64,000 nucleotides of DNA from a phage. The DNA lies in the NCBI GenBank assembly GCA_014685065.1, contig GCA_014685065.1_3930.1. The stretch is one strand, 5' to 3'. The notes below the pieces were generated by a model that did not search any database, was not told where the DNA came from, and saw nothing but the letters and a program-made list of their open reading frames with translations. How positions within the stretch are numbered: the first letter of the stretch is position 1; the number at the start of each line of letters is the position of its first letter. Shown here one piece after another: positions 1 to 64,000 of this stretch. The translations under genes and the position numbers were made by a program.

Positions 1-40
1 AAAAAAAAGGTGATGTAAGCCTATCAAGACCCACATCACC
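1..40 (-). terminator. candidate rho-independent terminator downstream of nrdD
   Basis: Inverted repeat ggtgatgt (9-16) / acatcacc (33-40); plus-strand A8 at 1-8 gives a T-run after the hairpin on the minus strand. Loop is long (16 nt). Confidence 0.4.
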
Positions 41-50
41 TTGTCAAGTT

Positions 51-2195
51 TTACATAGAGACTCTATCACGAATCTCAGCGATTTTTGCATCGTTCATTC
101 GGGATTCACCTTTAATCTTAGTCCATCCAAGATACCCACACACCCTGTTAATCACAGAGATATCATGTGAATGGCAAACCTCACATTCTTCAACATCAGC
201 CTTTGGTCTGTTACCACAATGTTCACAGATTGCTAAGTCAAAGTTAAGTCCCTGATAAAAACCTTTCAACATCCCTCTTGTAATACAACTTTTAAGTGCT
301 GTTAAGTTTTCTGGGTTAGCTACCCTTACATACTGGATTCTGCCACCTCTACAGATATGGAAGAATGGCTCTTCTAAGTCCTGCTTCTCAAATGGTGAGA
401 TGTCTGCTGCAACATTCATATGGAAACTGTTTGTAAAGTATTCCTTGTCAGAGACACCTTTAATAACGCCAAACATATCTCTGAACTGTTTTAGCTGAGT
501 TCCACAAAGTGATTCTGCTGGAGTGCCATATACCGCATACAGGAAACCATCTTCGTTCTTAAACTCTTCAGTTTTCATGTTAATGTATGCCAGAACATCG
601 TATGCAAAACTATAGCTTCCAACTTCATGAAGTCGTTTACCTTCAGCAAGAACAGACAGCTCATCAAGAGCAGTAACCCCAAAAGAAGCTGTGAAGGATT
701 TCACAATATCCCAACCAACCCTGTCAGTAGGTTTCTTATTCCCTTTGTACAGACCACCCTGTGTGAATGCAAGAGGGTTAGAACTTGCTGGCATATTAGC
801 AATCATTTCGTAACGTTTCTTGTGGAAGCTGCGAATCATCTCTAGGTACTTATCAAGCTCTTTCCAGAAGTCTAAACCATTCTCTTTAGAATACTGGTAA
901 ATCATTGGTAAGTTCAAAGATACAGCACCAATGTTAGCACGACCAACGTAGAACTCTTCTCCTTCCTCATTAAGATATGGAGACAAGAAAGCTCTGCAAC
1001 CCATCGGTGAAATAACCTTACCAGAACGCTCAAAAGCCTCTGCTACAGCACCATGACCAGATACACTTAAGAAGTCTGGATACATTGCTTTAGAGCAACA
1101 CTCAATAGCTTTACTGTACAGGTGGCCTTGACAGATATTCTCATCGTGTCTCTTCTGGTCATAAATATAAACCAGTTTAGGGAATACAACAGGCTTCTTG
1201 CTCTTACCTTGTCCATTCATACGAACATCTAGGAGAGTACTTGCAATCATGTATTGCAGTCGGTTATCTTCATTGGACATATCTGAGTCAAGTAACCCGA
1301 ATGTCAAAGTTGTGAATGCAAAATCCCCACGACTACAAGGTACAGTGTTTAGTTTCATTTCAAGTGACTGGAAACCCTGAGTCAGTTCAATCTGTAGCTG
1401 CTCCATGACATAATTGTGGTAATGTTCTTTAGGAATACCATAAGATGCTGCTTTCTCAGCATGATAGTGTAGAGACTTCTTAGCATACGGTACAAGTACC
1501 TTATCAATCTCTGCTAAAGTAAAGCCACCAAATTGCTGTGCAGTTGCTGAAAGAACTACATCACCAATAACCTGTAAGGCTGACAGTACAGACTTCGGTT
1601 CACAATATTCGATGCCAGACATTTCAAAGCCACCTTTCAGGACTTTACCAATGTCAAACAGGCAACAGTTGATACCACCAAAAATTAGGTCTCTTAAATC
1701 ATGGATGTAGATAAACCCTTTTTCAATGGCTTCAAGTTCCTCTGGTGTTAAATGGTACTGTTTAAAGATTTCTTTAGTCAGATAACCACGAATAATTGAA
1801 CCTTTTGTAGAAATTAAACTGCTGTCAAAATTAGCGTTTTCTCGGTCACCTAAGAAGAGTGTATCTTTAGTCTTCTGGTAGAGTTCATCCCAATTTTGAG
1901 CAACCTCTTTACGGTAATTTCTATATGTTGAGTAAGACTCATAAATCTCGTGATTGACTTCTGCCAAAGCACCCTCAACAATACTGTGAATATCATTTAC
2001 CGAAATTAGCAAATTATTCTGCTTAGTGGACTTTACCAGAATCCTCATAAATGCTGACTCAAGAGCTTGAGTAACATCTGGTGGAAGCTCTTTATAACCA
2101 ACTCTGTTAGCTGACTTTGTGACTGCTGCTAAAACTTTTTTGATATCAGGTTCCTCAAGTGAGCCATTCTTTTTAATAATCTGTACTTTGTTCAT
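51..2195 (-). CDS. nrdD: anaerobic ribonucleoside-triphosphate reductase (class III RNR)
   Basis: 714 aa; N-terminal ATP-cone-like region, C-terminal glycyl-radical motif RVCGYLG preceded by a Cys cluster (CEHC...CEVC). Confidence 0.9.
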   Translation of the reverse strand: MNKVQIIKKNGSLEEPDIKKVLAAVTKSANRVGYKELPPDVTQALESAFMRILVKSTKQNNLLISVNDIHSIVEGALAEVNHEIYESYSTYRNYRKEVAQNWDELYQKTKDTLFLGDRENANFDSSLISTKGSIIRGYLTKEIFKQYHLTPEELEAIEKGFIYIHDLRDLIFGGINCCLFDIGKVLKGGFEMSGIEYCEPKSVLSALQVIGDVVLSATAQQFGGFTLAEIDKVLVPYAKKSLHYHAEKAASYGIPKEHYHNYVMEQLQIELTQGFQSLEMKLNTVPCSRGDFAFTTLTFGLLDSDMSNEDNRLQYMIASTLLDVRMNGQGKSKKPVVFPKLVYIYDQKRHDENICQGHLYSKAIECCSKAMYPDFLSVSGHGAVAEAFERSGKVISPMGCRAFLSPYLNEEGEEFYVGRANIGAVSLNLPMIYQYSKENGLDFWKELDKYLEMIRSFHKKRYEMIANMPASSNPLAFTQGGLYKGNKKPTDRVGWDIVKSFTASFGVTALDELSVLAEGKRLHEVGSYSFAYDVLAYINMKTEEFKNEDGFLYAVYGTPAESLCGTQLKQFRDMFGVIKGVSDKEYFTNSFHMNVAADISPFEKQDLEEPFFHICRGGRIQYVRVANPENLTALKSCITRGMLKGFYQGLNFDLAICEHCGNRPKADVEECEVCHSHDISVINRVCGYLGWTKIKGESRMNDAKIAEIRDRVSM

Positions 2196-2219
2196 TATTG
2201 CCCCTTTACATGCTAAAAA

Positions 2220-2235
2220 GGTCTCCGAAGAGACC
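2220..2235 (-). terminator. hairpin with tetraloop between small ORF and nrdD (terminator/attenuator candidate)
   Basis: GGTCTC-cgaa-GAGACC; on the minus strand it is followed by TTTTTA. Confidence 0.4.
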
Positions 2236-2243
2236 CTTTCATT

Positions 2244-2450
2244 TTAAATCTTTTTAGAAAACTTCGCAAAGAGTTCTCTTAGTTTTTCAGTGATACCTAA
2301 CTGTATCTCTAATATTTCGAAGATAACCCATAGTAACATGGCTCCAAACAATGAACCTTGTTCAAAGTCAGTAAATAGGTTAACGATAAGCATACCAATC
2401 ACAATAGCTGGTGCATCAACAACCAAACCTTCCCAAATGCGTTTAAGCAT
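2244..2450 (-). CDS. small hydrophobic protein, unknown function
   Basis: 68 aa ORF with a hydrophobic core (AIVIGMLIVNLF...LLWVIF); ATG start, compact spacing with neighbours. Confidence 0.4.
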   Translation of the reverse strand: MLKRIWEGLVVDAPAIVIGMLIVNLFTDFEQGSLFGAMLLWVIFEILEIQLGITEKLRELFAKFSKKI

Positions 2451-2685
2451 TATTCACCTCTGCCATAAAATTCTGTAGCGTACCAACAGGTTTTAGGTTT
2501 TGCCCATCAGTTTTCATGATGAATGGCATCTGACGAACTGGCATCTGTGCAATATCAATCAGGTCTGATAGTTCATAGTCCTGCCCTAACATTCTCACAA
2601 CATGGTCAATACCACGAGCTTTTGCAAAATTCTTTGCAGTCTCGCACTGAGGGCATCCAGTTTTGGAGTAAATTACATAAGTCAT
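2443..2685 (-). CDS. glutaredoxin/thioredoxin-like redoxin (NrdH/NrdC-like)
   Basis: 80 aa with CPQC active-site motif near the N-terminus; located between nrdD and nrdB. Confidence 0.7.
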   Translation of the reverse strand: MTYVIYSKTGCPQCETAKNFAKARGIDHVVRMLGQDYELSDLIDIAQMPVRQMPFIMKTDGQNLKPVGTLQNFMAEVNNA

Positions 2686-3758
2686 TAAGGAACCTCTAAA
2701 AATCCACTATTCAAATCATCTACAACAGTATTCAATAGGTACGCGCCATTCTGTTGTTCCTGATTAGCATTCTGCTCTTTATCAATTTCCATCTTCTTAA
2801 TCATGTACTTCAAAGGTGGTTCTTTAGGAGCTACAAAATCTCTGGGAATGCCAAACATATCATACAGTGGGGCAGCATTATAGTAAACCCACTCATGAAG
2901 AAGCTTTGTATTTAAGCCAACTACAGCACGTCCTTCGGAGAAGATATAATACGACCATTTCTCTTCACTTTCAACTACTTCATCTAAGATTACTTTAATC
3001 TCTGGAAGAATTTGTTGAAAAGCTTTCTGCCACTCATCATCTCTTAAAGTTTCTTTTAAAACTTCAATATCAATTTTAGTGTGAAGGATTTCATCAAGCA
3101 TAATCTTCTGCACAGCTTGAGCAATACCCTGAAATTTATCTTGAGCATCAAGTGCAAAAGTGCATGCAAAGGATGCCATAAAAGATATACCTTCAAGTGC
3201 AGTCACTGCAAACAGCCCTTTCAGAATCACTTTATGGAAGTGTAAAGGGTCTTTGTCCAGAAGTGAATCACGCACATAACTCAGACGATAGTTTATACCT
3301 TCATCCAGTAATTCTTCAAGAACACGATTCACAGTTTTTAATCGGTCTTGCACAGCAACATTCTGGTTAATCTCATCTAAGATTGTTTCAGGGTTTTTAA
3401 TACATTGCCTTACAATCTCTGAGTAAGTAAGGGCATGTAGGTTTTCAATCTCAGACTGCTTCATAATTGCAGTTGCATAGATGTCATCAGAGATAAATGG
3501 TGCAAAGGCAAATGCCAAGCTCTTAGCAACTTGAGTATCTGCTTCCCACTGCCACTTAAGAATCTCAAGCATTACACCTGACATTGATGCTGGGACACTC
3601 TCAAAATCAAGACGTGATTGTTCAAAAGGGAACTCATCTTCTGACCAGTCTTGTGCTTTTTGTTGTTTATAAAGTTCAAAGATTTTTGGGTAGTGTTTAT
3701 TAAGTGAGTCAAAAGTTTTTCTCTCACCACCTAAAAAGATTGGGTGCTGGTTAATCAT
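2685..3758 (-). CDS. nrdB: ribonucleotide reductase class Ia beta subunit
   Basis: Start trimmed to ATG at 3756-3758 (MINQHPIFLGG...), which overlaps the upstream stop as ATGA. Assigned as R2 subunit from overall sequence character and its position beside nrdA. Confidence 0.85.
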   Translation of the reverse strand: MINQHPIFLGGERKTFDSLNKHYPKIFELYKQQKAQDWSEDEFPFEQSRLDFESVPASMSGVMLEILKWQWEADTQVAKSLAFAFAPFISDDIYATAIMKQSEIENLHALTYSEIVRQCIKNPETILDEINQNVAVQDRLKTVNRVLEELLDEGINYRLSYVRDSLLDKDPLHFHKVILKGLFAVTALEGISFMASFACTFALDAQDKFQGIAQAVQKIMLDEILHTKIDIEVLKETLRDDEWQKAFQQILPEIKVILDEVVESEEKWSYYIFSEGRAVVGLNTKLLHEWVYYNAAPLYDMFGIPRDFVAPKEPPLKYMIKKMEIDKEQNANQEQQNGAYLLNTVVDDLNSGFLEVP

Positions 3759-4012
3759 AGTGTGATTTCTCCTTTCTTTATCATTTCTAAGGCTTGTTTT
3801 CTGTCTAAAACTTCCCAATTTTCTTTGTTAAACATCTCATAAGGTCTTGCGTAGATTTTACCATCTGCTGTAGAGATGTAAGAGATACCAGCAACCCATG
3901 AGTCATCATTTTGTTTTATCATCATGTCTGTGCTACTCACATAGTACATCGTTTTCCGAGGCTTGTGGAGCAAGTATATAGGTCGCTCATGTTTTTCTAT
4001 TAAATCTTTCAT
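3755..4012 (-). CDS. hypothetical protein between nrdA and nrdB
   Basis: ORF trimmed to internal ATG (MKDLIEKHERP...) preceded by GGAGAG; the longer upstream extension overlaps the nrdA 3' end. Confidence 0.4.
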   Translation of the reverse strand: MKDLIEKHERPIYLLHKPRKTMYYVSSTDMMIKQNDDSWVAGISYISTADGKIYARPYEMFNKENWEVLDRKQALEMIKKGEITL

Positions 4013-4067
4013 GGTCTCTCCAAAGTTATTTTTAGAGGGTCTTTTACGACCCTCATAGTTGTTAAAA

Positions 4068-6302
4068 CTAAACACCACAACCCTCGCAATAAGCATCTTG
4101 CAGTGCAGATTTACCTACACCAATGCGACTGTTAAGGTAGTACATGGTTTTCATACCTACCGAGTTGGCATAAATCATGTACTTCAAAGCTTGAGCCAAT
4201 GATACCTTCTTAGCTTTTGCGTAGTCAACATAGAAATCTGAAGAGATAGCTTGACCAGTGAACTTTTGAACAATTGCATAACAATCAATCAGGTCAAAGG
4301 TGTCAATACCCCAAGCAATTTCATATACATACTTCAACTCTTCATAATCTGGAACAATAAACAGTACGTTACCAGTTGCAGACTTTTTAGTTAAAATAAA
4401 GTCACGAATTGGATACAAGCCATTTGTCGTATTGGTTGCCAGTGAAGAACTCTCATTAGGCATGTAAGCTTCTAATACAGAGTTTCGGATTCCACCATTT
4501 TCTTTGATACGTTGTGCTAAGTCATCCCAATCATATCGTAGTTTTGCATCATGCTTTTCATCAATCTTCTTGTTAGCTGTCTTTGGAGGAACCCAGCCTT
4601 CGGGATACTTAGTGAACTTCATGTATTCTGGAACGCCACGCTCTTTAGCAAGTCTCAGCGAGGCTTCATGCAGATAGTAAGAGTGCATCTCTGCAAGTTC
4701 ATGAAGTTTCGTTTTACCTGCTCGTGAAGAGTAGTTCACGTAGTTCTTCGCAAGGTAATGAGCCACATTTGTAAGGCCAATCCCAACAGAACGACGCTTC
4801 TGAACATGGTTACGCATCGACGGATACGGATAATCCATAAGGTCAATAACGGAGTCAACCATTGCAAGAGCATAATAAGCAACGTCAGCGTATTCATCTT
4901 CTGAAATTCTCCCTGCAACCAAACTAGCTAGGAAGCAAAGAGCTACCTCACCATCCTCTTTCACAGCATCATCTCTGTAAAGGTCTGTCTCTTTCTCAAA
5001 GCCGTACACTGGCAACACAATTTCCATACAAAGATTTGACATCTTCAAAGGCTCTTTAAATGGTGTATGTGTGTTTGCATTATTCGTGAAGAATGGGTAC
5101 ACACGGCCTGTTGCATAACGCTGCTGGATAAACAGTTTAGCAATTTCACGAGCCTTTACTCGTCTGTGCTTAACACCTGAATGCACTGCGTGACCAACTG
5201 CCATAGCAAACTCATCAGCAGATGCTGTGTAGAACATGTCATAGAGTTTTGGTGCATCTTTGTAAGAGAATAGCAACCAATCTGTATCATACTGAACACA
5301 CTGCCAGAAATAATCGTTTGTGCCGAATGAGTAGTCCATCTCATTAATACGTTTAGAAGGAACCGTTGTAGGGTGCTTCAAACGCAGTAAATCTTCAATC
5401 TGCGGGTCTAGAGCAGTGTAGAAGTTATTAGCTGAACCACCACGACTCTTCTGTTTGTTTGCCTCTACAGATGAGCGTACAAGCTTGTAATAAGGTAGTT
5501 TACCCATGTGCTCAATAGTATTTTGACGGATACCATCACCAATAGTACGAGTCTCCATCAGCATCCCAATGCCAGCTTGCTTTGTAGTCATATCATAAGC
5601 AACCTTTGCAGCAATACCGAGAGATTCGGCAGTGTCATTTGCCTTAATCAAACAGCATGACGCATAACCTGATTTAGTTGCTCTTAAACCGTTTAAATAT
5701 GGCGTAGGCGCGTTAATCTTCAGGTCAGATAGGTAAGTGTACAGCTTGATAACATCTTGCAGTCTACGGTGCTTTGGTTGCTTCTCAAAGGCTTTCATAG
5801 CCATACCCATGAACATAAATTGTGGTGACTCAAAAAGTCTTCCCGTTTTAATATCACGGATACCATACTTGTCTCTGAACTGTTTCAAGACTGCATAACC
5901 GTAAGAGATATCTTTTGAGTGCACAATGTAACCTTGCAGGTATTCAAGCTCTTCCTGTGAGTAGTCCATCTTCTCCCAAAGTCCTGCTCTCTCCATATTT
6001 TTAACGAAGGTAACCAGCGTAGGAACCTTAGTAAAGCCTCCAAAGGCTTCTTTGTAGATAATACCCAAAAGTAGCCGTCCAGCCATATCTGAGTACTCTT
6101 GAGTTTGTTTATCAACACAAACATCAATCATGGCTTGGTGCATCTCTTTTGTAGTGCAACCCTCATAGACACGTTTCATAGCTTCCATAGTGACTTCTGA
6201 CCAGATAATTCCACGTTTATCTGCCCATGATGCCCACTTATTCAGTCTTTCTGGGTCAAAGCTTACTACTGTACCGTTTGATTTTTTAATTGTCTTAATC
6301 AT
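4068..6302 (-). CDS. nrdA: ribonucleotide reductase class Ia alpha subunit
   Basis: 744 aa; N-terminal ATP-cone-like region; C-terminal tail cysteines (CEGCGV). Confidence 0.9.
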   Translation of the reverse strand: MIKTIKKSNGTVVSFDPERLNKWASWADKRGIIWSEVTMEAMKRVYEGCTTKEMHQAMIDVCVDKQTQEYSDMAGRLLLGIIYKEAFGGFTKVPTLVTFVKNMERAGLWEKMDYSQEELEYLQGYIVHSKDISYGYAVLKQFRDKYGIRDIKTGRLFESPQFMFMGMAMKAFEKQPKHRRLQDVIKLYTYLSDLKINAPTPYLNGLRATKSGYASCCLIKANDTAESLGIAAKVAYDMTTKQAGIGMLMETRTIGDGIRQNTIEHMGKLPYYKLVRSSVEANKQKSRGGSANNFYTALDPQIEDLLRLKHPTTVPSKRINEMDYSFGTNDYFWQCVQYDTDWLLFSYKDAPKLYDMFYTASADEFAMAVGHAVHSGVKHRRVKAREIAKLFIQQRYATGRVYPFFTNNANTHTPFKEPLKMSNLCMEIVLPVYGFEKETDLYRDDAVKEDGEVALCFLASLVAGRISEDEYADVAYYALAMVDSVIDLMDYPYPSMRNHVQKRRSVGIGLTNVAHYLAKNYVNYSSRAGKTKLHELAEMHSYYLHEASLRLAKERGVPEYMKFTKYPEGWVPPKTANKKIDEKHDAKLRYDWDDLAQRIKENGGIRNSVLEAYMPNESSSLATNTTNGLYPIRDFILTKKSATGNVLFIVPDYEELKYVYEIAWGIDTFDLIDCYAIVQKFTGQAISSDFYVDYAKAKKVSLAQALKYMIYANSVGMKTMYYLNSRIGVGKSALQDAYCEGCGV

Positions 6303-6310
6303 TTTTGAAT

Positions 6311-6341
6311 CCTACAGATGAAAAGAGCCTCCGAAGAGGCT
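6311..6341 (-). terminator. candidate rho-independent terminator upstream of nrdA
   Basis: GAGCCTC-cgaa-GAGGCTC hairpin followed on the minus strand by TTTTCATC. Confidence 0.4.
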
Positions 6342-6348
6342 CCCTAGT

Positions 6349-6687
6349 TTAAATCTTGAAAATTTGCTCATTCTGCCACATATCGTAAAACTTATCACTT
6401 ACTTTTGTGACTGAAGAAGTGTGCATACAGTTCAGGGAGAACCATGATGATGTATTATCATCCATAAGTGTTTCAAGTTTTTGTGTAACGTTCACATCCA
6501 TGTCTGCAACAACGTAATTGCCTCGCATCTTGCAAACAATTCTTCCAAACAAGATTGCACTTCTACCTCTTCGGTCATCACAGTACATAACTGTGTCCCC
6601 GTGCTTAACATCTTGTCCGAGGCTGTCAACGCCTAACTTAGCACCTGAGACAATATCATCATAAGATAGCTTTTTTGCTTTAGACAC
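6349..6687 (-). CDS. hypothetical protein
   Basis: 112 aa ORF in the minus-strand gene train; no recognisable motif. Confidence 0.45.
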   Translation of the reverse strand: MSKAKKLSYDDIVSGAKLGVDSLGQDVKHGDTVMYCDDRRGRSAILFGRIVCKMRGNYVVADMDVNVTQKLETLMDDNTSSWFSLNCMHTSSVTKVSDKFYDMWQNEQIFKI

Positions 6688-7012
6688 GGTATTTCTCCAA
6701 GTTTCTTTTTAGATATAACCAACCATAGTCAGTCCTTTCTACACCCATAAAGAGTGGAGCCATCACAACTTTACCGAAAGTATTCCTGTGTTGGCAGATT
6801 TCAAAGGAATATTCTTTCTCAATATCAATCCCATATTTGTACAGGACTGCTTTTAAAACTTGTTCATTGTCCAGAAGTGTATCTGGAGTCTCACCATATT
6901 TTTCTAGTAACGGGTCATTCATGAACACCGTCATAGAAATATTGTAGTTTGAGAAGTGGCTCTTCTGAGCCACACCCTCTTTATTAATGTTCTGTGAATC
7001 CATTATAACCAA
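6680..7012 (-). CDS. hypothetical protein
   Basis: 110 aa ORF overlapping neighbours by a few nt (operon-like packing). Confidence 0.45.
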   Translation of the reverse strand: MVIMDSQNINKEGVAQKSHFSNYNISMTVFMNDPLLEKYGETPDTLLDNEQVLKAVLYKYGIDIEKEYSFEICQHRNTFGKVVMAPLFMGVERTDYGWLYLKRNLEKYRV

Positions 7013-7739
7013 CCCCTTTTAACCAGCACTTCAGGTTATTAGCATCATAATTCAGTTTCGGGTATGAGGTTACATGGAACTGCTCACCATCATAATAGAC
7101 AATATCTGCAATCCATAGTCCATTCTCTTTACAGAAGTCTTTATCTGCTTTAGAGGTAATTGGATTAACTTCTACAAAACCATCTACACCCAAATCCTTT
7201 AAACTATCTACAATACCTTTGCAGATAACGCATGTCTCAGATACTACCACAAAAAGTTCTTGGCTTTCAAGTTCTACAATGTATTCACCAAGCTGTACTT
7301 TAGGGAGATTCGATTGCTTCATAATCTTCCCATCTGCTGCACGAACAATGGCATACCACTCTTTACCATCAACTACTGACATTCTGATAATACACTCTTG
7401 ACCAGTACGCTTCTCAATATCTGCAAGACGTTTTAAAGCTTCTTCATAGTCATCTGTGTACTTCAGGTCATTATTACGGCAAACAGCTTTCATAGCACCG
7501 TTATGGTCATGTTGTGACAGGTAAATCAAACCGTCAAGAACATATTGCAAATCTGCCTGAGCATCCAGTGTCTCAATGGGGTCTTTCTCTTCAATTGCTT
7601 TTACAAGCTCTTTTGCTTCTTCCAGCATACACAGAGACTGGGATTTTAAAGATTCCCAATACTCATCACTGTAAGGTTGCTTTTGAGTGTTTCCACAACG
7701 AAGATTCCAGTTTTTTACTGCTTCTCTTGAGTTAAACAT
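6984..7739 (-). CDS. hypothetical protein with possible MazG-like NTP pyrophosphohydrolase N-terminal region
   Basis: 251 aa; N-terminal acidic helix pattern LEEAKELVKAIEEKD...DLQYVLDGL is reminiscent of MazG-type pyrophosphatases. Weak, by eye only. Confidence 0.35.
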   Translation of the reverse strand: MFNSREAVKNWNLRCGNTQKQPYSDEYWESLKSQSLCMLEEAKELVKAIEEKDPIETLDAQADLQYVLDGLIYLSQHDHNGAMKAVCRNNDLKYTDDYEEALKRLADIEKRTGQECIIRMSVVDGKEWYAIVRAADGKIMKQSNLPKVQLGEYIVELESQELFVVVSETCVICKGIVDSLKDLGVDGFVEVNPITSKADKDFCKENGLWIADIVYYDGEQFHVTSYPKLNYDANNLKCWLKGVGYNGFTEH

Positions 7740-7977
7740 TTGGACTCCTTAAAAATCTGTTAACCTTTAGCTCTCGTGTTTCAATATATTCCAGATGCTC
7801 ACGTAGCTCTTGGCGTTTAAGCATTAGATGCTGCATTTGTGATTCAACAGCTTCAACTTCTTTAATTATTGACTCTCTAGCATTTGCAAGAATGCGCTCA
7901 AGTTCTTCAATCTTACTGTCAACTTTTGCTACATGACTCACAGCTTTACTTTTGTTAAACATTTTATTCTCTCTCAA
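7732..7977 (-). CDS. hypothetical coiled-coil protein
   Basis: 81 aa, charged heptad-like sequence. Confidence 0.4.
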   Translation of the reverse strand: MRENKMFNKSKAVSHVAKVDSKIEELERILANARESIIKEVEAVESQMQHLMLKRQELREHLEYIETRELKVNRFLRSPNV

Positions 7978-7983
7978 TAGTTA

Positions 7984-8481
7984 TCAAGCACAATTTGCTT
8001 TCATTACCTTATGGATTCTTTTTTCAGCATCTTCATAAGTTTCTTTAGTAATAAACTTAATTGCTGCAATATTGGCATTGTAGAAGAGTCTGAGCTTCGA
8101 GTCAATCCTTTTTGTCATTACATCGAATTTATGTTGAAGGTTTGCTTCACCATAGACTAGGCCACCTTTTGTGTAGTAGGTTTGGATAATGTAAAAGTCA
8201 AAAAATTCTTTTCCAAAGCTCTCAATATCTTTTTTAATATACTCAGAAGAGGTTTCGTAAGTCATCCAATCACTTTCCTTAGTGACTACCTTCTTCCGAG
8301 TCTTCCCAGCAACTTTTCTTTTGGTCACACTGTTAAGCTGTTTCTTTCCAATATAATATTGTCCAGTCTTCTTACAGTGTACTAAATAGACAAAGCCAAA
8401 ATGTTTAGTGGGGTCAACTTCCCCACATAAAGATACCCAATGACCATAGGTAGGGCAATTGCCAAATCCTTTAATCTTCAT
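7984..8481 (-). CDS. putative GIY-YIG-like nuclease domain protein
   Basis: 165 aa; FVYLVHCKKTGQYYIGKK resembles the GIY-(10-11)-YIG motif; basic C-terminal half. Confidence 0.35.
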   Translation of the reverse strand: MKIKGFGNCPTYGHWVSLCGEVDPTKHFGFVYLVHCKKTGQYYIGKKQLNSVTKRKVAGKTRKKVVTKESDWMTYETSSEYIKKDIESFGKEFFDFYIIQTYYTKGGLVYGEANLQHKFDVMTKRIDSKLRLFYNANIAAIKFITKETYEDAEKRIHKVMKANCA

Positions 8482-9511
8482 TCATACACGGCTCCCAATT
8501 ATATTTCTTAAAAGAGAAATTATCTTTTGGATTTCTCTCTTGATACGCTATCCAGAAATGCTGTTCCATTAACTCTAATGGTGTTTTGGTAACAGTCTGT
8601 CCATCCCATGACACATAGGTATAAGAGTCTTTTTTAGCATAAAGTTCATAGATAGCATCAAGACACTCTTTGTAGGTCTCTTTACCATCTAAAGCATTCA
8701 TCACAGCTACTTTACCAGCCCCTTTTAGGCCGAAGTAGTTGTCTGCATTGTCTCCAGCAACAGCCTGATAACACAAGAATTTAAAACCTACACCAACTGT
8801 TTTTGCAGCTTTTGGTTTTGATTTGATAGGACAATCCCAGATATCACCAACATTATTATCAGCAATAAAAATTAGTGGTGATTTTTCATAAGTCATATCA
8901 ATACAATAAGTTCCTTCAGCTTGTCGAAGGTCTTTGTCAATACTCATAAGAGCAGCTTTCTTACCCATCTTTTCAGCTTTAGCAATTACGATTGAATCGG
9001 CTTCGAATCCTCCCTTTAAGAGTTTGAACTCTGGTCTTGACAGAAGATACTCACGACAAGCAACTAAGTGTGTTGGTGTGACAGCATCTTTACGGTTCCC
9101 TTGATATTGGTGCTCAAGACCTTTAATGTCTTTATGTTTATGCACACCTTTCTCTGTTAAATAGCCTACCCAAGTTCTTTCTTTACCAACAATCTTAAGC
9201 CATTCCTGAAGCACCTGTTGAGTAGCCATGATAGCTTCTTTTTCACTCTTAGCTTCTTTCCAAGTCTGTCTTTCCCATTCATCTTCATCAAATGTCAGGC
9301 CAAGTTCTTCCACAAGGATTCTCTGGTCTGCTAACCATCTTGCAGCATCTTTCGCATTATCAAATGGCTCAGATTCTTCTGCTGTGAGTTTATTGACGTA
9401 TTTATATTTTGATTTCTCAACTACACAAGCACCTTTATAGGCAATACTGTCAGAGTCAATAAAAACATGTGTAACTGAATCGGGAAGTTTTGTTAATGTG
9501 TACTTCTCCAT
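8471..9511 (-). CDS. 5'-3' exonuclease / flap endonuclease (T7 gp6-like)
   Basis: 346 aa; acidic motifs FIDSDSIAY, SIDKDLRQ and GDNADNYFG match the PIN-like 5'-3' exonuclease family. Confidence 0.8.
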   Translation of the reverse strand: MEKYTLTKLPDSVTHVFIDSDSIAYKGACVVEKSKYKYVNKLTAEESEPFDNAKDAARWLADQRILVEELGLTFDEDEWERQTWKEAKSEKEAIMATQQVLQEWLKIVGKERTWVGYLTEKGVHKHKDIKGLEHQYQGNRKDAVTPTHLVACREYLLSRPEFKLLKGGFEADSIVIAKAEKMGKKAALMSIDKDLRQAEGTYCIDMTYEKSPLIFIADNNVGDIWDCPIKSKPKAAKTVGVGFKFLCYQAVAGDNADNYFGLKGAGKVAVMNALDGKETYKECLDAIYELYAKKDSYTYVSWDGQTVTKTPLELMEQHFWIAYQERNPKDNFSFKKYNWEPCMNED

Positions 9512-9527
9512 TATGGCTCTCCATATG

Positions 9528-9556
9528 AAAAAGCCCCATACGGAGTACAGGGCTTT
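9528..9556 (-). terminator. weak terminator candidate between SSB and exonuclease genes
   Basis: GCCC...GGGGC hairpin followed on the minus strand by TTTTT. Confidence 0.3.
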
Positions 9557-9572
9557 AAAGTAACTTTAGAGA

Positions 9573-10430
9573 TTAATCTTCTGTATCGAAGTCTTCATCC
9601 TCTTCGTCATCTGGGTCTGGCAAATCTTCATCATCACCATCATCAGAATCATTCGAAGATTTATGGTCTGTTGCGTCTTCTTCAGTGATTTCACCGTTAT
9701 CTTCGACACCATCAAGACCAAGCATAGCCAGTTCATCTTCATCCAGTTCAGGTTCACCATTAGCACCGTTACCACCAGTGTAAGGTACAAGAGTATCAAT
9801 GATAAACTGTTCCTGAATAGGTTTAGTCAGAACATTGTTCTCAAAAGTGTAGAAGTGAGTAGAAAGAATCACACTACCAAAAGAACCGTTACCAACTGCA
9901 ATATCTGGATGAATTACATCATAGTTCTTATCATCTTCATGCTTATCAGATGCTTGAGCTTTGATTTTCTTCATCGGCTGTTTAACAGCTACACGTTTAC
10001 CGTTTACTTCTTCAATCAGCATTACAGGGAATGACTGTTTAGCTGTCCATACAGCACCATCTTTATAAGCTGCTGCACGACTTACTTTCAAGATGTAGTA
10101 AGTGTCTGCTTCAAAAGGTGGTTTGCAGCCAAACTTCTCTTCGAAGTCATCTGCATCAACTGCTTCAGTAGTAACTTTATCCCAACCCTCTGGGTTCTTC
10201 TTAGACTTAGTAAACTCTTTAAAGAGTTTGTTACCGTCTTCTGCCAGAATTGATACGCTGTAGTTACAATCTTTTCCTGGGAATTTCTTGTCAATAGACT
10301 TACCTTTTCCCGGACGTGGTGAAGTGTTCAGGTAATAAAACCAGACATCTTTCAGCAGGTAACGCAGAGTTTGACGTTCAGTACCGTTGTACTTCTCTAC
10401 CGGAGCTTTCATTTTAACAACTTTAGACAT
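9573..10430 (-). CDS. single-stranded DNA-binding protein (T7 gp2.5-like)
   Basis: 285 aa with a strongly acidic C-terminal tail ending DEEDEDFDTED; sits inside the replication module. Confidence 0.6.
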   Translation of the reverse strand: MSKVVKMKAPVEKYNGTERQTLRYLLKDVWFYYLNTSPRPGKGKSIDKKFPGKDCNYSVSILAEDGNKLFKEFTKSKKNPEGWDKVTTEAVDADDFEEKFGCKPPFEADTYYILKVSRAAAYKDGAVWTAKQSFPVMLIEEVNGKRVAVKQPMKKIKAQASDKHEDDKNYDVIHPDIAVGNGSFGSVILSTHFYTFENNVLTKPIQEQFIIDTLVPYTGGNGANGEPELDEDELAMLGLDGVEDNGEITEEDATDHKSSNDSDDGDDEDLPDPDDEEDEDFDTED

Positions 10431-10466
10431 TATTTAAACCTCTATCTCAATTTATGAAGAGTACCA

Positions 10467-10495
10467 ATTCTAATTTGTTGATACTCTATTGTCAA
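10467..10495 (-). promoter_or_regulatory. sigma70-like promoter for the SSB gene
   Basis: On the minus strand: TTGACA - 17 nt - TAGAAT, about 40 nt upstream of the SSB start. Confidence 0.5.
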
Positions 10496-10502
10496 ATACT
10501 AA

Positions 10503-10652
10503 TTACTGGAAGTTGTGCTTATCTTTAGAAGCTGCTTTACGTGCAGTTTTTCCAGTTCTTACACGTTTTTCTTCATAGTATTTTGCTGGTTTTCCAGCAG
10601 TGGCTTTTAAGGAATCCCCAAAAACTTTTTCAAATGCTTTAGAGTGTTTCAT
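10503..10652 (-). CDS. small basic protein (49 aa), absent from the ORF track
   Basis: ATG at rc of 10650-10652, stop TAA at 10503-10505; MKHSKAFEKVFGDSLKATAGKPAKYYEEKRVRTGKTARKAASKDKHNFQ. Lys/Arg-rich. Confidence 0.3.
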   Translation of the reverse strand: MKHSKAFEKVFGDSLKATAGKPAKYYEEKRVRTGKTARKAASKDKHNFQ

Positions 10653-10942
10653 GATATTCTCCGATATACTTGATATTCAAACACATTTTCTTTCATTATA
10701 AACAGCCAACCAATATTATGCTGAGGCAGTGTAATGATGACTGTAATCATACTTTGATGGAACTGCTGTTCTATTTCAACTTCTCCATCGCATTTCATGT
10801 GGAGCATTCTATAGAACCTATCAATCTTTGTCAAACACTCTTCATGAAATTTATTTAAACTTTTTTCTTCAAATAAGGGTGTGAACCCCCCTCTTTTATA
10901 GCTATCACTCAGTTTCGAACGGGCAGTCATCTGCATCCTCAC
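10649..10942 (-). CDS. hypothetical protein (uncertain)
   Basis: 97 aa ORF overlapping the 3' end of the primase-helicase gene; may be spurious. Confidence 0.3.
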   Translation of the reverse strand: MRMQMTARSKLSDSYKRGGFTPLFEEKSLNKFHEECLTKIDRFYRMLHMKCDGEVEIEQQFHQSMITVIITLPQHNIGWLFIMKENVFEYQVYRRIS

Positions 10943-12896
10943 TTAATACAGGTGGAATCGTTGAGCTTTGACGCTGCTCTTCAGTATAGACTTCACCAGT
11001 CTCACGGTCAAACACTTCATCCTCATAATGTGGCAAAGAGTCATCGTAATGGTCTTCAGCTTCACCAATACCAAACTGTTGGCGAATATTTTCTGCTGCA
11101 CCATCAATGTCAACTCCACAACCAGAGGCTTTAATGAGACGTCCTGTATCTGGATTGTACCAAGTATGACCAGCAATACCTGTTGACTTACCGTGACGAC
11201 GGCATTTAGTTAACTTGATTTTTGTCAAGTTTTTCTTAACAGGGTCTGGGTCAACCTTGTTACGCATTAACAGAATGTTGTTCATAGAAATCTGGAAATA
11301 CGCACCAGAACCTTTAATATCCTCTTCAGAGATATCTCCACCTTCGGAGTTAGCCTTCTGACCACCTGCACTCTTACGAACGTGACAGACGTTCACCTGT
11401 GCATACTGGTAGCGTTTGCAACGACGCAATAGCTCAGATAAAACTTCCTCTTCATCCGTATCTGAACGTGACAGAGCCAACGTAATAGGGTCAAGAATAA
11501 TAATCTTACAGTCTAAGCTGTTAACAAGATAGTCAACAAACTCCAGCAAGTTATCTTGGTCAATTGCCCCTTGATGGTCAACGATGTGGATACGACGACC
11601 TTTAGACAGTTCTGCGTGTGCTCCTTTTAATTCATCCCAATCCCGTTCATCATAAGGAATCTCAGAAATCTGCTTGCTCAGGTGGATTGCACAGAGCATC
11701 TCCATCAACTCTTCATAGGTATCTTCTACAGGAATTACACCGATATTATAATCAGTTTCTTTCCAAGCTGAATAAATCATCTCACGAGTGTAAGCTGACT
11801 TACCTACTGAAGATGGTGCTGCAATAGTTGTAATCTCACCTAAACCGTAACCACCATAAGTCAGCCTGTTCAAATCTCCGAAAGATTCTGGGAAAGGAAT
11901 CAATGGAATCTGACCACGATTCTTCATTGCCTCAAAACCATCTGCAAAGTTCTTGATACCAGCAGGACAGTAACGAGGTGCATTGTAGATACGCTGCTTA
12001 AATCCTTCCAGAACTGTGTCTTTCTCTTTATAGAACTTTGTCCACCACTCGTTAAGGTCTTTTACGCCTTCTGGATACTGGAATAAACGAACCTTCTCAA
12101 TAGGTAGGATACCAGCAGCCTCTTTAGTGGCTTTAGCACCTGCTTCATCGTTATCAAAGCACAAGTAAATCTCATCAAATGATGTAATGTACTGATAGTT
12201 ATCTTTGATAGACTTGATGTTTGCACCTGATGGAACAGATACGTGACAGTAATTCTTACGACGAGATTTATCCTTAATCGCAAGAGAAGTCATATAGATT
12301 GCTGTCGCACATTCCATCTCACCTTCCCAGATGAATAGACGGTTACCACCTTCTGGAGCAATCCATGAACCGAACATTGCCAGTTCACCTTTAATGTCTC
12401 CAACACCACCAGAAAAGTCTTTTAACTTACCTCGTAGGTGTTCTTTTGGATGGTCTTCTGGGTAACGGTGACGAACACGGTAGCCAACATGTTCTAGCTT
12501 ACCATCTTCATTACGTTTGTAAGTTGGATAGAAGTGCGCATCAATTTCACCGTCACTGTCAATATCAACCTTGATACCTAAGCGTTCAAGGACTTTTGCA
12601 GGAATCTTCCTATCTTTCAAGTCCATTGCTTCTAGGTTTTCTTTTACATCGTCTAAATCCATTCCACGGAAAGTACGGTTTTTATTGTCTGAACCAGTAG
12701 AATAAGTGCTCACGATTTGTCCTTTATCAAAATCCCACTCTGGGAAACCTTTGTTACAACTAAAGCAAGTCATTGAATAAGAATCATCGTCATGATGATA
12801 GATTGAACCAGCATCTGATGAACCACAACGTGGACATGCGCAATGACCAACAAACTGACCAGCCTCTTTCAATTTACGACCTTTAGACATTAGCAC
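10905..12896 (-). CDS. bifunctional DNA primase/helicase (T7 gp4-like)
   Basis: 663 aa; N-terminal zinc ribbon (CPRCGS...CFSCN), central primase-like region, C-terminal helicase with Walker A GLGEITTIAAPSSVGKS. Confidence 0.9.
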   Translation of the reverse strand: MLMSKGRKLKEAGQFVGHCACPRCGSSDAGSIYHHDDDSYSMTCFSCNKGFPEWDFDKGQIVSTYSTGSDNKNRTFRGMDLDDVKENLEAMDLKDRKIPAKVLERLGIKVDIDSDGEIDAHFYPTYKRNEDGKLEHVGYRVRHRYPEDHPKEHLRGKLKDFSGGVGDIKGELAMFGSWIAPEGGNRLFIWEGEMECATAIYMTSLAIKDKSRRKNYCHVSVPSGANIKSIKDNYQYITSFDEIYLCFDNDEAGAKATKEAAGILPIEKVRLFQYPEGVKDLNEWWTKFYKEKDTVLEGFKQRIYNAPRYCPAGIKNFADGFEAMKNRGQIPLIPFPESFGDLNRLTYGGYGLGEITTIAAPSSVGKSAYTREMIYSAWKETDYNIGVIPVEDTYEELMEMLCAIHLSKQISEIPYDERDWDELKGAHAELSKGRRIHIVDHQGAIDQDNLLEFVDYLVNSLDCKIIILDPITLALSRSDTDEEEVLSELLRRCKRYQYAQVNVCHVRKSAGGQKANSEGGDISEEDIKGSGAYFQISMNNILLMRNKVDPDPVKKNLTKIKLTKCRRHGKSTGIAGHTWYNPDTGRLIKASGCGVDIDGAAENIRQQFGIGEAEDHYDDSLPHYEDEVFDRETGEVYTEEQRQSSTIPPVLSEDADDCPFETE

Positions 12897-13083
12897 CTCT
12901 TCGTTGTAGTTCTGCCTTCAATCCGTTTTCAATCTTGTCCAGTTCATGAATTTCATCTGCAATCTCTTTCCTTCGTGATTCAACTCTCTTAAGACGTTCA
13001 ATCATTACCTCATTGGAAAGAGATGAGAGTTCCACTAAACGGTGGTCAATAACTTTAAAATTGTCTTTTACTCTCATCTTCAT
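12883..13083 (-). CDS. hypothetical coiled-coil protein
   Basis: 66 aa charged ORF. Confidence 0.4.
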   Translation of the reverse strand: MKMRVKDNFKVIDHRLVELSSLSNEVMIERLKRVESRRKEIADEIHELDKIENGLKAELQRRGANV

Positions 13084-13091
13084 TCTCTCTT

Positions 13092-13835
13092 TTAAACTTT
13101 AATGATGGCTCTTAGCTTGTTCTCAAGGTCTGCAAGAGTACCATTATTATGAATAATGTCACGCTCATATTTTGTAGAAATCCCATTTTCTGAAACATGT
13201 GATGAAACTTTGTCCACATTGTCTCTTTTTACTTCAATAGTTTGGTGTGCAAATCTACTCAGCCATTCAGCTTCAGAGTCAAATCTTAAATCACTGATTA
13301 AGACAAAACCATATTGATTTCTAAGTGAGCACATTTCATGGAATCTAACCATTCTTTTTTCAAGGTCTTTAGACCAGAACTTGTCGCCCATTACTTTACG
13401 GACAACTTCAGTACCCCAAATCTGTTGAATTTGTCTTGATGAGAATTTATACTTTTTACTAAACCCCAGACGTGTCAATAGAGTCGGTTTAGCAACCTTC
13501 TTAAGCTCCATGATTAATCGTCCGGTTAACTCTGACATAAGCTTGGAGTCCATATGGTAACGTTCATCTCTGAAGGTGAACTCCATAGCTTCCGTAACTT
13601 TAAACATCAGTTCAGGATATGATAAGTCAAAAACCTGTGGAGTCTCTTTAGTTTCACCGTACAGGTCATTCCAAGTCAAGTCAAATATCTTTGATGCAGA
13701 TAGTTTAAGGTTGTCTGCAAAGGCCATTACTTCAACATTATAGCCGTATTCATCCTCTAAGATGTTCTTCACAATAGAACATGAGGTGTCTTTTCCAGAA
13801 CGTGCCTTTCCAGTAAATGCAATAATATTACTCAT
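13092..13835 (-). CDS. deoxynucleoside monophosphate kinase-like protein
   Basis: 247 aa; N-terminal P-loop IIAFTGKARSGKDT closely resembles the T4 gp1 dNMP kinase start; similar length. Confidence 0.65.
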   Translation of the reverse strand: MSNIIAFTGKARSGKDTSCSIVKNILEDEYGYNVEVMAFADNLKLSASKIFDLTWNDLYGETKETPQVFDLSYPELMFKVTEAMEFTFRDERYHMDSKLMSELTGRLIMELKKVAKPTLLTRLGFSKKYKFSSRQIQQIWGTEVVRKVMGDKFWSKDLEKRMVRFHEMCSLRNQYGFVLISDLRFDSEAEWLSRFAHQTIEVKRDNVDKVSSHVSENGISTKYERDIIHNNGTLADLENKLRAIIKV

Positions 13836-13896
13836 TTTATCTCCCTTAATTACTAAAAAGCCCCCAACTAAGGAGGCTTGTAAGATTTATAAAGAC

Positions 13897-14697
13897 TTAG
13901 TGCAGTTGGTCAGCATACTCTTTTTCAGCCATAGCTGAGATTTGCTTCACAAAATCATCACCGAAGTTAATGCGTAGCTTCTCTTCAATGATTGAAGCAC
14001 CAATATTCACCAAAACATCATTGATTGCTTGCATACTAACGCCACCAGTCATTTCCTCAATGAACTCAATGCTCACACCCATCATCTGTGACAGTTGGAT
14101 TAGTGCAACGATATTCATCATCGTAGAGATAGCTGGAATCATCAGTGCAACTTTCACCTGAAGTGGTTCAATGTCAGCTACAGAGTCATTTTCAACAGCT
14201 TCTTCCAAAGACTCTTTAGTTTGCTGGATAATCTCTTTGATTCGTGGGTTTAATTCTTCTACGCCCCAATCAAGTTTTTCATATCGTGAAAGTTTCTCTT
14301 CCATACGCTTCTCAAGAACAGCCATAACAGCACTCGTTGATGAGATAAGCGTATCAATAATGAAATCAGTGTCCTTAGTCAGCAACAGTTCCTTATCTTC
14401 GTCTGACATCCTGATATAGTCATTCTTTTGCATTTCATAAAAAATGAACTCAGCAAGTGCATCAACACCAACCGCAATAGATGCCAGAGCAAGTGTAGTG
14501 TCTGTTAACATCATGTTGACCTGTTCTGCAAAAGCACCGTTATCAGACTTGTCTTCAGGCAAGTTATAGCTTGCAGGCATAAACTGTTCTGTGTAGTTGT
14601 TACCACGAAGAATCATAGCCATGCTTTCTACGGCATTGATTAAGAATGCTTCATCAACACCTTTATCTTCAAGCATCTTTTCTACATCGATATTCAT
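13897..14697 (-). CDS. hypothetical acidic protein
   Basis: 266 aa ORF, acidic, no recognised motif. Confidence 0.5.
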   Translation of the reverse strand: MNIDVEKMLEDKGVDEAFLINAVESMAMILRGNNYTEQFMPASYNLPEDKSDNGAFAEQVNMMLTDTTLALASIAVGVDALAEFIFYEMQKNDYIRMSDEDKELLLTKDTDFIIDTLISSTSAVMAVLEKRMEEKLSRYEKLDWGVEELNPRIKEIIQQTKESLEEAVENDSVADIEPLQVKVALMIPAISTMMNIVALIQLSQMMGVSIEFIEEMTGGVSMQAINDVLVNIGASIIEEKLRINFGDDFVKQISAMAEKEYADQLH

Positions 14698-14698
14698 A

Positions 14699-15121
14699 TT
14701 ATTTCTCTCTCAGTTGGTTAAGTTTCTTTCTAGAACATTTTAAGTTTTCGGATGAAGAAAAGTCAAGTGTCTTTTCAGAACGTGGATAATAGTGCCTATC
14801 CCAAGAAGTTTCAACATCGTTAATCAGTGATGCTAGATTACACAGGTCTGTACCACTTTGCAACCTCTTTTTAAGAGAATCTAGTAAAGCAACTGTGTCT
14901 TTAGCTTTACGTCTCGCTGTAGCAACATCTTTCATATGCTCAAATACAGAGCATTTTAAGTCATCTTCATAGTCTTCAGACAACTCTATTTCATGTTGTA
15001 TATCAACCATTCTCCTGTGATGGTGAGCATATTCCCGTTGAGCAGCAATGTCAAGTTCTTCCAACTTCTGCAAAGCTCTAACAAAGTCAGCTATGTCTGG
15101 GTGAACAAACATTTTCTGCAT
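14699..15121 (-). CDS. hypothetical protein
   Basis: 140 aa ORF; first gene of the minus-strand operon beside the divergent intergenic region. Confidence 0.5.
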   Translation of the reverse strand: MQKMFVHPDIADFVRALQKLEELDIAAQREYAHHHRRMVDIQHEIELSEDYEDDLKCSVFEHMKDVATARRKAKDTVALLDSLKKRLQSGTDLCNLASLINDVETSWDRHYYPRSEKTLDFSSSENLKCSRKKLNQLREK

Positions 15122-15296
15122 GTAAGCCTCTTTTAAGTAGCTATTAAGTTTTAATCTTTTATCTTAACGTATTCTATACGTTATACTTTAAAGCTTTTTA
15201 AAAGCTATTAAATAATCTTTTAAGAGTTTTAAAGTATCTGTATAGTTAAACTGTTAAGTAACCTTTTAAGTAAAAACCCACTTCGCAAAGATTAAC

Positions 15297-15320
15297 ACCT
15301 TGTCAAGTGCATTGTCAACT
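15297..15320. promoter_or_regulatory. conserved motif CACCTTGTCAAGT-N3-TTGTCAAC in divergent intergenic region
   Basis: Near-identical 24-nt element also at 57385-57408; partial copy at 37-49. A TATAAT hexamer lies at 15328-15333. Confidence 0.35.
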
Positions 15321-15378
15321 TGCTTTTTATAATTTTTTGCAGTAATGTATGAGGTTAATGATTTTAGAGGGAGTAAAA

Positions 15379-18078
15379 ATGGAAAACGTAGATTTTAAAA
15401 ACTTACATTTAGTTGGTGATACAGAAACTGATGGTTTACTCCTTGAGTTCACTAAAGTGCACGTAATGGCTTTCGCAGACTATAAATCTGATGATGAAGA
15501 GCCACCTGTATGGGTCTTTACAGATGAGCCTATCCTCGGTCACAAGTACACTAAGTACATCAAGGGTGGCTTACGTGAAGGTATTGAGTTTGCGTTAAAG
15601 GCAAAACGTCTTTGCATCCACAACGGTCTCGGTTATGACTGGTGGGTTTTCAATCACATTGCACCTGATTTATGGAACTTTGATAATCCAAAGTGTAAAC
15701 CGTGGAGTAATTTCTTTCAGGATTCTCTTATTCAGTCTCGTGTTCAATGGATGGATAGACCAACTCCAAAAGGCTATAAAGGTGCTCATGGCTTGGCAGC
15801 ATGGGGTGCTCGTGTTGGTGTTCGTAAACCAGAGATTGAACATTGGGGTGTGTGGAATGCAGAAATCTTCACTCGTGTTGTAGAAGATATCCGTATTAAC
15901 GCCAAAACTAAACGGGCACTTGATAACGAGTATCTCAAGCTTAAGAAGTGTGGCATAGACACTTATGAAACCTACATGCGAGCTAAAGAGACATCTTTCT
16001 GGATGAGCCAGCAAGCTATCAATGGTTGGAAAGCTGATAAAGAGCTTATGGAGTTCCATGTAAAGGAACTTGACAAGCTGACTAATGAGCTTGCTTCAGA
16101 GGTTGAACCACATCTACCTCCAACTATTAAGACCAAAGGTAAAGTAACTGGTGAAGAGTTTGCAAAGGCTTGGAATGAGTATGTTGAAACATTTGGTCAT
16201 GCAGATGGGTTGAAGAGAATCACCAAGTATCCTAAGACGAAGTACCGTCAACAGGTGCGTAACGGTGAGATGCAGACATACGAAATCAAACCATTTGGTA
16301 AGCCAACTACAAAGATTTTTAACATTGAAAAGAGAAATTGCTATACGCCAACCAACTCTGTAACTGGTGAAGAGTACAAGGAAGGTTTTGTAGCAATGAA
16401 GGATGCTCGTGCAATTTGCAATGAGTTGAATGCAAAGATTGGTAAGAAATGCAAAGACTGGAAGCCAGTAAAAACAGTTAAGACTGTGAAGTACTATAAC
16501 AGCCATGTTGTTAACCACTTTGAGCTTGAGTCAAGTCGCTACACAGGTTTGATTGATGCACCATATACACCAATCGAGTTCGAAGTTTCTCGTATGACTC
16601 AGGTAGCAGTTGTTAAAGACTACTTGAAATCAGTTGGTTGGATTCCAGATGACTGGAACTATAAGAAAGACTCTGATGGTCGTCCTGTTAAGGTTTGTCG
16701 CTTCAAAGACAACAAAAAGATGATTACAAAGCATCCTAAATGGCAGGAGATGGTTGAACGGTGTGGTTTGAGTTATGTTGAACATGAAGGTGTCCAGTAC
16801 ATTGAGCATAACTGGTCTGTTAAGAAGTACACAGATTTGCTTGAACCTTGCTTAATCCGTACTTCACCAAAACTTACTGAGTCATCTTATGATACGATTG
16901 AAGGTGAGCTTGGACAGAAGATTGCTAAGTACTATACTTTGATGCACCGACGCAGAACTATTGAGAACTCAAAGGATGATGAAAAAGGTTGGTTGAACCA
17001 GATTCGTCCTGATGGTCGCCTTAGTGCTGGTGCAATGGTGTTTGGTACTTCAACTGGACGTATGACACAATATGGTATTGTAAACGTACCGTCTGGTGCT
17101 GCTGTCTATGGGGAACCAATGAGGGCAGTGTGGATTTGTGAAGAGGGAACCAACGTAGTATCTGTAGATATGAACTCAGCCCAGCTAGTTCTTCTTTGTA
17201 ACTTTATGGGTGATAAAGACTTCACCAAAGCGGTAACGCAAGGTAAAGAAGAGATTGAGTTCATTCGTCAAGAAGATGGACGCTATTACTGCAAACATTT
17301 TGATGAGTACCTCAACCCAGAGATTGATAAGTACCTTCGCTATGACTCTGAGAATGACCTGTACGTTGTCTATTCAGGGACTGATGCACATACACTGAAC
17401 AGTATTTACTTTAACTTGAACGATGAGCAGGACATCTTGACTTGTCGAGCTACTCAGGATGAGAATCTTCTTCATGAGATTAGTAAGGGTCGTAAGAAAG
17501 CTAAGAATGGTATCTATGCACTGCTGTTCGGTGCAGGTGATGAGAAGTTTGCTAAGACGATTAAAGCTGCAACTACTCAGGAAGGTGCGCTGACTAAACA
17601 GACTTACTTTATTCGTTTGCCTAAAATTAAAAAGCTGCTAGATGACTTGGAAGCTGACTACAAAGCAACTAAAAAGGCACTTGAAGAGGTATTTGGTAAG
17701 ACTGCTGCAATCTCTAAAGGTGGTTTTGTAAAGGTTGCTGGAGCTTGGTTGTGGTGTAAATCTCCACACAAATTATTGAACTATCTTTTGATGGGTTCAG
17801 AGGCTCAGATTCAAAATGAGGCGATTAACCTTGCTTGTCGTCGTATGATTGACGAAGGCTTGATGAAGTTGAATGGTCGCAAACCAGCTATTGGTGCTCG
17901 TTTACTCTGCGCATATCACGATGAGACGAGTTGGGAATGTCCAGAAAGCATGACGGCAGAGGTGAAAGCGGTTACTGACTGGTATTATGGACAAGCTTCT
18001 AAGAACTTAGGTCTTAAGAAAGAAACACTTGTTACAGGTACTGGTAAGGTTGGTAAAAGCTGGCTTGAGGTTCACTAA
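15379..18078 (+). CDS. DNA polymerase, family A (T7 gp5-like)
   Basis: Start set at ATG 15379 (strong RBS GAGGGAG); exo motif GDTETDG near the N-terminus, motif B-like RKKAKNGIYALLFGAG, motif C-like YHDETSWE. Confidence 0.9.
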   Translation: MENVDFKNLHLVGDTETDGLLLEFTKVHVMAFADYKSDDEEPPVWVFTDEPILGHKYTKYIKGGLREGIEFALKAKRLCIHNGLGYDWWVFNHIAPDLWNFDNPKCKPWSNFFQDSLIQSRVQWMDRPTPKGYKGAHGLAAWGARVGVRKPEIEHWGVWNAEIFTRVVEDIRINAKTKRALDNEYLKLKKCGIDTYETYMRAKETSFWMSQQAINGWKADKELMEFHVKELDKLTNELASEVEPHLPPTIKTKGKVTGEEFAKAWNEYVETFGHADGLKRITKYPKTKYRQQVRNGEMQTYEIKPFGKPTTKIFNIEKRNCYTPTNSVTGEEYKEGFVAMKDARAICNELNAKIGKKCKDWKPVKTVKTVKYYNSHVVNHFELESSRYTGLIDAPYTPIEFEVSRMTQVAVVKDYLKSVGWIPDDWNYKKDSDGRPVKVCRFKDNKKMITKHPKWQEMVERCGLSYVEHEGVQYIEHNWSVKKYTDLLEPCLIRTSPKLTESSYDTIEGELGQKIAKYYTLMHRRRTIENSKDDEKGWLNQIRPDGRLSAGAMVFGTSTGRMTQYGIVNVPSGAAVYGEPMRAVWICEEGTNVVSVDMNSAQLVLLCNFMGDKDFTKAVTQGKEEIEFIRQEDGRYYCKHFDEYLNPEIDKYLRYDSENDLYVVYSGTDAHTLNSIYFNLNDEQDILTCRATQDENLLHEISKGRKKAKNGIYALLFGAGDEKFAKTIKAATTQEGALTKQTYFIRLPKIKKLLDDLEADYKATKKALEEVFGKTAAISKGGFVKVAGAWLWCKSPHKLLNYLLMGSEAQIQNEAINLACRRMIDEGLMKLNGRKPAIGARLLCAYHDETSWECPESMTAEVKAVTDWYYGQASKNLGLKKETLVTGTGKVGKSWLEVH

Positions 18079-18139
18079 TTAGTATTGACAAGGTGCTCAT
18101 GGAAGAGTACCTTATACTGTATCTTGTATAGGAGGTCAC

Positions 18140-18349
18140 ATGACGCTTTCAGAGATTGAAGTTCAGTTGCAATGTGCAGGTTATTCTCAAAAAGAGATTG
18201 AAGACATGCTTATTGTTATTTGCAGTGGTTATAGAGTAAACCCTGAAGCTCTGCGTATAGCAGATATCTTTATTGCTGGAGGGAAAATCGCAAAAGATAA
18301 GACAGGGTACTTAAAAGGTGAACGTGTAGACATCGAGAATTTGCTATGA
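18140..18349 (+). CDS. hypothetical small protein, paralog A
   Basis: 69 aa; C-terminus GKIAKDKTGYLKGERVDIENLL is shared with the ORF at 18552-18770. Confidence 0.5.
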   Translation: MTLSEIEVQLQCAGYSQKEIEDMLIVICSGYRVNPEALRIADIFIAGGKIAKDKTGYLKGERVDIENLL

Positions 18350-18555
18350 GTCACCGTGGAAGAACCCATGCAGCGATGATGAAAGGTGCTTCAAAGGAAA
18401 CTATCAAGAACCGTAAGCAGAAGTTGTTTGAGAGAATGAATAGACTCATTGATAACACTTCCCTGTCTGGTGGTGAGAAAGTTTTCCTTAAAAGTAACCT
18501 TAAAAGCATTGCACAAGAACTTGTAGATATTGAATATTGGAGACATCAAAAATGA
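18346..18555 (+). CDS. hypothetical basic protein
   Basis: 69 aa ORF, ATGA overlap with the upstream gene. Confidence 0.45.
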   Translation: MSHRGRTHAAMMKGASKETIKNRKQKLFERMNRLIDNTSLSGGEKVFLKSNLKSIAQELVDIEYWRHQK

Positions 18556-18770
18556 CACTTGCAGACGTTATTCAGCAACTTCACGACAATTGCTATACTC
18601 CAGAGTTGATTCAGGAGATGTGTATTGTAGTCATGCCTAGCAAGTTCGTAAAAACCTTTAACAGCGACACTTTAAGGTCTACACACATCCTTATCGTTGA
18701 CGGTAAGATTGCAAAAGACCGTACTGGAGTACTCAAAGGTGAACGTATTGATATTCTGGAGTTGCTATGA
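18552..18770 (+). CDS. hypothetical small protein, paralog B
   Basis: Start set at ATG 18552 (RBS GGAGA); C-terminus GKIAKDRTGVLKGERIDILELL. Confidence 0.5.
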   Translation: MTLADVIQQLHDNCYTPELIQEMCIVVMPSKFVKTFNSDTLRSTHILIVDGKIAKDRTGVLKGERIDILELL

Positions 18771-19036
18771 AGAAAATGTACAGTCTCTGGGGAAGTATTA
18801 TGTGGAAAGCAGTAATTGCGCTTGGTGTTGTTTTTCTATCTGGCTGCAACCCTTCTTATGAAGATAAAAATGCTTCTTACAGTCTCCCACCAGAGATGCA
18901 AGATTGCAGAGTATACAAGTTACATGGTGATGCTATAAGCAGAGATATTGTTGTTGTCAGATGTCCAAACTCCCAAACAACAACATCTTATAGCTATGGC
19001 AAAAATGGTCAATCACACACTACGGTTATTGAGTGA
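18767..19036 (+). CDS. putative lipoprotein
   Basis: 89 aa; hydrophobic N-terminus ending in lipobox-like LSGC. Confidence 0.5.
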   Translation: MKKMYSLWGSIMWKAVIALGVVFLSGCNPSYEDKNASYSLPPEMQDCRVYKLHGDAISRDIVVVRCPNSQTTTSYSYGKNGQSHTTVIE

Positions 19037-19046
19037 GGTTTTCACG

Positions 19047-19253
19047 ATGGAAGTCTTAGTAAACTACATCTATTGTTATGATGTTGTTCACTCCACTACA
19101 ACCGTAGCTCAACGTAATCCAATCGTCCCACGAGAAGGTGAGTTGGTTCGCATTGAGGGTTGGACTTACACTGTGGAAAGCATCATTCATAAGTTTGATG
19201 TTGCTGGCGATGTTCAAGTTATCGACGTAGAGATTGGTGGTAAGAGAAAATGA
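19047..19253 (+). CDS. hypothetical protein
   Basis: Trimmed to ATG 19047 after a GAGG RBS; the longer track ORF overlaps the upstream gene. Confidence 0.4.
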   Translation: MEVLVNYIYCYDVVHSTTTVAQRNPIVPREGELVRIEGWTYTVESIIHKFDVAGDVQVIDVEIGGKRK

Positions 19254-19468
19254 CTGTAGAAGATAAATTTAAGAACGCAGTTCTTACAGAAGATGGTGAG
19301 CTTGAAACATTCATTCTTCGTGTTGATGGTAAGCTATTCCGGTGTCGTTGTGGGTCAAACTGTTTCCACAAACCAGATAAAAATGACTTAGAGCTTTACG
19401 CATGTAATGCTTGCAATACTTGGTATCACTCAGAGGTTAAAAATGACAATTCTGTACAAACAAAATAA
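19250..19468 (+). CDS. hypothetical Cys-rich (zinc-ribbon-like) protein
   Basis: 72 aa with CRCGSNC...CNACN. Confidence 0.45.
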   Translation: MTVEDKFKNAVLTEDGELETFILRVDGKLFRCRCGSNCFHKPDKNDLELYACNACNTWYHSEVKNDNSVQTK

Positions 19469-20543
19469 AGATGGTTCCTTCAACGTCTGGTCATGTGTTG
19501 CTGTAGGTGACAAAGTTATTACAACCTATGGTAAAGAAAATGGCAAGATGATGTTTGAAGAGTATACAGCAGAACCTAAAAACATCGGTAAAAAGAATGA
19601 GCGTAACGCTGAACAGCAAGCCCTCTTTGAAGTTGCTGCTAAGTATAAAAAGCAAGTTGACCGCAAAGGTTATGCTTACACAAAAGAGTCTGCACAGAAT
19701 ACTGAGAAGGTAGGTGTACAGCTTGCTCATGATGCTGCAAAGGTTAGTCATGCAAAGTATCTGAAGTTCCCTGCTGATGCTCAACCAAAACTTGATGGTG
19801 TCCGTTGTAGAATTTCAAGAGATGCTGATTTAGTTAGCTTCACGGCTTATTCTCGTGAGAATACTATTTACAACGTCCCAGCAGAACTAATCCCAGATTT
19901 GCTTTTGTTGCTTAAATTGCATCCACAAGTCGAAGACTTTGATGGTGAGATTTATGCTCATGGTTGGGACTTAGAAGATATTGTGTCTATGATTAAAAAT
20001 GCTGACAATCCAGACCGACATCTACTCCAGTTCTACTGGTACGATATCTGTGACAGTACTAAGACGTGGCCTGAGCGTAGAGATATTATTGAGACTTCAC
20101 CATTGAATGACTTTAGAGATGGCTGTAAAGTTATCCCTGTTAAGTCTCGTCGTGTAAATTCTTGGGAAGAGTTTGATGAAGCTCATGATAAGTGGGTTGA
20201 AGCTAAGTTTGAAGGTGCAATGTACCGTTCAATCTCTGAAGAATCTTTCTATGAGTGTGGTCACCGTTCATACTTCTTGATTAAGCACAAGAAGATGCAC
20301 ACTGAAGAGTTTAAAGTGACTGGTGTAAAGACTGATAAGCGTGGTCATGGTAAGTTCGTTGTAGAGACTCTTCCTAACGTCTTTGTAGATGTCTCATGGA
20401 AGACTACTCATGAGAAGAAACAGTATCTTGCTGAACATCCTGAAGAGTTTATCGGGAAACCTTTGACGGTTCAGTTCCAGAAGATGACTCGTAAAGGTTC
20501 TTTACAGTTCCCTGTTGGGTTAGTTATTCGAGACTACGAATAA
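19443..20543 (+). CDS. ATP-dependent DNA ligase
   Basis: Start set at ATG 19443 (RBS GAGG); adenylation motif I KLDGVRC present; about 366 aa. Confidence 0.85.
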   Translation: MTILYKQNKDGSFNVWSCVAVGDKVITTYGKENGKMMFEEYTAEPKNIGKKNERNAEQQALFEVAAKYKKQVDRKGYAYTKESAQNTEKVGVQLAHDAAKVSHAKYLKFPADAQPKLDGVRCRISRDADLVSFTAYSRENTIYNVPAELIPDLLLLLKLHPQVEDFDGEIYAHGWDLEDIVSMIKNADNPDRHLLQFYWYDICDSTKTWPERRDIIETSPLNDFRDGCKVIPVKSRRVNSWEEFDEAHDKWVEAKFEGAMYRSISEESFYECGHRSYFLIKHKKMHTEEFKVTGVKTDKRGHGKFVVETLPNVFVDVSWKTTHEKKQYLAEHPEEFIGKPLTVQFQKMTRKGSLQFPVGLVIRDYE

Positions 20544-20550
20544 AAAGTTG

Positions 20551-20578
20551 TTGACATAGAAAATTTGGTGAGTATACT
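20551..20578 (+). promoter_or_regulatory. sigma70-like promoter
   Basis: TTGACA (20551-20556) - 16 nt - TATACT (20573-20578), upstream of the 20821 operon. Confidence 0.55.
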
Positions 20579-20608
20579 GAGCAGCATAAACCAACGGGTA
20601 CTCACCAG

Positions 20609-20647
20609 CATCACTTAAGGGTCTTCTAAGAGGGTTTTTAAGTGATG
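20609..20647 (+). repeat. conserved 39-nt hairpin element, copy 1
   Basis: CATCACTTAAgggtcttctaagagggtttTTAAGTGATG, 10-bp stem; near-identical copy at 22001-22039. Confidence 0.6.
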
Positions 20648-20718
20648 TTTGGTGTGGTGCGGTGGTGTGGGGTGTAGTTTTGTGTTGTTAGGTGTTGTTA
20701 GGTGAGGTATGGGTGGAT
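20648..20718 (+). repeat. G/T-only low-complexity tract
   Basis: About 70 nt composed almost entirely of G and T (ggtgtggtgcggtggtgtggggtgt...). Confidence 0.6.
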
Positions 20719-20744
20719 GGTAGTAGCCACGTTAAAAATCTACC
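20719..20744 (+). other. hairpin GGTAG-16 nt-CTACC (covarying with 22111-22136)
   Basis: Second copy has GGCAG/CTGCC with the same loop start tagcc...aaaaat. Confidence 0.5.
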
Positions 20745-20802
20745 AAGTTTCTAAAGAGTCTTCTGTTGAGGGTTCTTTACAAACAACTTAACAATCAACT
20801 AA

Positions 20803-21408
<606 letters not shown>

Positions 21409-21410
21409 TT

Positions 21411-21851
21411 ATGAATACAAAAGCATTAGCAGCAAAGTTTAGTTACGGTGACACTGTATCACATTCTGAGATGGACACCTTCTTAGGTATTGTGAAGCCA
21501 ACTTATCAAGGTGACATTGTTAAGTACGAAGATGAAATGAAGGCTTATGCGCTTACACGTCTAAACCGACTTGAAAAGTTTATTGAAAAACTTCTTAAAG
21601 AAGAGAAGATTTATCTGGTTGCTTCAATGGGTGTTGGTTATCGTGTGGTTGAACCTAAGCATCAAGCAACTATTGCAAAACGCAAAATGTCTGGTAAGAT
21701 TGGTCGTGCTTTAAAGCAAGCCACTCAAGCGATTGAGAATGTGAACACTATGGCACTTAGTCATCAAGAACGTTCACGACTGATTGAACAGCAAAATCAC
21801 TTAGCTGCTATGAAAGCTAATATTAACAAGCAACGCAGAAAACCTTTCTAA
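21411..21851 (+). CDS. hypothetical protein
   Basis: 146 aa ORF immediately downstream. Confidence 0.5.
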   Translation: MNTKALAAKFSYGDTVSHSEMDTFLGIVKPTYQGDIVKYEDEMKAYALTRLNRLEKFIEKLLKEEKIYLVASMGVGYRVVEPKHQATIAKRKMSGKIGRALKQATQAIENVNTMALSHQERSRLIEQQNHLAAMKANINKQRRKPF

Positions 21852-21862
21852 GTTGACTAGGT

Positions 21863-21887
21863 AGCCTCTTCGGAGGCTCCTTTTTAA
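21863..21887 (+). terminator. rho-independent terminator
   Basis: AGCCTC-ttcg-GAGGCT hairpin followed by TTTTT. Confidence 0.6.
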
Positions 21888-21904
21888 AAGGTCTTTAAAC
21901 AGGG

Positions 21905-21965
21905 TCTTTTAACAAGGCTTAGCTTGGTTAGGTATGGTAAGGTGGTGTTTGGTGTTGTAAGGTAT
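21905..21965 (+). repeat. G/T-only low-complexity tract
   Basis: gcttggttaggtatggtaaggtggtgtttggtgttgtaaggtatggg. Confidence 0.55.
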
Positions 21966-22000
21966 GGGTAGTTAATCGGAGCTACATAAAAATTCGATTA

Positions 22001-22039
22001 CATCACTTAAGAGTCTTTTAAGAGGGTTTTTAAGTGAGG
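22001..22039 (+). repeat. conserved 39-nt hairpin element, copy 2
   Basis: CATCACTTAAgagtcttttaagagggtttTTAAGTGAGG. Confidence 0.6.
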
Positions 22040-22107
22040 TGTGGCACGGTAATGTTAGGTAGGGTCAGGTCAGGTCAGGTGAGGTAAGGTAAGGTAATGT
22101 ATGGAAG
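22040..22107 (+). repeat. G/T-only low-complexity tract
   Basis: Contains (caggt)x3 and (aaggt)x2 repeats. Confidence 0.55.
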
Positions 22108-22110
22108 GAT

Positions 22111-22136
22111 GGCAGTAGCCTTATAAAAAATCTGCC
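22111..22136 (+). other. hairpin GGCAG-16 nt-CTGCC
   Basis: Compensatory double change relative to 20719-20744. Confidence 0.5.
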
Positions 22137-22228
22137 AAATAAGCTATAAAATCTGTTGACAAGTCAGGTGTTATAGCTTATTTTTATACTCAATGTAATA
22201 CAAAATTTAATATAACTTTGAGGTCATT

Positions 22229-22612
22229 ATGAAAAAGATTTTATTAGCCGCTGCAATGGTTATGGCAATGAACTTACCAGTCAATGCAACAGAACTTCCA
22301 AATGTGGACTTATCAGGTGTTCCAAAAGACACTTGCCAGATTGTTAAAGGTGTTGCTCTGGCTAATGGTGAGCTACTTAAACCAATCTCTGAAGAGTCTT
22401 TGACAGAGATGACTGACAAGGTAACTGACTATCAGTATCGTGTTCTTGCAGAGTATTTCCTGCAATCTGCAAATATTAAAGAGAAGCACCATGATGATAT
22501 TGATGTACAGGCTATGCTCAACCATCGTATTCAGTTTAAAGAAGACTTGATGCAAAAAGCTATGTATGGTGTTGAGTATTTCTTAGAAAACAGAAGCTGC
22601 ACAGGTATTTGA
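22229..22612 (+). CDS. secreted/periplasmic protein with signal peptide
   Basis: 127 aa; N-terminus MKKILLAAAMVMAMNLPVNA is a typical Sec signal. Confidence 0.55.
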   Translation: MKKILLAAAMVMAMNLPVNATELPNVDLSGVPKDTCQIVKGVALANGELLKPISEESLTEMTDKVTDYQYRVLAEYFLQSANIKEKHHDDIDVQAMLNHRIQFKEDLMQKAMYGVEYFLENRSCTGI

Positions 22613-22613
22613 T

Positions 22614-22826
22614 ATGGCTCTTAAAAAGTTACATCCCAGAAGCGGTTATGGTAAGATAATTGATGATACAGACGGCTTTACAGTCTTTACAGTCATCTGT
22701 CAAGATGATTCACAGATTGAAAAGGCTCTTGATGATTACCTTAACGATGAACGTGAAAAGGTTAGGGCTACAAACATAGATTCATTGATTGACACTCCAC
22801 GCAAACGGAGGAAGAAAGATGAATGA
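22614..22826 (+). CDS. hypothetical protein
   Basis: 70 aa ORF with basic C-terminus. Confidence 0.4.
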   Translation: MALKKLHPRSGYGKIIDDTDGFTVFTVICQDDSQIEKALDDYLNDEREKVRATNIDSLIDTPRKRRKKDE

Positions 22827-23118
22827 GGTTTTTGACCCTTATGCTCCACAAGATGATTGGGAGGCTGACAGAGAGGCTGAAATGGAGAGTTATATTTGTC
22901 CAATGGATGTAGACGAAATGAGAGACTTCGTTGCACATCGTTTTAAGAGAGAGATTAAATCCAGAGGTCTTTCTCAAGAGCAAGTTGCTAAAATTTGTGG
23001 TATCTCTCAGGCTCGTGTATCCAACATAATCCACCTCACTGGGAATGTCTCTCTTGAGTATATGTTGGGAGTATGTGAAAAATTCGGTGTTAATTTCAAT
23101 TTAAGGTTGGCAGACTAA
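22819..23118 (+). CDS. putative HTH-type transcriptional regulator
   Basis: Start set at ATG 22819 (RBS GGAGGAAG); helix-turn-helix-like segment LSQEQVAKICGISQARVSNI. Confidence 0.5.
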   Translation: MNEVFDPYAPQDDWEADREAEMESYICPMDVDEMRDFVAHRFKREIKSRGLSQEQVAKICGISQARVSNIIHLTGNVSLEYMLGVCEKFGVNFNLRLAD

Positions 23119-23119
23119 T

Positions 23120-23479
23120 ATGAAACGTGAAAACATTATCCACTCTGAAAACTTTGCATTAGGCTTTTATGGTGTACCTACTCACCTTGAAAAGTATTAT
23201 GGTGTGAAGATTCTCTCCAATCTCATTATGGCTTACAAAGATGGTAAGATTAAGCATACTGAGAAGAAACGTGTCATGGGCTATATGGCTGTAGGTTCAG
23301 CAATCTCGAACATTAAGCTGGAAACAACTAGCAGCCAGATTGTGAAAGACCACTTCATCAAAGAGCTTTACCAGAATCTTGATGGTGTAGATGTTCAGGC
23401 TGTTTGGCTAGATGTTGATGGTCACAACTACACAAGTTTTGTCTTCAAAAACGATGACATTAAGTGCTTGTTCCCATAA
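23120..23479 (+). CDS. hypothetical protein
   Basis: 119 aa ORF. Confidence 0.5.
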   Translation: MKRENIIHSENFALGFYGVPTHLEKYYGVKILSNLIMAYKDGKIKHTEKKRVMGYMAVGSAISNIKLETTSSQIVKDHFIKELYQNLDGVDVQAVWLDVDGHNYTSFVFKNDDIKCLFP

Positions 23480-23492
23480 TAGGTGATTAACT

Positions 23493-24008
23493 ATGATTGA
23501 TATCTACTTACAAGATGCTCATGCAGATTTCCTTAAAGAAATGCTTAAAAAGTTTATGGCTTCACAGTATGAGAATGAAGCATCTTTTAAAATAGTTACA
23601 TGTGGCGACGAAGCTGGTTTTGTTGAGATTGAACATGAAGGTACTGGAAAGACTGTTTGTAAGCTACCTGATAGCATGTTCTCTAAAACGTTCTTAACAA
23701 AGACTAGTATAAATGTTAAGCTTGTTCCTCAGATTGAAACATACTCTGGTACAGATTACCCTAAAGGCTTCAAGTCACTGATGAAACACTTCTTAGATGA
23801 CTTTGTGAGTAATCTTCTAAGTGAGGTAACAGAAAGCCGTACAATATTAACTGTAGAGAATATAGGGAACACTATCAGGGTTACTTCTGACCGATATTCT
23901 ATGAGCCTCTTCGACTTTGTACCTAAGAACTTTGATGGTATTCTGGATGAAGAAGATGACTGTGTAGACTTTATATTGGTTCTTGAACCAGTTTTTGAGG
24001 TTAAATAG
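23493..24008 (+). CDS. hypothetical protein
   Basis: 171 aa ORF. Confidence 0.5.
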   Translation: MIDIYLQDAHADFLKEMLKKFMASQYENEASFKIVTCGDEAGFVEIEHEGTGKTVCKLPDSMFSKTFLTKTSINVKLVPQIETYSGTDYPKGFKSLMKHFLDDFVSNLLSEVTESRTILTVENIGNTIRVTSDRYSMSLFDFVPKNFDGILDEEDDCVDFILVLEPVFEVK

Positions 24009-24269
24009 ATGAAAATTGAACACTGCTATGAGTCTGATGGAACACCTATCCGTTGTCCACATTGCGGGTGTACAGACTTACAAGGTGAGGTAAGTGAAAT
24101 AGTCAACGGTCATATTGCTGAAGAAAGTACCCGATGCACAGGGTGTAATGAAATTATCGCTTTCTGGGCTTATGGTTCATACCAACCCTCTCCACATTTT
24201 ATCTACCATCGTAGTAAAGTTGTGAAGAGTGTTATCAACTGGTTCATTAAGAAAGGATTTACAAAATGA
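24009..24269 (+). CDS. hypothetical Cys-rich protein
   Basis: 86 aa; CPHCGC...CTGC. Confidence 0.45.
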   Translation: MKIEHCYESDGTPIRCPHCGCTDLQGEVSEIVNGHIAEESTRCTGCNEIIAFWAYGSYQPSPHFIYHRSKVVKSVINWFIKKGFTK

Positions 24270-24811
24270 TTAAATTAATCTTTGCAAGTGGTGAAAATGG
24301 TGAGTTTGGTACTCCAACTGGTATGCCGTGGCCTCGACATAAACAGGACATGCAAGAGTTTAAGAGACTCACTAAAAATAACTTAGTAGTGATGGGTAAT
24401 GAGACTTTTAAGACTCTGGGTAGTAAACCTCTACCAGAACGTGCAAACCTAATCTTAACAAATTCTGTACCATACTTAGGCATAGACTTTGGCAAAGATG
24501 ATGTAATGTATGCTAAAGCCAGTAAAGAGTCATTTGGAGCATTTTTGAAGTATCTTGATAGCTCTATTGATGAAGATGTCTTTGTAATTGGTGGTGCAGG
24601 TGTCCTTGTCAATGCTTTACCGTATGCTGGTGTGGTATTCCATACAGTCTTCCATAAAGTTACTGAAGAGGCCACTGTGCATTTACCTTTTGAAAACTTC
24701 TTTGAGAAGCTGTATGATAGCCGTGTATTTGCAAAGGTACAGTCAAGGCCATCGGATGATGGTAAAGCAACCTTTGAAATTTATGTTCCACAAGTAAAAG
24801 GACACTTTTGA
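24266..24811 (+). CDS. frd: dihydrofolate reductase
   Basis: 181 aa; N-terminus MIKLIFASGENGEFG...MPW mirrors DHFR (T4 frd starts MIKLVF); directly upstream of thymidylate synthase. Confidence 0.75.
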   Translation: MIKLIFASGENGEFGTPTGMPWPRHKQDMQEFKRLTKNNLVVMGNETFKTLGSKPLPERANLILTNSVPYLGIDFGKDDVMYAKASKESFGAFLKYLDSSIDEDVFVIGGAGVLVNALPYAGVVFHTVFHKVTEEATVHLPFENFFEKLYDSRVFAKVQSRPSDDGKATFEIYVPQVKGHF

Positions 24812-24812
24812 T

Positions 24813-25712
24813 ATGTCACAAGCTGATTTGAGTTACAAAAATATCCTGAACCATGTTTTATCCGTTGGTGAACTGCGTACTACACGAACTGGAGATGTTA
24901 TCTCTGCATTTGCTCCACCACAGTTTCGTTTTGATATGCGAACTGGTTTCCCACTCTTAACATCTAAACAGGTGTTTACACGGCAAGTTATTGGGGAAGC
25001 TTTATGGTTCCTGAATGGTGAGAATAAACTTGGTGAACTTCGTTACCGTACTTGGGGTGAAAATGATGGGGAACGCTGGACTATCTGGTCAGATGATTTT
25101 AAACGCTGGTTAAGCTCTAATTATTCCTCTGAACAAGACTGGTTAGAGGATGCAGGTGGTAGAATCTACGGGGTTCAGTGGAGAAACTTTGAGGGTCATG
25201 ATGGTTGTGTTGTAGACCAGTTAGAGACCTTAGTAGCGAAGATGAAGGGTGATATCACAGACCGTTACATGCTTGTTAACGCTTGGAATGCAGCAGATAT
25301 TGCAGCAAACTCAATGGCTTTAGCACCTTGTCATGTTCTGTTTCAGATTTATATCACCAACGAGGGTGAAGTTGACTTACAATGGTATCAGCGTTCTGTA
25401 GACACCTTTTTAGGACTTCCGTTTAACATTGCATCTTATGGTTTTATTCTGGAAGTTCTTTGCAAGATGACTGGATACACTCCACGGTACTTGATAGGTG
25501 TCTTTGGAGATACTCAGATTTATCAGAACCATATGAAGCAGGTCTATGAACTGATGAACAATGAAGAGTTCCATGCACCAACTTTTGAGATTGGTATCCC
25601 ACTTAACACTTTAAGTGACCTAAAACATCTCACTGCAAGTGACTTTATCGGTGGAATTAACAACTACCAACATGCAGGAAAGATTGAAGCGCCTTTGTCA
25701 GTAGGTAAGTAA
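24813..25712 (+). CDS. thyA: thymidylate synthase
   Basis: 299 aa; active-site region ALAPCHVLFQ. Confidence 0.9.
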   Translation: MSQADLSYKNILNHVLSVGELRTTRTGDVISAFAPPQFRFDMRTGFPLLTSKQVFTRQVIGEALWFLNGENKLGELRYRTWGENDGERWTIWSDDFKRWLSSNYSSEQDWLEDAGGRIYGVQWRNFEGHDGCVVDQLETLVAKMKGDITDRYMLVNAWNAADIAANSMALAPCHVLFQIYITNEGEVDLQWYQRSVDTFLGLPFNIASYGFILEVLCKMTGYTPRYLIGVFGDTQIYQNHMKQVYELMNNEEFHAPTFEIGIPLNTLSDLKHLTASDFIGGINNYQHAGKIEAPLSVGK

Positions 25713-25720
25713 AAACAAAA

Positions 25721-25745
25721 AAGGCTCCCGTCAAAAGGAGCCTTA
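25721..25745. terminator. bidirectional rho-independent terminator
   Basis: GGCTCC-cgtcaaaa-GGAGCC hairpin flanked by an A-run upstream and T-run downstream; between convergent thyA and the 123-aa minus-strand gene. Confidence 0.6.
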
Positions 25746-25750
25746 AAATT

Positions 25751-26122
25751 TTATTTTTCAGTATTCTTTGTGTTCTTCTCAGTAATAGCTTGGAGGGCTG
25801 ATACTGATTGAGCCAGATTATTCACACTGTCAGAGAATTTATCAAGAGTTTTGGTAAGTTTTGCGTTTTCACCCTTAACATTCTCTAACTGAACTTTCTG
25901 GTTCTCCATCCCTAGCTGAATCAGTCTCATGTCAGACTGTAAATCACGAATAGCTGAATAGTTACTTTTGGAATAATTATCTAGCTGCTGTAACTTTGTT
26001 GTGACAGACACTTCTTGTTTACCACTTGAAACTTGCATAGTGGTATACATCCCAATAACACTAAAAATACCAACTACAATTGCACCAATATTATTTTTAA
26101 AAGCTTCCTCTAGCCACTTCAT
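25751..26122 (-). CDS. membrane-anchored coiled-coil protein (possible lysis or tail-fibre accessory protein)
   Basis: 123 aa; N-terminal TM segment IGAIVVGIFSVIGMYTT then a coiled-coil-like region. Confidence 0.45.
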   Translation of the reverse strand: MKWLEEAFKNNIGAIVVGIFSVIGMYTTMQVSSGKQEVSVTTKLQQLDNYSKSNYSAIRDLQSDMRLIQLGMENQKVQLENVKGENAKLTKTLDKFSDSVNNLAQSVSALQAITEKNTKNTEK

Positions 26123-26317
26123 TTATTTCTCCCCCTTAAAAGCTTTTTCTAAGTTATCTACGAACTCATCATCAATAGGTGTGTCTGTTTTACTCGCAAG
26201 GTATCTTGCAAGCTTAAAGAACACTTTCTCAATCATGTATTCACTTAGAAGGGATAAAATGAGTTTCCAGAAGAAGCTACCTAGATTTTTTAGAAGAATT
26301 GCTAGGATTGTAGGCAT
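26123..26317 (-). CDS. small membrane protein (holin-like candidate)
   Basis: 64 aa, hydrophobic N-terminal half, charged C-terminus; immediately downstream of the tail-fibre genes. Confidence 0.4.
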   Translation of the reverse strand: MPTILAILLKNLGSFFWKLILSLLSEYMIEKVFFKLARYLASKTDTPIDDEFVDNLEKAFKGEK

Positions 26318-26396
26318 TTAATCACCTCATCAGCCAAGATGGTGAGAATACCCATAAAGAATATTAACACCATCTTAACAATCAGTCAACAAGGGA

Positions 26397-28781
26397 TTAA
26401 GCAGTTCTTACCCAAGCCATTAACTTGTAGAACTGGTTAGTAACACTAAATGCTGACCCAGAACCTGTACCACCAGTGTTACCACTGACTGTGTGGCTGT
26501 GAGCACCAATACCTACAGAGTGGGAATGGTCGCCAGCACCGCTTGTAGTACCAGACCATGTATGTGTATGGTTACCAGTTGTGTTAGTGTTAGGGAATTT
26601 ATTGTCCCTTCTGTCAAGCCAGTCAAGTGTTCTAGGGAGACTGTTACCAACTGTTGTATAACCGTACAAAGCATCACCACCATTAACTAATAACAAACCT
26701 AAGTGGTGAGCGTGGTTACCAGCAGCACTTGTTGTACCACTTACAGAGTGAGCATGACCACCAGTACTGTTAGTTCCCTTCGTACCATAATCAAAAGATG
26801 AAGTGGTAGCAGAGAAACTATGGGTGTGTGATGGTAAGTTACCAACAGCTAACGTCACAGAATCTGAACCACCTGTTGTAGCAACATCTGAACCGTTTGC
26901 TGCTGCAATTCTGATAGTTCTACCAACACCATTGTTCAGGTACGTCCAAGTTAACCCAGGAAGTGCTGTATTAGGGTCAACATTGCTGTTAAACCATGTC
27001 ACAATACCTACTGGATAGATTTTATTAAGGTCTGTAGAGTCACTAATTGCTTCTGCAATCTTCTGGTCAGTCTCTGCTTTAGTATATGCACCAAGCTCAT
27101 CAGGGGTTGGTTTCTGAGCTTCGTTGTAAACCTTAGACCATCCAGCCTCAAAACCAAGTCTGTCTCTGGCTGTTCTGTACCACATCCCACCATTTTTGTA
27201 ATCAAACATTAATTGTGCAGCAGGTGTTGATGACAATGAATTAACGAACATGTGCGAAACTAAACGGCTTGCCCCACCACCTTTGATTGTCTCAATATAG
27301 ATTCCTGAAGGTTGATTCCAAGCTACGCCACCATCTTCTTCTCTTACTGTGCCTCTGGCTGCTGACCAGATATACTTCGCATCTGTTGCAGATTGAACGT
27401 AGTATCTAGCATCTAAGTTAGAGAAATCAGATGGTTGAACTTGACCAGTGATAGCAAGACTCTTGTTAGCCACAATTACTGATGGTTCAAGGGCAATTTG
27501 AGTGCCAGAGTAGCTGTTGTTCCAAGTAACCACGTTGGAATTGTTTCCTCCTACACCAATCCACCATCTAGAGGTGTTTGCGGTGTCAACACCACGGATA
27601 TACAAAGGTTGATTTTGTGTTAAATTCTTTACAATCAACCCTTCATTGTTAGCAACAATAGTTTGTGTATTCGTGAAAGTATTAGACACATTAAGTTTAG
27701 GGAGATTACTCAAAGTTCCTGCTGGGATATATCTAGAATCTATATTAGTCCAATCAGACGGTTGAACTTGACCAGTGATTTGGACTGTTCTGCTCATGGC
27801 AATGGTGTTACCTAGTGAGATTTGTGTGTTTGCTAAGTAGTTATAGATGTTTACAGTGTTTTCATCGGTATCATTACCAATATACCACTTACGAGTTCCA
27901 TCTGATTTTTTTGCTTGGATATACAAAGCAGCAGTTGTATCTACATTTTGCAGAGTGATAGCATTAGCATTCTTCTTAACAACAAAGTTAGTGAAAATAT
28001 TAGAGCCACTAAAAGTATTATCACCAGCCAACTGTGCAAATTTCTGATTAGCCACTGTCTGAGTAAAATATCTAGCATCTAAGTTAGAGAAATCCGAAGG
28101 TTGAACTTGACCCATAACTCTCAGTGTCTTATTAAACGATGCTGTTGCATCAAGTGTCAACATTGAGCCAGTGGCGTGATTGTACAAATAAACATTAGTA
28201 TTGTTTGCATTTCCTTGCCCAACATACCAAGTTTGCTGGTTATTAGCATCCCTACCTTGAATATATGAAGCACCTGCATTGGTTGCTTTCTTAAGGGTTA
28301 ACTGCTCACCATCAGTTACAATTGCTTGCCTAATGCTGAAGTTATTTGTAACAGCAAGCCTTGCATATCTTGCATCATTCTCTTCATTAGTTCTCATCCC
28401 AAGCTCATTAGGACTTGGCTTATTCAGAGTGTGGTAAACAGTTGCTGACCTTGAAGCATCTGCAATAGTTAGTTTAAGACCGTTTGCGTTAATTTTAAAA
28501 GTCTTTAAAACATCCCCGATAGTAATCTCAGAAGAACCTGTTGGGTCAAATACTGCCTTACCGCCATAGAGTAACTTAACAATCCCTAAGTCACCTGTCA
28601 TAGTACTACCAGCAATCTGAACAAATCTCTCAAGTTTAAAAGATGCTAAGAAGTCTTGATAGGTCATTCGACGGTCTTCATCACCCAGCATTTCAGGTCT
28701 CTTTTTAACTCTGACATGAAGAAGGTCATCTGAACGGATTGTGTCGATTGAGTTTAATTGACTCAATTTGTAATCTGCCAT
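26397..28781 (-). CDS. tail fiber protein
   Basis: 794 aa; repetitive beta-rich body with recurring QVQPSDxxNxDxRY blocks; C-terminal His-rich HxH repeats ([29 protein letters not shown]). Confidence 0.75.
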
Positions 28782-28827
28782 TATAAATTTTCCTCTTAAA
28801 AGGGGCTATAAAGCCCCTGTAAAGAAA

Positions 28828-30015
28828 TTAAGCTGTTCTCTGCCATACATACAGTACGAAGGATGGCTGTTCAATGTTGAAAGCTTGTCCACCACCAACA
28901 CTGTTCGTGTTTCCACTATGCGTATGCTCAGAAGAAGAAACTGTCACAGTACCATTGTGCGTATGCGAACCAATACCAACTGTGTGACTGTGAGCACCAA
29001 TACCCACCATATGGTTGTGGTCACCAGTTGTGTTAGTGGTAACACTGAAAGAGTGGGTGTGCGCACCAGCGACTTCACAGACAACATCTGCTGAGTACCA
29101 CGATTGGTCATTCCTTGAAGACCAGACCATTGCAGGTCTCTCCGACAGACCACCACCTGCTTCATAAGTCAATCTGTGGTTGTGAGCACCAGCAGCACTT
29201 GTTGACCCACTACCAACGTGATTGTGGTTACCAGTTGTGTTAGTGGTCTTTGTTCCATAGTCAAAAGAGTTGGTAGTCTTAGTTCCATAATCAAAAGCTG
29301 AGATTGAAACAGTTGCATTATGAGTATGACCACCACCACTAAGAGACACAGAGTGTGAGTGTTGAGGCATGTTATTAACTGACAAAGTGACAGTTGAAGC
29401 ACCAAATACAGAACCTGCTGGCCTTGTATCAGAGTCATAACCAACCAACGCCCTACCTTTTGAAACTAACTCCCAAGTACCTCCACAAATTAAGTATGTA
29501 GAAGGGTTTGCAGAGTTCATAGAAAGATGGATAGTACCTACTGGATAAGAAGCCTGAACAGCCTTGTACAAGTTATTTACTGCTCTTGCTGTAGCATACT
29601 TATCTGCATCTTCATTATACAGGTTAGATGTTGTCCAGTTCTGAACATTACTTAAACCAACCTGTGCCTTAGTTGTATTGTGTGGGTTACTCTTGTCCTT
29701 GATATGTTGCTGGACAAGGTTATTAACCTCTTCTGAAGACATAATCTGTAGATTTGCTCTTGCCTCAGCTACATTAACAATATCTGATAAGTTATTTGCA
29801 GCGACTAACTGAAGAGCATTAATAACATTATCTAAACCAATTTGTGTTTTAGTAACACCATGAGGGTTATTTTTTAGGCTTGAGTGTGGGGCAAGTAATT
29901 GCTCAAGAGTACATCTCTTATCCTCAATACCCTGCTTAAGATGGAAGATATCACTAAGGTCAATTGGTAAGGCTGCTTGAGGCAAGGCACTAATTTGAAT
30001 TTCACCTACTGCCAT
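28828..30015 (-). CDS. tail fiber protein (second, shorter)
   Basis: 395 aa; the same C-terminal HxH repeat architecture (QHSHSVS, GGHTHNAT, GNHNHVG, GAHNHRL). Confidence 0.7.
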   Translation of the reverse strand: MAVGEIQISALPQAALPIDLSDIFHLKQGIEDKRCTLEQLLAPHSSLKNNPHGVTKTQIGLDNVINALQLVAANNLSDIVNVAEARANLQIMSSEEVNNLVQQHIKDKSNPHNTTKAQVGLSNVQNWTTSNLYNEDADKYATARAVNNLYKAVQASYPVGTIHLSMNSANPSTYLICGGTWELVSKGRALVGYDSDTRPAGSVFGASTVTLSVNNMPQHSHSVSLSGGGHTHNATVSISAFDYGTKTTNSFDYGTKTTNTTGNHNHVGSGSTSAAGAHNHRLTYEAGGGLSERPAMVWSSRNDQSWYSADVVCEVAGAHTHSFSVTTNTTGDHNHMVGIGAHSHTVGIGSHTHNGTVTVSSSEHTHSGNTNSVGGGQAFNIEQPSFVLYVWQRTA

Positions 30016-30017
30016 TA

Positions 30018-38033
<8,016 letters not shown>

Positions 38034-38034
<1 letters not shown>

Positions 38035-38273
38035 TACATTTTTCCTGCTCTTCTAAGTTCGTTGTAAGCAATTTCCTCTTTATACGACCTCTGAATCTCA
38101 AGAAATTGTCTCAATGATAGTAAATCAGAGAATGTCATAGCAAAGAGTTGGTCAAGTGTTTCTTTACACCCTTCCATACCATAAATAGCAAGCACAAATT
38201 TCATCTCGTCTGCTTCTTCATAGGTTGCCTCTACAGCAGCATCAGTTAGTGGTGTCTGTAGAGTGTTACCCAT
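38034..38273 (-). CDS. putative tail assembly chaperone
   Basis: 79 aa ORF directly upstream of the tape measure gene. Confidence 0.4.
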
Positions 38274-38275
38274 GT

Positions 38276-38674
38276 TTACTGAGAAGTTAGGCTTTTGAAA
38301 ATGCTTGCTTCGAAAAAACTTCCGAAGTTTGCCTCCAGCGCAAATGCTAAGTAATCAATAAATTCACCGTAGTTTGCTTGGAAGTACGTATCAATATTAA
38401 GTGGGAAGTCGTCAACAGTTGCCCCTTGAAATAATAAGGTAGCCATCTCTTCAAGGTTAATTTCTTCAATTCTGTCAAAACAAGCTTCAACAAGCTCTTT
38501 AAATGGAACCATTGGAGCTTCCTTCTTACCCTTGTCAGTCAGACTTGATAGCATCTGTGCAAAGGTTGGAACAACAATTTTACCCAACTTCATAGACATC
38601 TTAATACCATCTCTTGCCCCAAGCAGAACGATATTTACTTTCTTACCATTAATTACTCTAGATTCTGTTTTCAT
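38276..38674 (-). CDS. putative tail assembly chaperone
   Basis: 132 aa ORF between tube and tape measure genes. Confidence 0.4.
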   Translation of the reverse strand: MKTESRVINGKKVNIVLLGARDGIKMSMKLGKIVVPTFAQMLSSLTDKGKKEAPMVPFKELVEACFDRIEEINLEEMATLLFQGATVDDFPLNIDTYFQANYGEFIDYLAFALEANFGSFFEASIFKSLTSQ

Positions 38675-38700
38675 TGTGATTCCTTAATACTTTTAAAAGA

Positions 38701-38736
38701 AACAAAAAAGGGGAAGACCTTTTAAAGTCTCCCCCT
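38701..38736 (-). terminator. rho-independent terminator after tail tube gene
   Basis: On the minus strand GGGGGAGAC-tttaaaag-GTCTTCCCC followed by TTTTTTGTT. Confidence 0.6.
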
Positions 38737-38747
38737 TATAGGATTTA

Positions 38748-39194
38748 TTAAACACTTGACGCTGGAATTGTAGAAGTGTAGTCTAGCTTCTCACAACCAA
38801 AAATCCAAGTTTTAGAGTTCTGGTCACGACCAAGTTCAATCTGTGGTAATTCCTGCAACCAAGCATTAATACCAGTTGCCAGAACAGAGCCTGATGGGTC
38901 GTAGATTACGAAGTTAGAAGAGATATCTTCTTCAAGTTCCATATTGTCTTGTTTAGCTTGAATTGCAGAAAGCATCTGGTTAGAGAGAGAAGTCTGCATT
39001 AACTCAATCTCAATAGTACCTGTCTTGTCTGCATTTCTTGTCAGAGCAACTTGACCACCTGCACCAACAACTGGTGTCACAAGCGGTGATGTTCTCTGTA
39101 GACGCAAGAATGAATCTGGGGCAAAGCCTTCAATGGCAATACCATTCCAGCTACATACAACGTCTTTAGGGGAATATTGCTGATACATAGCCAT
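38748..39194 (-). CDS. putative tail tube protein
   Basis: 148 aa, directly downstream of the sheath-like gene and followed by a strong terminator. Confidence 0.5.
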   Translation of the reverse strand: MAMYQQYSPKDVVCSWNGIAIEGFAPDSFLRLQRTSPLVTPVVGAGGQVALTRNADKTGTIEIELMQTSLSNQMLSAIQAKQDNMELEEDISSNFVIYDPSGSVLATGINAWLQELPQIELGRDQNSKTWIFGCEKLDYTSTIPASSV

Positions 39195-39209
39195 TCCAAT
39201 TTACCTCTA

Positions 39210-40562
39210 TTATTCGTAAGCCACTGTACCTTTCAAGTCAACATCCAAGATAGCCCCTGCTAAGATACCTGCGAAGGTAACATCTTTCAGGATACGAGCT
39301 TTCTTGTCTGCCAAAGCAACTTGAGAGGCTTTAGGAACATTAACTGTGTAAGATGACAGGAAGTTTCTGTTGACTGCTCTTTGTAGAGAGGTTTCAATGA
39401 CTTGACGAATACGGGTAATACCAGTATCATCATAAGTAATCTTACCACCCTTCTGGTTAATTAGCAAGTCTCTCAGAGAAGTTTTCAGGTCTGATTCTAA
39501 CCAGTCAACGCCACGGACGATATCAATCCATTCCCCACCAGAAGTAATCCCTCTACGAACCACTGGAACACCACCATCAAGGTCAATAAAGTTACAGTGA
39601 CGTACATCTAAAGCAGACTTCTGAATACTTGTCAGAGGTCTCTGATTAGATGGTTGTAGAGAAGCTGCTACACCAGTTAGCTGAGCATTACCCCAAGCAA
39701 TTGAACCTGCATCATATGGAGCACCATAAGCAATGTATGCCATCTCTGGGTAGTCTTCTGCTGCTGCGTGATGCCACAAGCAAACTGTACGAGTGTACAT
39801 ACTCTTAGCAAGCTGTGCTGGAACATCATTTGCACTGGCTAATTCTGTACCTTGCAGGGCTGTTACATCGGAGTTAGCTGTAAAGAAGATTTTCTTGCGA
39901 GCCTGAATCTCAGAAGCCATTGCTAAGACAAACTGTTGAGTTCTGTCTTCTGCTGCAATGAAATACCAGTCAGTAGAGTAAGCTTCGATAGCTGCCAGAG
40001 CAGTTGATGCTGTATCGGCAGTTGTACTTGCAATATACACAGTCTGTGCTGTAGTTGTTACTTTCACAAAGTCATTATCACCAGCTTTGGTAATAATCAT
40101 TGTGGCAGAGCCATTGCTACCAGTTACGTTCACAGAAACCTTATCTTTGATTGTTGGGTCAGCTTCAATCTGTGTTTTAAACTGTTGCAACACGTTTTCA
40201 GCAGTGTCTTCAGCTTGCGCTGTATACTGATATGGTTGAGAAATTCCACCGCCAGCAGCTACAGTAATTGAGTAGTCTGTACTTTCAGCAACGGCATTAG
40301 GAATTGATACAGTGTACTGCATAGCACGTCTACCAATATAAAGCTGAGTTACTTTAGGAGTCTGACTCCAAAGTTGTTTAGCAGCCTTATATGCAGCAGA
40401 GTTTTCATCGAAATCTTCAGCAACTTCAGTTAAGGAAGTGTAACCACGGACTCTTTCTTCAAAGTTATCTGTTGAAGCTAAGAATAGTGGCAAACCAAAA
40501 CCTTCTCTTGTAGTTCCTGCGGTGTTCAATGTAATATCTACATTAACAATTGGATTCCACAT
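39210..40562 (-). CDS. putative contractile tail sheath protein
   Basis: 450 aa; size and sheath-tube-chaperone-tape measure gene order; C-terminal GAILDVDLKGTVAYE-type ending. Confidence 0.6.
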   Translation of the reverse strand: MWNPIVNVDITLNTAGTTREGFGLPLFLASTDNFEERVRGYTSLTEVAEDFDENSAAYKAAKQLWSQTPKVTQLYIGRRAMQYTVSIPNAVAESTDYSITVAAGGGISQPYQYTAQAEDTAENVLQQFKTQIEADPTIKDKVSVNVTGSNGSATMIITKAGDNDFVKVTTTAQTVYIASTTADTASTALAAIEAYSTDWYFIAAEDRTQQFVLAMASEIQARKKIFFTANSDVTALQGTELASANDVPAQLAKSMYTRTVCLWHHAAAEDYPEMAYIAYGAPYDAGSIAWGNAQLTGVAASLQPSNQRPLTSIQKSALDVRHCNFIDLDGGVPVVRRGITSGGEWIDIVRGVDWLESDLKTSLRDLLINQKGGKITYDDTGITRIRQVIETSLQRAVNRNFLSSYTVNVPKASQVALADKKARILKDVTFAGILAGAILDVDLKGTVAYE

Positions 40563-41162
40563 TTATTTTACCCCTTTGGAGTCTACATCTAGATGGATAG
40601 TATATTCTGGTGGCTCTTGTCCTTCTTCATAAACCAACTCACCATCAACAATGACACGCTCAATAATACTTCCACGTTCATCTTTCAGGACTGAATTTTT
40701 TACAAGAGTTACAACAAGAGGCGCAGAATTTTCGAAATCTGTATTGAGATAAGTGTAGTCATTTGGGATGGCTCCAGTGTCTAGTACTGTAGCTCCTGTC
40801 TCTTCAAGAATTAAATCCCTGACTGAACTCATCTCTAATCGTTGTTTAAGCTCAAGCATAATACTGTGAGCACCTTTACCATTCACCGTAATTAATACTG
40901 GAATCTGAAAAGCAATTCTGTAGCAAACTACATCATCCTCGACAAACTTATCAAGAACCCAACCATAAGGTGTTGCAGCATCTTGACAATATACGGTAAT
41001 AAATGGCTGGTCAGGTTTTAAACCTTTGTCATTTGAGTTATCAGAAGGGTAAGCTCTAATTACATTCGGTCTATTATTTTTATCACGAGCTAGTCTGTGA
41101 CCAATAACATCCACTAAGGTTCTAACTAGACCTTTTTCAAGTTCTGCTGTTTCTAACTGCAT
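40563..41162 (-). CDS. hypothetical head-tail joining/tail completion protein
   Basis: 199 aa; position between capsid and sheath genes. Confidence 0.35.
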   Translation of the reverse strand: MQLETAELEKGLVRTLVDVIGHRLARDKNNRPNVIRAYPSDNSNDKGLKPDQPFITVYCQDAATPYGWVLDKFVEDDVVCYRIAFQIPVLITVNGKGAHSIMLELKQRLEMSSVRDLILEETGATVLDTGAIPNDYTYLNTDFENSAPLVVTLVKNSVLKDERGSIIERVIVDGELVYEEGQEPPEYTIHLDVDSKGVK

Positions 41163-41538
41163 TCATTTTATCCCTTCTAATAATGATATATTCATAATGG
41201 GACGTATGGGCTAATTGCTGTGACCAATCCATAGTCATAAATACTTCATACTCATGACCATCAATCATAACAATATCAGACTCATTCCACTCTACATCAT
41301 CTGAAGTTCTAAGTTTATATGTGGTATACAGGATTCTTGTATCGGTAAGCCTAATACCTTCCGGTAAAGCAATCTGTGTACCATTCTTTACAGAACCTTT
41401 GATATATGGCTGGATATTACCTTTACAGTTAACCTCTACAATATCTTGTGAAGCTACCCAATCACCATCATCATTGTAATAACCGTCTTCAGAGACTTTA
41501 CGCTTTACTACAAAGCTGTGTCTGTTTAAGAGTCTCAT
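41137..41538 (-). CDS. hypothetical head-tail joining protein
   Basis: 133 aa. Confidence 0.35.
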   Translation of the reverse strand: MRLLNRHSFVVKRKVSEDGYYNDDGDWVASQDIVEVNCKGNIQPYIKGSVKNGTQIALPEGIRLTDTRILYTTYKLRTSDDVEWNESDIVMIDGHEYEVFMTMDWSQQLAHTSHYEYIIIRRDKMNAVRNSRT

Positions 41539-42017
41539 TTCTTAATACCCTTCTTAGTAGAAATTTTATAAGCAAGGTTATCTCTTAAGTCACCTGTCTC
41601 AACAAGAGGTGCGTTAAAGCCTTTTTTCTTGACTGTGGAAGGTGCGTTAGGAGGGAGGATAGCAGAATTACCAAAACCCCTTTTAATTGCCTTTTGAGTA
41701 TTCTTTGCAAATGCTTCTAAGGTATTTGAAGGGTCTGTATTGAGACTGCTAAGTTGCTTATATAGATTCTTCTTAGTCTGCTCTAACAAGGTCTGTTTGT
41801 TTAGCATCATAGTGATTTCAAACAACCTACGATATACTTTACCAGAAGCTGAAGGAACCCCAATAACTTCTTGTAAATACATTAAAGCAGGATAAGAAAA
41901 ACCAGAGCTATGTTGACCTTGTTCTTGAAAATACCCAACTTGAGCATTAGCCGTTTGCAAGTTCTTCATAGCCCCGACTAATTTTGCTCTCGCGGGGTGA
42001 ATAACCCTTTTAACCAT
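41535..42017 (-). CDS. hypothetical head-tail joining protein
   Basis: 160 aa. Confidence 0.35.
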   Translation of the reverse strand: MVKRVIHPARAKLVGAMKNLQTANAQVGYFQEQGQHSSGFSYPALMYLQEVIGVPSASGKVYRRLFEITMMLNKQTLLEQTKKNLYKQLSSLNTDPSNTLEAFAKNTQKAIKRGFGNSAILPPNAPSTVKKKGFNAPLVETGDLRDNLAYKISTKKGIKK

Positions 42018-42466
42018 TATTCATCTCGCTCGATAATAAATACGCCATTAACACGGTTGCAGTAATCTCTGCCTTCGTATCTGGCAGCATCACCATATTC
42101 TGTGTATTTCTTGACAGAGCAAGGATTTTGACGACGCATGTCAATATCACACTGATTAATACCACCTGCATAGGGTAGTCCTGAAACAGAGCTTTTAACA
42201 AGGTCGTCATAAACAGCTTTCAGAGATTTGAATCTGGAAGAGTTACGTAAATAAACACCACCAACCTTCTCATCTCCCATCTTGGCTACTTGAAAGAGTA
42301 AATATTTAAGAGCTTTGATGGCTGCTTTCTTTTCATCCTTTCCAGATTCTAGATAGAACCACTCTAGCACAGACTGTTCAATAAGAATTTCATCATTATT
42401 GGTGTCTGTGCAGAGGATTCTTACTCTATCAAGAGGGTTATTGGCTGGGTCGCCTGTATAACACAT
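42017..42466 (-). CDS. hypothetical head completion protein
   Basis: 149 aa. Confidence 0.35.
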   Translation of the reverse strand: MCYTGDPANNPLDRVRILCTDTNNDEILIEQSVLEWFYLESGKDEKKAAIKALKYLLFQVAKMGDEKVGGVYLRNSSRFKSLKAVYDDLVKSSVSGLPYAGGINQCDIDMRRQNPCSVKKYTEYGDAARYEGRDYCNRVNGVFIIERDE

Positions 42467-42487
42467 TAATAACCCTCCTTAAGAATA

Positions 42488-43591
42488 TTAGCCTTGAGCG
42501 TCAGCACGAACATCTACCAGCAACTGAGGACGAGTACAGTATGGCAGCATGTAAGAGTGAGCTTCGAAGTCAATACCTTCGTCACGGTCTTTTTCGTATT
42601 CGAATACGTATAGTTCCTGACCAAGTGTATTTGCATAACCCATCTTAGGACATGGGCCGTATGCAACTTCAAAGATGTTGTTAGCTTCACCCAACATAGA
42701 TACGTTAGGGAAAGCGTGCCCTACACCAACGTCTGCACCAGCACCATCAATGCTAACCAGAGTATGAACCTTACCACGCTTGTCTTTAAACTTACCGTTA
42801 TACTGGACAAACTTAACGCCACCGTAGTAGAAAGTGTTCATGTGAGCCTGAACGCCGTCGGCACCACCAGTTCTCAGAGAACCAGTAATCTGTTGCCAAG
42901 CCAGCGGAGTCTGCTGTGCAAGATAAGCATCACGAATCTTAGGGTGCTTAGTCAGTTTGCTGAAGAATACACGGTCAACAACTACGTGAATTTCTTCACC
43001 GTTGATTACAGTGCCAGTCTTAGCTTCATCTTCCATGTGCATACGCAGTTCTTCAATAGAAGCGTCGATGTCAGCATTAGGGTTGTCAAGGTCGAAGTAA
43101 ATAGTCTTCTTCTCAACGTCGAACTGCTTGTACAGGTCAGCGTACAGAGTACCACGAGCATCAACAACTTTACCCTTCAGAGCTTGCATAAACAGGAACT
43201 CACGAGTAATATCGAACTTGGTACGAATCTTCATCAGCTTCTTGGCACGTACTACAGCTTCAGTAGTCAGTTCGTTTGCAGTGCCTGGCTGACGTACACC
43301 CTGAATCTCATCAGGAGTAATGCTTTCAACTTCTTTGAAGTACATCATTGGGAAGCTGATTTGACGAACACGCTCAGGTGCGCTAGTCTCTGCTTTACGG
43401 CTATCACGGTCTACCGCATCAAGCAAGCTAACATCCCAATCAGTCAAGTCCATAAGGAAAGTAGTTTGGGTGATTGGTGCTGAACGGAATAGACCTAAGT
43501 TGGAAATATACCCATAAGTATTTGGAATAGACTGGACTTCACCAGTCAGGTCAGCAAGGAAAAATCTGCTTTTTTCAGAATTAGTCAACAT
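42488..43591 (-). CDS. major capsid protein (lambda gpE-like)
   Basis: 367 aa; C-terminal region FEAHSYMLPYCTRPQLLVDVRADAQG resembles the lambda E-family C-terminus; preceded by D-like and protease genes. Confidence 0.8.
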   Translation of the reverse strand: MLTNSEKSRFFLADLTGEVQSIPNTYGYISNLGLFRSAPITQTTFLMDLTDWDVSLLDAVDRDSRKAETSAPERVRQISFPMMYFKEVESITPDEIQGVRQPGTANELTTEAVVRAKKLMKIRTKFDITREFLFMQALKGKVVDARGTLYADLYKQFDVEKKTIYFDLDNPNADIDASIEELRMHMEDEAKTGTVINGEEIHVVVDRVFFSKLTKHPKIRDAYLAQQTPLAWQQITGSLRTGGADGVQAHMNTFYYGGVKFVQYNGKFKDKRGKVHTLVSIDGAGADVGVGHAFPNVSMLGEANNIFEVAYGPCPKMGYANTLGQELYVFEYEKDRDEGIDFEAHSYMLPYCTRPQLLVDVRADAQG

Positions 43592-43624
43592 TGTAAAATT
43601 CTCCAGAATGTCTTATTATTGTTA

Positions 43625-44002
43625 TTACAGGCCAGTTGGTACGAAATCAATACCTTTAGCAGCCAGAGCTGTCTTGACTGCATCAGCATCAACACCTGAT
43701 TCAAGAGTAAGCAGGTCTTTTAGTTCTGCGTCACGGTAAATACCAACAACTTTCAACTGACCGTGGTAAGACAGTTGTAGGTCTGCGTAAAAGTTAACGA
43801 TACATACAGAATCAGCCTGAGCTTCTTCCCCTGCTGCAACTTTAGTACCATCTGCTTTCAGGACTTCACCTACACGGTATTCTATTGAAGCAACTGGAGT
43901 GTACTCTTTGCGAGAGTGACCTGTTGGGGTAACCTGTTCCCAAAGAATGATATCATTCAGAGGTTCTCTTTTACCTAAGTGAGTAAAACCTTCATATGCC
44001 AT
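43625..44002 (-). CDS. putative head decoration protein (lambda gpD-like)
   Basis: 125 aa immediately upstream of the major capsid gene. Confidence 0.45.
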   Translation of the reverse strand: MAYEGFTHLGKREPLNDIILWEQVTPTGHSRKEYTPVASIEYRVGEVLKADGTKVAAGEEAQADSVCIVNFYADLQLSYHGQLKVVGIYRDAELKDLLTLESGVDADAVKTALAAKGIDFVPTGL

Positions 44003-44013
44003 TATTGTGTTCC

Positions 44014-45360
44014 TTATTTGATAAGAGATTTTAGAGCATTCTGGAGAGCCAGTTTGCGTTGTTCAGCGGTGTCTTCGGAAGCATTCTTAGCTGGTTCTTT
44101 TTCTTCTTCAACCAAATCAGCTTCGCCGTCATTACCCATTTCTTCCATAGCATTAGAATGTTCAAGAACAGCACCAGCAGTTTCTTTCAGCTTGGTAATT
44201 TCTGATTCTTTTTCTTCCATTGCAGAAGCATGGGACGCGATAGTTTCATTAAGTTTCTGGTTAGCACCTTCCATAGCATTCATAAACAGAACGCTCAGAG
44301 GGTTATCAAGACCAGCACCTAAAATAGTCGTTGCAGCTTCTTTTGCATCAAACCCAAAAGCTTCAGCAGAAGCAGAAATCTTATTAGTCAAATCTGACAA
44401 AGCAGCTTCCTGTTCTTTAGCTTTCATTTGAGCAACCTGAAGACGCAAAGCTTCTAGTTCTTGCTTTTCTTGTTCAGTCATTTCTTCACCTGAATTGTTA
44501 ACGTTTAAACTTACAGGAGCCTCTTCAGAACCTTGTAAGTAATTTAAGAAATCATCTTGAGACATGATTGAGTTAATTAAACCAAGTTCAAGAGCTTCCT
44601 GAGCAGAATAAACATTCGCCTCAGTATTCTTTACAGCTTCTTCAGAGAGATTACGAGATTCAGCTACAAAACCTGTAAAGGTTGCGTAGGTATCATTAAT
44701 TCTCTTTTGAAGTCTTTCTTTGCTTTCTTCTGAAAGTGCTTGGAATGGTGAACCCATACCTTTAAACTCACCAGCTTTGATGACGTTAATTGTTACGCCA
44801 TTCTTTTCAAATGCCTTAGTTAATTCCTGATGAACCATGATTACACCAATAGAACCAACATCTGCATCTGGTGATGCAATAATTTCTTCAGCAGAAGATG
44901 CAAGAGCGTATGCAGCGGAACAAGCGAACTCATCTACATAAGCAATAATTTTCTTTTGGCCTCTTGAAGCCATAATGTGACGTGCTAATTCAAAGCAACC
45001 TGAAGCTTCACCACCACCAGAATCGATGTGCAGAACAATAGTCTTGATTGACTCATCTGCTAAAGCTTCGTCAAAGCCTCTACGCAAACCTTCATAAGAG
45101 CTTAATCCACCTGTACACATTGCATCAATGAATGTCATACGATGGGTTAAACCACCCATAATAGGGATAATAGCAATGTCATCTTTCACTTTTAAAAGAC
45201 TTCTTGCTTCACCTTTGGGTTTATCAAAGTTTACTGCTGCTTGGACATCACCCAGCAATCTGTTATTCACATAAGTTGCTGCTGAGTGAGCTAATGATTC
45301 AGTGGCTAGTAAAGGTTGGTTGAATAATCTATCAGCAAGTCTGAAGATATTCGAACTCAT
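44014..45360 (-). CDS. prohead protease (S49/SppA family) fused to scaffold-like C-terminal region
   Basis: 448 aa; N-terminal half has S49-like segments (IVLHIDSGGGEASG, FACSAAYALASSA); C-terminal half is a charged coiled coil. Confidence 0.8.
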   Translation of the reverse strand: MSSNIFRLADRLFNQPLLATESLAHSAATYVNNRLLGDVQAAVNFDKPKGEARSLLKVKDDIAIIPIMGGLTHRMTFIDAMCTGGLSSYEGLRRGFDEALADESIKTIVLHIDSGGGEASGCFELARHIMASRGQKKIIAYVDEFACSAAYALASSAEEIIASPDADVGSIGVIMVHQELTKAFEKNGVTINVIKAGEFKGMGSPFQALSEESKERLQKRINDTYATFTGFVAESRNLSEEAVKNTEANVYSAQEALELGLINSIMSQDDFLNYLQGSEEAPVSLNVNNSGEEMTEQEKQELEALRLQVAQMKAKEQEAALSDLTNKISASAEAFGFDAKEAATTILGAGLDNPLSVLFMNAMEGANQKLNETIASHASAMEEKESEITKLKETAGAVLEHSNAMEEMGNDGEADLVEEEKEPAKNASEDTAEQRKLALQNALKSLIK

Positions 45361-45371
45361 TTTTACTCACC

Positions 45372-45704
45372 CTATTTGTTTAAATCTACAGAGACTGAAG
45401 AGATAACATAGATACCTTCTTCAGCGAAGAATTGAGGTTTGCTAAGAGCACCAGTTGCCACGCATTTATCGTTAGCATCCCACAAGCTATAGTGTGAGAC
45501 CGTTGCAGAAGCTGGAACAGTAATATTAACTGTATCTTCTGAGGCAATTAAGCCATTATCCGGTTCAGAAAAATAAATAGCCACTGGCTGAGTAACCTTA
45601 TTTGCTGTAGGGTCTGCCGTTGGGTCTACATTGTGTAAAATAATAGTCGTTGGGGTTAGCGTGGCGAGGATTTTATTCTTACCATCAATAGTTAATGTTC
45701 CCAT
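45372..45704 (-). CDS. hypothetical protein
   Basis: 110 aa. Confidence 0.4.
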   Translation of the reverse strand: MGTLTIDGKNKILATLTPTTIILHNVDPTADPTANKVTQPVAIYFSEPDNGLIASEDTVNITVPASATVSHYSLWDANDKCVATGALSKPQFFAEEGIYVISSVSVDLNK

Positions 45705-46204
45705 TAATTAAACCTTACTTTTTGTTTAAGGACTGTTGAATGGTTACCAGATTCATCTACCACATTTACAATCATATCATATACTTTGCCTTTGACAAGT
45801 ACTTTGTAATCATTTTGTGAAAAAATGTATTCAAGTCTGTTTGTTTCTTTATTAACTGTCATTGGAGATTGAAATGCAGTGTCGAGGGTAATGAAAGCGG
45901 CTTCAATGCTATTAACATTGATACGTTTATTCTCGCAGTTATATAACTTTACACCCAAAAGGCATGAACTGTCAAATGGAATTTTAACAATTTCACTACA
46001 ATTTCCTAAAATAAACGGTTTTCCACTCATTGGTGCATCAAGTAACCTGCAAATAGTGAAAACGTCAGAGGTTCCACCATCACTTACATAACCTGAAAGG
46101 CTGACCCTTGAGCCAGCCTCTACAGATAATTTGTCAGTGATAATAAGAACACCTCTATACGAATGCACTCGTGTAGCATTTGAAATAGAGATAACTTCAG
46201 CCAT
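45704..46204 (-). CDS. hypothetical head-associated protein
   Basis: 166 aa between portal and protease genes. Confidence 0.4.
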   Translation of the reverse strand: MAEVISISNATRVHSYRGVLIITDKLSVEAGSRVSLSGYVSDGGTSDVFTICRLLDAPMSGKPFILGNCSEIVKIPFDSSCLLGVKLYNCENKRINVNSIEAAFITLDTAFQSPMTVNKETNRLEYIFSQNDYKVLVKGKVYDMIVNVVDESGNHSTVLKQKVRFN

Positions 46205-47670
46205 TATTTATTTGCCTTATTTGCTGTGCTTGGGTCTTTCGCTGAAGGTGTCTTTGCAGTACCTTCTCCAGCGGTCTTATAACCATCTCCTGAACGGCTT
46301 TGACTATTTGGAGAAAGCTTTTCAGATACTGGCTGAGACTCATCAGCAGGAGGAAGACCAATATGCTCTCTAAGCTTGTTAGATAGCTCTTTGTCAACTT
46401 CCAAAGCACCTACTGCAACAGTCTTCTGGATATAAGAACCAATTGCTTCAAGGTCTGGAGTTTCGATATCATCATATGTGATTTGTACATGTTCTTCATC
46501 ATCCCACATATTAAGAGCATAAGTCTGTGCAACTAAATCACGGTTAATTACGTTCTTAATTTGCTTCAGCAGAATATCCACTGACATTGCTAGTAAGCTT
46601 GTCTTAGAATCTGCAAGAGAGAATGAACCGTATTTTGACTGACCCATAGCAAGAACATCTGACATGAATGCCATCATAATCTGCTTGGAATATCTGTCAA
46701 TAATAGAACCTGTATCATATGCTTTAGCACCCTGTCTAGAAACTAATGAGAACTCGAAAATATCCTCTTTAGTATCTGGGTCGATATATCTAGGCCAGAT
46801 TAAACCTGCTCTATCATTAGCAATCATATCGTTAACAACAGTTTTGCAGTATTGTACGAAAGCTTTCTTTTCAGGTTCTGCATTTTCATCCAGATAATCT
46901 GGTGGTAAACCAATCTTTGGCATACCTACCAAGTCTCTTGAAACACCAACGGCTTCGTACTCTTCAATCTGAACTTTATACTTCCACGGTACATAGGCAT
47001 TAAGTAATGGTGAACGACCTTCTGGGTTTCCATATTCATCATCATACTTAAACAGCATGAATTTAGCTCGTGGAAGTTTTCTTGTTAGTGGCCTTTCTCC
47101 GAGATTAATTGCCCCAGCAATATGTGAAACATTTCTCAGATTCTGTCTAACACCAGTAACTTTTCTAAAGTCTTCGTCAAAATACCACTTATCAAGTGTT
47201 GATTGGTTTCTGATTGGTAATTTAGCCCATCCAATTAGACCATCATCAAATTTTGACTGGTACTTTCCTTTTTTACCCTGTCGCTTCTTATAAACTTTCT
47301 CGTTAACACAGAACCCATAAGTGCAGAATGACATTACAGAATTAATAAAATCTGCCCAATCATGCTCCATGTCATCCATTAAAGAATTAAAGAAGTCTGC
47401 TCTTTCAAGCATTTTAGGGTCTTGCTCTTTTCCCTTTGGAGGTACGAATCTCCAGTTGACTTTTCTGACAAACATCTTAATAATATTTACAGATGCTGCT
47501 ACAGCAGGGTCACGCATCATTAATTGGAAAGTTTTAATACTTTCAGGGAACCTTAGTGCCTGACGAGGTTCTTCATAGATTCTTCCATTCTTAACCTTCA
47601 GACCCAAAGAACCTACTTCACCCATTCTAAATGGTGGTAAGCTTTCTTGTGTTTCTGTAATATCTGCCAT
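46204..47670 (-). CDS. portal protein
   Basis: Start trimmed to ATG at 47668-47670 (RBS AGGTGAG); about 488 aa; directly downstream of the terminase large subunit gene. Confidence 0.75.
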   Translation of the reverse strand: MADITETQESLPPFRMGEVGSLGLKVKNGRIYEEPRQALRFPESIKTFQLMMRDPAVAASVNIIKMFVRKVNWRFVPPKGKEQDPKMLERADFFNSLMDDMEHDWADFINSVMSFCTYGFCVNEKVYKKRQGKKGKYQSKFDDGLIGWAKLPIRNQSTLDKWYFDEDFRKVTGVRQNLRNVSHIAGAINLGERPLTRKLPRAKFMLFKYDDEYGNPEGRSPLLNAYVPWKYKVQIEEYEAVGVSRDLVGMPKIGLPPDYLDENAEPEKKAFVQYCKTVVNDMIANDRAGLIWPRYIDPDTKEDIFEFSLVSRQGAKAYDTGSIIDRYSKQIMMAFMSDVLAMGQSKYGSFSLADSKTSLLAMSVDILLKQIKNVINRDLVAQTYALNMWDDEEHVQITYDDIETPDLEAIGSYIQKTVAVGALEVDKELSNKLREHIGLPPADESQPVSEKLSPNSQSRSGDGYKTAGEGTAKTPSAKDPSTANKANK

Positions 47671-47686
47671 TCTTCTCACCTAGCTA

Positions 47687-49288
47687 TCAACGTCTAAGCC
47701 CCTCATATGGGTTTCCTCTCACTAAATCTGTGTGAGCACCCATTGATGGTGGCTTGAATAATTTAACTTCGTTAAGACTGTTGAAAGCATCACTGGTAGC
47801 ATCCACTTGGTCATCTTTAGTTTTACCGTCACCACAAAAGCCTTCAAGTTCTTGAAAGTAAGCTTCATTCCAACTACCTCTCAAGACTTTTACAAGTCCA
47901 GCTTCAGAAGCAGCAGAAAATCCCGCAAAGCGGGTAACTTTATCTTTATTTGTTGGTTTGGCTCTTGCTCGATAACCTTTCTCGGCAAGTTTCCTGATGA
48001 GGGATGTTGCGTAGGATTTACCAGCAGCGCCTGGGTCTTGAGGGATAAAAATACCAGTTCGCTTACCGTCACTTTCAGCAGTCAAATTAATTTGTGTTTC
48101 GACTCCAGAGGGTCTATCTCTAAATCTTACTACATCAATGATATAATAGCAACCGTCTTTTTTAGATTTACCCATCTTAACACCTGCTGTCCAGTCTGGA
48201 TTAGGGTTAATCTCAGATGGTAAAGTTGCTGCTAAGTCCCATGCTCTAACATCAAATACATCTTCTGGGAGTGAATCAACAATTTCACACCATTGTCTTT
48301 GCCAATAGTTTGAACCTTCTGCACGAGCCTTCCAGTTACCGAAACGAAGTCTTGCAACGTTTACAGGAGTGTTGTTTTCCAACTTACCACGGTACTTAGG
48401 CTCTAAGAAGTCAAGGATTGGGTTATCATCAATCGTACCAGAAATAAAGGTGTATGTTTGAGGAATCTCAAGGGGGAACATTTCAAGAATCTTGTCTCTC
48501 TCCCAATCAGAAACCATCACGCCATCGTGCATTACATACCAACGAATACGACCACATTTTTCAGGGTCTGGGTAGCCTTCTTCATCTAAGAATGGCTCTA
48601 CCCAATCGTAAATAAAGTGGTCTCTGTCTGGGTTCATGGAAATCTTCATGTATGAATCGCCTTCAGCACCAGAACGTAGACGGGTTTGTAGGTATGAAAT
48701 CTGTGAAGCAGAGAAGTGTGTACCTTCGTCAAAGTAAATAGCTGAGTATTCAATACCCTGATGACCTTCAGCGTGCTTTTCAAGTTCTAGGTAGGTAAAC
48801 TTGATAGTTGCCCCAGAAGGGAATGTGATAGTCATTTTCTGCTCGTGAGGAATCCCACCAAACTTACCAAATAGTTTCTTTGCAGCAGGCCATAAACCAC
48901 CTTGTAACTGTGTTGTATTTCGACGGAAATATACAGCATTATAGTTAGGGTCTTCAATAAATCTTAAAGAGTCCATTAACAATGCGGCAGTCTTACCAGC
49001 ACCAGCAGCACCACCATAGAGAACCAAGTCAGCATTAGTATTTAAAAAGACCTCTTGAGAACCCGGCTGAGGGGCTACATAGTTCTTATCAGTCATCAAT
49101 TTAAAGATAAGGCGAACTTGGTCTGGTGTGTATCTTAATAAAGTCAGAATTTGAGTTGGAAGGAATTTAGAGGGGTCTTTACCGAATGATTTAATAATTT
49201 CTTTTACTTCATCAGAAAGCCCCAACTCTCCAGCTAGGACTTTCCTAACATCTTCCACTCGCTTCTGCTTAACAGCATTTAAGTCCAT
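47687..49288 (-). CDS. terminase large subunit
   Basis: Start set at ATG 49286-49288 behind a GGAGG RBS (track start is TTG); Walker A GGAAGAGKTAA; about 533 aa. Confidence 0.85.
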   Translation of the reverse strand: MDLNAVKQKRVEDVRKVLAGELGLSDEVKEIIKSFGKDPSKFLPTQILTLLRYTPDQVRLIFKLMTDKNYVAPQPGSQEVFLNTNADLVLYGGAAGAGKTAALLMDSLRFIEDPNYNAVYFRRNTTQLQGGLWPAAKKLFGKFGGIPHEQKMTITFPSGATIKFTYLELEKHAEGHQGIEYSAIYFDEGTHFSASQISYLQTRLRSGAEGDSYMKISMNPDRDHFIYDWVEPFLDEEGYPDPEKCGRIRWYVMHDGVMVSDWERDKILEMFPLEIPQTYTFISGTIDDNPILDFLEPKYRGKLENNTPVNVARLRFGNWKARAEGSNYWQRQWCEIVDSLPEDVFDVRAWDLAATLPSEINPNPDWTAGVKMGKSKKDGCYYIIDVVRFRDRPSGVETQINLTAESDGKRTGIFIPQDPGAAGKSYATSLIRKLAEKGYRARAKPTNKDKVTRFAGFSAASEAGLVKVLRGSWNEAYFQELEGFCGDGKTKDDQVDATSDAFNSLNEVKLFKPPSMGAHTDLVRGNPYEGLRR

Positions 49289-49309
49289 TAAGCGCCTCCG
49301 CAAATAGAA

Positions 49310-49510
49310 TTATTCAGAGTCTGTAGCAGTCTCTTCTTTCTTAACTTCGAATTTAGCATCAACAGCATCAAGAAGTGCATCCATAGATGCCTCTTTAATA
49401 TCAATACCTGTTGCTACAGATAATCTGTCTGCAATTGCCATGATAGTGTTCTGCATAAATTCCAGCTTTTTGTTAGCTTCATAAAGTTCTTTATAAACGG
49501 TCTCGCTCAT
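49310..49510 (-). CDS. hypothetical small protein upstream of terminase
   Basis: 66 aa; too small for a typical small terminase, function unknown. Confidence 0.35.
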   Translation of the reverse strand: MSETVYKELYEANKKLEFMQNTIMAIADRLSVATGIDIKEASMDALLDAVDAKFEVKKEETATDSE

Positions 49511-49634
49511 TATGTTTTCTCCAAATAATTAACCATGTTTCCCCTTAAAAAAGACGGCACAGAGACCGTCAAGGAGAAACCACAATGTACGTCAGAGACA
49601 TACTGTATAAGTCTTCCTATAAAGTATAACTCTG

Positions 49635-49694
49635 TAAAAAAGCCCTGTCTAAAAATACTCTTCGGTAGCGAAAGGAAGAATACTTATAGCAGGG
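49635..49694 (-). terminator. compound hairpin + T-run, candidate terminator of the tRNA operon
   Basis: GCCCTG (49641-46) / CAGGGC (49689-94) with a nested TCTTC/GAAGA stem; on the minus strand followed by TTTTTT (A6 at 49635-40). Confidence 0.4.
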
Positions 49695-49732
49695 CATTAT
49701 TATTATTTTAATTGAGAGAGAGTAAAATAACT

Positions 49733-49808
49733 TGGAGAATCCGAAGGGACTCGAACCCTTATAAACCTGTTTTGCAGACAGGCACATAGCCATTTCTGTC
49801 ACGGATTC
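49733..49808 (-). tRNA. tRNA-Cys (anticodon GCA)
   Basis: Hand fold: acceptor GAATCCG/CGGATTC, T-arm GGGTTCGAGTCCC, anticodon loop CTGCAAA, CCA encoded. Confidence 0.6.
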
Positions 49809-49812
49809 AAAT

Positions 49813-49905
49813 TGGAGGAAGATACCAGACTTGAACTGGTACACCGATTTCTCAGCTACTGGCAGTTTAGCAAACTGCTCCCTTACCTTTTAGGGTTAAT
49901 CTTCC
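49813..49905 (-). tRNA. tRNA-Ser (anticodon GCT), class II
   Basis: 93 nt; acceptor GGAAGAT/ATCTTCC, anticodon stem GCAGT/ACTGC with loop TTGCTAA, long variable arm. Confidence 0.55.
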
Positions 49906-49906
49906 A

Positions 49907-50641
49907 TTATTTCTGTAATGCGTTCTTCATTTCTGGTGTTGCAATAGTGTCAATTACACCAGTTTTACAGGCATCATCAAACCAGTCTGGTAAGATACCT
50001 GCTAAGAACCCATTGATATTCGTTTTAAGGTACTCTGCAATAAGGGCAGCTTCTTCTTCAATCATCTGCACAACTTCATCTGCATAAGCTGTAATCTTTG
50101 AGATACCTTCATTAATCTTACTGACAGCTTGGTTAGCTAAATCAGAAACAGTATCAAGACCCTTGTCAATAGCGTCTTGTAAGTCACTTAATACATCGTT
50201 AACACTCTCTAGTGTACTGTTAATCGTATCAATAGCTTTTTGACCATATTCTGTAGCAACACCCATAATACCACTGAACGGTGTACAACCAACTTGTTCT
50301 CCTGCTGCACCCATAACATTGGAATATCCATTTGCTACCTGCATACGTGATGAAAACTCATCAATAGATTTTTGACCGTAGTCTGTCAGGGTCTTAGTAG
50401 TTGCTGTAGTGCTTGTAAGGCTTGTTGTAAAGCTGTTTAGAAGGACTGTTGTAAGTCCAGCAGCAACAAGTTTCTCCTGCATTGTAGGGTCTGTTACAGA
50501 ACTAATAGAGCTTACAAGTGATGTAGAAGCAGCTACGGTTCCACCGAGAACTGCTGCACCAGTAATAAGTGGGTTAGAAAACCCTTTACCGGTTTTTAAG
50601 AGATTAAAAATCTCCTTACCTTGTTCTGTCATCTCTTTCAT
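49907..50641 (-). CDS. hypothetical Ser/Thr/Ala-rich protein embedded in the tRNA array
   Basis: Track ORF trimmed to an internal ATG so it does not overlap the tRNA at 50660-50734; about 244 aa. Confidence 0.4.
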   Translation of the reverse strand: MKEMTEQGKEIFNLLKTGKGFSNPLITGAAVLGGTVAASTSLVSSISSVTDPTMQEKLVAAGLTTVLLNSFTTSLTSTTATTKTLTDYGQKSIDEFSSRMQVANGYSNVMGAAGEQVGCTPFSGIMGVATEYGQKAIDTINSTLESVNDVLSDLQDAIDKGLDTVSDLANQAVSKINEGISKITAYADEVVQMIEEEAALIAEYLKTNINGFLAGILPDWFDDACKTGVIDTIATPEMKNALQK

Positions 50642-50659
50642 TAAGCACCTTTGAAATTG

Positions 50660-50734
50660 GTAGTCCAGTGGGATTTGAACCCTCTTCTCATGTTTTTCAG
50701 ACACGCGCTTTAACCATATAAGCTACTTGGACTA
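50660..50734 (-). tRNA. tRNA-Phe (anticodon GAA)
   Basis: Acceptor TAGTCCA/TGGACTA, T-loop TTCAAAT, anticodon stem CGTGT/ACATG with loop CTGAAAA. Confidence 0.5.
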
Positions 50735-50739
50735 TAAAT

Positions 50740-50815
50740 TGGGGTGACCTACGGGATTTGAACCCGTATAGACCATGTTCACAGCATGGGTCATTGCCAT
50801 TTATGATAAGGCCAC
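50740..50815 (-). tRNA. tRNA-His (anticodon GTG)
   Basis: Anticodon stem CCATG/CATGG, loop CTGTGAA; T-arm ACGGGTTCAAATCCCGT. Confidence 0.6.
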
Positions 50816-50846
50816 ATTTAAGGACTCTCGTAAGAACCCTTAGAAG

Positions 50847-50922
50847 TGGCAGCGGCATAAGGATTTGAACCTTAATAGGACAGCTTCAGAGACTGTTGCA
50901 TTGCCAGTTATGCTATACCGCT
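50847..50922 (-). tRNA. tRNA-Gln (anticodon CTG)
   Basis: D-stem GCAT/ATGC, anticodon loop CTCTGAA, T-arm TAAGGTTCAAATCCTTA. Confidence 0.55.
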
Positions 50923-50927
50923 AAATT

Positions 50928-51006
50928 TGGTACTCCATATCGGATTCGAACCGATACATAACACAGATTTTAAGTCTGGCCTCTCTGCCAATTGGAGTAA
51001 TGGAGC
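50928..51006 (-). tRNA. tRNA with Leu anticodon TAA but short variable arm (class I-like)
   Basis: Acceptor GCTCCAT/ATGGAGT, discriminator A, D-loop AATTGGCA, anticodon loop CTTAAAA, T-arm ATCGGTTCGAATCCGAT; aligns with the tRNAs at 51751 and 52329. Confidence 0.45.
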
Positions 51007-51008
51007 AT

Positions 51009-51084
51009 TGGCGGGGGATGTTGGAATTGAACCAACTTCTTCGATTTCAAAGACCGAGGTTTTAACCTTGTAAACTAATCCCCT
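51009..51084 (-). tRNA. tRNA-Gln (anticodon TTG)
   Basis: Anticodon stem TCGGT/ATCGA, loop CTTTGAA; T-arm GTTGGTTCAATTCCAAC. Confidence 0.55.
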
Positions 51085-51092
51085 TTAAATCT

Positions 51093-51650
51093 TTACTTTC
51101 TCAGTGGATGAATAAAGAATGCCAACATAACTCTTTCCCTTGAGAATGCTCTTTCTTCTGGGACAACACTTTTTAGTTTCCATCCAATATAAATTCTCCA
51201 GTAAAACTGTTTACCAAAGACTTTAATTGATGGGATAAAAGCGAATAATCCCCAAGCATTACTGTTCCACATTAGGAGATAACCTGTCTGATTATCTTCA
51301 GGGTCAGAACTTACGTTGATATTACCTTTCCACTTAGTAACATCTTTTACATCTCTTCCTAATACATGGTAAGAGAAGTTATAAGCTTTGTTTCTCCAGA
51401 GCCATCCGACTCTCTGCATGTAGACACCCAGCTTACCAATCTTTCTAATCTTAGCCCATCGTTCGATATGACCTTCGTCACCATCAATTGGATTGTCATA
51501 TGTCTCCATCCATCTAAATCCGAAAGGTAAGTGGCCTTTCTTCTCACTGTAAAATGGAACTACGAAAGGTGCTAAGATAACTGCTAAGGTTGCTGCTAAT
51601 GGTTCTAGCAAAGCTAGGAAAATCCATGAAGCATATTTTAAATATCTCAT
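51093..51650 (-). CDS. hypothetical membrane protein embedded in the tRNA array
   Basis: 185 aa; N-terminal TM segment (WIFLALLEPLAATLAVILAPFVV), Trp-rich body. Confidence 0.5.
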   Translation of the reverse strand: MRYLKYASWIFLALLEPLAATLAVILAPFVVPFYSEKKGHLPFGFRWMETYDNPIDGDEGHIERWAKIRKIGKLGVYMQRVGWLWRNKAYNFSYHVLGRDVKDVTKWKGNINVSSDPEDNQTGYLLMWNSNAWGLFAFIPSIKVFGKQFYWRIYIGWKLKSVVPEERAFSRERVMLAFFIHPLRK

Positions 51651-51669
51651 CTAAATAGCCTCTTTAAAT

Positions 51670-51745
51670 TGGCGCAGGATAAGGGATTCGAACCCCTATT
51701 AACAGCTTCGTAGACTGTTGCTCTATCCATTTGAACTAATCCTGC
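51670..51745 (-). tRNA. tRNA-Arg (anticodon ACG)
   Basis: D-arm GTTC...GAGC, anticodon stem ACAGT/GCTGT with loop CTACGAA. Confidence 0.55.
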
Positions 51746-51750
51746 AAAAT

Positions 51751-51828
51751 TGGTGTTCCAAGACGGATTCGAACCGTCACTAGTACAAGGTTTGAGCTTG
51801 CATCCTCTGCCAATTGGGATACTGGAAC
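51751..51828 (-). tRNA. tRNA with Leu anticodon CAA but short variable arm (class I-like)
   Basis: Acceptor GTTCCAG/TTGGAAC, discriminator A, D-loop AATTGGCA, anticodon stem GCAAG/CTTGT with loop CTCAAAC. Confidence 0.45.
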
Positions 51829-51829
51829 A

Positions 51830-51904
51830 TGGTACTCACTAAAGGACTTGAACCTTTTTCTTCATCTTGTAAGGGTGGTGTTTTACCATATAAACTAAGC
51901 GAGT
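51830..51904 (-). tRNA. tRNA-Val (anticodon TAC), tentative
   Basis: Good acceptor, D-arm (GTTT/AAAC) and T-arm (AAAGGTTCAAGTCCTTT); anticodon stem is weak, loop read as CTTACAA. Confidence 0.4.
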
Positions 51905-51910
51905 ATGAAA

Positions 51911-51992
51911 GAGGTCTGAAGTTGTGCCGCTAACTCAACTCCGTGGAATTTGTTACGGTCTTCAGTTGACACCAGCGGTCTTTCACTTGACC
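51911..51992. other. tRNA-sized structured element without canonical T-loop
   Basis: Terminal inverted repeat GAGGTC / GACCTC about 80 nt apart with internal hairpins (CCGT...ACGG); no GTTCRA motif on either strand. Confidence 0.35.
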
Positions 51993-51999
51993 TCTGAAT

Positions 52000-52076
52000 T
52001 GGTGCTGCTCACAGGACTCGAACCTGCATTTCCATCCTTACAAGGGATGTGTAATAGCCAATTATACGAAAGCAGC
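52000..52076 (-). tRNA. tRNA-Thr (anticodon TGT)
   Basis: Perfect anticodon stem CATCC/GGATG, loop CTTGTAA. Confidence 0.6.
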
Positions 52077-52082
52077 ATTGTT

Positions 52083-52157
52083 TGGAGCATCCAGAGGGAA
52101 TCGAACCCTCAACCTCAGTTTGGAAGACTGTAATTTTCCCGTTTAAACTATGGATGC
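52083..52157 (-). tRNA. tRNA-Gly (anticodon TCC)
   Basis: Acceptor GCATCCA/TGGATGC, anticodon loop CTTCCAA, T-arm GAGGGTTCGATTCCCTC. Confidence 0.55.
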
Positions 52158-52163
52158 ACTAAT

Positions 52164-52240
52164 TGGTGGAGAAGCAGGGAATTGAACCCTGTACTTAAGT
52201 TTGCAAAACTTATGTTTTAACCATGTAAACTACATCCCCA
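52164..52240 (-). tRNA. tRNA-Ala (anticodon TGC)
   Basis: D-stem GTTT/AAAC, anticodon stem TAAGT/ACTTA with loop TTTGCAA. Confidence 0.6.
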
Positions 52241-52245
52241 ATGTT

Positions 52246-52321
52246 TGGTACAGGTGGAGGGAATTGAACCCATCGTCTTACTGATTAAGAGTCAGCCGCA
52301 TAACCATTTTGCTACACCTGC
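52246..52321 (-). tRNA. tRNA-Lys (anticodon CTT)
   Basis: Anticodon loop CTCTTAA; paralogous in sequence to the Lys(TTT) tRNA at 53966. Confidence 0.5.
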
Positions 52322-52328
52322 ATTAATT

Positions 52329-52405
52329 TGGTACACCTAGAGAGATTCGAACTCACACTGAGCAGATTCTAAGTCTGCTGCCTCTACCAATTGGGCTATA
52401 GGTGC
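52329..52405 (-). tRNA. tRNA with Leu anticodon TAG but short variable arm (class I-like)
   Basis: Acceptor GCACCTA/TAGGTGT, discriminator A, D-loop AATTGGTA, perfect anticodon stem GCAGA/TCTGC with loop CTTAGAA, variable region only about 5 nt. Confidence 0.5.
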
Positions 52406-52663
52406 ATTAAATCTTTTTAGAGAACTTCTAAGAACCTAAGCAACAAGGTTCCACAACAAGCTGTAATAACCTTAGAAGCCCTCTAAAAAGACCTAATTTG
52501 GTCTTTGCATAGTCTTGTTTAATCCGGTGACTAGAACCTTTGGAGAGCTTGATATTATCTCTTCTCCGTGACACCTACTAGGTGCTTTACTGTGCGTGTA
52601 CGACAATACACGAGGGATACCAAAGCAACATCCGAATGAAGCTTGGCTTTAAATCTTATTAGG
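52406..52663 (-). ncRNA. structured non-coding spacer within the tRNA array (candidate small stable RNA)
   Basis: No ORF and no tRNA; several hairpins (CTTCTAAG...CTTAGAAG 8 bp; AGACC-taattt-GGTCT; CGTGTA-cgacaa-TACACG). Confidence 0.3.
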
Positions 52664-52751
52664 CGGTAAGTAAAGGAGTCGAACCCTCACCGTATCTCTA
52701 CAGTGGCAACTGTTTTCAAGACAGTTTGGCTACCATTAGCCGCTACCTACC
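52664..52751 (-). tRNA. tRNA-Ser (anticodon TGA), class II
   Basis: 88 nt; perfect anticodon stem ACTGT/ACAGT with loop CTTGAAA; long variable arm; CCA not encoded. Confidence 0.55.
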
Positions 52752-52764
52752 CCTAATAAGACTT

Positions 52765-52847
52765 TGGCATGGGACGGAGGAGTTGAACCACTTTGAAACG
52801 GTTTTGGAGGCCGTTGCTCATGCCTTAGAGTCTTAACATCGTCCCAC
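52765..52847 (-). tRNA. tRNA-Trp (anticodon CCA), atypical
   Basis: 83 nt; acceptor GTGGGAC/GTCCCAT, anticodon region ACGGC-CTCCAAA-ACCGT; T-stem imperfect. Confidence 0.4.
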
Positions 52848-52989
52848 ACTATAATTCGAAGCTTACCGTATTTTCACAACACTGTAAAGCCCCTTCTCAG
52901 ATTATTTACATGTTCTGGAAAACATGAGATACAGACCACCTCCTTACACGGAGACCCGATAAGGTCGTCTAAGCAATCTGCTAACTATT

Positions 52990-53066
52990 TGGCACACCCT
53001 ACAGGATTCGAACCTGTAACTAACGATTTAGAAGACCGTTGCTCTATCCAATTGAACTAAGGGTGC
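52990..53066 (-). tRNA. tRNA-Arg (anticodon TCT)
   Basis: Anticodon stem ACGGT/ATCGT, loop CTTCTAA; T-arm ACAGGTTCGAATCCTGT. Confidence 0.55.
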
Positions 53067-53313
53067 ATTAATCTTTAAAGACTCTCTTAGAAAGCCCTTA
53101 AAGATGCCCACCTTATTAATCATACCGTGGGCGAGTACGCCAAATTCTTTGATGAGGGATTGGAAGACCTCACTGGTGTTTAGCCTATCAAGCTACTGCC
53201 AGAAAAACATTGTCGTTTGCATTTATTTTAAATTTGCAAAATAGACGCTACGCAACGAAAACTAAGGTTACTATAAAGTGGTCACATCTCAATGTCAACA
53301 ACTTTATTGAAAT

Positions 53314-53389
53314 TGGTACTGTGAGAAGGATTCGAACCTTCTGCCTTTCGGTTATCAGCCGAATGCACATCCATATGTGCTTTCACAGC
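53314..53389 (-). tRNA. tRNA-Ile (anticodon GAT)
   Basis: Perfect anticodon stem TTCGG/CCGAA, loop CTGATAA. Confidence 0.6.
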
Positions 53390-53868
53390 ATTGTTACCCC
53401 TTCGTGTACCTCTCTGTGGCAATTTGCACACAGTAATACACACTTATCAACTTCAGACTTCATTACCTCTATAGAGAAGTGTTTTTGTCCTACTGTGAAG
53501 TCCTTTGTATTAGGGTCTAAGTGGTGAAACTCTAAAGCCTTTATGCACTTATTGTATCCACAAATTGAGCAACAACCACCTTTGTAATCAACTAAAACCC
53601 TCTTAAGTTTGTCACGAGACTTTTTAACGTGTTGTGACTTCGCTTTCTTTTCTTCATCGGGGTTTTTGTATTGTTTCAGAATACCATTTGAAATACATTC
53701 ATCACAATACTTTCTTGATTTTGGTGTTTGTTTTCCACATGAATGACAAGAGCCTTCTTGTCTTCTTTTTGGATGACTCTTGTTGTTTACCCTTGCAGCA
53801 CAAGAGCGTGAACAATATTTTCCGCCTTTAACGGCTTTGTTGTCACAATCTTTATTAGCACAAAACAT
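53383..53868 (-). CDS. HNH homing endonuclease
   Basis: Trimmed to ATG 53866-53868 (RBS GGTGA) so it does not overlap tRNAs; Cys-rich N-terminal region; C-terminal HNH motif EFHHLDPNTKD...CANCHREVH. Confidence 0.7.
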   Translation of the reverse strand: MFCANKDCDNKAVKGGKYCSRSCAARVNNKSHPKRRQEGSCHSCGKQTPKSRKYCDECISNGILKQYKNPDEEKKAKSQHVKKSRDKLKRVLVDYKGGCCSICGYNKCIKALEFHHLDPNTKDFTVGQKHFSIEVMKSEVDKCVLLCANCHREVHEGVTML

Positions 53869-53884
53869 AATATCACCAACGAAT

Positions 53885-53961
53885 TGGAGGTTCAGATGGG
53901 AATCGAACCCACATTCATAGGGCTTATGAGACCCCTGCATTACCTTATCTGCGACTGAACC
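53885..53961 (-). tRNA. tRNA-Met (anticodon CAT)
   Basis: Acceptor GGTTCAG/CTGAACC perfect; anticodon stem GGGGT/GCCCT, loop CTCATAA. Confidence 0.55.
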
Positions 53962-53965
53962 ATAT

Positions 53966-54041
53966 TGGTAGAAGTGGAGGGATTCGAACCCATCGCCTGT
54001 CAGATTAAAAGTCTGCCGCATCACCATTCTGCTACACTTCC
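53966..54041 (-). tRNA. tRNA-Lys (anticodon TTT)
   Basis: Anticodon loop CTTTTAA; T-arm ATGGGTTCGAATCCCTC. Confidence 0.5.
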
Positions 54042-54045
54042 ATTA

Positions 54046-54181
54046 AAATTATCTTTGTAGATAAGCTATCCAGACTTGCTTAAGGTCTGTAGCGATGTGC
54101 CTTGTTGGGTTTAAATCTAGAATTTACCCTTTCACTCTTTGTGGTCGCATACTCACAGGTAAGCTTAATAACTTATCTACA
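54046..54181. repeat. 19-bp perfect inverted repeat flanking a ~98-nt spacer
   Basis: aattatctttgtagataag (54046-54064) is the exact reverse complement of cttatctacaaagataatt (54163-54181); inner CAGAC...GTCTG hairpin. Confidence 0.55.
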
Positions 54182-54241
54182 AAGATAATTACCAGACCGT
54201 TGTTTATCATCTTAAGTGCTACCATTACACCAACTCGACAT

Positions 54242-54266
54242 CTGCCGAGTGAAGGAATCGAACCTT
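54242..54266 (-). other. tRNA 3'-half-like fragment (T-arm plus acceptor 3' strand only)
   Basis: Canonical GAAGGTTCGATTCCTTC T-arm followed by ACTCGGC-A, but no complementary 5' acceptor strand found within 120 nt. Confidence 0.3.
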
Positions 54267-54497
54267 CGCCTTTTCTTTACCGGAGAAATAGATTGTTTAA
54301 GTTTTGCTGTAAACGGTCTTCTGTAAATTTGTTGAGCCAGACCAAGTTTTAAATTTTCAAAATTAAATTGGCTTGAAATTTCATACATTCTTGCTGTATT
54401 TGGTCTTCTGCTCCTTTAAAGAATACTCGTAAGAACCCTTTAAGGGAGGGGCTAAATAGCCCTCTCAAAACATCATCTTGAAATACTTATTATAATT

Positions 54498-54574
54498 TGG
54501 CGGTTACGAAGGGATTTGAACCCTCATCATCTCCCGTGACAGGGGAGTATTTTAACCAGTTAAACTACATAACC
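54498..54574 (-). tRNA. tRNA-Asp (anticodon GTC)
   Basis: Perfect anticodon stem CTCCC/GGGAG, loop CTGTCAC; D-stem GTTT/AAAT. Confidence 0.6.
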
Positions 54575-54580
54575 TTTATT

Positions 54581-54668
54581 TGGTGTGCCGTGTAGGAGTC
54601 GAACCTACCGAGTCTCAATGACAAGGGATTTACAGTCCCCACCGCTACCATCTACGGGATAACGACAC
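54581..54668 (-). tRNA. tRNA-Tyr (anticodon GTA), class II
   Basis: 88 nt; anticodon stem GGGGA/TCCCT, loop CTGTAAA; long variable arm. Confidence 0.5.
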
Positions 54669-54737
54669 ATTTAATTTCTATTCAGGCTAAGGACTTGCAC
54701 CTTACAAATCGGTGAGCAATCGCTTCTCTCCTAAATT

Positions 54738-54814
54738 TGGCGGTTAGTCAGGGATTCGAACCCTGTGCCATTCGCTTAACAGGCGACCGCACATACCTTA
54801 TGTGCTTCCTAACC
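54738..54814 (-). tRNA. tRNA-Asn (anticodon GTT)
   Basis: Anticodon loop CTGTTAA; T-arm CAGGGTTCGAATCCCTG. Confidence 0.5.
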
Positions 54815-54891
54815 TTAATACATTGCCAGACCGTGTTTTTTCTTTTATCCGCAAAAAGTATTTTGTTGCTGAATACGGTCTTCTGCAAAAT

Positions 54892-54968
54892 TGGAGGCGG
54901 GTGCAGGAGTCGAACCTGCCGATACCATGCTAATGAGACATGTGAGACGCCCTTTCTCTATACCCGCA
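54892..54968 (-). tRNA. tRNA with anticodon CAT (Met or Ile2), tentative
   Basis: Anticodon stem CATGT/GCATG, loop CTCATTA (position 37 is T, unusual); 1-72 mismatch in acceptor. Confidence 0.4.
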
Positions 54969-55059
54969 ATTCTTAATGACCAGACCAAATCTCTTCTTTG
55001 TCCGATTTACCTTCAGATGAATAAGATTAAGTTTGCTGTAATTGGTCTTCTGTCAAAAC

Positions 55060-55137
55060 TGGCGTTCCAGAAGGGATTTGAACCCTCAAATATCCACTTT
55101 GAAAGAGTGGTGACTTTACCATTTTGTCTACTGGAAC
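55060..55137 (-). tRNA. tRNA-Glu (anticodon TTC)
   Basis: Perfect acceptor GTTCCAG/CTGGAAC and anticodon stem CCACT/AGTGG, loop CTTTCAA. Confidence 0.6.
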
Positions 55138-55144
55138 ATTAATT

Positions 55145-55224
55145 TGGTCTCCGTTGAAGGATTTGAACCCTCGACCCCTTGCTCCCAAAGCAAGTGCTGC
55201 TAAACCAAACTGAGCTAAACGGAG
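55145..55224 (-). tRNA. tRNA-Pro (anticodon TGG)
   Basis: Perfect acceptor CTCCGTT/AACGGAG and anticodon stem CTTGC/GCAAG, loop TTTGGGA with G37. Confidence 0.6.
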
Positions 55225-55342
55225 ATAAACTTTTCAAACTCTATGTAACCACTTTAACATTATTTTTTAGTGGTTGTCAAGAACTTTTTTAAAATATTTT
55301 TCAGTATCTTAGAAAAGCTCTCATTTCGTTTCTATGTAGAAC

Positions 55343-55371
55343 ATATTAAAGGGTATCAAACACATTGTCAA
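55343..55371 (-). promoter_or_regulatory. sigma70-like promoter reading into the tRNA array
   Basis: On the minus strand: TTGACA - 17 nt - TAATAT; lies inside a GGGTAT...ATACCC hairpin just downstream of the vWA gene stop. Confidence 0.55.
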
Positions 55372-55389
55372 TACCCTTTTTAAAACTTT

Positions 55390-56805
55390 TTACCAGATGT
55401 AACGGTCAATCATTACTGCTTTGAGCATTACGCTGATTGGGTCAAACTTCTCACCACCAAGCAGAGCTTTTAAAGTGGCTGGAGAGAACCCTGATACCAT
55501 TGCTACACCATTATCCTTAACAGATACTTCGCAAGTACCATTACGGTTTGCTAAGTACCAGAATACCAGTTGTGGCATTTTGTATCCAGCTTTTTTGTAC
55601 TTACTACGAATCGCTTCAAAGTTTGTACGACCATTAGCTCCATCAACCTGATTGAACTCCATATCAGAGAAGATAATAAGCTTACTTGGCATATCTTTCT
55701 GAGTCAAGTTGTTTCTCTTACCTGTTTCAAGAATGCGGTCAAAAGCTGCTTGTAAGTTAGTTGAGCCATATTCAACGTGTCGCATCACCTGACGATGACG
55801 GTTTCGTAAATCACCACTCAGTTCGATGAAGTGAGGGTTTGTCGAATAAACCATCAACTCATTCTTAAAGCAACCTGTATTGCGTTCTGCTACATACAAG
55901 GCAAGTGATACACCAATATCCAGAGCAGTAATGGAGCCAAAATTCACCCAAGACATTGAACTTGATACATCAGACATACACAAGATGTTTTCACCTTCTG
56001 CCATCCAGTTTGGTAGTGCTTTCCACTGCTCATTAGCAACATCTGCATTACCATACTTGACAGATTTAATCACATCGTATGGGTAAACAGCACCAGCGTT
56101 AATCTTAGTCTCACCTTTTGATAAGGACTCGATGTAAGCTTTGTAACGCTCTCCATCTTTACGGTTAAACAGTTTTTGGTAACGTGCAGCAGCAAGTGAA
56201 GGAATCTTACTGTAGTCAATCTTACCAAACTCATTAGCAGAGATTTTTTGCTCAACTGTATCAGATAGTGCAGACAACAGTGTGCGATACTCTTTCTCAC
56301 TCAAGTTTGCAAACTTGCAGAAACGTTTTACAAACTGTTTGTGACGTGGTTTTACTCGTGGTAACCACTTAGCTGCTAAACCTGCTGTTGCAGGGTCTAG
56401 TAAAGCTGCTTCTAAATGTTTGAAGGCATCTGTCTCGAAACGAGTACCTACAAAGATTTTGAAGTCATCAAAGCGACCAAGCTCTGCAATCTTATCCATA
56501 ATGCGAAGAACCTGCGTAGGCTCTAAAACTTTATCTTCAATCGCTTGAAGTAAAACAGTTCGGAAAGCTTTACGCTCACCCATACCTTCTCGTACATCTC
56601 GCATATGCAGTAAAATACGAACTGCAACATCAACATCCTCATGCAAAGCTTTGTAGAACAAGTCTGGTAAGATTTCTACATTGCTACGGCTGGAACCAGC
56701 AGCTTTGTAAAAGTCCACAAGAGCAGACATTGATGAAGTATGGTTTACAGCACCATTTTCAGTTCGACCTGCATGAAGGTGCGCATGTTTAAATAATTCG
56801 CTCAT
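55390..56805 (-). CDS. von Willebrand factor A (vWA) domain protein, possibly Ro60/TROVE-like
   Basis: 471 aa; C-terminal region has a MIDAS-like DxSxS motif (MSDVSSSMS) and later LIIFSDMEF; N-terminal half is helical. Adjacent to the tRNA array. Confidence 0.5.
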   Translation of the reverse strand: MSELFKHAHLHAGRTENGAVNHTSSMSALVDFYKAAGSSRSNVEILPDLFYKALHEDVDVAVRILLHMRDVREGMGERKAFRTVLLQAIEDKVLEPTQVLRIMDKIAELGRFDDFKIFVGTRFETDAFKHLEAALLDPATAGLAAKWLPRVKPRHKQFVKRFCKFANLSEKEYRTLLSALSDTVEQKISANEFGKIDYSKIPSLAAARYQKLFNRKDGERYKAYIESLSKGETKINAGAVYPYDVIKSVKYGNADVANEQWKALPNWMAEGENILCMSDVSSSMSWVNFGSITALDIGVSLALYVAERNTGCFKNELMVYSTNPHFIELSGDLRNRHRQVMRHVEYGSTNLQAAFDRILETGKRNNLTQKDMPSKLIIFSDMEFNQVDGANGRTNFEAIRSKYKKAGYKMPQLVFWYLANRNGTCEVSVKDNGVAMVSGFSPATLKALLGGEKFDPISVMLKAVMIDRYIW

Positions 56806-56885
56806 ATTTTACTCTCTTCTCTCATTGTTGTTTGATGTGACAGACTTTAGAGCAACTTTATAGAGTCTGTCAACACCTTTTAAAA

Positions 56886-57257
56886 TTATTTTTTGAGGGT
56901 TGCAACAGCAGAGAACGTTGGTTTGTTATCTGTCTGAGACTGACCGCCGTTATCAGGGGTCTTCTTAGTGTCTGCTGCAATTGCTTTCATCTCACCTGCT
57001 GAGTGAGTCATGATAGTTTTACCGACCTCAATCATACTCTTGATGGTTACGTCATCTGTGTTTAACCCGAACTCTGCAAGCTTAGCCGCGTCCCTTGTAA
57101 CAATCGCCTCAAACAGCTTTGCAGCGAACTCAGCAGAATTATCAATGGTCAGTTGAGCTTTTACGAGTGAGCTTTTGTTACGAGAGCCTTTTGGTCTTCC
57201 AGATGGGTTTCCAGACTGGCCTTTTTTAAACTGGCCTTTGTTTGTTCTGTTTTTCAT
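56886..57257 (-). CDS. small basic protein with AT-hook-like GRP motif
   Basis: 123 aa; N-terminus KGQFKKGQSGNPSGRPKGSRNK. Confidence 0.45.
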   Translation of the reverse strand: MKNRTNKGQFKKGQSGNPSGRPKGSRNKSSLVKAQLTIDNSAEFAAKLFEAIVTRDAAKLAEFGLNTDDVTIKSMIEVGKTIMTHSAGEMKAIAADTKKTPDNGGQSQTDNKPTFSAVATLKK

Positions 57258-57384
57258 TGGTATGCCTCTTATAAGACCTCTTAAAAGGCTTTTAAGATAA
57301 AAGATAGATATCCAGAAAGATATCTGTTTAAATAGCCTTTTTAGAGGAACCTTTTAAGTTATCTTCTAAGTATTTATAAGCCTA

Positions 57385-57408
57385 CACCTTGTCAAGTACT
57401 TTGTCAAC
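57385..57408. promoter_or_regulatory. second copy of CACCTTGTCAAGT-N3-TTGTCAAC motif
   Basis: Near-identical to 15297-15320; sits in the divergent intergenic region between the 56886 (minus) and 57507 (plus) operons. Confidence 0.35.
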
Positions 57409-57506
57409 AACTTTTTTAACTTGCAATAGTTCTTGACTTGTTGTATGGATTACTGTACCATCTTACTTAAAGCTGTAGGTCTGCCTTGTTCTACAAAGGA
57501 GACTTA

Positions 57507-57668
57507 ATGAGAAAATCAAATAAACCGAAGAAAGGTAAGAATACCAATCACTGTAAGGAATCAAAAAGGGTAGAATTAATCTACTATTCGTCCTCTGAAA
57601 TTGGTCTGTACCTGTTCTTTCAAAATTACAGAAGACAAGAGGATTATCTATGTGTAGTTCCCAATTAG
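57507..57668 (+). CDS. hypothetical small basic protein
   Basis: Start set at ATG 57507 behind AAGGAGA; 53 aa. Confidence 0.4.
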   Translation: MRKSNKPKKGKNTNHCKESKRVELIYYSSSEIGLYLFFQNYRRQEDYLCVVPN

Positions 57669-57883
57669 AAATCGCAGATATTATAGATTTATATCAAACT
57701 GCAAAGAGTCATGGCTATATAACCTCAATTGGAAAGAATAGTCACTATGATGCTTTGACTGGAATGTATTTCAGGGCAATGGCTCAATCTAGTGAACAAC
57801 ACTTAATGGTTTCTTCCAGTGAGTTTACTTCGTTTCTCTATTGCAGCAAAATTATAAACCGCAGGAGAACTGAAAAATGTTAA
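57650..57883 (+). CDS. hypothetical protein
   Basis: 77 aa. Confidence 0.4.
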   Translation: MCSSQLEIADIIDLYQTAKSHGYITSIGKNSHYDALTGMYFRAMAQSSEQHLMVSSSEFTSFLYCSKIINRRRTEKC

Positions 57884-58467
57884 CAGTAAGTTTTAATTAC
57901 AATAGTGATGGCTCTGTATCAATTAATTCACCATATGCAAATGACCTGCTTAAAGAGCTAGTCAATCAGTGTGATAGAGGTCTTCACTATGTTCAAAATT
58001 CTTTTAAACAGAAGACTATTGCTAATAACTTGATGCGTGTAACAGTAACGGCATCGAATCAAAATTATGACTTTGATAGTGAAAGTCCGTACTCATTAGT
58101 TGCGCTTGGAGAGAGCAGCCAATTCAAACTTGTTTGCCACGACTCAGAAACATTCCTTAAGGTATTTTCCAACCTTATCCATAATAATAAGTACAGCTAC
58201 GTTGATGGTAGTGTAAATTTCTATCCAGCAAACTATACATGTTTGTTGGTTGATAATATGAGAAAAAGTAAGCAAGAGCCTACGGAAATTTCATTTGATG
58301 TGAACTCTAGTCCAGACGCAGAAACAAGTAAGAACTTTGATATGAGTTACGCATTGTCACTCAGTAAGAAATCCGAGTTCATTGATTATGTCAATGGATT
58401 TGGTTTTAAGTTTGATGAGAGTATGAATCTTAAAAAACTTAAGAACCTACTTAAGACCAAAGCTTAA
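57877..58467 (+). CDS. hypothetical protein
   Basis: 196 aa. Confidence 0.5.
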   Translation: MLTVSFNYNSDGSVSINSPYANDLLKELVNQCDRGLHYVQNSFKQKTIANNLMRVTVTASNQNYDFDSESPYSLVALGESSQFKLVCHDSETFLKVFSNLIHNNKYSYVDGSVNFYPANYTCLLVDNMRKSKQEPTEISFDVNSSPDAETSKNFDMSYALSLSKKSEFIDYVNGFGFKFDESMNLKKLKNLLKTKA

Positions 58468-58514
58468 GTGTGAATAGGGGCTGATGCCCCTTTAACTATT
58501 TATAAGGATATTTA

Positions 58515-58886
58515 ATGAAAGCTAAGAGTGCAAAAGACTTTTATTGCTTCCTACAATCCTATATCAATTCCGTGCAAAATGGTGAAAGATACAACCTTAA
58601 TGATGTTATCCCAACACCTTTGACATGGAGACTCAGTAAATGGCCTGAAGAAGACATTACACCAACAAGCAAACAACACACCTACAAACCTGAAATCAAT
58701 ATTCCAGACTCTGAGAACCTATTATATCCAATGTTCCATATTGTTGGTCTTGGGAGATTCCTTATGGATATTCAGTATGTAATTGGTAAAGGTTATAAGG
58801 TTAAAGGCATTGTTGTTGGTGATGTATCTCCACACCACAAAGGTTATTTTAGACTAAACGCACATTTAGAGGCTAAAAAGAAATGA
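58515..58886 (+). CDS. hypothetical protein, paralog of N-terminal domain of next gene
   Basis: 123 aa; shares KAKxxxDFxxFxxxxIxxVxxGxRY...W(P)EEDI...YKP...LLY...FxMDxQYxI with 58883-59767. Confidence 0.5.
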   Translation: MKAKSAKDFYCFLQSYINSVQNGERYNLNDVIPTPLTWRLSKWPEEDITPTSKQHTYKPEINIPDSENLLYPMFHIVGLGRFLMDIQYVIGKGYKVKGIVVGDVSPHHKGYFRLNAHLEAKKK

Positions 58887-59767
58887 TTAAAGCAAAGACT
58901 TACCCAGACTTTAAAGAGTTTGTGAAGGGCTTCATTGCAAACGTAAAGGCTGGTAAGAGATATGATTTTAGAACATATCAAGAGGCTATTTTACCACTTA
59001 CCTATAGTTCATATTGGCCTGAAGCTGATATTGCAGAAGTTGAGAAGTTTGACTATAAACCAGACTACAAAGTTCCATTTAGTGATGAATTGCTTTACAG
59101 TGTTGGTGCACAGATGAGAACTGCTGATTTCTTCATGGATTTGCAGTATGCAATCATCAATGGTAAAGATGTTGACACAATTTACTGTGAATGGTTGGCA
59201 AGAGTTAAGCCGTTCTCAATGTTGAATGCTAAGTTGAAAGATGTCATCACACCACCATCAATCACTCAGCAACCAACAAACCAAACAGTTAATGAGGGTG
59301 ATACACTCACTCTAAGTGTTCTCGCAACTAACGCCACTGGATATCAGTGGAAGAAGGATGATGAGGATATCTCAAGTGCCACTTCTGCAACTTACACAAA
59401 ACAGTCAGTAGCACCTTCTGATGCTGGCTCATACACTTGTGTTGTATCTGGAGAGGCTGGAACAAGTGTTACCTCAGATGCGGCAACAGTTACTGTGAAT
59501 GCACTTCCAGTAATCACTCAACAGCCAGCAAATCAAGAAATCACTGAAGGTGAGACCTTAACGCTGAATGTTGTGGCTACTGGTGCAACAGGTTATCAGT
59601 GGAAGAAAGGTGAGGAAGTCATCCCAGACGCAACTGCTGCAACTTACACCAAAGAAGGTGCAACCGCTGCTGATGCAGGAAGCTACACCTGTGTAGTTAC
59701 TGGTGCAGGTGGCTCTGTAACATCTAATGCAGCAACAGTTACTGTTAACCCAGCAGGGGAGGCATAA
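58883..59767 (+). CDS. protein with N-terminal paralogous domain and two C-terminal Ig-like repeats
   Basis: 294 aa; two tandem ~90-aa repeats with ITQQP..N...EG.TLTL.V.AT.ATGYQWKK......AT.ATYTK.....DAGSYTCVV.G..GSVTS.AATVTV. Confidence 0.55.
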   Translation: MIKAKTYPDFKEFVKGFIANVKAGKRYDFRTYQEAILPLTYSSYWPEADIAEVEKFDYKPDYKVPFSDELLYSVGAQMRTADFFMDLQYAIINGKDVDTIYCEWLARVKPFSMLNAKLKDVITPPSITQQPTNQTVNEGDTLTLSVLATNATGYQWKKDDEDISSATSATYTKQSVAPSDAGSYTCVVSGEAGTSVTSDAATVTVNALPVITQQPANQEITEGETLTLNVVATGATGYQWKKGEEVIPDATAATYTKEGATAADAGSYTCVVTGAGGSVTSNAATVTVNPAGEA

Positions 59768-60231
59768 TGCAACTCTCAAGAAAAGGTTTAGAAGCTATTA
59801 AGTTCTTTGAAGGTCTGAAGTTAGAGGCTTACGAAGACTCTGCCGGAATCCCAACAATCGGGTATGGTACAATCCGTATTGACGGAAAACCTGTTAAGAT
59901 GGGTATGAAAATTACTGCTGAACAAGCTGAACAGTATCTTCTTGCAGATGTTGAAAAATTCGTTGCAGCAGTGAATAAAGCCATCAAGGTTCCAACTTCT
60001 CAGAACGAGTTTGATGCACTTGTAAGTGAAACATACAACATTGGTATCACAGCTATGCAGGACTCTACATTTATCAAGCGCCACAACGCTGGTAATAAGG
60101 TAGGTTGTGCAGAAGCTATGCAGTGGTGGAACAAGGTTACAGTCAAAGGTCAGAAGGTCACTTCAAACGGCCTGAAAAACAGACGTAGAATGGAAGCTGA
60201 CATTTATCTTGACAGTGTATATCCAAAGTAA
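59767..60231 (+). CDS. endolysin, lysozyme/muramidase (GH24-like)
   Basis: 154 aa; N-terminal catalytic motif GLKLEAYEDSAGIPTIGYG typical of phage lysozymes. Confidence 0.85.
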   Translation: MQLSRKGLEAIKFFEGLKLEAYEDSAGIPTIGYGTIRIDGKPVKMGMKITAEQAEQYLLADVEKFVAAVNKAIKVPTSQNEFDALVSETYNIGITAMQDSTFIKRHNAGNKVGCAEAMQWWNKVTVKGQKVTSNGLKNRRRMEADIYLDSVYPK

Positions 60232-60241
60232 TATCTTCATA

Positions 60242-60266
60242 GGCTCCTTCGGGAGCCTTTTTTATT
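60242..60266 (+). terminator. rho-independent terminator after endolysin
   Basis: GGCTCC-ttcg-GGAGCC followed by TTTTTTATTTT. Confidence 0.65.
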
Positions 60267-60282
60267 TTCTAAGGAGAAAACT

Positions 60283-60681
60283 ATGAAACTTTGGGCTAGT
60301 GACTTTGGAACTTTTAAGTACACTCGTAATGGCTCGCTTGTACGCATTGTCGGAAACAATGTGGTTTCAAGAGGTGACAAGGTGTATACACGGTTTACTG
60401 TAGAGCTTGTTGAGCTGTCTCCTATTGAGTCTGTTAACAATGGTCTGTTCAAGTTTGAGACTTACAATGTCAATGAACATGGACAATTCAACCCTCTTGG
60501 TGAAAGTGGACTTGATATTATTTCAGAACACCCATTGACAAAAGAGCAACTTGCAGGTTACTATAAAACTGTTCTGGAAAGGCAGTTAGCAACACATGAA
60601 CAAGAAGCTAACTACCATCTACATCATTGCGAAACTTTAAGAGCAAAAATCGAACAAGCAGAGAGAGGTTTTTATGAATAA
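60283..60681 (+). CDS. hypothetical protein
   Basis: 132 aa; RBS AAGGAGA upstream. Confidence 0.5.
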   Translation: MKLWASDFGTFKYTRNGSLVRIVGNNVVSRGDKVYTRFTVELVELSPIESVNNGLFKFETYNVNEHGQFNPLGESGLDIISEHPLTKEQLAGYYKTVLERQLATHEQEANYHLHHCETLRAKIEQAERGFYE

Positions 60682-61072
60682 AGATGTTAGAGATATCCAA
60701 GTAAAAGTTGACACGTTTGGCCATGATGGTCGAGAAGATATAGGTTTTGCCGATGCAGTAATATACAAGTGCAACGGAGATTTATTCCTTCAGTTTACAG
60801 GGTCTGGAAGCACACTTCATCGAGTACGAGATGATGAAGATGGTTGTCCTGTATTTGGTTGGTTTGACAGGGAGTTCCCTCTTTACGCAATCCACTACCC
60901 AGATGGTGGAGAAGACTGGACAACCCAATCCATCTTTGATGAGCTTAATGGTGTTCCAGTTGAGCAAGAAGAGCAAGAGCCTGTTGAACTTACCTTCACT
61001 TTTATCAAAGAAGAGAAAGTAGGTGACTTGTCAGTAACTGAAGCAATTCAAGTCTCACAGGTGATTCGTTAA
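60674..61072 (+). CDS. hypothetical protein
   Basis: 132 aa. Confidence 0.5.
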   Translation: MNKDVRDIQVKVDTFGHDGREDIGFADAVIYKCNGDLFLQFTGSGSTLHRVRDDEDGCPVFGWFDREFPLYAIHYPDGGEDWTTQSIFDELNGVPVEQEEQEPVELTFTFIKEEKVGDLSVTEAIQVSQVIR

Positions 61073-61365
61073 TGAGTAAAGTGCAGGTTATTTTCCCTAT
61101 TTGTGACTTCTCACTAGAGCGTGAACTTGACCTGTACGAAGAGATTACTGACGAAATTATCTGGTCGGTTGTAGAAGAGGCTATCAAGAAACTGTATGGT
61201 GGCCTATTAAATCCATCAAGTAAAAAGCTCACTACTAAGCAAGTAGCTGATACGTACACTTCATATGATGCCTACAACAAGCCTTTTGAGAACACCTGCT
61301 TTGACCTTATGGTAGGTAATAATAAAGTCAACTATTTCTTCGTCAGAGAGTTTAACGATGAGTAA
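61072..61365 (+). CDS. hypothetical protein
   Basis: 97 aa. Confidence 0.45.
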   Translation: MSKVQVIFPICDFSLERELDLYEEITDEIIWSVVEEAIKKLYGGLLNPSSKKLTTKQVADTYTSYDAYNKPFENTCFDLMVGNNKVNYFFVREFNDE

Positions 61366-61702
61366 GCTCCACGTCATAGTGTACAAAAACTTCTCAGATA
61401 TCAAAGAGTCTTTAACAAATAAGCTTGACATGCAACGGAAAAGACTCTTTTTAATGTACGATATCGACAACTACGACCATCCTAAAGAGTTTAACTACAA
61501 AGATGGTACAAAGGTTGTTGAGTTTGAAGACTCTGTAACGGTGTATGTCAAGCATGACTTACCAGCAAAGTATATAGGGATGTTAGAGTACTACATATTC
61601 AAACATACTGGTATGCGTGGTGAATCTGTTAAGATATCTTCTATAGAAGTTTTTGAGAAACCTAACACACAACTTAAAAAGTATTTAATGAGGAAACTGT
61701 AA
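61358..61702 (+). CDS. hypothetical protein
   Basis: 114 aa. Confidence 0.45.
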   Translation: MSKLHVIVYKNFSDIKESLTNKLDMQRKRLFLMYDIDNYDHPKEFNYKDGTKVVEFEDSVTVYVKHDLPAKYIGMLEYYIFKHTGMRGESVKISSIEVFEKPNTQLKKYLMRKL

Positions 61703-62283
61703 TGTCCGAAGAGCAACAGAATATCACTCCACAAGTTACACTAGTCCAACACTTTGGAAACATTGAAGGGTGTGTTGCACTTTTTCAACCAAGTATCAAC
61801 TCTCCTGCAAAAGTTTGTAAGTTGACTATGAATATCAACAATATCAGTGTTTGTCTTGTTGATGAAGTTCAGTACTTCAAGTTCAATGACAGAGAAGTTG
61901 ATGCAGCTTTGTTGAAGTATCGTGCAAATCTCGAAAAAGACATTGACCACAAAGAGCTTGTAACACTGTTTGGTGACCTTCACAAGCTTCTTGAAAAGGT
62001 TATGAAACGAACATACTACATGAACAATGGTTCAATCATCACCACTTTGATTTCACCATGTATTTCAGAGCCAATTTTAACTGATGACGGTGGATACTAC
62101 GTGGTAGCATCAGCAGATTCTGATTGGTGGATGAAGAACACAGCACTTAAAACAGTGATTGAGGCTATCCGCGAACATATCCCTTCATTCAGCCCGTGGA
62201 AAGGTAAAAGTGATGATTTCATTGCACTGTTGAGTGAAGAGAGTAACAAGCGCAGTGCATTGCTGCCTAAAAAATACTCTTGA
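61702..62283 (+). CDS. hypothetical protein
   Basis: 193 aa. Confidence 0.5.
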   Translation: MSEEQQNITPQVTLVQHFGNIEGCVALFQPSINSPAKVCKLTMNINNISVCLVDEVQYFKFNDREVDAALLKYRANLEKDIDHKELVTLFGDLHKLLEKVMKRTYYMNNGSIITTLISPCISEPILTDDGGYYVVASADSDWWMKNTALKTVIEAIREHIPSFSPWKGKSDDFIALLSEESNKRSALLPKKYS

Positions 62284-62366
62284 CCAAGTATACAACACTT
62301 ATTATGATGGGAGCTATCGAGAGGTAGTTCCCTTTTTAGTTTCTAGATAAGAGACATGGTGAAAGA

Positions 62367-62585
62367 ATGAAAAAGTTAACTACAGTTGAAGATTACTACA
62401 AACTATCCCTGTTAGAGCAGTATCGCAGAAGCCAGAGTATCAGAAAATGCTATGGTAAAAACGCTGAAGGTGACTTTTACCGTTGCTATGATGCAGATTT
62501 AAATGGTGTAACACCTAGAGGGAAAGTCCTGCAAAGACTTGTTGACCTTGAGTGGAACAAAAGATTGAGAGGGGTTGGGAAATGA
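62367..62585 (+). CDS. hypothetical protein
   Basis: 72 aa. Confidence 0.4.
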   Translation: MKKLTTVEDYYKLSLLEQYRRSQSIRKCYGKNAEGDFYRCYDADLNGVTPRGKVLQRLVDLEWNKRLRGVGK

Positions 62586-63085
62586 TTTACGAAGAAAGAT
62601 ACAAGATAGATTTTCAGGATACTCGCCATCACACTTCTTTAAGAGTGACGAAACCAAATGGAGAGACTGGTATCATAGCACATTTCGGTGGTGATTATTG
62701 GTATGGTACAGGCTGCTTTGAAGGCTACACTCAAGAATACTTGAAAGCTTTCTACAGAGACTTTACAAATGACTACAACAGGGTTGTTGACGAAAAGAAT
62801 AAGTGCATTAAGCATGAACACCATGCCAGAGGTTGTTTAAGTACGGTAATGGTACTGGCATTTTTCCTAGCAACATTACTAGCTGTATCAACAATCAGTT
62901 CCATAGCTCAAGACTTAACCATTACACAGATTAATGCAAAGGTATATGATGTTTGGTACTTGTATGCTGTTCCTTTAGCTGGTATCATTATCTCACTACT
63001 AAGATTCAGAGTTCATAAGAAACGACTTAAGGACTCGGAGATTAAACTTGAAGAGGTAAGTAAAGAATGCAACCTACAATTATAG
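62583..63085 (+). CDS. hypothetical membrane protein
   Basis: Start set at ATG 62583; C-terminal region has two hydrophobic segments (VMVLAFFLATLLAVSTISSIA, YLYAVPLAGIIISLL). Confidence 0.45.
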
Positions 63086-63161
63086 CTGTATGTGTTCGTT
63101 TTGCAATCGCTGAAATGATTAACAAGGCAATCTTGAAAGATGCCTATGGAGAGACTAAGTA

Positions 63162-63386
63162 ATGATTAAGACACCTGTACCAATTTTTGGATTTCCTTCT
63201 ATTGAAGAGTTCAAAGTTTATCTTGACAAAAACTTCTACAATGAGCAACCTGTTACTCTGCTGAAGAGTGATTTATCAGAGCTTCTTGATATGGTTATCA
63301 AGGCAACTTCTGAGAAGGAACCTGAGCAGAAAGCTGAGAAGAAGACTAGTAAGAAATCCGATAAGAAGACTGAAAAGTCTGAGTAG
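63162..63386 (+). CDS. hypothetical protein
   Basis: 74 aa, Lys-rich C-terminus. Confidence 0.4.
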   Translation: MIKTPVPIFGFPSIEEFKVYLDKNFYNEQPVTLLKSDLSELLDMVIKATSEKEPEQKAEKKTSKKSDKKTEKSE

Positions 63387-63439
63387 TAGCTTGAGGGGTT
63401 ACTTGATAGCCCCTTTGTAGAAACTTAGAAGGTAGCGAA

Positions 63440-63868
63440 ATGAAAGAACTTATAGGTAAAGAGCTTGACGTTGTAGATGCAAAGACACAGAGGTATATAG
63501 CTACTGTTAAGTTTCTTGGAATGAATGATGCAAGTGATGATTACCCTCTCAACTGCATAGTTTTAGATAAGTTTAAGGTTTGTGGTATTAATTTTAATGA
63601 GGATAACTTTATAAGCTTTGATAAGGACGGTTTCTGGCGTGGTAAGAACCATCCTCAAGCAAATGAGTTTGATATGCGTCTAGTGATACCACAAAAAGGT
63701 AAATCACAAAATGTAAAAGATATCCTTGTAGAAGCCTATGCAGAAGGTATAATAGATGTTGTGCATGATGTTGAAAAAGCTTTAAAGCTTGTTATGCCAC
63801 ATTTAGAATCTGGAAAGCTGACTTTAGAGATGCTTAATAGGGTTATTCGGAGAGCTTATGAAAATTAA
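63440..63868 (+). CDS. hypothetical protein
   Basis: 142 aa. Confidence 0.45.
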   Translation: MKELIGKELDVVDAKTQRYIATVKFLGMNDASDDYPLNCIVLDKFKVCGINFNEDNFISFDKDGFWRGKNHPQANEFDMRLVIPQKGKSQNVKDILVEAYAEGIIDVVHDVEKALKLVMPHLESGKLTLEMLNRVIRRAYEN

Positions 63869-64000
63869 AGAAGTAGTGCAAAGAGCAATGCTTGACAACT
63901 CAACTAAAGATGAGATGTACAAAGAGATTTGTGATAAGTTGAATTGCTCAAGACATGCTGCTAAGGTTCTTGTACATTGTTTTATCTGGGAATGCTCAGA
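63858..64000 (+). CDS. hypothetical protein (5' partial, runs off window end)
   Basis: ATG at 63858 (MKIKEVVQRAMLDN...), open to the end of the window. Confidence 0.35.
   Translation, partial: MKIKEVVQRAMLDNSTKDEMYKEICDKLNCSRHAAKVLVHCFIWECS

Follow-up and report, generated by a model that had tools for sequence, protein, structure and literature searches.

Two conserved protein-coding genes within the tRNA array of a Felix O1-like phage

Two protein-coding genes of a Felix O1-like myovirus (Felixounavirus) are embedded in its tRNA array, and the best reading of their arrangement is that they are co-transcribed with the neighboring tRNAs. We refer to these genes as ORF1 (Felix O1 ORF49; 49907..50641, minus strand) and ORF2 (Felix O1 ORF48; 51093..51650, minus strand). 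The window, i.e., the whole stretch of DNA that was analyzed, comprises 64,000 nt of phage DNA (NCBI GenBank assembly GCA_014685065.1, contig GCA_014685065.1_3930.1). Our combined reading has four parts: (i) both ORFs are conserved Felixounavirus genes; (ii) they are transcribed together with tRNAs; (iii) ORF49 is ancestral and ORF48 inserted; and (iv) the proteins have the functions proposed below. Taken together, we consider this reading likely.

The Felix O1 genome paper already documented the genes, their position, and their transcripts, and Pfam has a DUF family for each protein. Felix O1 ORF48 (NP_944875) and ORF49 (NP_944879) occupy the same positions between the same tRNAs and encode proteins 95–96% identical to ours, with orthologues in >200 Felixounavirus genomes. 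The Felix O1 array differs in having two more HNH genes and the small ORF46, which are missing from the array described here.

Organization of the array

The array (49733–55224) contains 26 tRNA genes, all on the minus strand, as are all features described below. The region is 96–99% identical to >200 Felixounavirus records. The original prediction placed two ORFs on the tRNA strand at 49907–50641 and 51093–51650, and both coordinates and strand are confirmed. It had, however, counted only two embedded protein genes; a third, at 53383..53868, encodes a 161-aa homing-type endonuclease with an HNH motif (phrog_2255, E 1.6e-33). This gene is a further instance of the same phenomenon, a protein gene embedded in a tRNA array.

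Both ORFs fit tightly between their neighbors. ORF2 is directly preceded by tRNA-Arg(ACG) (51670..51745), with 19 nt to its ATG, and tRNA-Gln(TTG) (51009..51084) begins 8 nt past its stop codon. ORF1 begins 16 nt after the end of tRNA-Phe (50658..50733), and its stop codon lies 1 nt from tRNA-Ser(GCT) (49813..49905). These 19/8-nt and 16/1-nt gaps are conserved across relatives. Each short leader contains a sequence that reads as a Shine-Dalgarno element: AAAGAGG (51659..51665) ends 8 nt before the ORF2 ATG, and AAAGGTG (50646..50652) ends 4 nt before the ORF1 ATG. allfine, Felix O1, and VpaE1 share one and the same ORF1 leader.

Conservation of the two reading frames

That ORF1 and ORF2 are real genes is supported by the conservation of their frames, by purifying selection, and by homologues found in other phage families. 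In 500 shuffles of positions 49500–52000, the longest ATG-initiated ORF averaged 75 aa, with a maximum of 177 aa, versus 244 aa observed; the lengths of both ORFs exceed those in every shuffle. The expectation that the reading frames would be conserved in related phages held, with dN/dS of about 0.05–0.2, i.e., strong purifying selection. Pairwise dN/dS is 0.08–0.11 for ORF1, including the comparison with Citrobacter phage Moogle at a dS of 1.2, and 0.05–0.20 for ORF2. Against the alternative, that these are chance or decaying frames with no product, stand the ORF lengths, the low dN/dS even at saturating dS, the membership of both proteins in curated Pfam families with hundreds of members, and the confident AlphaFold2 (AF2) models of both. 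We regard this alternative as negligible, and the conservation seen in the sequences effectively refutes it.

Probable expression from the tRNA operon

Good sigma-70-like promoters on the minus strand are found only upstream, in or before the array. The nearest upstream of both ORFs is a strong match (TTGACA-17-TATAGT; 53270..53298; 11/12 positions), which the Felix O1 paper predicts as P45 (PMC3185647). Two more matches, at 55371 and 55280 (within 55251..55371), lie just upstream of the first tRNA, tRNA-Pro. At the other end, the first terminator hairpins appear only after tRNA-Cys (49733..49808), the final gene of the operon: a long GC-clamped hairpin followed by a U-run (49635..49695), and a second terminator-like hairpin with a T-run (49545..49570) just before a 66-aa ORF and the terminase gene. 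The 193-nt region has a folding energy of −58.6 kcal/mol (z = −5.3). Thus, as looked for in a tRNA–mRNA unit, the genes share one strand, with promoter-like sites only upstream and terminator hairpins only after tRNA-Cys, neither falling between an ORF and its flanking tRNAs.

Could the two ORFs instead have promoters of their own and be expressed independently of the tRNAs? Weak promoter-like matches do lie nearer to them, at 52877..52848 and, inside ORF2, at 51213..51186 (both 9/12), and our scan covered sigma-70 promoters only. However, the 16–19 nt between each tRNA and the following ATG are filled by the Shine-Dalgarno sequence; promoter-like matches in the region are no more frequent than in shuffles (23 found versus 25.2 expected); and transcription from any upstream start must still read through tRNA genes. 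We consider independent expression very unlikely. Since the spacing is too tight for separate promoters, expression from tRNA–mRNA precursors is the best reading.

Published RT-PCR data from 2010 are consistent with this: transcripts of Felix O1 ORF48 and ORF49 were detected, with maximal levels at 5 min, although the timing is crude, the major capsid gene also being given as maximal at 5 min (PMC3185647). Our literature search for Felix O1 RNA-seq returned nothing and turned up no mapping of transcript ends. The original proposal that the ORFs are expressed from the tRNA operon transcript is therefore supported by the gaps, by the placement of promoters and terminators, and by RT-PCR.

In the mechanism we propose, host RNA polymerase would transcribe ORF1 and ORF2 from the sigma-70-type promoters of the array within tRNA–mRNA precursors. 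RNase P, cutting at tRNA 5′ ends, together with RNase E and exonucleases at tRNA 3′ ends, would then free each coding region. The resulting mRNAs would be short, each having a Shine-Dalgarno sequence of its own within a 16–19-nt leader and hardly any 3′ UTR. Mixed tRNA–mRNA operons are known elsewhere, as in E. coli thrU-tyrU-glyT-thrT-tufB, and the tRNA punctuation model describes a similar arrangement in mitochondria. As in these systems, the phage coding regions share a strand with tRNAs and are packed too closely for signals of their own, such that tRNA processing would set the mRNA ends. Unlike the E. coli and mitochondrial cases, they lie inside a 26-tRNA phage array and are butted against tRNAs on both sides.

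ORF1 and the DUF7217 family

ORF1 (50641..49907) encodes a 25.7-kDa protein with a pI of 4.3. It had been described as about 244 aa long and Ser/Thr/Ala-rich, and so it proved, with Thr, Ala, and Ser making up 30% of residues. The mechanically called frame extends upstream to a GTG at 50704 (265 aa). Nonetheless, the ATG is the correct start, because (i) the listed homologues are mostly 244 aa, the full-length ones ranging from 242 to 253 aa; (ii) the Pfam and PHROG alignments start at residues 7–8 of the 244-aa protein; and (iii) the GTG lies inside tRNA-Phe.

The protein matches Pfam DUF7217 (PF23854) with 296.5 bits (E 2.2e-88; profile positions 2–238 of 238); the curated whole-protein gathering threshold is 29 bits. 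Its AF2 model is all-helical (pLDDT 93.7). Homologues occur in 582 phage records, including those of Ackermannviridae, where Det7 gp24, ViI Vi01_142c, CBA120 orf171, and AG3 gp147 (DUF7217/PHROG 2114) match over the full length at 26–30% identity. Two Cys residues are invariant down to 26% identity; a hydrophobic stretch of ORF1 is not kept in the Ackermannviridae homologues. A literature search returned no paper mentioning DUF7217, and NCBIfam gave only sub-threshold coiled-coil noise. The original prediction that neither ORF has a recognizable motif stands insofar as no functional motif is known, but both proteins do match Pfam DUF families. Sequence profile searches of the PDB with both proteins gave only chance-level matches (among them coronavirus HR1 coiled coils and, at E 0.43, part of a flavivirus M protein similar to WLWRNxxY).

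In Felix O1-like, Moogle-like, Erwinia (Kolesnikvirus), and Yersinia P778 phages alike, ORF1 is always found just upstream of a module consisting of a small ORF, terminase, and portal; its synteny with the latter two is kept in Tian, Moogle, and P778. The linkage between tRNA-Ser and ORF1 is likewise kept in Felix O1, VpaE1, Moogle, and Yersinia phage P778. Judging from this synteny, ORF1 has been at the 3′ end of the array since ancestral times and is not a mobile gene. In Ackermannviridae, by contrast, the gene is not beside tRNAs but has head genes on one side and the gp3-like tail-completion gene and uvsY on the other.

What might ORF1 do? We infer that it is a soluble, acidic helical-bundle protein with a low-copy particle-associated or morphogenesis-linked role, a proposal to which we give slightly less than an even chance. 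The ViI homologue, Vi01_142c, is labeled “phage associated protein”, a label that appears to be used for ORFs in structural neighborhoods; proteomics of ViI found 41 particle-associated proteins (PMC3184105). A somewhat less probable alternative is that ORF1 acts early inside the cell, in host takeover or anti-defense, and not in the virion or its assembly. Its acidity, solubility, and unconserved hydrophobic stretch would suit such a role, as would its place in an early-type tRNA operon with an RT-PCR signal maximal at 5 min. The protein was also not detected in two virion proteomes: ORF49 is not among the proteins listed from Felix O1 shotgun proteomics (PMC3185647), and for VpaE1, where proteomics identified 22 virion proteins (PMC4690856), the record has gp047 as a “hypothetical protein” and the portal as a “putative structural protein”. 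On the other hand, an intracellular role is at odds with the following observations: in all Ounavirinae-like phages, ORF1 strictly keeps its place beside the packaging and head module; in Ackermannviridae, the gene lies beside head and tail-completion genes, and the ViI homologue bears the label quoted above; and profile searches repeatedly, if weakly, match tape-measure and minor-tail families.

More specific assignments of ORF1 were rejected. Although the gene lies upstream of the large terminase gene (TerL), it is not the small terminase (TerS): it matches no TerS family, and in Det7 and ViI a gp16-like TerS is encoded separately from the DUF7217 gene. Tape-measure proteins are usually >600 aa, encoded between tail-chaperone and baseplate genes, and have significant family matches; ORF1 has 244 aa, lies outside the tail module, and gives only weak PHROG matches (best E 4.4e-6) and PDB sequence matches with E 0.75 or worse. 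The “GTP-binding domain” label of PHROG 289 comes from YspA/SLOG proteins mixed into the same cluster; in Kuttervirus, these are encoded two genes from the ORF1 homologue. Lastly, the Felix O1 text equates a 51-kDa virion band with “gp49” (PMC3185647). We reject this identification for a protein of only 25.7 kDa; the number is probably a slip for a 450-aa, sheath-sized gene.

ORF2 and the DUF7338 family

ORF2 (51650..51093) encodes a 21.9-kDa protein with a pI of 9.8. Its description as a Trp-rich membrane protein of 185 aa was accurate: there are 10 Trp residues (5.4%) and one strong hydrophobic helix at residues 9–31. The protein matches Pfam DUF7338 (PF24027) with 209.4 bits (E 4.3e-62; profile positions 1–176 of 180), against a curated whole-protein gathering cut-off of 27 bits. 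The AF2 model shows a mixed alpha/beta domain (pLDDT 94.9). This predicted fold has no match in the PDB, and a Foldseek search of BFVD returned only uncharacterized family members. A strong N-terminal transmembrane (TM) helix is present in 30 of 30 aligned relatives, with flanking charges of +2.6 on the N-terminal and −0.2 on the C-terminal side. From these predictions, ORF2 appears to be an N-in/C-out protein in which an inner-membrane anchor carries a Trp-rich periplasmic alpha/beta domain of undescribed fold.

The family is large, with 565 homologue records for ORF2 and matches to 892 clusters at 50% identity in a representative library. T4-like (Straboviridae) members of DUF7338/PHROG 2143 (RB43 ORF080w, Matisse gp82, VR5 gp136, and Aeh1 ORF319w) align over the full length at 56–62% identity. 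Conserved motifs are T-x-D-N...G-D, W-L-W-R-N-x-x-Y, and G-W-K-L-K. A literature search found no paper that mentions the family. In five T4-like lineages, the gene also lies <1 kb from same-strand tRNA genes. Only in Felixounavirus does it lie directly between two tRNAs; elsewhere it occupies tail-fiber/lysis junctions or lies inside lysis cassettes.

Comparison with related arrays indicates that ORF2 is a later cassette of about 580 bp, cleanly inserted between tRNA-Arg(ACG) and tRNA-Gln(TTG). In Moogle and P778, these two tRNA genes adjoin and ORF2 is absent. The Moogle junction consists of a single ATTTAATAG spacer, and the ORF2 insert is flanked by an 8-bp direct repeat, ATTTAAAG, with its upstream copy at 51662..51669 and its downstream copy at 51083..51090. 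As a discrete inter-tRNA insert, ORF2 resembles the homing-endonuclease genes of phage tRNA clusters, such as Felix O1 ORF44, ORF45, and ORF47 and T4 segB. However, neither ORF1 nor ORF2 matches a nuclease family or contains the HNH, GIY-YIG, or LAGLIDADG motif that identifies homing endonucleases, unlike their neighbor at 53868..53383 with its HNH motif, and we rejected this assignment for both.

Possible functions of ORF2

ORF2 most likely has an accessory role at the cell envelope. Its presence beside endolysin cassettes elsewhere, and at the T4 holin locus in Aeh1, suggests that this role is related to the envelope or to lysis. The DUF7338 gene lies ≤3 genes from an endolysin gene in 4 of about 12 independent contexts (Aeh1, L007, L025, and L024), with a binomial P of 3e-4 to 4e-3 for an assumed background of 3–6%. 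In Aeromonas phage Aeh1, it is found at the locus of T4 t (holin), beside the lysozyme gene e; the Aeh1 genome has no annotated t or rI, and tblastn with T4 T finds no match there.

To a role in lysis timing, or in association with a holin, we give a little less than an even chance. Several observations weigh against it: (i) the Felixounavirus gene is not near lysis genes and seemingly early, a poor fit to a holin; (ii) Moogle, Tian, and P778 still lyse with no ORF2 at the same site; (iii) T4-like phages carry the DUF7338 gene alongside holin T; (iv) L007, L024, and L025 have small holin-like genes of their own; and (v) many DUF7338 contexts, several of them metagenomic, are uninformative.

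A bolder version is that ORF2 is itself the holin, forming holes as a “class III” protein of the T4 T kind, in which a single N-terminal TM helix precedes a large domain in the periplasm. Its homologues are labeled “holin” in Salmonella phage Mushroom, Citrobacter phage HP1, and Escherichia phages UPEC01 and UPEC03. By prediction, ORF2 has the class III topology, with one TM helix, the N terminus inside, and a large periplasmic C-terminal domain. In this it resembles T4 T (locus 38-t-asiA), although the ORF2 helix lies at the extreme N terminus. The Aeh1 arrangement fits as well, and the Felix O1 paper found no holin–lysin cassette and only guessed at candidates (PMC3185647). Yet ORF2 and T share no sequence or profile similarity (hhalign probability 0.2% for the DUF7338 profile versus T4 T; no match to Pfam Phage_holin_T at E up to 1; no PDB fold match), and we reject homology between them. 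Genomic context and expression also differ: the late expression and endolysin linkage expected of a holin are not seen for ORF2 in this phage, although positional linkage is seen in the four contexts named above. Moreover, ORF2 belongs to a sigma-70 operon with RNA reported as maximal at 5 min, and an early holin would be expected to be harmful. Its absence from phages that must still lyse, and its coexistence with T or small holin-like genes, apply here too. We therefore judge it improbable that ORF2 is the holin.

ORF2 is also not an i-spanin. Such proteins have an N-terminal TM helix and a periplasmic coiled coil and are paired with an outer-membrane lipoprotein gene; ORF2 has an alpha/beta domain rather than a coiled coil, and the tRNA spacers hold no partner gene for it. 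An overlapped spanin pair is already present elsewhere in Felix O1-like phages (PMC6139136).

A different kind of envelope function would be superinfection exclusion or receptor masking, with ORF2 as a “moron”: an early membrane protein that would block adsorption or DNA injection and so protect either the infected cell or the progeny once released. Its patchy, cassette-like distribution, clean insertion, reported early expression, and N-in/C-out topology are all consistent with such a role. Exclusion and seroconversion genes are often positioned next to tail-fiber or tail-spike genes, and DUF7338 adjoins such genes in Aeh1, L007, L025, and Serratia phage Totoro. These are, however, the same loci that hold the endolysin and so do not discriminate between exclusion and lysis. 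In addition, ORF2 has no similarity to known exclusion proteins; Pfam gives nothing beyond the DUF, and NCBIfam gives nothing. We consider exclusion unlikely, at roughly one chance in a few, and leave the remaining probability to some function other than lysis or exclusion.

More speculatively, and at distinctly longer odds than exclusion, DUF7338 could be an unrecognized lysis-control family of new fold, acting as a holin or as the partner of one. On this view, it would have taken the place of the T/RI system in Aeh1-like phages, and virulent phages that are otherwise unrelated would exchange it as a cassette, which would often integrate in tRNA regions. Transcription of the tRNA operon and processing of its tRNAs would then govern how much of the protein is made in Felixounavirus and when, from an mRNA almost without untranslated ends.

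Implications

Hundreds of Felix O1-like genomes annotate both genes; the finding that they lie within the tRNA array is, as stated, ordinary and matters little. Two aspects may have wider meaning. First, the family size (892 clusters), a confidently predicted fold unlike any solved structure, and repeated links to endolysin genes and to the T4 holin locus make DUF7338 a cheap candidate for a new lysis or envelope function, one that bears on phages of therapeutic type, including Felix O1 and the T4-like phages of Klebsiella and Enterobacter. Second, with a stop codon 1 nt from an RNase P site, the array is a naturally occurring bacterial example of how the processing of tRNAs may affect the ends of mRNAs, their stability, and termination.

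Two conserved genes within a tRNA array

When a 2.5-kb query around the two genes was compared with public sequences, 292 phage records matched. Of these, 214 span 80% or more of the query, almost all with 95–99% identity, and are overwhelmingly from Felixounavirus, a group of Felix O1-like myoviruses infecting Escherichia, Salmonella, and Shigella. The tRNA array of the window comprises 26 ARAGORN-predicted tRNA genes (49733-55224), all on the minus strand and confirmed by Rfam, which gave no other family above threshold in 49300-55500. The array is followed on this strand by a 66-aa ORF and by the genes for the large terminase and the portal. As originally predicted, two further protein-coding genes sit between the tRNA genes, on the tRNA strand: ORF1 (244 aa, 50641..49907) and ORF2 (185 aa, 51650..51093). 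These frames are not a product of chance. Shuffling the region 500 times gave a longest ATG-initiated ORF of 75 aa on average and of 177 aa at most. The frames are also conserved in relatives, with pairwise dN/dS of 0.08–0.11 for ORF1, a range that includes the comparison with Citrobacter phage Moogle (dS about 1.2), and 0.05–0.20 for ORF2.

ORF1 belongs to Pfam DUF7217 (PF23854; E = 2e-88) and PHROG 2114. Its predicted composition holds, with Thr, Ala, and Ser together making up 30% of a 25.7-kDa protein of pI 4.3. The ATG at 50641 is the correct start, since it yields the length of most listed homologues, and Pfam and PHROG matches begin at residues 7–8. Mechanically, the open frame extends back to a GTG at 50704, but this codon sits inside tRNA-Phe (50658-50733), and some GenBank records over-extend the gene to an upstream GTG, giving 265 aa and an overlap with tRNA-Phe (e.g., phage allfine gene 42, record L001 4408-5205). 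ORF2 belongs to Pfam DUF7338 (PF24027; E = 4e-62) and PHROG 2143. It is the Trp-rich membrane protein expected, with 10 Trp (5.4%) and a single strongly hydrophobic helix at residues 9–31 (21.9 kDa, pI 9.8).

Both genes are already on record: they are annotated in hundreds of genomes, and their RNA was detected in Felix O1 in 2010. The Felix O1 reference record has them in the same places, between the same tRNAs, and the supplement of its genome paper lists ORF49, the ORF1 counterpart, as “CHP” (244 aa, pI 4.3) and ORF48, the ORF2 counterpart, as “CHP; membrane protein” (185 aa, pI 10.1), both RT-PCR positive (PMC3185647). A literature search found no paper on DUF7338 or DUF7217.

The array holds a third protein-coding gene, absent from the original prediction: a 161-aa HNH endonuclease (53868..53383, minus strand), which corresponds to Felix O1 ORF44. 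The gene begins 16 nt downstream of tRNA-Met and shares 7 nt with tRNA-Ile. The Felix O1 array has two further HNH genes that the window lacks. Directly upstream of the array, adjoining the tRNA operon, is a gene for a 471-aa DUF2828/DUF7788 protein (55390-56805, minus strand; PHROG 850, “RNA-binding protein”), a position that may be of interest. No convincing ORF occurs in the four tRNA-free gaps of 238–456 nt inside the array (54042-54497, 53067-53313, 52752-52989, and 52406-52661, minus strand), and the sole Rfam match there is a sub-threshold, tmRNA-like one (53067-53256, 15.9 bits).

Expression with the tRNAs

Both genes have a Shine-Dalgarno-like sequence: AAAGAGG ends 8 nt before the ORF2 ATG, and AAAGGTG ends 4 nt before the ORF1 ATG. 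The ORF2 ATG lies 19 nt after the end of tRNA-Arg, and its stop codon lies 8 nt before tRNA-Gln. For ORF1, the corresponding gaps are 16 nt from tRNA-Phe and 1 nt to tRNA-Ser(GCT) (49906-49909). These gaps leave no space for a promoter before either gene. Allfine, Felix O1, VpaE1, and Moogle share these junctions, with 1–2 nt between the ORF1 stop codon and tRNA-Ser; in the distant Yersinia phage P778, this spacing is about 8 nt.

In a consensus scan of the minus strand, good sigma-70-like sites were found only upstream, in a region whose total number of such matches is not above shuffle level. Two sites precede the first tRNA (55371 and 55280), and a third (TTGACA-17-TATAGT, 53298..53270) is P45, already predicted as a promoter by the Felix O1 authors (PMC3185647); the gap at 53067-53313 contains this P45-like promoter. 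After tRNA-Cys, the minus strand has two hairpins with U-runs, and a 193-nt region there folds at z = −5.3. Between the two hairpins is a promoter-like TAGACA-17-TATACT (49623-49651, minus strand) that could start the packaging/head-gene transcript.

According to the Felix O1 RT-PCR table, ORFs 45, 46, 48, and 49, all downstream of P45, are maximal at 5 min, with the terminase at 25 min and ORF51 at 60 min (PMC3185647). Because the major capsid gene is also given as 5 min, we take this table only as evidence that the RNAs exist. The proposal that both genes are expressed from the tRNA operon transcript is thus supported by the same-strand, signal-free geometry in the window, together with RNA detectable according to the Felix O1 literature.

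We infer that ORF1 and ORF2 are made within tRNA–mRNA precursors and freed by tRNA processing. The biochemistry of RNase P is well established; cleavage at tRNA-Ser(GCT) would end the ORF1 message one base past its UAA, essentially without a 3′ UTR. Textbook parallels are mixed tRNA–mRNA operons, such as E. coli tufB, which would work in the same way, and the tRNA punctuation of mitochondria, which the butt-joined geometry of the two genes would resemble.

History of the two genes

Judged from its distribution, ORF1 is an old resident of the array. In Moogle (82% identity) and P778 (36–40%), the homologue is flanked by the last tRNAs and the terminase, and tRNA-Ser(GCT) comes next after it. 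The homologue of Erwinia phage Tian (Kolesnikvirus), with 45% identity, closes the tRNA array, and behind it come a small ORF, the terminase, and the portal gene.

ORF2, by the same kind of comparison, is a later insertion. With no ORF2 between them, tRNA-Arg(ACG) and tRNA-Gln(TTG) are 7 nt apart in Moogle and about 70 nt apart in P778; likewise, no ORF separates the adjacent Arg and Gln tRNAs of Tian, which were identified by amino acid. In the alignment, the window has about 580 bp cleanly inserted at ORF2, bounded on the minus strand by an 8-bp direct repeat, ATTTAAAG (51669-51662 and 51090-51083). Moogle, whose tRNA-Arg/tRNA-Gln junction is uninterrupted, has one similar spacer there, ATTTAATAG. 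The two copies could be an insertion footprint or a chance occurrence in AT-rich DNA. The nearest relatives of ORF2 beyond the genus are in T4-like phages and are only 56–62% identical, indicating that the transfer was not recent. Escherichia phage VpaE1 lacks tRNA-Arg(ACG) and has ORF2 directly after tRNA-Leu(CAA) (record L010 6306-6404), so the tRNA content around ORF2 varies within the genus.

ORF1 as a probably soluble, possibly particle-associated protein

AlphaFold2, run with an alignment reaching 26% identity, models ORF1 as a bundle made up entirely of helices, one of them 57 residues long (pLDDT 93.7). Fifteen positions are invariant in the alignment, including C119, C225, and a W-x-x-D-x-C motif near the C terminus. 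The Ala/Ser/Thr-rich stretch is moderately hydrophobic (best 19-residue hydropathy 1.62), which probably explains the “putative membrane protein” label of some records. In the Ackermannviridae consensus the stretch is not kept hydrophobic, and we therefore regard ORF1 as soluble.

Among PHROG profiles, ORF1 has weak tape-measure and minor-tail matches (best E = 4e-6), and it did not qualify as a tape-measure protein. PHROG 289, “GTP-binding domain”, is matched more strongly (E = 4e-19), over its C-terminal half; inspection of the cluster showed that this label comes from Kuttervirus YspA/SLOG proteins, encoded two genes upstream, that were lumped with DUF7217. Nor is ORF1 the missing small terminase, as phages Det7 and ViI carry a gp16-like TerS besides their DUF7217 gene.

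The homologue in Salmonella phage ViI, Vi01_142c (record L033 4904-5632), is 94% identical to Det7 gp24 and is annotated “phage associated protein”, a label that the ViI record reserves for ~10 ORFs in structural neighbourhoods. The “structural protein” annotations found in further Kuttervirus records probably derive from this label. A passage of the CBA120 paper puts the yield of ViI proteomics at 41 particle-associated proteins, including 18 uncharacterised ones (PMC3184105); on the strength of that passage, we infer a link between this proteomics and the Vi01_142c label. ORF49 is absent from the Felix O1 shotgun proteomics list (PMC3185647), and the VpaE1 record leaves the ORF1 homologue as “hypothetical protein”, with 22 virion proteins found by proteomics of that phage (PMC4690856). 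Section 2.7 of the Felix O1 text assigns a 51-kDa virion band, likely the sheath, to “gp49” (PMC3185647). At 25.7 kDa, ORF49 does not match this band; the sheath-sized 450-aa gene at 40562..39210 (minus strand), the eleventh gene after the terminase, fits instead. “gp49” is thus probably a numbering slip, carried into the abstract's list of structural proteins. Taken together, we consider particle association of ORF1 plausible, if a little less probable than its opposite.

ORF2 as a probable membrane-anchored accessory protein

Across an alignment of 30 relatives, every DUF7338 member has a strong N-terminal transmembrane (TM) helix, and T50, D52, G57, W-L-W-R-N-x-x-Y, and G-W-K-x-K are invariant or nearly so. 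Mean flank charges of +2.6 on the N side and −0.2 on the C side of the helix point to a putative N-in/C-out signal anchor. With the same alignment, AlphaFold2 models ORF2 with a long helix at the N terminus, several short ones, and a sheet of five strands (pLDDT 94.9). A profile search of a library of 1.8 billion representatives returned 892 DUF7338 clusters, almost all single-domain and about 180 aa long. ORF2 qualified neither as a spanin nor as a homing endonuclease.

In five T4-like lineages (VR5, Matisse, GuL6, UTK0003, and contig L026), the DUF7338 gene is <1 kb from tRNA genes and on the same strand (records L003, L002, L019, L020, and L026 4001-4679); in L026, 36 nt separate its end from the following tRNA-Met. 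Judged from these gene orders, the association with tRNAs arose at least twice, although the T4-like cases may share one inherited arrangement.

In four other independent contexts, DUF7338 lies within three genes of an endolysin. Contigs L007 and L025, from unrelated metagenomic phages, share the order DUF7338, a protein of ~100 aa with an N-terminal TM helix and a coiled coil, and endolysin (L007 2296-3714; L025 3875-5115). The full order in L007 is tail fibre, DUF7338, 96-aa TM/coiled-coil protein, GH108 endolysin, and spanin; in L025, it is tail fibre, DUF7338, 114-aa TM/coiled-coil protein, M15 endolysin, holin-like gene, and spanins. Contig L024 has holin, lysozyme, two spanin genes, and DUF7338. 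In Aeromonas phage Aeh1, three genes stand between the distal tail-fibre gene and convergent asiA: the DUF7338 gene (Pfam E = 1.7e-50), lysozyme e, and an ORF for a 101-aa TM/coiled-coil protein (L028 42359-43699, record 225658-226998). The same trio in L007, L025, and Aeh1 suggests a conserved gene pair. Endolysin linkage in 4 of ~12 independent contexts is unlikely to be due to chance if the background is 3–6%, an assumed figure that gives P = 3e-4 to 4e-3.

T4 has 38, t, and asiA at exactly the locus of the Aeh1 block. No gene in the whole 233-kb Aeh1 genome is annotated t or rI, and a tblastn search of that genome with T4 T found nothing better than E = 3.3, a single query that a very divergent T could escape. 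Aeh1 may use a different holin system.

Some GenBank records call ORF2 “holin”, with no evidence stated. Such a role in the Felix O1-like phage of the window is opposed by the absence of ORF2 from its site in close relatives, its placement in an early-type operon, the co-occurrence of DUF7338 with T in T4-like phages, and the small holin-like genes that three of the lysis cassettes have of their own. DUF7338 shows no homology to T (hhalign probability 0.2%), and ORF2 falls outside the T-holin family. Felix O1-like phages, moreover, already have spanins (PMC6139136). Our reading is that ORF2 is an accessory envelope protein. Of its two predicted roles, lysis control is somewhat more likely than superinfection exclusion. 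The one lead of some promise is DUF7338 itself, an unstudied protein family, orphan in structure, with links to lysis or the envelope.

Follow-up and report, generated by a model that had tools for sequence, protein, structure and literature searches.

The window analysed here, 64,000 nt of phage DNA, carries an array of 26 tRNA genes at 49.7-55.3 kb, all on the - strand; the source of this array is a Felixounavirus (Felix O1-like phage). Ordinary spacers between the tRNAs are A/U-rich and only 1-7 nt long; all longer non-coding spacers fold into units closed by a stem. The array is organized as beads on a string, in which tRNAs, Y-RNA-like elements and small RNAs, each compact and with paired ends, are joined by A/U-rich linkers of 1-12 nt. 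Three strong sigma-70-type promoters of the form TTGACA-N17-18-TAnnnT are present (Table 1), none of them at the motif considered below. Among the neighboring small RNAs are four Y-RNA-like elements, which lie next to the gene for a Ro60-fold protein (55390-56805). Another is a tmRNA-like tag RNA, widely conserved (about 500 phage records) and devoid of a tRNA-like domain.

Table 1. Coordinates in the window of the motif copies and of the features around them.
Feature	Position	Strand	Description
Copy A	50816..50846	-	31-nt spacer, tRNA-Gln(ctg) to tRNA-His
Copy A hairpin	50819-50842	-	UAAGGGUUCU-UACG-AGAGUCCUUA; 10 bp including tandem G.U/U.G
Hairpin D	52406..52497	-	Long stem, 27-nt arms 52406-52432 / 52471-52497; directly 5' of tRNA-Leu(tag)
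Copy C	53071..53105	-	Diverged 16-bp hairpin AUCUUUAAGGGCUUUC-UAA-GAGAGUCUUUAAAGAU; between tmRNA-like RNA and tRNA-Arg(tct), 4-nt linker UAAU
tmRNA-like RNA	53108..53262	-	Own promoter 53298..53270; tag frame ANDNVFLAVA*
Stem-closed RNA module	54047..54190	-	Closed by 23-bp helix; 5' of tRNA-Lys(ttt)
Y-RNA-like element	54328..54186	-	
Y-RNA-like element	54415..54331	-	Abutted by copy B
Copy B	54411..54448	-	CUCC-C-UUAAAGGGU-U-CU-UACG-AG-U-AUUCUUUAA-A-GGAG
Y-RNA-like element	54890..54820	-	
Y-RNA-like element	55057..54974	-	
Strong promoter	53298..53270	-	
Strong promoter	55280..55251	-	
Strong promoter	55371..55343	-	

The + strand contains two exact occurrences of the 15-mer CTCGTAAGAACCCTT, one at 50827-50841 and the other at 54426-54440. 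A sequence-only reading of this DNA had described two near-identical 22-mers at these places; the repeat is real, and its coordinates had to be shifted by one base (to 50825-50846 and 54425-54446). The same reading listed two partial copies. The first, at 53085-53105, is genuine but diverged (76% identity over 25 nt), and it is found independently by a covariance model built without it (19.2 bits, E 0.03). The second, at 52424-52436, does not belong to the family: it is missed by that same model (R1) and lies in a different, larger hairpin (D), which contains the segment cttctaagaacct (52425-52437). The proposed location just upstream of array genes was borne out, since three sites are directly 5' of tRNA-His, tRNA-Arg(tct) and tRNA-Leu(tag), and the copy at 54426 directly precedes a Y-RNA-like element rather than a tRNA. 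Between the end of a motif copy and the 5' end of the tRNA or Y-RNA-like element that follows, there are 0-5 nt.

Compared with shuffled sequence, the motif is enriched (five matches with at most three mismatches, against 1.2 expected; 1 of 100 shuffles reaches five), but these statistics alone are weak, and an exact repeated 15-mer is not rare, about 4.8 being expected under a first-order Markov model of the window. The case for the motif is therefore built on structure and on conservation across genera. The motif was not found elsewhere in the 64-kb window, late genes included, nor upstream of any other gene. A genome-wide family was not detected either: outside the array, the hits of the covariance model are no more than weak look-alikes, with the highest score at 21883-21913 (21 bits). 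Similar A/U-rich hairpins lie at other intergenic boundaries, at 21883-21913 in the window and at 5025-5058 in a Hafnia phage. No Rfam family was obtained for any copy at permissive thresholds, and a MIR473 match on hairpin D is due to chance. ARAGORN and the Rfam tRNA models call no tRNA or pseudogene at the copies; likeness to a decayed T arm is limited to AAGGGUUC, the remainder being unable to form such an arm.

Read on the transcribed strand, the motif forms the apex of a stem-loop with the core GGGUUCU-UACG-AGAGUCC, whose pairs include G.U. The hairpin of copy A (MFE -8.0 kcal/mol, z -1.7) ends 3 nt (AAU) before tRNA-His and survives folding together with both flanking tRNAs. Copy B forms a helix of about 15 bp with two 1x1 loops; it lies directly after a G+C-rich hairpin (~54449-54462) and directly before a Y-RNA-like element, whose closing stem overlaps its outer GGAG. 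Copy C follows the terminal hairpin of the tmRNA-like RNA and folds at -17.4 kcal/mol on the - strand (z -4.1) versus -5.7 on the + strand. Hairpin D, of about 30 bp, folds at -38.2 kcal/mol (z -6.9) and, when the two strands are compared, at -37.4 on the - strand versus -25.4 on the + strand; judging by its position and its AAAGAUUUAAU linker it is analogous to the motif copies, while its sequence family is different. The strand asymmetry is mixed, because in copy B and in the copy of Erwinia phage phiEa21-4 the fold of the complete hairpin is slightly more favorable on the + strand. The UACG loop of copies A, B and phiEa21-4 is closed by U-A and not by C-G, which sets these apart from UNCG-tetraloop hairpins, and the loop of copy C is UAA. 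The motif hairpins persist when folded together with their neighbors.

Because of its position upstream of genes on the coding strand, the motif had been suggested to act as an internal promoter. Such a promoter, whether recognized by the host or specific to the phage, would drive the downstream tRNA. However, a sigma-70 scan of 49600-55500 (hexamers 16-18 bp apart; 13 sites listed versus 12.5 expected) found no -35/-10 pair at any motif copy on the - strand, and the true promoters of the array are elsewhere. A weak + strand match at 50778-50807, which runs antisense from tRNA-His into the edge of spacer A, is at background level. Moreover, the motif is merely 0-5 nt from mature 5' ends and precedes no other gene of the window. 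It also counts against a promoter that Felix O1 is reported to encode no RNA polymerase or specificity factor and to rely on sigma-70-like promoters for its early as well as its late genes (PMC3185647). This explanation is largely refuted and is the least probable of those considered; the hairpin is most likely a processing or stability signal instead. No copy matches an intrinsic terminator (G+C-rich hairpin plus U run), the tails after copies A, B, and C being AAAU, GGAGCAG, and UAAU.

Comparison between genomes points to constraint on the RNA. Across 16 distinct Ounavirinae sequences, site A has 2 variable columns out of 31, versus 17 of 76 and 6 of 76 in the two flanking tRNAs; by this measure, the site is as constrained as the tRNAs themselves. 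In three genera taken together, 249 of 251 records have a site A of the same length, and no filled/empty polymorphism was seen at site A (251 records) or at site B. Copy B is conserved in Felixounavirus, Mooglevirus, and Suspvirus, with changes from G.U to A-U and from G.U to G-C. The apical 16 nt of site A are identical in phiEa21-4 (Kolesnikvirus), where the flanks are unalignable and the copy lies directly 5' of a tRNA, after an orthologous tmRNA-like RNA. The Kolesnikvirus relatives are all at least 98.8% identical to phiEa21-4 and add no diversity. An exact scan of IMG/VR for GGTTCTTACGAGAG likewise brought no new diversity, giving outside Ounavirinae contigs only chance matches in unrelated sequence. 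Among seven distinct A, B and phiEa21-4 sequences, from which the structure was itself derived, 90.5% of cells are paired (36-63% in slid-partner controls) and four pairs are changed on both sides. The helix is thus kept by pairing-preserving substitutions among copies and genera, which indicates selection on the helix; on these comparisons of 7-8 distinct sequences, the motif is a conserved structured RNA element.

In the Hafnia phage SarahDanielle, the strands GAAGGUUCUC and GAGAGUCUUC form a helix of about 25 bp that closes a module of about 190 nt, located 5' of tRNA-Arg(tct). This module is homologous to 54047-54190 of the window, which is closed by a helix of its own instead of the motif strands. 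Since the two strands lie about 190 nt apart and still close the module, they function by mutual pairing. The same arrangement weighs against a DNA-level site, in which the imperfect inverted repeat GGACTCT-CGTA-AGAACCC would be bound by a dimeric DNA-binding protein or targeted by one of the HNH homing endonucleases of the array: the halves are conserved at this distance. In addition, the half-sites match each other only through G.U-type pairing. The symmetry of the repeat, the insertion of HNH genes at several array junctions in relatives, and a + strand fold that is no worse than the - strand fold for copy B and phiEa21-4 speak for such a site. However, the HNH insertion points are in linkers beside other hairpins and not at the motif, which occurs nowhere else in the 64 kb, and we regard a DNA-level role as very improbable.

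It is also conceivable that the hairpins have no RNA-level function of their own and are relics, that is, closing stems left empty by the loss of a small-RNA module, or crossover points at which modules are shuffled. The helix that encloses a module in the Hafnia phage is empty elsewhere, hairpins of other types and genes for HNH endonucleases take each other's place at the same junctions, and the A/U-rich hairpins at 21883-21913 and Hafnia 5025-5058 would fit this origin. Such module shuffling has been proposed for the PeSL (promoter-early stem-loop) cassettes of T4-type phages, which combine a stem-loop with an early promoter at the borders of variable modules (PMC4122927). As in PeSL, short stem-loops recur here where exchangeable modules of a hypervariable region of the phage genome meet, and the borders of variable segments coincide with hairpin-tRNA junctions. 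Unlike PeSL, copies A-C have no promoter, and the evidence favors selection on an RNA helix over recombination: site A is constant in length and nearly so in sequence in about 250 genomes of three genera, substitutions preserve pairing, and no filled/empty variation was found at sites A and B. A relic or crossover point is therefore unlikely.

The sequence-only reading had also offered a processing site or a protein-binding site, and both are compatible with the data provided that they are placed at the RNA level, in the apical part of the conserved stem-loop. As a binding site, the apex GGUUCU-UACG-AGAGUC with its tandem G.U/U.G would be recognized by a phage or host protein. The hairpin would then bring a factor to the module boundaries, for instance a dedicated nuclease, a chaperone, or a modification enzyme. 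In support of this, the 16-nt apex is identical at Felixounavirus site A and in Kolesnikvirus despite unalignable flanks, the Hafnia phage retains both strands of the helix, and conserved G.U pairs and a UACG tetraloop are typical recognition features; such identity across genera exceeds the need of a purely structural stalk. However, no candidate protein emerged. A tie to the Ro60-like gene was rejected, as phiEa21-4 and the Hafnia phage bear the helix and are both without that gene. In addition, the site-C hairpins of the window, Mooglevirus, Suspvirus, and FelixO1 have differing sequences, so sequence is not essential at every site. A sequence-specific protein site is accordingly doubtful, though a possibility to be kept in mind, and processing is preferred. 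Two further candidates were rejected: a boxA antitermination signal of the rrn/lambda type (UGCUCUUUAA), which is not conserved, occurring at site C in the Sf19 hairpin variant alone and inside the stem; and an antisense to host tmRNA, as shuffled sequences give duplexes with E. coli ssrA of equally good energy.

The reading that we prefer, with a probability of about 0.5, is that the motif is the apical helix of a conserved small stem-loop in a polycistronic tRNA/small-RNA precursor, where it would serve as a stalk at module boundaries for processing or 3' protection. The motif hairpins are the smallest beads of the array, placed where a tRNA or Y-RNA-like element has no folded unit directly before it or as the closing stalk of a larger module. 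In E. coli, structured elements in polycistronic tRNA precursors direct processing by RNase E, together with RNase P (Clarke et al., 2023; PMC9841416). As in this system, the phage array gives a multi-tRNA transcript in an enterobacterial host, and folded units lie beside short, A/U-rich linkers that are single-stranded. RNase E prefers to cleave at R-N-cut-W-U-U, and phage linkers such as AAAGAUUUAAU resemble this preference. The stem-loop might supply the structured element that host RNase E requires to cleave tRNA precursors efficiently, and the same arrangement may give RNase P a single-stranded leader. Unlike in the E. coli cases, where the structured unit is the neighboring tRNA, the putative unit in the phage is a dedicated mini-hairpin; as copy A has only 10 bp and a tRNA 4 nt upstream, it is not obvious why a stand-in for a structured unit would be required at this site.

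After cleavage, the upstream fragment would still carry the hairpin at its 3' end, where the hairpin could shield it from 3' exonucleases. In this the hairpin would be like REP-type or other exonuclease-barrier hairpins, which are stable stem-loops without a U tract; it differs from REP elements in being phage-specific, very small, and without the REP consensus, and protection is a putative role. RNase III cleavage of the longer hairpin versions would offer an alternative entry route. The pairing of complementary strands around a stable RNA, or into a hairpin between the cistrons of a polycistronic transcript, recalls the RNase III stalks of the 16S/23S rRNA flanks and the T7 early-mRNA hairpins, and an RNase III cut is reported in the tRNA cluster transcript of T4. 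Long helices enclose or delimit small RNAs in this manner in the Hafnia phage and at 52406-52497 and 54047-54190 of the window. Classical substrates have about 20 bp, more than copy A (10 bp) or copy B (about 15 bp, with mismatches). An RNase III stem spans about two turns, with a minimum of about one; the other helices measure 16 bp (C), about 30 bp (D), and about 25 bp (Hafnia). What the analysis shows is the sequence of the motif, its fold, its position, its conservation, and the absence of a promoter or terminator; the nucleases involved and their effect on RNA ends are what we infer.

A wider reading would make the hairpin a specific, sequence-recognized handle that marks and releases the modules of a phage RNA operon manipulating host translation and RNA quality control, and above all a conserved 3' handle for producing or delivering the tag RNA. 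The hairpin directly follows the tmRNA-like tag RNA in both Felixounavirus and Kolesnikvirus. We consider this reading speculative and quite unlikely; if true, the operon would comprise the tRNAs, four Y-RNA-like elements with a Ro60-fold protein, and the tmRNA-like tag RNA.

By itself the motif adds little, being a conserved hairpin in spacers that probably either guides RNA processing or survives it, and the unannotated small RNAs around it are more interesting than this fairly ordinary hairpin. Its worth lies in the access that it gives to its surroundings: in tRNA arrays of the Felix O1 type, the long spacers are a string of folded, conserved small RNAs and not junk. Their defined boundaries make the Y-RNA-like RNAs and the tmRNA-like tag RNA directly testable, and are relevant to the engineering of phages that are therapeutic candidates while sparing tRNA maturation.

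The region is the tRNA array of Felixounavirus phages and is matched by 329 phage records (megablast; best match Escherichia phage KEP3, 95.7%; Felix O1 itself, 93.7%). The whole region is transcribed from the minus strand, which carries all 26 tRNA genes (ARAGORN), with CCA encoded. The usual inter-tRNA spacers are 1-7 nt long and A/U-rich (e.g., AAUUAAU). Every long non-coding spacer is a compact unit whose ends are paired; a short A/U-rich linker then leads to the next tRNA. The motif hairpins represent this unit in its smallest form.

Coordinates of features in the window (unless another sequence is named)
Feature	Position	Strand	Remark
Large terminase gene	47687-49303	minus	one border of array
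tRNA genes	49733-55224	minus
Copy A	50816..50846	minus
Thr-Val spacer structure	51905-51999	minus	95 nt
Hairpin D	52406..52497	minus	5' of tRNA-Leu(tag)
tRNA-like sequence	52850..52766	minus	unannotated
Weak promoter-like site	52877..52848
Short conserved element	52976..52925	minus	also L002, L003, L130
Copy C	53071-53105	minus	diverged
Tag RNA with promoter	53298..53108	minus	unannotated
Tag RNA, other sequences	L004 4140..3965		also L126, L127, L128
Stem-closed module	54047-54190	minus	~145 nt, 5' of tRNA-Lys(ttt)
Homologous Hafnia module	L129 7340-7523	plus	~190 nt
Copy B	54448..54411	minus
Y-RNA-like elements (four)	55057..54974, 54890..54820, 54415..54331, 54328..54186	minus	among tRNAs
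Asn-Tyr spacer element	54669-54737	minus
Strong sigma-70-type promoters (three)	55371..55343, 55280..55251, 53298..53270	minus
471-aa ORF	55390-56805	minus	other border of array
Intergenic hairpin regions	20549-20720, 21880-21970, 22000-22100	plus
HNH gene, phage mistaenkt	L130 7841..7381	minus
Replaced segment, Felix O1	L002 4875..4790	minus

The near-identical repeat pair described in the sequence-only reading is present, CTCGTAAGAACCCTT occurring exactly twice in the window (50827 and 54426), although its coordinates had been given one base low. The partial copy placed near 53085-53105 proved to be a third copy (copy C; 76% identity over 25 nt), which was recovered by a covariance model built without it (19.2 bits, E 0.03). 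The supposed fourth copy (52425-52437) was not recovered by this model and belongs to a 92-nt hairpin (hairpin D). With three mismatches allowed, CTCGTAAGAACCCTT gave 5 matches against 1.2 expected, and about 4.8 repeated 15-mers are expected in the window by chance (first-order Markov model). As these counts are by themselves weak evidence of enrichment, the observation, which is real, takes its meaning only from comparative and structural evidence. Searches of the 64-kb window and with the covariance model found no genome-wide family.

Copy A occupies the 31-nt Gln(ctg)-His spacer as CUUC-UAAGGGUUCU-UACG-AGAGUCCUUA-AAU. Copy B shares its core, CU-UACG-AG, with copy A and has a longer A/U stem; copy C has a UAA loop on a 16-bp stem, with tRNA-Arg(tct) beginning 4 nt further. 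All three hairpins persist in folds that include their neighbours. The core G.U pairs would become A.C mismatches in plus-strand RNA, and the test of strand asymmetry was mixed: the minus strand is favoured in copy C (-17.4 vs -5.7 kcal/mol), in hairpin D (-37.4 vs -25.4 kcal/mol) and slightly in copy A, whereas the plus strand is slightly favoured in copy B and the Erwinia copy.

Among records of Felixounavirus, Mooglevirus and Suspvirus, the length of site A is identical in 249 of 251. Only 2 of the 31 columns of this spacer vary (n = 16 distinct sequences), compared with 17/76 and 6/76 in the flanking tRNAs. Pairing of the helix is also kept: in 7 distinct sequences 90.5% of cells are paired, with 4 pairs changed on both sides, against 36-63% when partners were slid. 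G.U pairs are replaced by A-U in copy A of garuso and in copy B of most genomes, and by G-C in copy B of Felix O1. Erwinia phage phiEa21-4 (Kolesnikvirus), whose close relative phiEa104 has a terminase of about 70% identity, contains a single copy, whose 16-nt apex is identical, directly 5' of tRNA-Leu(UUG) and directly 3' of a tmRNA-like RNA whose orthologue precedes copy C in the window. This cross-genus identity exceeds what structure alone explains, and keeps alive a model, in our view an improbable one, in which a specific factor recognises the hairpin.

The motif hairpin as such is absent from Hafnia phage SarahDanielle, where GAAGGUUCUC and GAGAGUCUUC pair, again with the tandem G.U/U.G, into the helix that closes a module immediately 5' of tRNA-Arg(tct). 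Its homologue in the window is the stem-closed module (local alignment score 59-61 for the Mooglevirus and Suspvirus versions vs a shuffled maximum of 48), and the closing helices differ. Since the Hafnia strands close a homologous module with the motif helix, the two strands of the motif act through mutual pairing; closing helices are also exchangeable among modules. Site C in other genera holds a different hairpin, AACAUUCUAAAG...CUUUAAAAUGUU.

The feature is real and conserved, and it works at the RNA level. The internal promoter once suggested finds no counterpart at the copies, the strong sigma-70-type sites lying elsewhere in the array. The Felix O1 genome paper reported sigma-70-like promoters only and no polymerase-modifying genes, and does not mention the element (PMC3185647). 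The copies are not terminators (promoter/terminator scan), and neither a tRNA nor an Rfam family was called at them (ARAGORN, Rfam). Nor are they linked to points of HNH insertion, which fall in linkers; phage mistaenkt has an HNH homing endonuclease gene precisely at the junction of hairpin D and tRNA-Leu(tag), flanked on either side by a copy of the duplicated 8-nt linker GATTTAAT. A relic or recombination junction, likened to PeSL cassettes (PMC4122927), is judged slightly less probable than a specific factor. In Felix O1, hairpin C and tRNA-Arg(tct) are replaced by three elements: another hairpin, an HNH endonuclease gene and an unannotated tRNA-like sequence without D arm, with a UCU anticodon loop and acceptor G3.U70 and A73 (alanine-type).

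The suggestion of a processing or protein-binding site survives in part, at the RNA level, with a proposed role in processing or stability. In E. coli tRNA precursors, RNase E cutting needs a neighbouring structured unit bound in a duplex-binding groove, and tandem structured elements are possibly a general requirement (PMC9841416). Because of this dependence, we propose, as the most likely mechanism, that the hairpin is a structured processing determinant: it would stand beside the linker that RNase E and RNase P would cut, and would then stay on the upstream fragment as a 3' cap. For longer stalks, RNase III may be an alternative nuclease.

Several neighbours are themselves unannotated. An RNA encoded in the 247-nt Ile-Arg(tct) spacer has a separate sigma-70 promoter and a tag frame resembling that of tmRNA. 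This tag reads ANDNVFLAVA* in the window and ANDAQFLAVA* in phiEa21-4; Ackermannviridae have ANDNTFLAVA*, and Klebsiella phage BUCT610 has ANEEMYLAVA*. The helices of the RNA covary, and blastn matched it in 500 phage records, among them those of Ounavirinae, Ackermannviridae and Klebsiella phages of ~46 kb. ARAGORN called no tmRNA, Rfam tmRNA matches were sub-threshold, the RNA falls under no Rfam family and shows no recognisable tRNA-like domain, and the literature searched yielded no description.

The ORF upstream of the array contains DUF2828 and DUF7788. Ro60, Rsr or TROVE structures account for all of the best ten PDB matches to its AlphaFold model (pLDDT 85.6, pTM 0.85; matches at E 2.5e-8 to 5e-6, TM up to 0.66), and a Ro60/TROVE+vWA fold is predicted. 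Common to the four Y-RNA-like elements are a lower stem that covaries, conserved AGA-AGACC on the 5' side pairing with GGUCU-G on the 3' side, and (U/A)(U/A)CAGCAA. They are present in the three genera possessing the Ro60-fold gene; phiEa21-4 and the Hafnia phage lack both the elements and the gene. The longest (54328..54186) comprises a stem, T arm, acceptor-like hairpin (7 bp, covarying between genera) and D arm, a layout that matches YrlA (PMC4201824). For the related phage Bas63, a preprint speculated that some of the phage's "tRNAs" are Y RNAs (PMC11482910).

Other observations concern single loci. At position -1 the tRNA-His gene (50815, minus) carries U instead of G, and its discriminator is C73, so the G-1 usual in bacterial tRNA-His is not encoded there; the orthologous gene of Felix O1 is marked as a pseudogene in RefSeq. 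The tRNA-like sequence GUGGGACG...GGUUCAACUCC...CGUCCCAUGCCA, just downstream of the weak promoter-like site, combines an acceptor-like stem of 8 bp with an oversized anticodon-like loop, and was called by no tRNA finder. The short element UUAGACGACCUUAUCGGGUCUCC-GUGUAAGGAGGUGGUCUGUAUCUC, whose core GGAGGUGGUCUGUAUCUC is present in L004, has a first hairpin that covaries between genera. The Thr-Val spacer forms a stable structure (-30.7 kcal/mol, z -2.9), and the Asn-Tyr spacer resembles a decayed tRNA (T-arm-like AAGGUGCAAGUCCUU). In the plus-strand intergenic regions, A/U-rich hairpins (CACUUAAGGGUCUUCUAAGAGGGUUUUUAAGUG, duplicated at 20611 and 22003) come after a promoter or terminator and before long G/T-rich tracts (e.g., GGTGTGGTGCGGTGGTGTGGGG, AGGTCAGGTCAGGTCAGGTGAGGTAAGG).

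As a spacer stem-loop with a putative role in processing or stability, the element is of an ordinary type, here in a new setting. The motif itself is of low to moderate interest; the neighbouring small RNAs are worth a study of their own.

Follow-up and report, generated by a model that had tools for sequence, protein, structure and literature searches.

Three type I (short-arm) tRNALeu genes, very probably leucine-accepting, in the tRNA array of a Felix O1-like phage

The window analysed here is a stretch of 64,000 nucleotides from a phage with a G+C content of 39%, which is a Felixounavirus, a phage of the Felix O1 type infecting E. coli and Salmonella. ARAGORN, run on the whole window, identified 26 tRNAs, every one on the minus strand and all between positions 49733 and 55224. 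Matches to the array occur in about 350 Ounavirinae-like phage records; the close relative MET-P1-301, with a complete genome of 89.6 kb, also has 26 tRNAs, all inside the same array, and its only leucine tRNAs are the same three genes, intact and with CCA encoded. In the annotation of relatives an HNH endonuclease lies inside the array. Decayed tRNA-like remnants are also present in it. The genome paper on Felix O1 mentions no aminoacyl-tRNA synthetase (PMC3185647). The array and its surroundings comprise the following features.

47687–49288, minus strand: large terminase gene, one flank of the array (Pfam)
49553–49570, minus strand: candidate end of the array transcript; beyond the last tRNA (Cys), a terminator-like hairpin with a T run after it
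49733–55224, minus strand: array of 26 tRNA genes, including the three Leu genes (ARAGORN)
49813–49905, minus strand: tRNA-Ser(GCU), class II, 93 nt, variable arm of 21 nt (ARAGORN)
49907–50641: open reading frame interrupting the array, DUF7217 (Pfam)
51093–51650: open reading frame interrupting the array, DUF7338 (Pfam)
52662–52751, minus strand: tRNA-Ser(UGA), class II, 90 nt, long variable arm (ARAGORN)
53383–53874: open reading frame interrupting the array, with no Pfam match
54581–54668, minus strand: tRNA-Tyr(GUA), class II, 88 nt, variable arm of 15 nt (ARAGORN)
55251–55371, minus strand: two candidate sigma-70-like promoters, TTGACA...TAATAT and TTGACA...TG..TAAAGT, immediately before the array's first tRNA, recognized by consensus matches alone
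55390–56805, minus strand: DUF7788/DUF2828 gene, the other flank of the array (Pfam)

Promoter-like sites in the array region are not above chance (13, with 13.5 expected from shuffles), and terminator-like sites number 10 where 4.5 are expected. The three leucine tRNA genes are as follows.

50928–51006, minus strand: tRNA-Leu(UAA), 79 nt including an encoded CCA (ARAGORN; Rfam tRNA model, 47.5 bits, identical register); anticodon at 50970–50972; D-loop motif AATTGGCAGA at 50984–50993; variable region GTTATGT, 7 nt without a stem, at 50956–50962; G1.U72, A73 and a C27.U43 mismatch
51751–51828, minus strand: tRNA-Leu(CAA), 78 nt including an encoded CCA (ARAGORN; Rfam tRNA model, 43.6 bits); anticodon at 51792–51794; D-loop motif AATTGGCAGA at 51806–51815; variable region ACTAGT, 6 nt, at 51779–51784; A73, anticodon loop CUCAAAC with C38
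52329–52405, minus strand: tRNA-Leu(UAG), 77 nt including an encoded CCA (ARAGORN; Rfam tRNA model, 58.9 bits); anticodon at 52369–52371; D-loop motif AATTGGTAGA at 52383–52392; variable region TCAGT, 5 nt, at 52357–52361; G1.U72, A73, A37 where the host has G37, and a U50.U64 mismatch in the T stem

A preliminary description of this DNA had placed three tRNAs with leucine anticodons (UAA, CAA and UAG) here, and ARAGORN reproduces their ends exactly, with the Rfam model in agreement. All three genes have the T loop TTCGAAT and the A73 that it had reported, a shared D loop, here read as AATTGG(C/T)AGA, and variable regions of 5–7 nt, none of which contains a stem. The anticodon loops are of 7 nt (CUUAAAA, CUCAAAC and CUUAGAA), and a different anticodon register is ruled out, since the ARAGORN cloverleaves and the Rfam RF00005 covariance model place the loop in the same register. 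None of the three has the variable arm of a class II tRNALeu, a stem-loop longer than 10 nt. The 7-nt and 6-nt variable regions are fixed in Felix-like orthologues, and copies at 100% identity to Leu-UAG occur in other Felixounavirus records. Each tRNA has a leucine-type D arm, with a 3-bp stem, a C13.A22 mismatch and the loop A14 A15 U16 U17 G18 G19 Y A G A, and each keeps U8, U48, A73 and the T-loop residues U54, U55, C56 and A58; the 3:70 pairs are U-A, U-A and A-U.

The same description had noted that the serine and tyrosine tRNAs of the array are long-armed and that class II leucine tRNAs are missing. Both points hold: the variable regions are 21–22 nt in the serine tRNAs and 15 nt in the tyrosine tRNA, and ARAGORN found no class II tRNALeu in the 64-kb window and none in the complete MET-P1-301 genome. 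The tRNA-Ser(GCU) is an internal control, for long arms are kept where the synthetase needs them. Two further claims stand only in part. The three genes are the sole leucine decoders encoded by the phage, but in the infected cell the class II tRNALeu of the host are there as well. Their paralogy is weakly shown: identity among them is 68–73%, their mean identity with the array's remaining class I tRNAs is 59–62%, and Leu-UAG shares 75% with the Arg-UCU of the same array. A recent paralogy was downgraded because this identity is only modestly above the array background; the common ground of the three genes is the specific D arm, U48 and A73.

The identity set of E. coli leucyl-tRNA synthetase (LeuRS) consists of A73, A15-U48, G18G19, A20a, U8:A14, G18:U55, G19:C56 and U54:A58, and both the anticodon and the long arm are dispensable (review PMC9976931). 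Every sequence feature of this set is present in all three phage genes, namely the residues that would form the Levitt pair A15-U48 and the pair U8:A14 and, without a shift in the D-loop register, G18G19 and then YAGA, which includes A20a. The AlaRS determinant G3:U70 is absent from all three, and so are the SerRS features, a long arm and G73, given the short variable region and A73. For the orthologues in Shigella phage Sf14, tRNAscan-SE isotype models score leucine highest (67.4, 49.1 and 60.2), each being marked 'Consistent' (PMC12482277); for Felix O1, Cove scores of 52.2, 46.2 and 57.9 have been reported (PMC3185647).

The comparison with host leucine tRNAs that had been proposed was carried out with E. 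coli K-12, whose five distinct isoacceptor genes are 85–87 nt long and class II. When these are aligned with the phage tRNAs, the sole gap, of 8–10 columns, falls exactly at the variable arm, and the D-arm architecture is common to both. Three of the host tRNAs, leuZ(UAA), leuX(CAA) and leuW(UAG), have the identical three anticodons and share with the phage set the 3-bp D stem, the 13.22 mismatch, the AAUYGGUAGA loop, A73, U8/A14, A15 with U48 and an encoded CCA; leuZ also shares G1.U72. Nevertheless, they differ in having variable arms of 13–15 nt with a stem, their identity to the phage tRNAs outside the arm is just 0.43–0.65, and positions 32, 37 and 38 of the anticodon loop are not the same. 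Owing to C38, Leu-CAA lacks the A36A37A38 determinant of MiaA/TrmL. Given such differences in the anticodon loop, the decoding properties of the phage tRNAs may differ from those of their host cognates.

The identity of the window leucine tRNAs to actinobacterial and phage type I tRNALeu averages 0.61–0.71, and that to host tRNALeu ranges from 0.38 to 0.65. These figures place the window tRNAs nearer to the type I family than to E. coli tRNALeu, and a recent origin from host genes by deletion of the arm was rejected on that ground; when the phage Leu-UAG was compared by blastn with 5,426 complete E. coli genomes, nothing matched. Phages infecting Actinobacteria, Firmicutes and Proteobacteria have ungapped homologues of 74–80 nt, and among the other groups of enterobacterial phages, Vequintavirinae and Demerecviridae also carry short-arm leucine tRNAs. 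Phages Cali, BoomerJR, KaOmega, DU_PP_V, TJE2, Bacchae, D486 and phiEa21-4 carry the same short-variable-loop family, and in Mycobacterium a tRNALeu(UAG) with a short variable loop in mobile tRNA gene clusters was mentioned in one sentence (Behra et al., 2019; PMC6582537). These family members align without gaps in blastn, at 73–83% identity to annotated tRNA-Leu genes of 74–80 nt, and have the D arm, U48 and A73 of the window tRNAs, although their hosts and anticodon sets differ. Phage T5 likewise has a tRNALeu(UAG) in a large coliphage tRNA array, but it is an 85-nt class II molecule; thus, both tRNALeu types exist among coliphages.

Among the matches listed, short-arm leucine tRNAs are also found as solitary chromosomal genes, mostly in Actinobacteria and mainly with UAA and CAA anticodons; they have the D arm CCCAAUUGGCAGAGG, a variable loop ending in AGU, and A73, and their identity to the window Leu-UAG reaches 83%. 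In IMG/VR, 22 of 87 motif-matched leucine tRNAs among the matches listed are short-armed, and loci with at least five tRNAs hold 19 short-arm and 26 long-arm leucine tRNAs among the matches listed; these counts, and those of the genome scan, are lower bounds (at least) on motif-selected samples, and some of the 'long' viral matches are probably host tRNALeu genes at prophage borders. The preliminary description had stated that bacterial and most phage leucine tRNAs are class II, which needs correcting, as the short-arm form is common in phage arrays and is also present in many bacterial chromosomes. Literature searches returned no paper describing short-arm tRNALeu in phages; what they yielded on short-arm tRNALeu was a Streptomyces study, one mycobacterial sentence, and genome papers in which the genes are listed but not discussed.

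The family sets were gathered by sequence patterns and a mild cloverleaf filter, so that conservation at the patterned positions is inflated. Among the matches listed, 283 of 292 pattern matches form a good cloverleaf, and all 283 carry A73, a position outside the search pattern. The D arm, U8, U48 and A73 are invariant or nearly so in the distinct members listed (128 from phages and 93 from bacteria), U8 and U48 being invariant in the 128 phage copies, and all six leucine anticodons are found within the type I family among the matches listed. In the 110 distinct phage sequences listed, changes on both sides occur in 20 of 20 stem pairs; 98.8% of cells are paired, compared with 59.6% in shuffles, and the covariation score is 1.03, compared with 0.23 in shuffles and 0.11–0.16 with slid partners. 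The type I tRNALeu family is under strong structural selection in phages, and pseudogene status was rejected on the basis of covariation and retention. The three genes are members of a widespread but little-noticed armless tRNALeu lineage, unusual by the textbook and not a new type of molecule.

The tRNALeu(CAA) of S. coelicolor is a bacterial type I molecule with a stem-less variable loop of 5 nt, compared with 5, 6 and 7 nt in the phage, and was leucylated experimentally by its own LeuRS (PMC6614811). The present case differs from it in that the host has class II tRNALeu only, the genes belong to a phage array, and one of them is a UAG isoacceptor. Minimalist E. coli tRNALeu without the variable arm, the anticodon arm or both were, as cited in a review, leucylated if A73 and the D/T-loop tertiary contacts were intact (Larkin et al., 2002, in PMC9976931); these molecules are engineered and were assayed in vitro, and the features they require according to that source are those conserved in the phage genes. 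The tRNALeu(UUR) of animal mitochondria is a natural type I tRNA whose identity, A73 and A14, is independent of a long arm (PMC9976931), but it is organellar, structurally relaxed and served by a dedicated LeuRS, and it is likened here by description only. The precedents conflict: the arm-less minimal tRNALeu was charged by E. coli LeuRS (PMC9976931), and the type I tRNALeu(CAA) of S. coelicolor was not, the enzyme being described as type II-only (Fan et al., 2019; PMC6614811). Position 48 is C in the Streptomyces tRNA and U in the three phage tRNAs; U48 is part of the A15-U48 determinant, and this difference may explain the failed charging.

The codon usage of the phage bears on what these tRNAs could do. 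In 64 open reading frames of the window, leucine is encoded by TTA (27%), CTT (28%), CTA (10%), TTG (14%) and CTG (15%). In orthologues shared with MET-P1-301, all six leucine codons interchange freely: swaps with other leucine codons and with non-leucine codons number 103 and 28 for TTA, 74 and 15 for TTG, and 74 and 9 for CTA, so that leucine-to-leucine swaps are 3.7–8 times commoner, and they include two-base changes to CTG and CTT. All six leucine codons are treated as synonymous by the phage, which argues against recoding.

Taken together, the three genes are very probably functional, leucine-accepting type I tRNALeu within the tRNA array of a Felix O1-like phage. As judged from the sequence, the host LeuRS would charge them with leucine. 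The set of UAA, CAA and UAG would copy three minor host isoacceptors and could cover the UUR and CUN codons, which the phage uses far more than the host-favoured CUG; it would therefore sustain translation of phage genes. The arm could have been lost in leucine tRNAs, and not in those for serine or tyrosine, because only LeuRS does without a long arm. Of the two readings that the preliminary description had offered, that of unusual short-arm leucine tRNAs is borne out by the LeuRS identity features, the isotype scores of the Sf14 orthologues and the codon interchange, whereas that of leucine codons decoded with a different identity found no support. What is already known should be kept apart: annotation of these genes as tRNA-Leu goes back years, and codon supplementation, the likely role, is a conventional one.

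A refinement of leucine-accepting type I tRNAs, which we regard as unlikely, is that the loss of the arm and the changes at positions 32, 37 and 38 are kept in order to dodge tRNA-targeting toxins or nucleases that attack the class II tRNALeu of the host, so that translation would continue when host tRNALeu is damaged. The toxin MenT3 anchors on the long arm of tRNASer and can be retargeted to tRNALeu through arm orientation (PMC11541572). The loops of Leu-UAG and Leu-CAA differ from those of the host at positions 32, 37 and 38, and such loop changes have been linked to anticodon-nuclease resistance (PMC12482277). Moreover, armless leucine tRNAs are enriched, among the matches listed, in phage arrays across hosts that use class II tRNALeu. 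However, ordinary chromosomal genes of Actinobacteria are of the same type, so that no defence rationale is needed, and the data fit equally well if a dispensable arm was lost neutrally or if the lineage was simply inherited without one. It also counts against this proposal that no defence system of E. coli or Salmonella is known to target tRNALeu via the arm.

We consider it quite improbable that the genes are inactive passengers, acquired horizontally and charged poorly or not at all by enterobacterial LeuRS, which would be non-functional or act as RNA only (decoys or fragments). Such a fate would be in keeping with the uncharged S. coelicolor tRNALeu(CAA) in vitro (PMC6614811), with the greater similarity of the window tRNAs to actinobacterial and phage type I tRNALeu than to host tRNALeu, and with the decayed remnants in the same array. 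Nevertheless, the three genes are intact with CCA in MET-P1-301, the array recurs in about 350 Ounavirinae-like records, and short-arm leucine tRNAs also occur in Vequintavirinae and Demerecviridae. In the phage copies listed, all 20 stem pairs covary and A73, U8 and U48 are invariant, and the anticodon set fits the codon bias of the phage. The charging precedent is itself countered by the arm-less minimal tRNALeu that E. coli LeuRS accepts (PMC9976931) and by C48, rather than U48, in the Streptomyces tRNA that failed.

Recoding, in which the tRNAs would read UUR and CUN but carry another amino acid and leucine codons would be partly reassigned, has a very low probability: the missing long arm is its sole support as a hint of another identity, A73 being common to several other identities as well, while the genes have the D arm specific for leucine and the complete E. 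coli LeuRS identity set. The anticodon is a main identity element for most other synthetases; these three are sense leucine anticodons, none for a stop codon, and G3:U70 for AlaRS and the long arm and G73 for SerRS are absent. TTA, TTG and CTA swap freely with CTG, CTT and CTC in orthologues, the rarer non-synonymous swaps are mostly to hydrophobic Ile, Val, Met and Phe, and the class II tRNALeu of the host would in any case insert leucine at these codons. The isotype models, too, score leucine highest for the Sf14 orthologues (PMC12482277). The identity elements and the codon-swap test together led to the rejection of recoding.

Bacterial tRNALeu is, by the textbook, almost always class II. 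Here, selection maintains three armless leucine tRNAs in phages that infect E. coli and Salmonella, hosts without such a tRNA. Textbooks and Fan et al. (2019) hold E. coli LeuRS to be class II-only, and this array and related phage arrays predict the opposite. If the tRNAs are charged, the rule that A73 plus the elbow suffices and the arm is dispensable would be confirmed in nature, and the negative Streptomyces result would narrow to one determinant, possibly C48 versus U48. Pipelines for tRNA-seq and isotype classifiers that assume type II leucine tRNAs will mis-bin armless ones, which might in turn be useful as compact scaffolds for anticodon-independent suppressor design. A broader reading would be that one armless tRNALeu lineage native to Actinobacteria spread horizontally through phages of at least three phyla, that LeuRS far beyond Streptomyces, including that of E. 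coli, accept it given A15-U48 and A73, and that the armless form is kept as an escape from arm-recognizing toxins or nucleases. We advance this combination as a speculation with a low chance of holding as a whole; if it were true, Felix O1-like phages would offer a tractable E. coli system for studying both LeuRS acceptance and toxin escape.

Between 49733 and 55224, the minus strand of the window carries 26 tRNA genes by ARAGORN, which called none elsewhere and placed the three genes with leucine anticodons exactly where the preliminary description had put them:

50928-51006, minus strand, tRNA-Leu(UAA), 79 nt, CCA encoded
51751-51828, minus strand, tRNA-Leu(CAA), 78 nt, CCA encoded
52329-52405, minus strand, tRNA-Leu(UAG), 77 nt, CCA encoded

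The ARAGORN cloverleaves and, independently, the Rfam covariance model for tRNA (47.5, 43.6 and 58.9 bits for Leu-UAA, Leu-CAA and Leu-UAG, respectively) give the same 7 nt anticodon loops, CUUAAAA, CUCAAAC and CUUAGAA. The anticodon stem and T stem are separated only by GTTATGT (7 nt), ACTAGT (6 nt) and TCAGT (5 nt), in none of which a stem is possible. The description was thus accurate on these short variable regions, and also on the Ser (93 and 90 nt) and Tyr (88 nt) tRNAs of the same array, which carry long variable arms of 15–22 nt. No class II (long-arm) Leu tRNA was found by ARAGORN in the whole window, nor in the closely related Escherichia phage MET-P1-301, of which the complete genome has 26 tRNAs, all in the homologous array. 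Since neither another anticodon-loop register nor a canonical class II Leu tRNA was found, the observation of short-arm Leu tRNAs stands and is correct. Their designation as paralogues holds as family membership only; the identity among the three (68–73%) exceeds the array background of 59–62% only by a modest margin.

With Felixounavirus genomes, among them Felix O1, KEP3 and garuso, the array shares 93–97% identity, and about 350 phage records match it. They belong to virulent myoviruses that infect E. coli, Salmonella and their relatives and have about 39% G+C, and the three genes are annotated in relatives simply as tRNA-Leu. The array is flanked by the large terminase gene and a DUF7788/DUF2828 gene and is interrupted by three small ORFs; its 26 tRNAs (49733-55224) cover 19 amino acids, without tRNA-Trp. 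In the Erwinia relative phiEa21-4, tRNA-Trp is present and Leu-AAG replaces Leu-UAG at another array position; anticodon content therefore varies within the Ounavirinae. A Cys-rich ORF inside the array (53383-53874, minus strand) matched no Pfam family at E < 0.01; an HNH endonuclease is annotated inside the array of relatives, and homing endonucleases are interspersed in the T5 tRNA region. Four stretches of the array, 238–456 nt long (52406-52661, 52752-52989, 53067-53313 and 54042-54497) hold neither a tRNA nor an ORF of at least 100 aa. Two contain what resembles a T-loop remnant (GGTTCAACTC, 52780-52789; GGTTCGATTC, 54255-54264); the second remnant overlaps a sub-threshold Rfam tRNA match (54250-54300, 22 bits). 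Such stretches look like decayed tRNA genes, or like stable non-tRNA RNAs such as those annotated in the T5 array. The ARAGORN call for tRNA-Ser(UGA) (52662-52751) has GCC at its 3' end and no clean encoded CCA, and the gene is not listed by the Rfam general tRNA model, the best match being tRNA-Sec at 39 bits, below the family threshold; it is probably merely a divergent class II Ser tRNA.

The phage Leu tRNAs align along their full length with the five distinct E. coli K-12 Leu isoacceptors, save for a gap of 8–10 columns at the variable arm. Both sets share the leucine D arm (a 3 bp stem, a 13.22 mismatch and the loop A14 A15 U16 U17 G18 G19 Y A G A), together with U8, U48 as the last variable nucleotide, U54, U55, C56 and A58 of the T loop, and A73. 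The 2023 identity review (PMC9976931) gives the determinants of E. coli LeuRS as A73, A15-U48, G18G19, A20a, U8:A14 and the D/T-loop pairs. By the same account, the enzyme needs neither anticodon nor long arm and still charges a truncated armless tRNALeu. AlaRS and SerRS are the other two anticodon-independent synthetases, and the features that they need (G3:U70 for AlaRS, the long arm and G73 for SerRS) are absent in all three tRNAs. For the orthologous array of the Moogle-like relative Shigella phage Sf14, Leu is the top tRNAscan-SE isotype each time (Leu_TAG 67.4, Leu_CAA 49.1, Leu_TAA 60.2; all 'Consistent'), and the variable arm is nowhere mentioned in that paper (2025 study, PMC12482277). 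With these scores and the shared leucine elements, the reading as short-arm Leu tRNAs is right.

The other reading offered at first, that these tRNAs decode Leu codons with a different identity, is very unlikely, as both the identity elements and codon replacement argue against it. Over 14,755 aligned codons of window ORFs and MET-P1-301 orthologues, swaps with Leu versus non-Leu codons numbered 103 and 28 for TTA, 74 and 15 for TTG, and 74 and 9 for CTA. The non-Leu partners are mostly hydrophobic (Ile, Val, Met, Phe), and two-base changes to CTG and CTT occur among the Leu-to-Leu swaps. Thus, the codons of the phage tRNAs interchange with those read only by host tRNALeu(CAG/GAG); all Leu codons are treated as leucine by evolution.

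The armless tRNALeu family was collected from phages and bacteria by sequence patterns. Among the matches listed, 283 of 292 fold into a good cloverleaf, and all 283 carry A73, a position outside every search pattern; the 128 distinct phage sequences show no variation at U8 or U48. When 110 distinct phage sequences were aligned on the class I (short-arm) cloverleaf, 98.8% of cells were paired versus 59.6% in column shuffles, 20 of 20 pairs had changes on both sides, and the covariation score was 1.03 versus 0.23 for shuffles and 0.11–0.16 for slid partners, figures only slightly biased by the pre-filter and the patterned D loop. The window tRNAs are closer to this family (mean identity 0.61–0.71, maxima 0.77–0.86) than to E. 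coli tRNALeu (0.38–0.65) and are therefore members of the armless lineage; recent derivation from host genes by arm deletion is ruled out on the same grounds. A G1.U72 wobble opens Leu-UAA and Leu-UAG, as it does E. coli leuZ; among the matches listed, G.U is the commonest 1:72 pair in distinct phage family sequences (64/128), whereas it is rarer among bacterial chromosomal copies (20/93).

The lineage is widely distributed. In a blastn search of 50,697 phage records, Leu-UAG gave ungapped matches to annotated 74–80 nt tRNA-Leu genes in many groups:

Groups with short tRNA-Leu matching Leu-UAG
Mycobacterium, Streptomyces and Gordonia phages
Enterococcus and Lactobacillus herelleviruses
Vibrio, Pseudomonas and Sinorhizobium phages
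Other enterobacterial phages: Vequintavirinae (KaOmega), Demerecviridae (DU_PP_V), Kolesnikvirus (phiEa21-4)

In contrast, Leu-UAG of phage T5 is a class II tRNA of 85 nt, so both types are present in coliphages. A short-form pattern matched at least 120 IMG/VR loci on contigs of 26% to 61% G+C, in which ARAGORN called at least 211 short Leu tRNAs, with all six anticodons, versus at least 32 long ones; the Ser and Tyr tRNAs remain long among the matches listed. With arm length unconstrained, the 87 matches listed comprise 22 short and 65 long forms (19 and 26 in loci with at least five tRNAs). A short-only scan of bacterial assemblies, one genome per species, returned nearly exclusively tRNA-Leu of 74–78 nt among the matches listed. 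These come mostly from Actinobacteria (Mycobacterium, Rhodococcus, Nocardia, Corynebacterium, Bifidobacterium, Gordonia, Arthrobacter and others) and in part from tRNA arrays of Bacteroidota and cyanobacteria; 93 of the 117 listed are solitary chromosomal genes. The solitary actinobacterial genes listed are mainly UAA and CAA, of near-identical sequence. Solitary type I (armless) tRNALeu is thus widespread in Actinobacteria, well past the single Streptomyces case that the literature terms rare.

Among Leu codons in 64 window ORFs, TTA (27%) and CTT (28%) lead CTG (15%), TTG (14%), CTA (10%) and CTC (6%). The E. coli host strongly prefers CTG. The Felix O1 paper made the same codon-usage point for Leu[TTA]. 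The three tRNAs copy the three minor host isoacceptors, and both UUR and CUN codons are within their reach. A conventional role in supplementary decoding for an AT-rich genome fits this usage, and they may keep translation going late in infection. That leucine alone lost the arm may reflect that, among the three bacterial class II families, LeuRS is reported to manage without it (PMC9976931). SerRS is reported to need the long arm, and TyrRS is not known to do without it. One known toxin, MenT3, takes hold of class II tRNAs by their long arm; by analogy, arm loss could conceivably serve to evade host defences.

The anticodon loops also differ from those of the host. At position 37, where host leuW carries the G of the m1G37 site, Leu-UAG (anticodon 52369-52371) has A; its positions 32 and 38 are changed too. 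Leu-CAA (anticodon 51792-51794) has C38 and thereby loses the A36A37A38 MiaA/TrmL determinant, on which i6A37 depends and, through it, TrmL 2'-O-methylation of position 34. Modification of the phage tRNAs is therefore probably unlike that of their host cognates, and these differences could affect modification and decoding, or reflect anticodon-nuclease escape.

Armless tRNALeu is already known from mitochondria, S. coelicolor and, in a one-line note, a mycobacterial tRNA cluster, and the three genes were annotated long ago; our literature search found no paper remarking on armless tRNALeu in E. coli or Salmonella phages, or in phages generally. From sequence, we infer that enterobacterial LeuRS would charge the window tRNAs. 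However, the type I tRNALeu(CAA) of S. coelicolor was not leucylated by E. coli LeuRS, and Streptomyces LeuRS has been termed the sole prokaryotic enzyme charging both tRNALeu types (Fan et al., 2019, PMC6614811). In the Streptomyces tRNA, the last nucleotide of the variable loop (ACAGC) is C48. The window tRNAs and, with one exception, every family member collected carry U48 instead, which partners A15 in the E. coli determinant; this difference may explain the failure of E. coli LeuRS. The interest of the short-arm Leu tRNAs is moderate and rests on this conflict, open to experiment, with the specificity published for E. coli LeuRS.

Follow-up and report, generated by a model that had tools for sequence, protein, structure and literature searches.

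Candidate Y-like RNAs, one with a tRNA-mimicking body, beside a gene for a Ro60-like protein in the tRNA array of a Felix O1-like phage

The window analysed here, a stretch of 64,000 nucleotides from a Felix O1-like phage, contains 26 tRNA genes on the minus strand. An array of tRNA genes and small RNAs begins directly downstream of a gene for a 471-residue Ro60-like protein (55390..56805, minus strand), with a helical-repeat ring and a vWA domain (Pfam DUF2828 and DUF7788). The Ro60 fold was shown for this protein, which matches neither Pfam TROVE nor, at the sequence level, any Ro60 in the PDB. The array also contains inserted genes for HNH homing endonucleases. A consensus scan identified a sigma-70-like promoter match just upstream of tRNA-Pro (55251..55280, minus strand; 10 of 12 consensus matches and a TG extension), and, as far as sequence can tell, a transcript bearing the tRNAs and the RNAs described below might start there.

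Four RNAs encoded in the array, all on the minus strand and called a to d, have a 'handle' in common. It is made up of AAG, a terminal stem of 6 bp, in which the first G is paired with the C of a CUG at the 3' side, and UNCAGCAA, which comes immediately after the stem's 5' strand. RNA a (67 nt, 54981..55047), between tRNA-Glu and tRNA-Met, has the stem GACCAA/UUGGUC, UUACAGCAA and CUG. It is preceded by a TTGACA hexamer that neither the other copies nor other phages conserve, and its relative in L010 has GACCGA/UUGGUC, a G.U-compatible change. Between tRNA-Met and tRNA-Asn is RNA b (54 nt, 54827..54880; fold z-score -2.90), with GACCGU/ACGGUC, AUUCAGCAA and CUG. RNA c (68 nt, 54338..54405), found by scan and fold, carries GACCAA/UUGGUC, AUACAGCAA and CUG and is located directly upstream of RNA d. 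RNAs a, b and c are shorter paralogs of RNA d in which the tRNA parts are absent. The 5' ends of the four handles lie 0.3-1.1 kb downstream of the DUF2828 gene, on its strand, and the set is over by 1.2 kb. A scan of the 64-kb window found no handle near any of the 12 tRNA genes at 49733-52405.

RNA d (126 nt, 54193..54318) coincides with the second of three tRNA-like features to which an earlier note on this DNA had drawn attention, all of which have to be read on the strand of the tRNA array. That note described, at 54242-54266, a T-arm and an acceptor 3' strand with no matching 5' strand. The canonical T-arm, GAAGG-UUCGAUU-CCUUC followed by ACUCGGC, is indeed there; however, GUCGAGU (54233-54239), 4 nt downstream, pairs with ACUCGGC over 7 bp. 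Both halves are thus present and contiguous, in permuted order, which does not support a split gene. In the minimum free energy (MFE) fold, the handle of RNA d (GACCGU/ACGGUC, UUACAGCAA, CUG) surrounds a circularly permuted tRNA-like body in the order V, T, capped acceptor, D. It comprises a variable-arm-like hairpin, UUUCU-CCGGUAA-AGAAA (54272..54288), the T-arm (54251..54267), the loop-capped acceptor-like stem ACUCGGC-AGAU-GUCGAGU (54233..54250) and a canonical D-arm, GUGU-AAUGGUA-GCAC (54216..54230), with A14, G18 G19 and A21, preceded by a U8-like UG.

RNA d occurs in 246 related genomes and is almost never annotated there. In an alignment of relatives, 95.7% of the stem cells are paired, compared with 41-49% when the stems are slid. 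The acceptor stem is 100% paired in nine sequences, with three pairs changed on both sides (ACACGUU/GGCGUGU in Henu11, Sf16 and SUSP2; ACCCUUC/GAAGGGU in Mordin and HP1), while the T-arm, whose stem is invariant in nine Ounavirinae, the D-arm and the handle do not change. The acceptor is capped by a loop of 2-8 nt, and CCA is absent. Among relatives, the loop that would correspond to an anticodon loop varies in sequence and length (CCGGUAA, CUGAUAA, CUUAUAA, CGGUAA), and the position-48 equivalent is C, U or A and does not covary with A15.

The handle also recurs far beyond this phage. In distant viral contigs we found 75 same-strand handles at fixed spacing in 75 contigs, with less than one expected (0-2 in shuffles); on the opposite strand of the same contigs there were one at fixed spacing and four over all spacings. 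With the relatives of our phage and the window included, 83 of 106 handles lie at most 2 kb from a DUF2828 gene. An independent set of bacterial genomes yielded 21 same-strand and two opposite-strand handles, with about one expected, mostly at most 350 nt upstream of the DUF2828 gene. The linkage holds genome-wide in very distant phages and bacteria, and handles adjoin the gene in phages of Listeria, Campylobacter, Staphylococcus, Enterococcus, Bacillus, Yersinia and Mycobacterium. In an unbiased pairing test, an exact 6-nt complement with UG was present for 77 of 139 5' motifs, whereas permuted stems gave 3.2; 43 distinct stems were represented, and nearly every copy has a stem sequence of its own in which pairing is preserved. 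The strict scan found no handle at 29 of 75 viral loci and most Clostridia loci, and the relaxed scan has substantial background. Members with a tRNA-like body are present at unrelated loci (L012, L028, L036, L037, L056, L073 and Lolly9). The handle RNAs apparently form a large family, undescribed so far.

Judged by its sequence, the end motif of the handle closely resembles that of the Class I RNAs (RF01414; Kjellin et al. 2021, PMC7919456), for which all reports to date come from Dictyostelium amoebae. Apart from tRNA, no Rfam family but RF01414 matched the short elements repeatedly, and its matches coincide exactly with coordinates that had been defined independently: it gave 24 bits for RNA b, 19.7 for RNA a, 12.8 for RNA d and 25-30 at loci L006, L130 and L024, all below its gathering threshold of 41.5. 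RNAs of both kinds start with AAG and have a variable, covarying 6-bp terminal stem, whose invariant first G has the C of a terminal CUG(U) as its partner; (C)UUACAGCAA directly follows the 5' strand of the stem, the interior is variable, the typical length is ~55-65 nt, and the genes form tandem clusters. In handle RNAs, the spacing from the stem to CAGCAA is one nucleotide shorter, and the RNAs of the window end in CUGG and others in CUGU or CUGA, or in AGU in the case of mycobacteriophages. Class I RNAs come from eukaryotic genes that have a DUSE promoter and have been described as unique to Dictyostelia; the one direct binder proven for them is the RRM protein Rnp1A, which is not Ro-like, and tRNA-like members have not been reported among them.

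The architecture of RNA d is that of the bacterial Y RNA YrlA (RF02553), in which the order is V-T-AS-D and the ends form the stem that binds Rsr, the Ro60 ortholog (Chen et al. 2014, PMC4201824). As with YrlA, the RNA is encoded beside and on the same strand as a gene for a Ro60-fold protein, its two ends pair to form a terminal stem, after which comes a conserved single-stranded motif, and its interior is a permuted tRNA mimic with V, T-arm, capped acceptor stem and D-arm. A longer tRNA-like RNA stands alongside shorter ones devoid of a tRNA body, like YrlA and YrlB, and RNA-repair genes, often found near YrlA, are present near the DUF2828 gene in other phages, with RtcB-type ligases in some. 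Handle-family members align to the Rfam YrlA model in their T, AS and D arms, not in their terminal stems, and the model scores 38.9, 39.2, 28.7 and 37.7 bits on tRNA-like members of other loci (E down to 5e-5), every match being below the gathering score of 69; it does not detect RNA d of the window, even at E <= 10. The handle motif, UNCAGCAA flanked by AAG and CUG, differs from known Ro-binding sites (GGUCCGA / GNCGAAN0-1G). In contrast with YrlA systems, the protein belongs to DUF2828/DUF7788 rather than TROVE, and RNAs a-d are interspersed with genuine tRNA genes. Another phage system, the TROVE-annotated Ro60 of Thermus phage phiLo (PDB 9KOP, 9L5Y), has Yrl1 and Yrl2, which were chosen by their CGAA motif and stem-bulge-stem shape; its description has no tRNA array and no CAGCAA handle (PMC12135203).

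Based on these features, we consider it likely that RNAs a-d are phage Y-like RNAs and that the second locus of the earlier note is the tRNA-mimicking effector domain of RNA d, the other two being separate. We infer that the four RNAs are transcribed, probably released from a polycistronic tRNA transcript by tRNA-processing nucleases, and bound by the Ro-like protein, for which the handle would be a putative docking site, as the terminal stem of Y RNAs is for Ro60/Rsr. As to downstream functions, the variable interior would serve as an effector module; with the permuted tRNA body of RNA d, the particle could engage tRNA-recognising enzymes or nucleases, such that RNA quality control or repair is steered to tRNAs during infection, or such that the RNA acts as a decoy.

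Alternatively, the repeats might be cis-acting punctuation of the tRNA operon, i.e. hairpins for RNase E, RNase III or RNase P, which are close to DUF2828 genes because these genes habitually adjoin tRNA arrays. In many phages both the gene and the RNAs are indeed embedded in tRNA arrays, and cleavage could be signalled by the conserved A-rich flank on the 5' side and by the CUG(U/A) end. However, there are few or no tRNAs around gene-adjacent handles in many bacterial contigs and in Campylobacter, Staphylococcus and Mycobacterium phages, and in the window all four handles cluster downstream of the DUF2828 gene, with none at the 12 more distant tRNA genes. A conserved single-stranded 6-mer with a covarying stem is, moreover, typical of a protein-binding site, and we regard punctuation as unlikely. 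It is still less probable that the elements act as DNA, as promoters, terminators, recombination or homing-endonuclease sites or miniature mobile elements, as their inverted termini and dispersal as short repeats, the HNH genes of the array and the TTGACA before RNA a might suggest. The consensus scan found no promoter-like or terminator-like site coincident with RNAs a-d, and that TTGACA is not a conserved feature. The stems keep pairing despite their divergence, and the strand bias relative to the gene is 75 to 1, 21 to 2 and 24 to 3 in three scans. Some variants make G.U pairs, where the opposite strand would have C-A mismatches instead; since such pairs are rare (7 of 114 in the bacterial-genome set), the case for selection on RNA over DNA rests mainly on the strand asymmetry and the one-sided motif.

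In circularly permuted tRNA genes (Cyanidioschyzon merolae, some archaea) and in two-piece (permuted) tmRNA, the tRNA-like 3' half is also encoded upstream of the 5' half, as in RNA d, and processing yields a functional tRNA, or a tmRNA with an aminoacylatable CCA end. RNA d could similarly be a permuted or intron-containing tRNA-Thr(GGU) gene whose product is circularised or spliced into a decoding tRNA, with which the presence of all tRNA arms in permuted order, an ARAGORN 'permuted tmRNA' seeded on the orthologous element in Mordin and HP1, and the RtcB-type ligases of some phages with a DUF2828 protein would agree. We nevertheless find this most improbable. The acceptor is capped without CCA, which the genuine tRNA genes here encode, neither an anticodon nor a tag reading frame is conserved, the putative anticodon loop being wholly replaced in Mordin and HP1, and RNAs a, b and c share the ends of RNA d but contain no part of a tRNA. 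Run on the window, the intron mode of ARAGORN yields no such gene. In REP5, a 131-nt 'tRNA-Thr(GGT)' was annotated at this locus, the V hairpin having been misread as a GGU anticodon arm; this annotation, which begins within RNA c and depends on a mismatched acceptor stem, is artefactual.

The leading idea of the earlier note, that its three loci are decaying or pseudogenised tRNA genes left from turnover in the array, has just as slim a chance. The loci do lie inside the array, some relatives have 'tRNA pseudogene' or 'tRNA-OTHER' annotations there, and the third locus is variably present. However, those annotations sit on the tRNA-Tyr and tRNA-Asp genes, and a neutral remnant is unlikely given the near-invariance of the first and third loci, the double substitutions that preserve the stems of RNA d and the recurrence of its architecture in unrelated phages. 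No tRNA was called at any of the three by ARAGORN (default, intron and lowered-threshold modes) or by the Rfam tRNA model at its gathering score, the best sub-threshold match being that to the second locus (22-24 bits; 23.8 for RNA d). The three features are more than chance, the first two being conserved in about 250-260 related phage genomes, but they are three different things rather than one class, and none is a decaying tRNA gene. The suggestion of a tRNA-derived regulatory or decoy RNA came close for RNA d, as a tRNA mimic in a Y-RNA-like molecule beside a Ro60-like gene; the other two loci are not convincingly tRNA-derived.

The third locus is an optional module of ~60 nt (54673..54732, minus strand) between tRNA-Asn and tRNA-Tyr, with a T-arm-like hairpin, UAAGG-UGCAAGU-CCUUA. 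The reported AAGG-UGCAAGU-CCUU does occur at 54689-54703, but folding it as a T-arm (-10.0) costs ~6 kcal/mol relative to the MFE (-16.1; fold z-score -2.64). The module is found in the window, L007, Henu11, Mordin and Sf16 and is precisely absent in REP5, HP1 and L010; it is covered by 107 records and near-identical wherever present.

The first locus is a hairpin of ~87 nt (51909..51995, minus strand) between tRNA-Thr and tRNA-Val, not tRNA-like and belonging to a separate family. Of the termini noted earlier, GAGGTC is at 51911-51916, while GACCTC is at 51989-51994, extending 2 nt beyond the end given, and the absence of a T-loop was confirmed. A 7-bp stem, AGAGGUC/GACCUCU, closes the hairpin (MFE -30.7 kcal/mol, z-score -2.86), whose consensus fold has 24 pairs with no double changes. 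It has no Rfam match. We found it in 260 records, mostly with at least 95% identity; it is near-invariant across Felixounavirus, Mooglevirus and Suspvirus, and an 81% homolog lies right after tRNA-Gly in the Vequintavirinae phage TH18. It is an independent, sequence-constrained hairpin RNA shared with an unrelated phage subfamily. Phage tRNA clusters encode small stable RNAs of unknown function, such as species 1 and 2 (RNA C and D) of T4, to which this hairpin can be likened by its setting alone, as a conserved structured non-tRNA sequence between tRNA genes, and its RNA would be freed by the same processing as theirs.

The window is DNA of a Felix O1-like phage (Ounavirinae), and its region 51500-55300 is 92-98% identical to Felix O1 and to many relatives infecting Escherichia and Salmonella. 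ARAGORN predicted 26 tRNA genes between positions 49733 and 55224, all on the minus strand, and 24 of them were confirmed at the Rfam gathering score. Since the tRNA genes are on the minus strand throughout, we read on that strand the three loci between 51911 and 54712 (loci 1 to 3) that the earlier note had taken for tRNA remnants. The sequence features claimed for them are all present. The termini of locus 1, GAGGTC (51911-51916) and GACCTC (51989-51994), close a long hairpin with a 7-bp stem, locus 2 (54242-54266) consists of a perfect T-arm followed by ACUCGGC, and locus 3 contains AAGG-UGCAAGU-CCUU. By the note's own account, intact tRNA genes covering these loci, for example with introns, would refute its reading. 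ARAGORN in its default, intron and lowered-threshold modes called none there, nor did the Rfam tRNA model (RF00005) at its gathering score. The best sub-threshold match to this model is a partial one at locus 2, with 22-24 bits against a threshold of 29. The intron and lowered-threshold modes yielded extra calls only outside the three loci, at 51539-51620 and 52765-52852.

The second of these calls corresponds to an odd tRNA-like sequence just upstream of tRNA-Ser(UGA) (52765-52852, minus strand). ARAGORN reported it solely at the lowered threshold, as a 'tRNA-???' whose anticodon has 4 bases, and its score with the Rfam tRNA-Sec model is 21 bits. An acceptor-like stem of 6 bp, GGGACG/CGUCCC, is present, and the loop CUCCAAA could present a CCA (Trp) anticodon; Trp is the sole amino acid without a tRNA in the array of the window. 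Between tRNA-Met and tRNA-Ile, an ORF at 53383-53872 (minus strand) encodes a cysteine-rich HNH-type endonuclease. It looks like a mobile homing-endonuclease insertion, because these two tRNA genes are just 2 nt apart in the related phage REP5. HNH endonucleases are annotated in the same array of relatives. The array also contains an inverted repeat with 27-nt arms just upstream of tRNA-Leu(UAG) (52406-52432 / 52471-52497), as well as similar hairpins, UCUUUAAAG...CUUUAAAGA, ahead of tRNA-Arg(UCU) (~53070-53110) and of a small RNA that we called RNA c (~54415-54450). The tRNA-Asp slot is under remodelling in some relatives: REP5 has at this position (2982-3067 of its sequence) a 'tRNA-OTHER' of 86 nt, whose anticodon region is enlarged (CUCCCACGUAAAAGGAUAUUGGGAG) and whose T-arm differs.

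Locus 2 is the core of one of four small RNAs in the array, RNAs a to d. The earlier note had found no 5' strand to match its acceptor sequence; in fact, the matching strand is located 4 nt downstream rather than upstream. In the minimum free energy (MFE) fold of 54328-54186 (minus strand), the ends of RNA d pair as a terminal stem, GACCGU/ACGGUC, lengthened by CUUAA/UUAAG, and enclose four hairpins. From 5' to 3', these are a V hairpin (UUUCU-CCGGUAA-AGAAA), a T-arm (GAAGG-UUCGAUU-CCUUC), an acceptor-like stem capped by a tetraloop (ACUCGGC-AGAU-GUCGAGU) and a canonical D-arm (GUGU-AAUGGUA-GCAC) that comes after a U8-like UG. The order is thus V, T, capped acceptor and D, and the ends of the RNA emerge at the place of the would-be anticodon stem. 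We found the element in 246 related genomes, where it is hardly ever annotated; the annotation of the Felix O1 reference lacks it as well. Between RNA d and tRNA-Lys, there is an inverted repeat whose 23-nt arms, 96% complementary, enclose 98 nt (54047-54069 / 54168-54190).

We aligned nine RNA d orthologs from Felixounavirus, Mooglevirus and Suspvirus. All nine keep the capped acceptor stem paired despite its changed sequence (ACUCGGC/GUCGAGU, ACACGUU/GGCGUGU and ACCCUUC/GAAGGGU), with three pairs altered on both sides, while no change was seen in the T-arm stem, the D-arm or the terminal stem. Altogether, 95.7% of the alignment cells are paired, compared with 41-49% when the partners are slid. 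An annotation in REP5 places a 131-nt tRNA-Thr(GGT) over locus 2, which we rejected as an artefact. The loop of the hairpin that would be its GGU anticodon arm varies in both sequence and length among the orthologs and is wholly replaced in phages Mordin and HP1. A circularly permuted tRNA gene was also considered and rejected, as its candidate anticodon loop is this variable one, and the acceptor stem is capped by a loop of 2-8 nt and lacks CCA, whereas the genuine tRNAs of the array encode it. Given the pairing kept under sequence change, the variable 'anticodon' loop and the lack of CCA, RNA d is neither a remnant nor a decoding tRNA. ARAGORN reported a 'permuted tmRNA' with the tag peptide ANDNVFLAVA over the RNA d ortholog of both Mordin and HP1 (3485-4234 in these sequences). 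The call is almost certainly spurious, having arisen from the permuted tRNA-like topology, and it represents a trap for automatic annotation.

A scan for the terminal stem and its flanks, which we called the handle, identified RNAs a (54981-55047), b (54827-54880), c (54338-54405) and d (54193-54318), all on the minus strand. Their common layout is AAG, a 6-bp stem, 3 nt, CAGCAA, a variable interior, the complementary strand of the stem and CUG. The exact sequence CAGAAGACC occurs five times in the 64-kb window, and four of these sites are those of RNAs a to d. Variants in relatives stay paired by means of G.U pairs, as in GACCGA/UUGGUC or GGCCGU/ACGGUC. Such pairs are rare in handle stems (7 of 114). 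The four window copies have in addition an outer helix flanking AGAA/UG that covaries (UGAC/GUCA, UUGC/GCAA, GAGC/GCUC and UUAC/GUAA), but we rejected it as a family feature, as it amounts to 4.07 bp across the family versus 4.20 bp in permuted controls. We also rejected promoters or terminators as an explanation of the handles, since no consensus-like site for such elements coincides with RNAs a to d; promoter-like sites were found upstream of tRNA-Pro and of the adjacent gene coding for a DUF2828 protein. The four RNAs would be released from the polycistronic tRNA transcript, which fits the lack of promoter-like or terminator-like sites at their positions. A handle-like match with a 4-nt spacing, GAGCCA-UUUG-CAGCAA...UGGCUC-UG, spans 209 nt in REP5 (398-606) and is also present in comparison sequences L002, L009 and L011, in the part that corresponds to ~51100-51650 of the window. 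In several relatives, it sits inside a 558-nt hypothetical ORF between tRNA-Gln and tRNA-Arg; its window copy fails the handle scan, and the match is possibly due to chance.

The DUF2828 gene (55390-56805, minus strand) is directly upstream of the array and on the same strand. It codes for a 471-residue protein with the Pfam domains DUF2828 and DUF7788 and no TROVE match in Pfam, and a phmmer search of PDB sequences returned nothing at E <= 0.01. Some depositors have labelled it 'RNA-binding protein' or 'Ro-like RNA binding protein'. As single-sequence structure prediction gave too poor a model (pLDDT 45), we used instead an AlphaFold model based on an alignment of 46 homologs (pLDDT 88.9, pTM 0.89). 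Foldseek comparison of this model with solved structures yielded Ro60, TROVE or Rsr proteins as all of the best 10 matches, over nearly the full length and with 9-16% identity to Ro60 structures. The protein is thus predicted to have the Ro60/TROVE architecture, in which a vWA domain with a MIDAS motif comes after a ring of helical repeats; the corresponding DxSxS signature is invariant among the homologs. DUF2828 proteins are found in 710 phage records, including phages of enterobacteria, Vibrio, Aeromonas, Campylobacter, Listeria, Staphylococcus, Enterococcus, Bacillus and Mycobacterium, as well as in hundreds of bacterial contigs and in giant viruses. Among the latter, the fold was found in Pithovirus, Marseillevirus, Mimiviridae, CroV and Bodo saltans virus, and homologs have been reported in mimivirus-like sequences and in poplar. 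A gene at 56886-57257 (minus strand), directly upstream of the Ro-like one, codes for a 123-residue DUF5681 protein, and an ORF of the same size (372 nt) occupies this position in Mordin, HP1, Sf16 and SUSP2.

RNAs a to d start 0.3-1.1 kb downstream of the Ro60-fold gene on the same strand. They are thus placed as expected of Y RNAs in the broad sense, which are RNA partners of a Ro60 protein encoded within a few kb of its gene and on its strand, and they may be such partners. This linkage is repeated in three independent sequence sets. In 75 distant viral contigs encoding DUF2828 proteins 38-47% identical to that of the window, we ran a strict scan for G plus 5 nt, 3 nt, CAGCAA and a downstream complement ending in C-UG. 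It retrieved 75 matches on the strand of the gene versus one on the opposite strand at the same spacing (four over all spacings), and 20 dinucleotide shuffles gave 0-2 matches. At least one handle is present in 46 of the 75 contigs, and when the window and the Felix O1-type relatives are included, 83 of 106 copies lie at most 2 kb from the DUF2828 gene. Sites ascertained by the 5' motif alone number 139 on the gene strand and 17 on the opposite one. An exact 6-nt Watson-Crick complement followed by UG occurs downstream of 77 of the 139, compared with 3.2 for permuted stems, and of none of the 17; the 77 paired handles comprise 43 different stem sequences. The flanks in this wider family are mostly AAAG, UUAG or UAAG on the 5' side and CUGU or CUGA on the 3' side, whereas the window copies end with CUGG.

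The independent set of bacterial assemblies (80 contigs) yielded 21 same-strand and two opposite-strand matches, with ~1 expected. Nearly all are located within 350 nt upstream of the DUF2828 gene, in lineages that include Chloroflexi, Spirochaetia, Endomicrobium, Rickettsiales and Actinobacteria. Among phages, a tandem of three copies is located just upstream of the gene in Listeria phage LMTA-34, Campylobacter phage F368 has one copy, and mycobacteriophage Lolly9 has three handles with an AGU tail immediately downstream of the gene. The strict scan undercounts handles, because variants such as CAGCUA occur. When the tail requirement was dropped, tandem copies were found beside the gene in phages of Staphylococcus, Enterococcus, Bacillus and Yersinia, for a total of 24 same-strand and three opposite-strand matches; with 0-6 matches in the controls, the background of this relaxed scan is appreciable. 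On these statistical and comparative grounds, handle RNAs are associated with DUF2828 genes, and RNAs and proteins together would form a putative ribonucleoprotein of the Ro/Y-RNA type.

Other structured RNAs are encoded near DUF2828 genes and tRNAs. In LMTA-34 (4428-4979 and 1941-2039) and in sequence L130 (1007-1068), we detected a ROOL RNA (88.5 bits, E 2e-16, just below gathering), a drum RNA (50.2 bits, above gathering) and, ~270 nt upstream of a DUF2828 gene, a freshwater-1 RNA, which at 82.7 bits is above gathering. The last of these is devoid of the CAGCAA motif, and we regard it as a neighbour and not as a catalogued relative of the handle RNAs. Between handle RNAs upstream of the DUF2828 gene of L130, a 109-nt match to the tRNA model (796-904, 42.5 bits) has a long insertion containing CACAGCAAG, and it may be another hybrid of a tRNA body and a handle motif. 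One distant DUF2828-encoding viral contig (L026) also harbours a group I intron at 13696-13922 (71.5 bits, above gathering).

The permuted order of RNA d (T-arm, capped stem, D-arm) recurs in unrelated loci, including L012, L028 (two), L036, L037, L073 (two) and Lolly9, while a family member in L056 has D, anticodon and T arms in the normal order. The bacterial Y RNA YrlA is a tRNA mimic bound by the Ro60 ortholog Rsr (Chen et al. 2014, PMC4201824), and the folded RNA d, with pair counts from nine orthologs, resembles it in having V, T, capped acceptor and D hairpins enclosed by a stem formed by the ends of the RNA. The YrlA model (RF02553; gathering score 69) gave sub-threshold matches to family members in L073 (38.9 and 28.7 bits), L026 (39.2 bits) and Lolly9 (37.7 bits), with E-values down to 5e-5, and no match to the window RNA d at E <= 10. 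In the RF02553 alignment of these members, the T, acceptor-like and D arms match and the terminal stems do not, which suggests a YrlA-like tRNA body joined to a handle of another kind. [quoted passage not shown] Genes for an RtcB-type ligase, an RNA ligase or a phosphoesterase are located nearby in several phages. This proximity of RNA-repair genes to a Ro-like gene is reminiscent of the rsr-yrlBA-rtcBA arrangement of Salmonella.

The handle also resembles Class I RNAs of Dictyostelium. Out of 4227 Rfam families, Dicty_Class_I_RNA (RF01414) is the sole non-tRNA family that repeatedly matched the short elements, at exactly the coordinates that we had defined independently for the handle RNAs. 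The window scores are 24, 19.7 and 12.8 bits. Aeromonas phage 4_4572 reaches 29.8, 29.6 and 28.0 bits, a Micavibrio contig 28.1 bits and a viral contig 25.4 bits, and all of these scores, those of the window included, are below the gathering threshold of 41.5; as the cut-off for candidates, Kjellin et al. (PMC7919456) took at least 25 bits with a covariance model. According to these authors, Class I RNAs are ~60 nt long, start with AAG and end with CUGU, and are encoded by clustered genes. They have a 6-bp stem of variable, covarying sequence with an invariant first G paired to the C of CUGU, the 11-nt motif CCUUACAGCAA after the 5' strand of the stem, and a variable interior. The window handle (AAG-GACCGU...ACGGUC-UG) similarly has a 5' G paired to a 3' C and AAG/CUG flanks, and phage handles agree with this description in most features, their spacer being shorter by 1 nt. 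At the position of the 11-nt motif, they have UUACAGCAA, AUUCAGCAA or AUACAGCAA, with an invariant CAGCAA, and their conserved U is one position off the invariant U3 of the Class I motif. Class I RNAs have eukaryotic genes with a DUSE promoter ~60 nt upstream, whereas the phage elements lie in a bacteriophage tRNA operon, to which a eukaryotic promoter does not apply.

Kjellin et al. found no Class I RNA outside Dictyostelia. In their preprint, DdR-21, a Class I RNA, pulled down GuaB, NdkC, Rnp1A/CIBP and DDB_G0281243, a protein to which they assigned no known function and on which we found nothing further published. As a hypothesis, phage handle RNAs could be linked to Class I RNAs, in view of the multi-feature handle match, the RF01414 matches, the DUF2828 proteins of giant viruses and poplar, and the uncharacterised protein that binds a Class I RNA. 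We consider it conceivable, if somewhat doubtful, that CAGCAA-handle RNAs and DUF2828 Ro-like proteins make up an ancient ribonucleoprotein system, parallel to Ro60/Y RNA and distributed over phages, bacteria, giant viruses and eukaryotes. Its eukaryotic representatives would be the Class I RNAs, whose stem and 11-nt motif, for long without an explanation, would dock a DUF2828/Ro-like protein, with DDB_G0281243 as one candidate. If true, Class I RNAs would have a role in RNA surveillance like that of Y RNAs and not one specific to multicellularity. The likeness of the handles makes what the amoeba RNAs bind and do directly testable.

Ro60/Y RNA particles, a human autoantigen, constitute a classic system of RNA surveillance. 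To our knowledge, their bacterial and phage counterparts are known from a limited set of TROVE-annotated genomes. Y RNAs with CGAA motifs have been described with the Ro60 homologs of mycobacteriophages (Chen et al. 2014, PMC4201824) and of Thermus phage phiLo (PMC12135203), and some jumbo phages were noted in general terms to have TROVE proteins and a tRNA-like partner (PMC7824862). We found no report in the literature in which DUF2828 proteins are Ro-like partners to a family of CAGCAA-handle RNAs, none on handle RNAs in Felix O1-type phages and none on a relation of these to Class I RNAs, and no family of Rfam 15 captures them. Our data indicate that DUF2828 represents a much larger sister clade of Ro-like proteins with its own modular small RNAs, which share a putative docking motif unlike that of Y RNAs and some of which are tRNA mimics. 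This would assign a function to a widespread 'domain of unknown function' and account for many gaps left without annotation in phage tRNA arrays. Phage Ro particles and tRNA mimics in infection could be studied in a tractable model, Felix O1 with Salmonella or its relatives with E. coli, with tRNA repair, quality control and the decoying of tRNA-cleaving defences as possible roles.

Locus 3 belongs to a ~60-nt module (54673-54732). Its copies in the window, L007, Henu11, Mordin and Sf16 are nearly identical, and it is precisely missing, with the same boundaries (ATTT | AAATG), from REP5, HP1 and L010. It is covered by 107 records. The degenerate T-arm proposed in the earlier note is disfavoured, as the corresponding fold (-10.0 kcal/mol) is ~6 kcal/mol worse than the MFE fold (-16.1 kcal/mol), and we found no evidence of ties to tRNA or to the handle family. 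With its flanks, the module can form a 7-bp outer stem (z -2.64).

Locus 1 lies in the spacer between tRNA-Thr and tRNA-Val, which does not resemble a tRNA and matches no Rfam family. Its hairpin (-30.7 kcal/mol, z -2.86) is among the best-conserved sequences of the array, with 260 records mostly at >= 95% identity, and ~85 nt are nearly invariant over three genera among which the identity of RNA d has dropped to 74%. A copy 81% identical to it, with an identical 27-nt core (GUCAACUGAAGACCGUAACAAAUUCCA), follows tRNA-Gly immediately in the tRNA array of TH18, an unrelated phage of the Vequintavirinae. The constraint is mainly on sequence, because the 24 pairs of the consensus fold show no double substitutions. 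The sole compensatory pair seen by eye, in TH18, hinges on a 1-nt register shift, and we rejected it as support for covariation. The sequence GAAGACCGU, which is the 5' handle strand of RNAs b and d, occurs in locus 1 as well.
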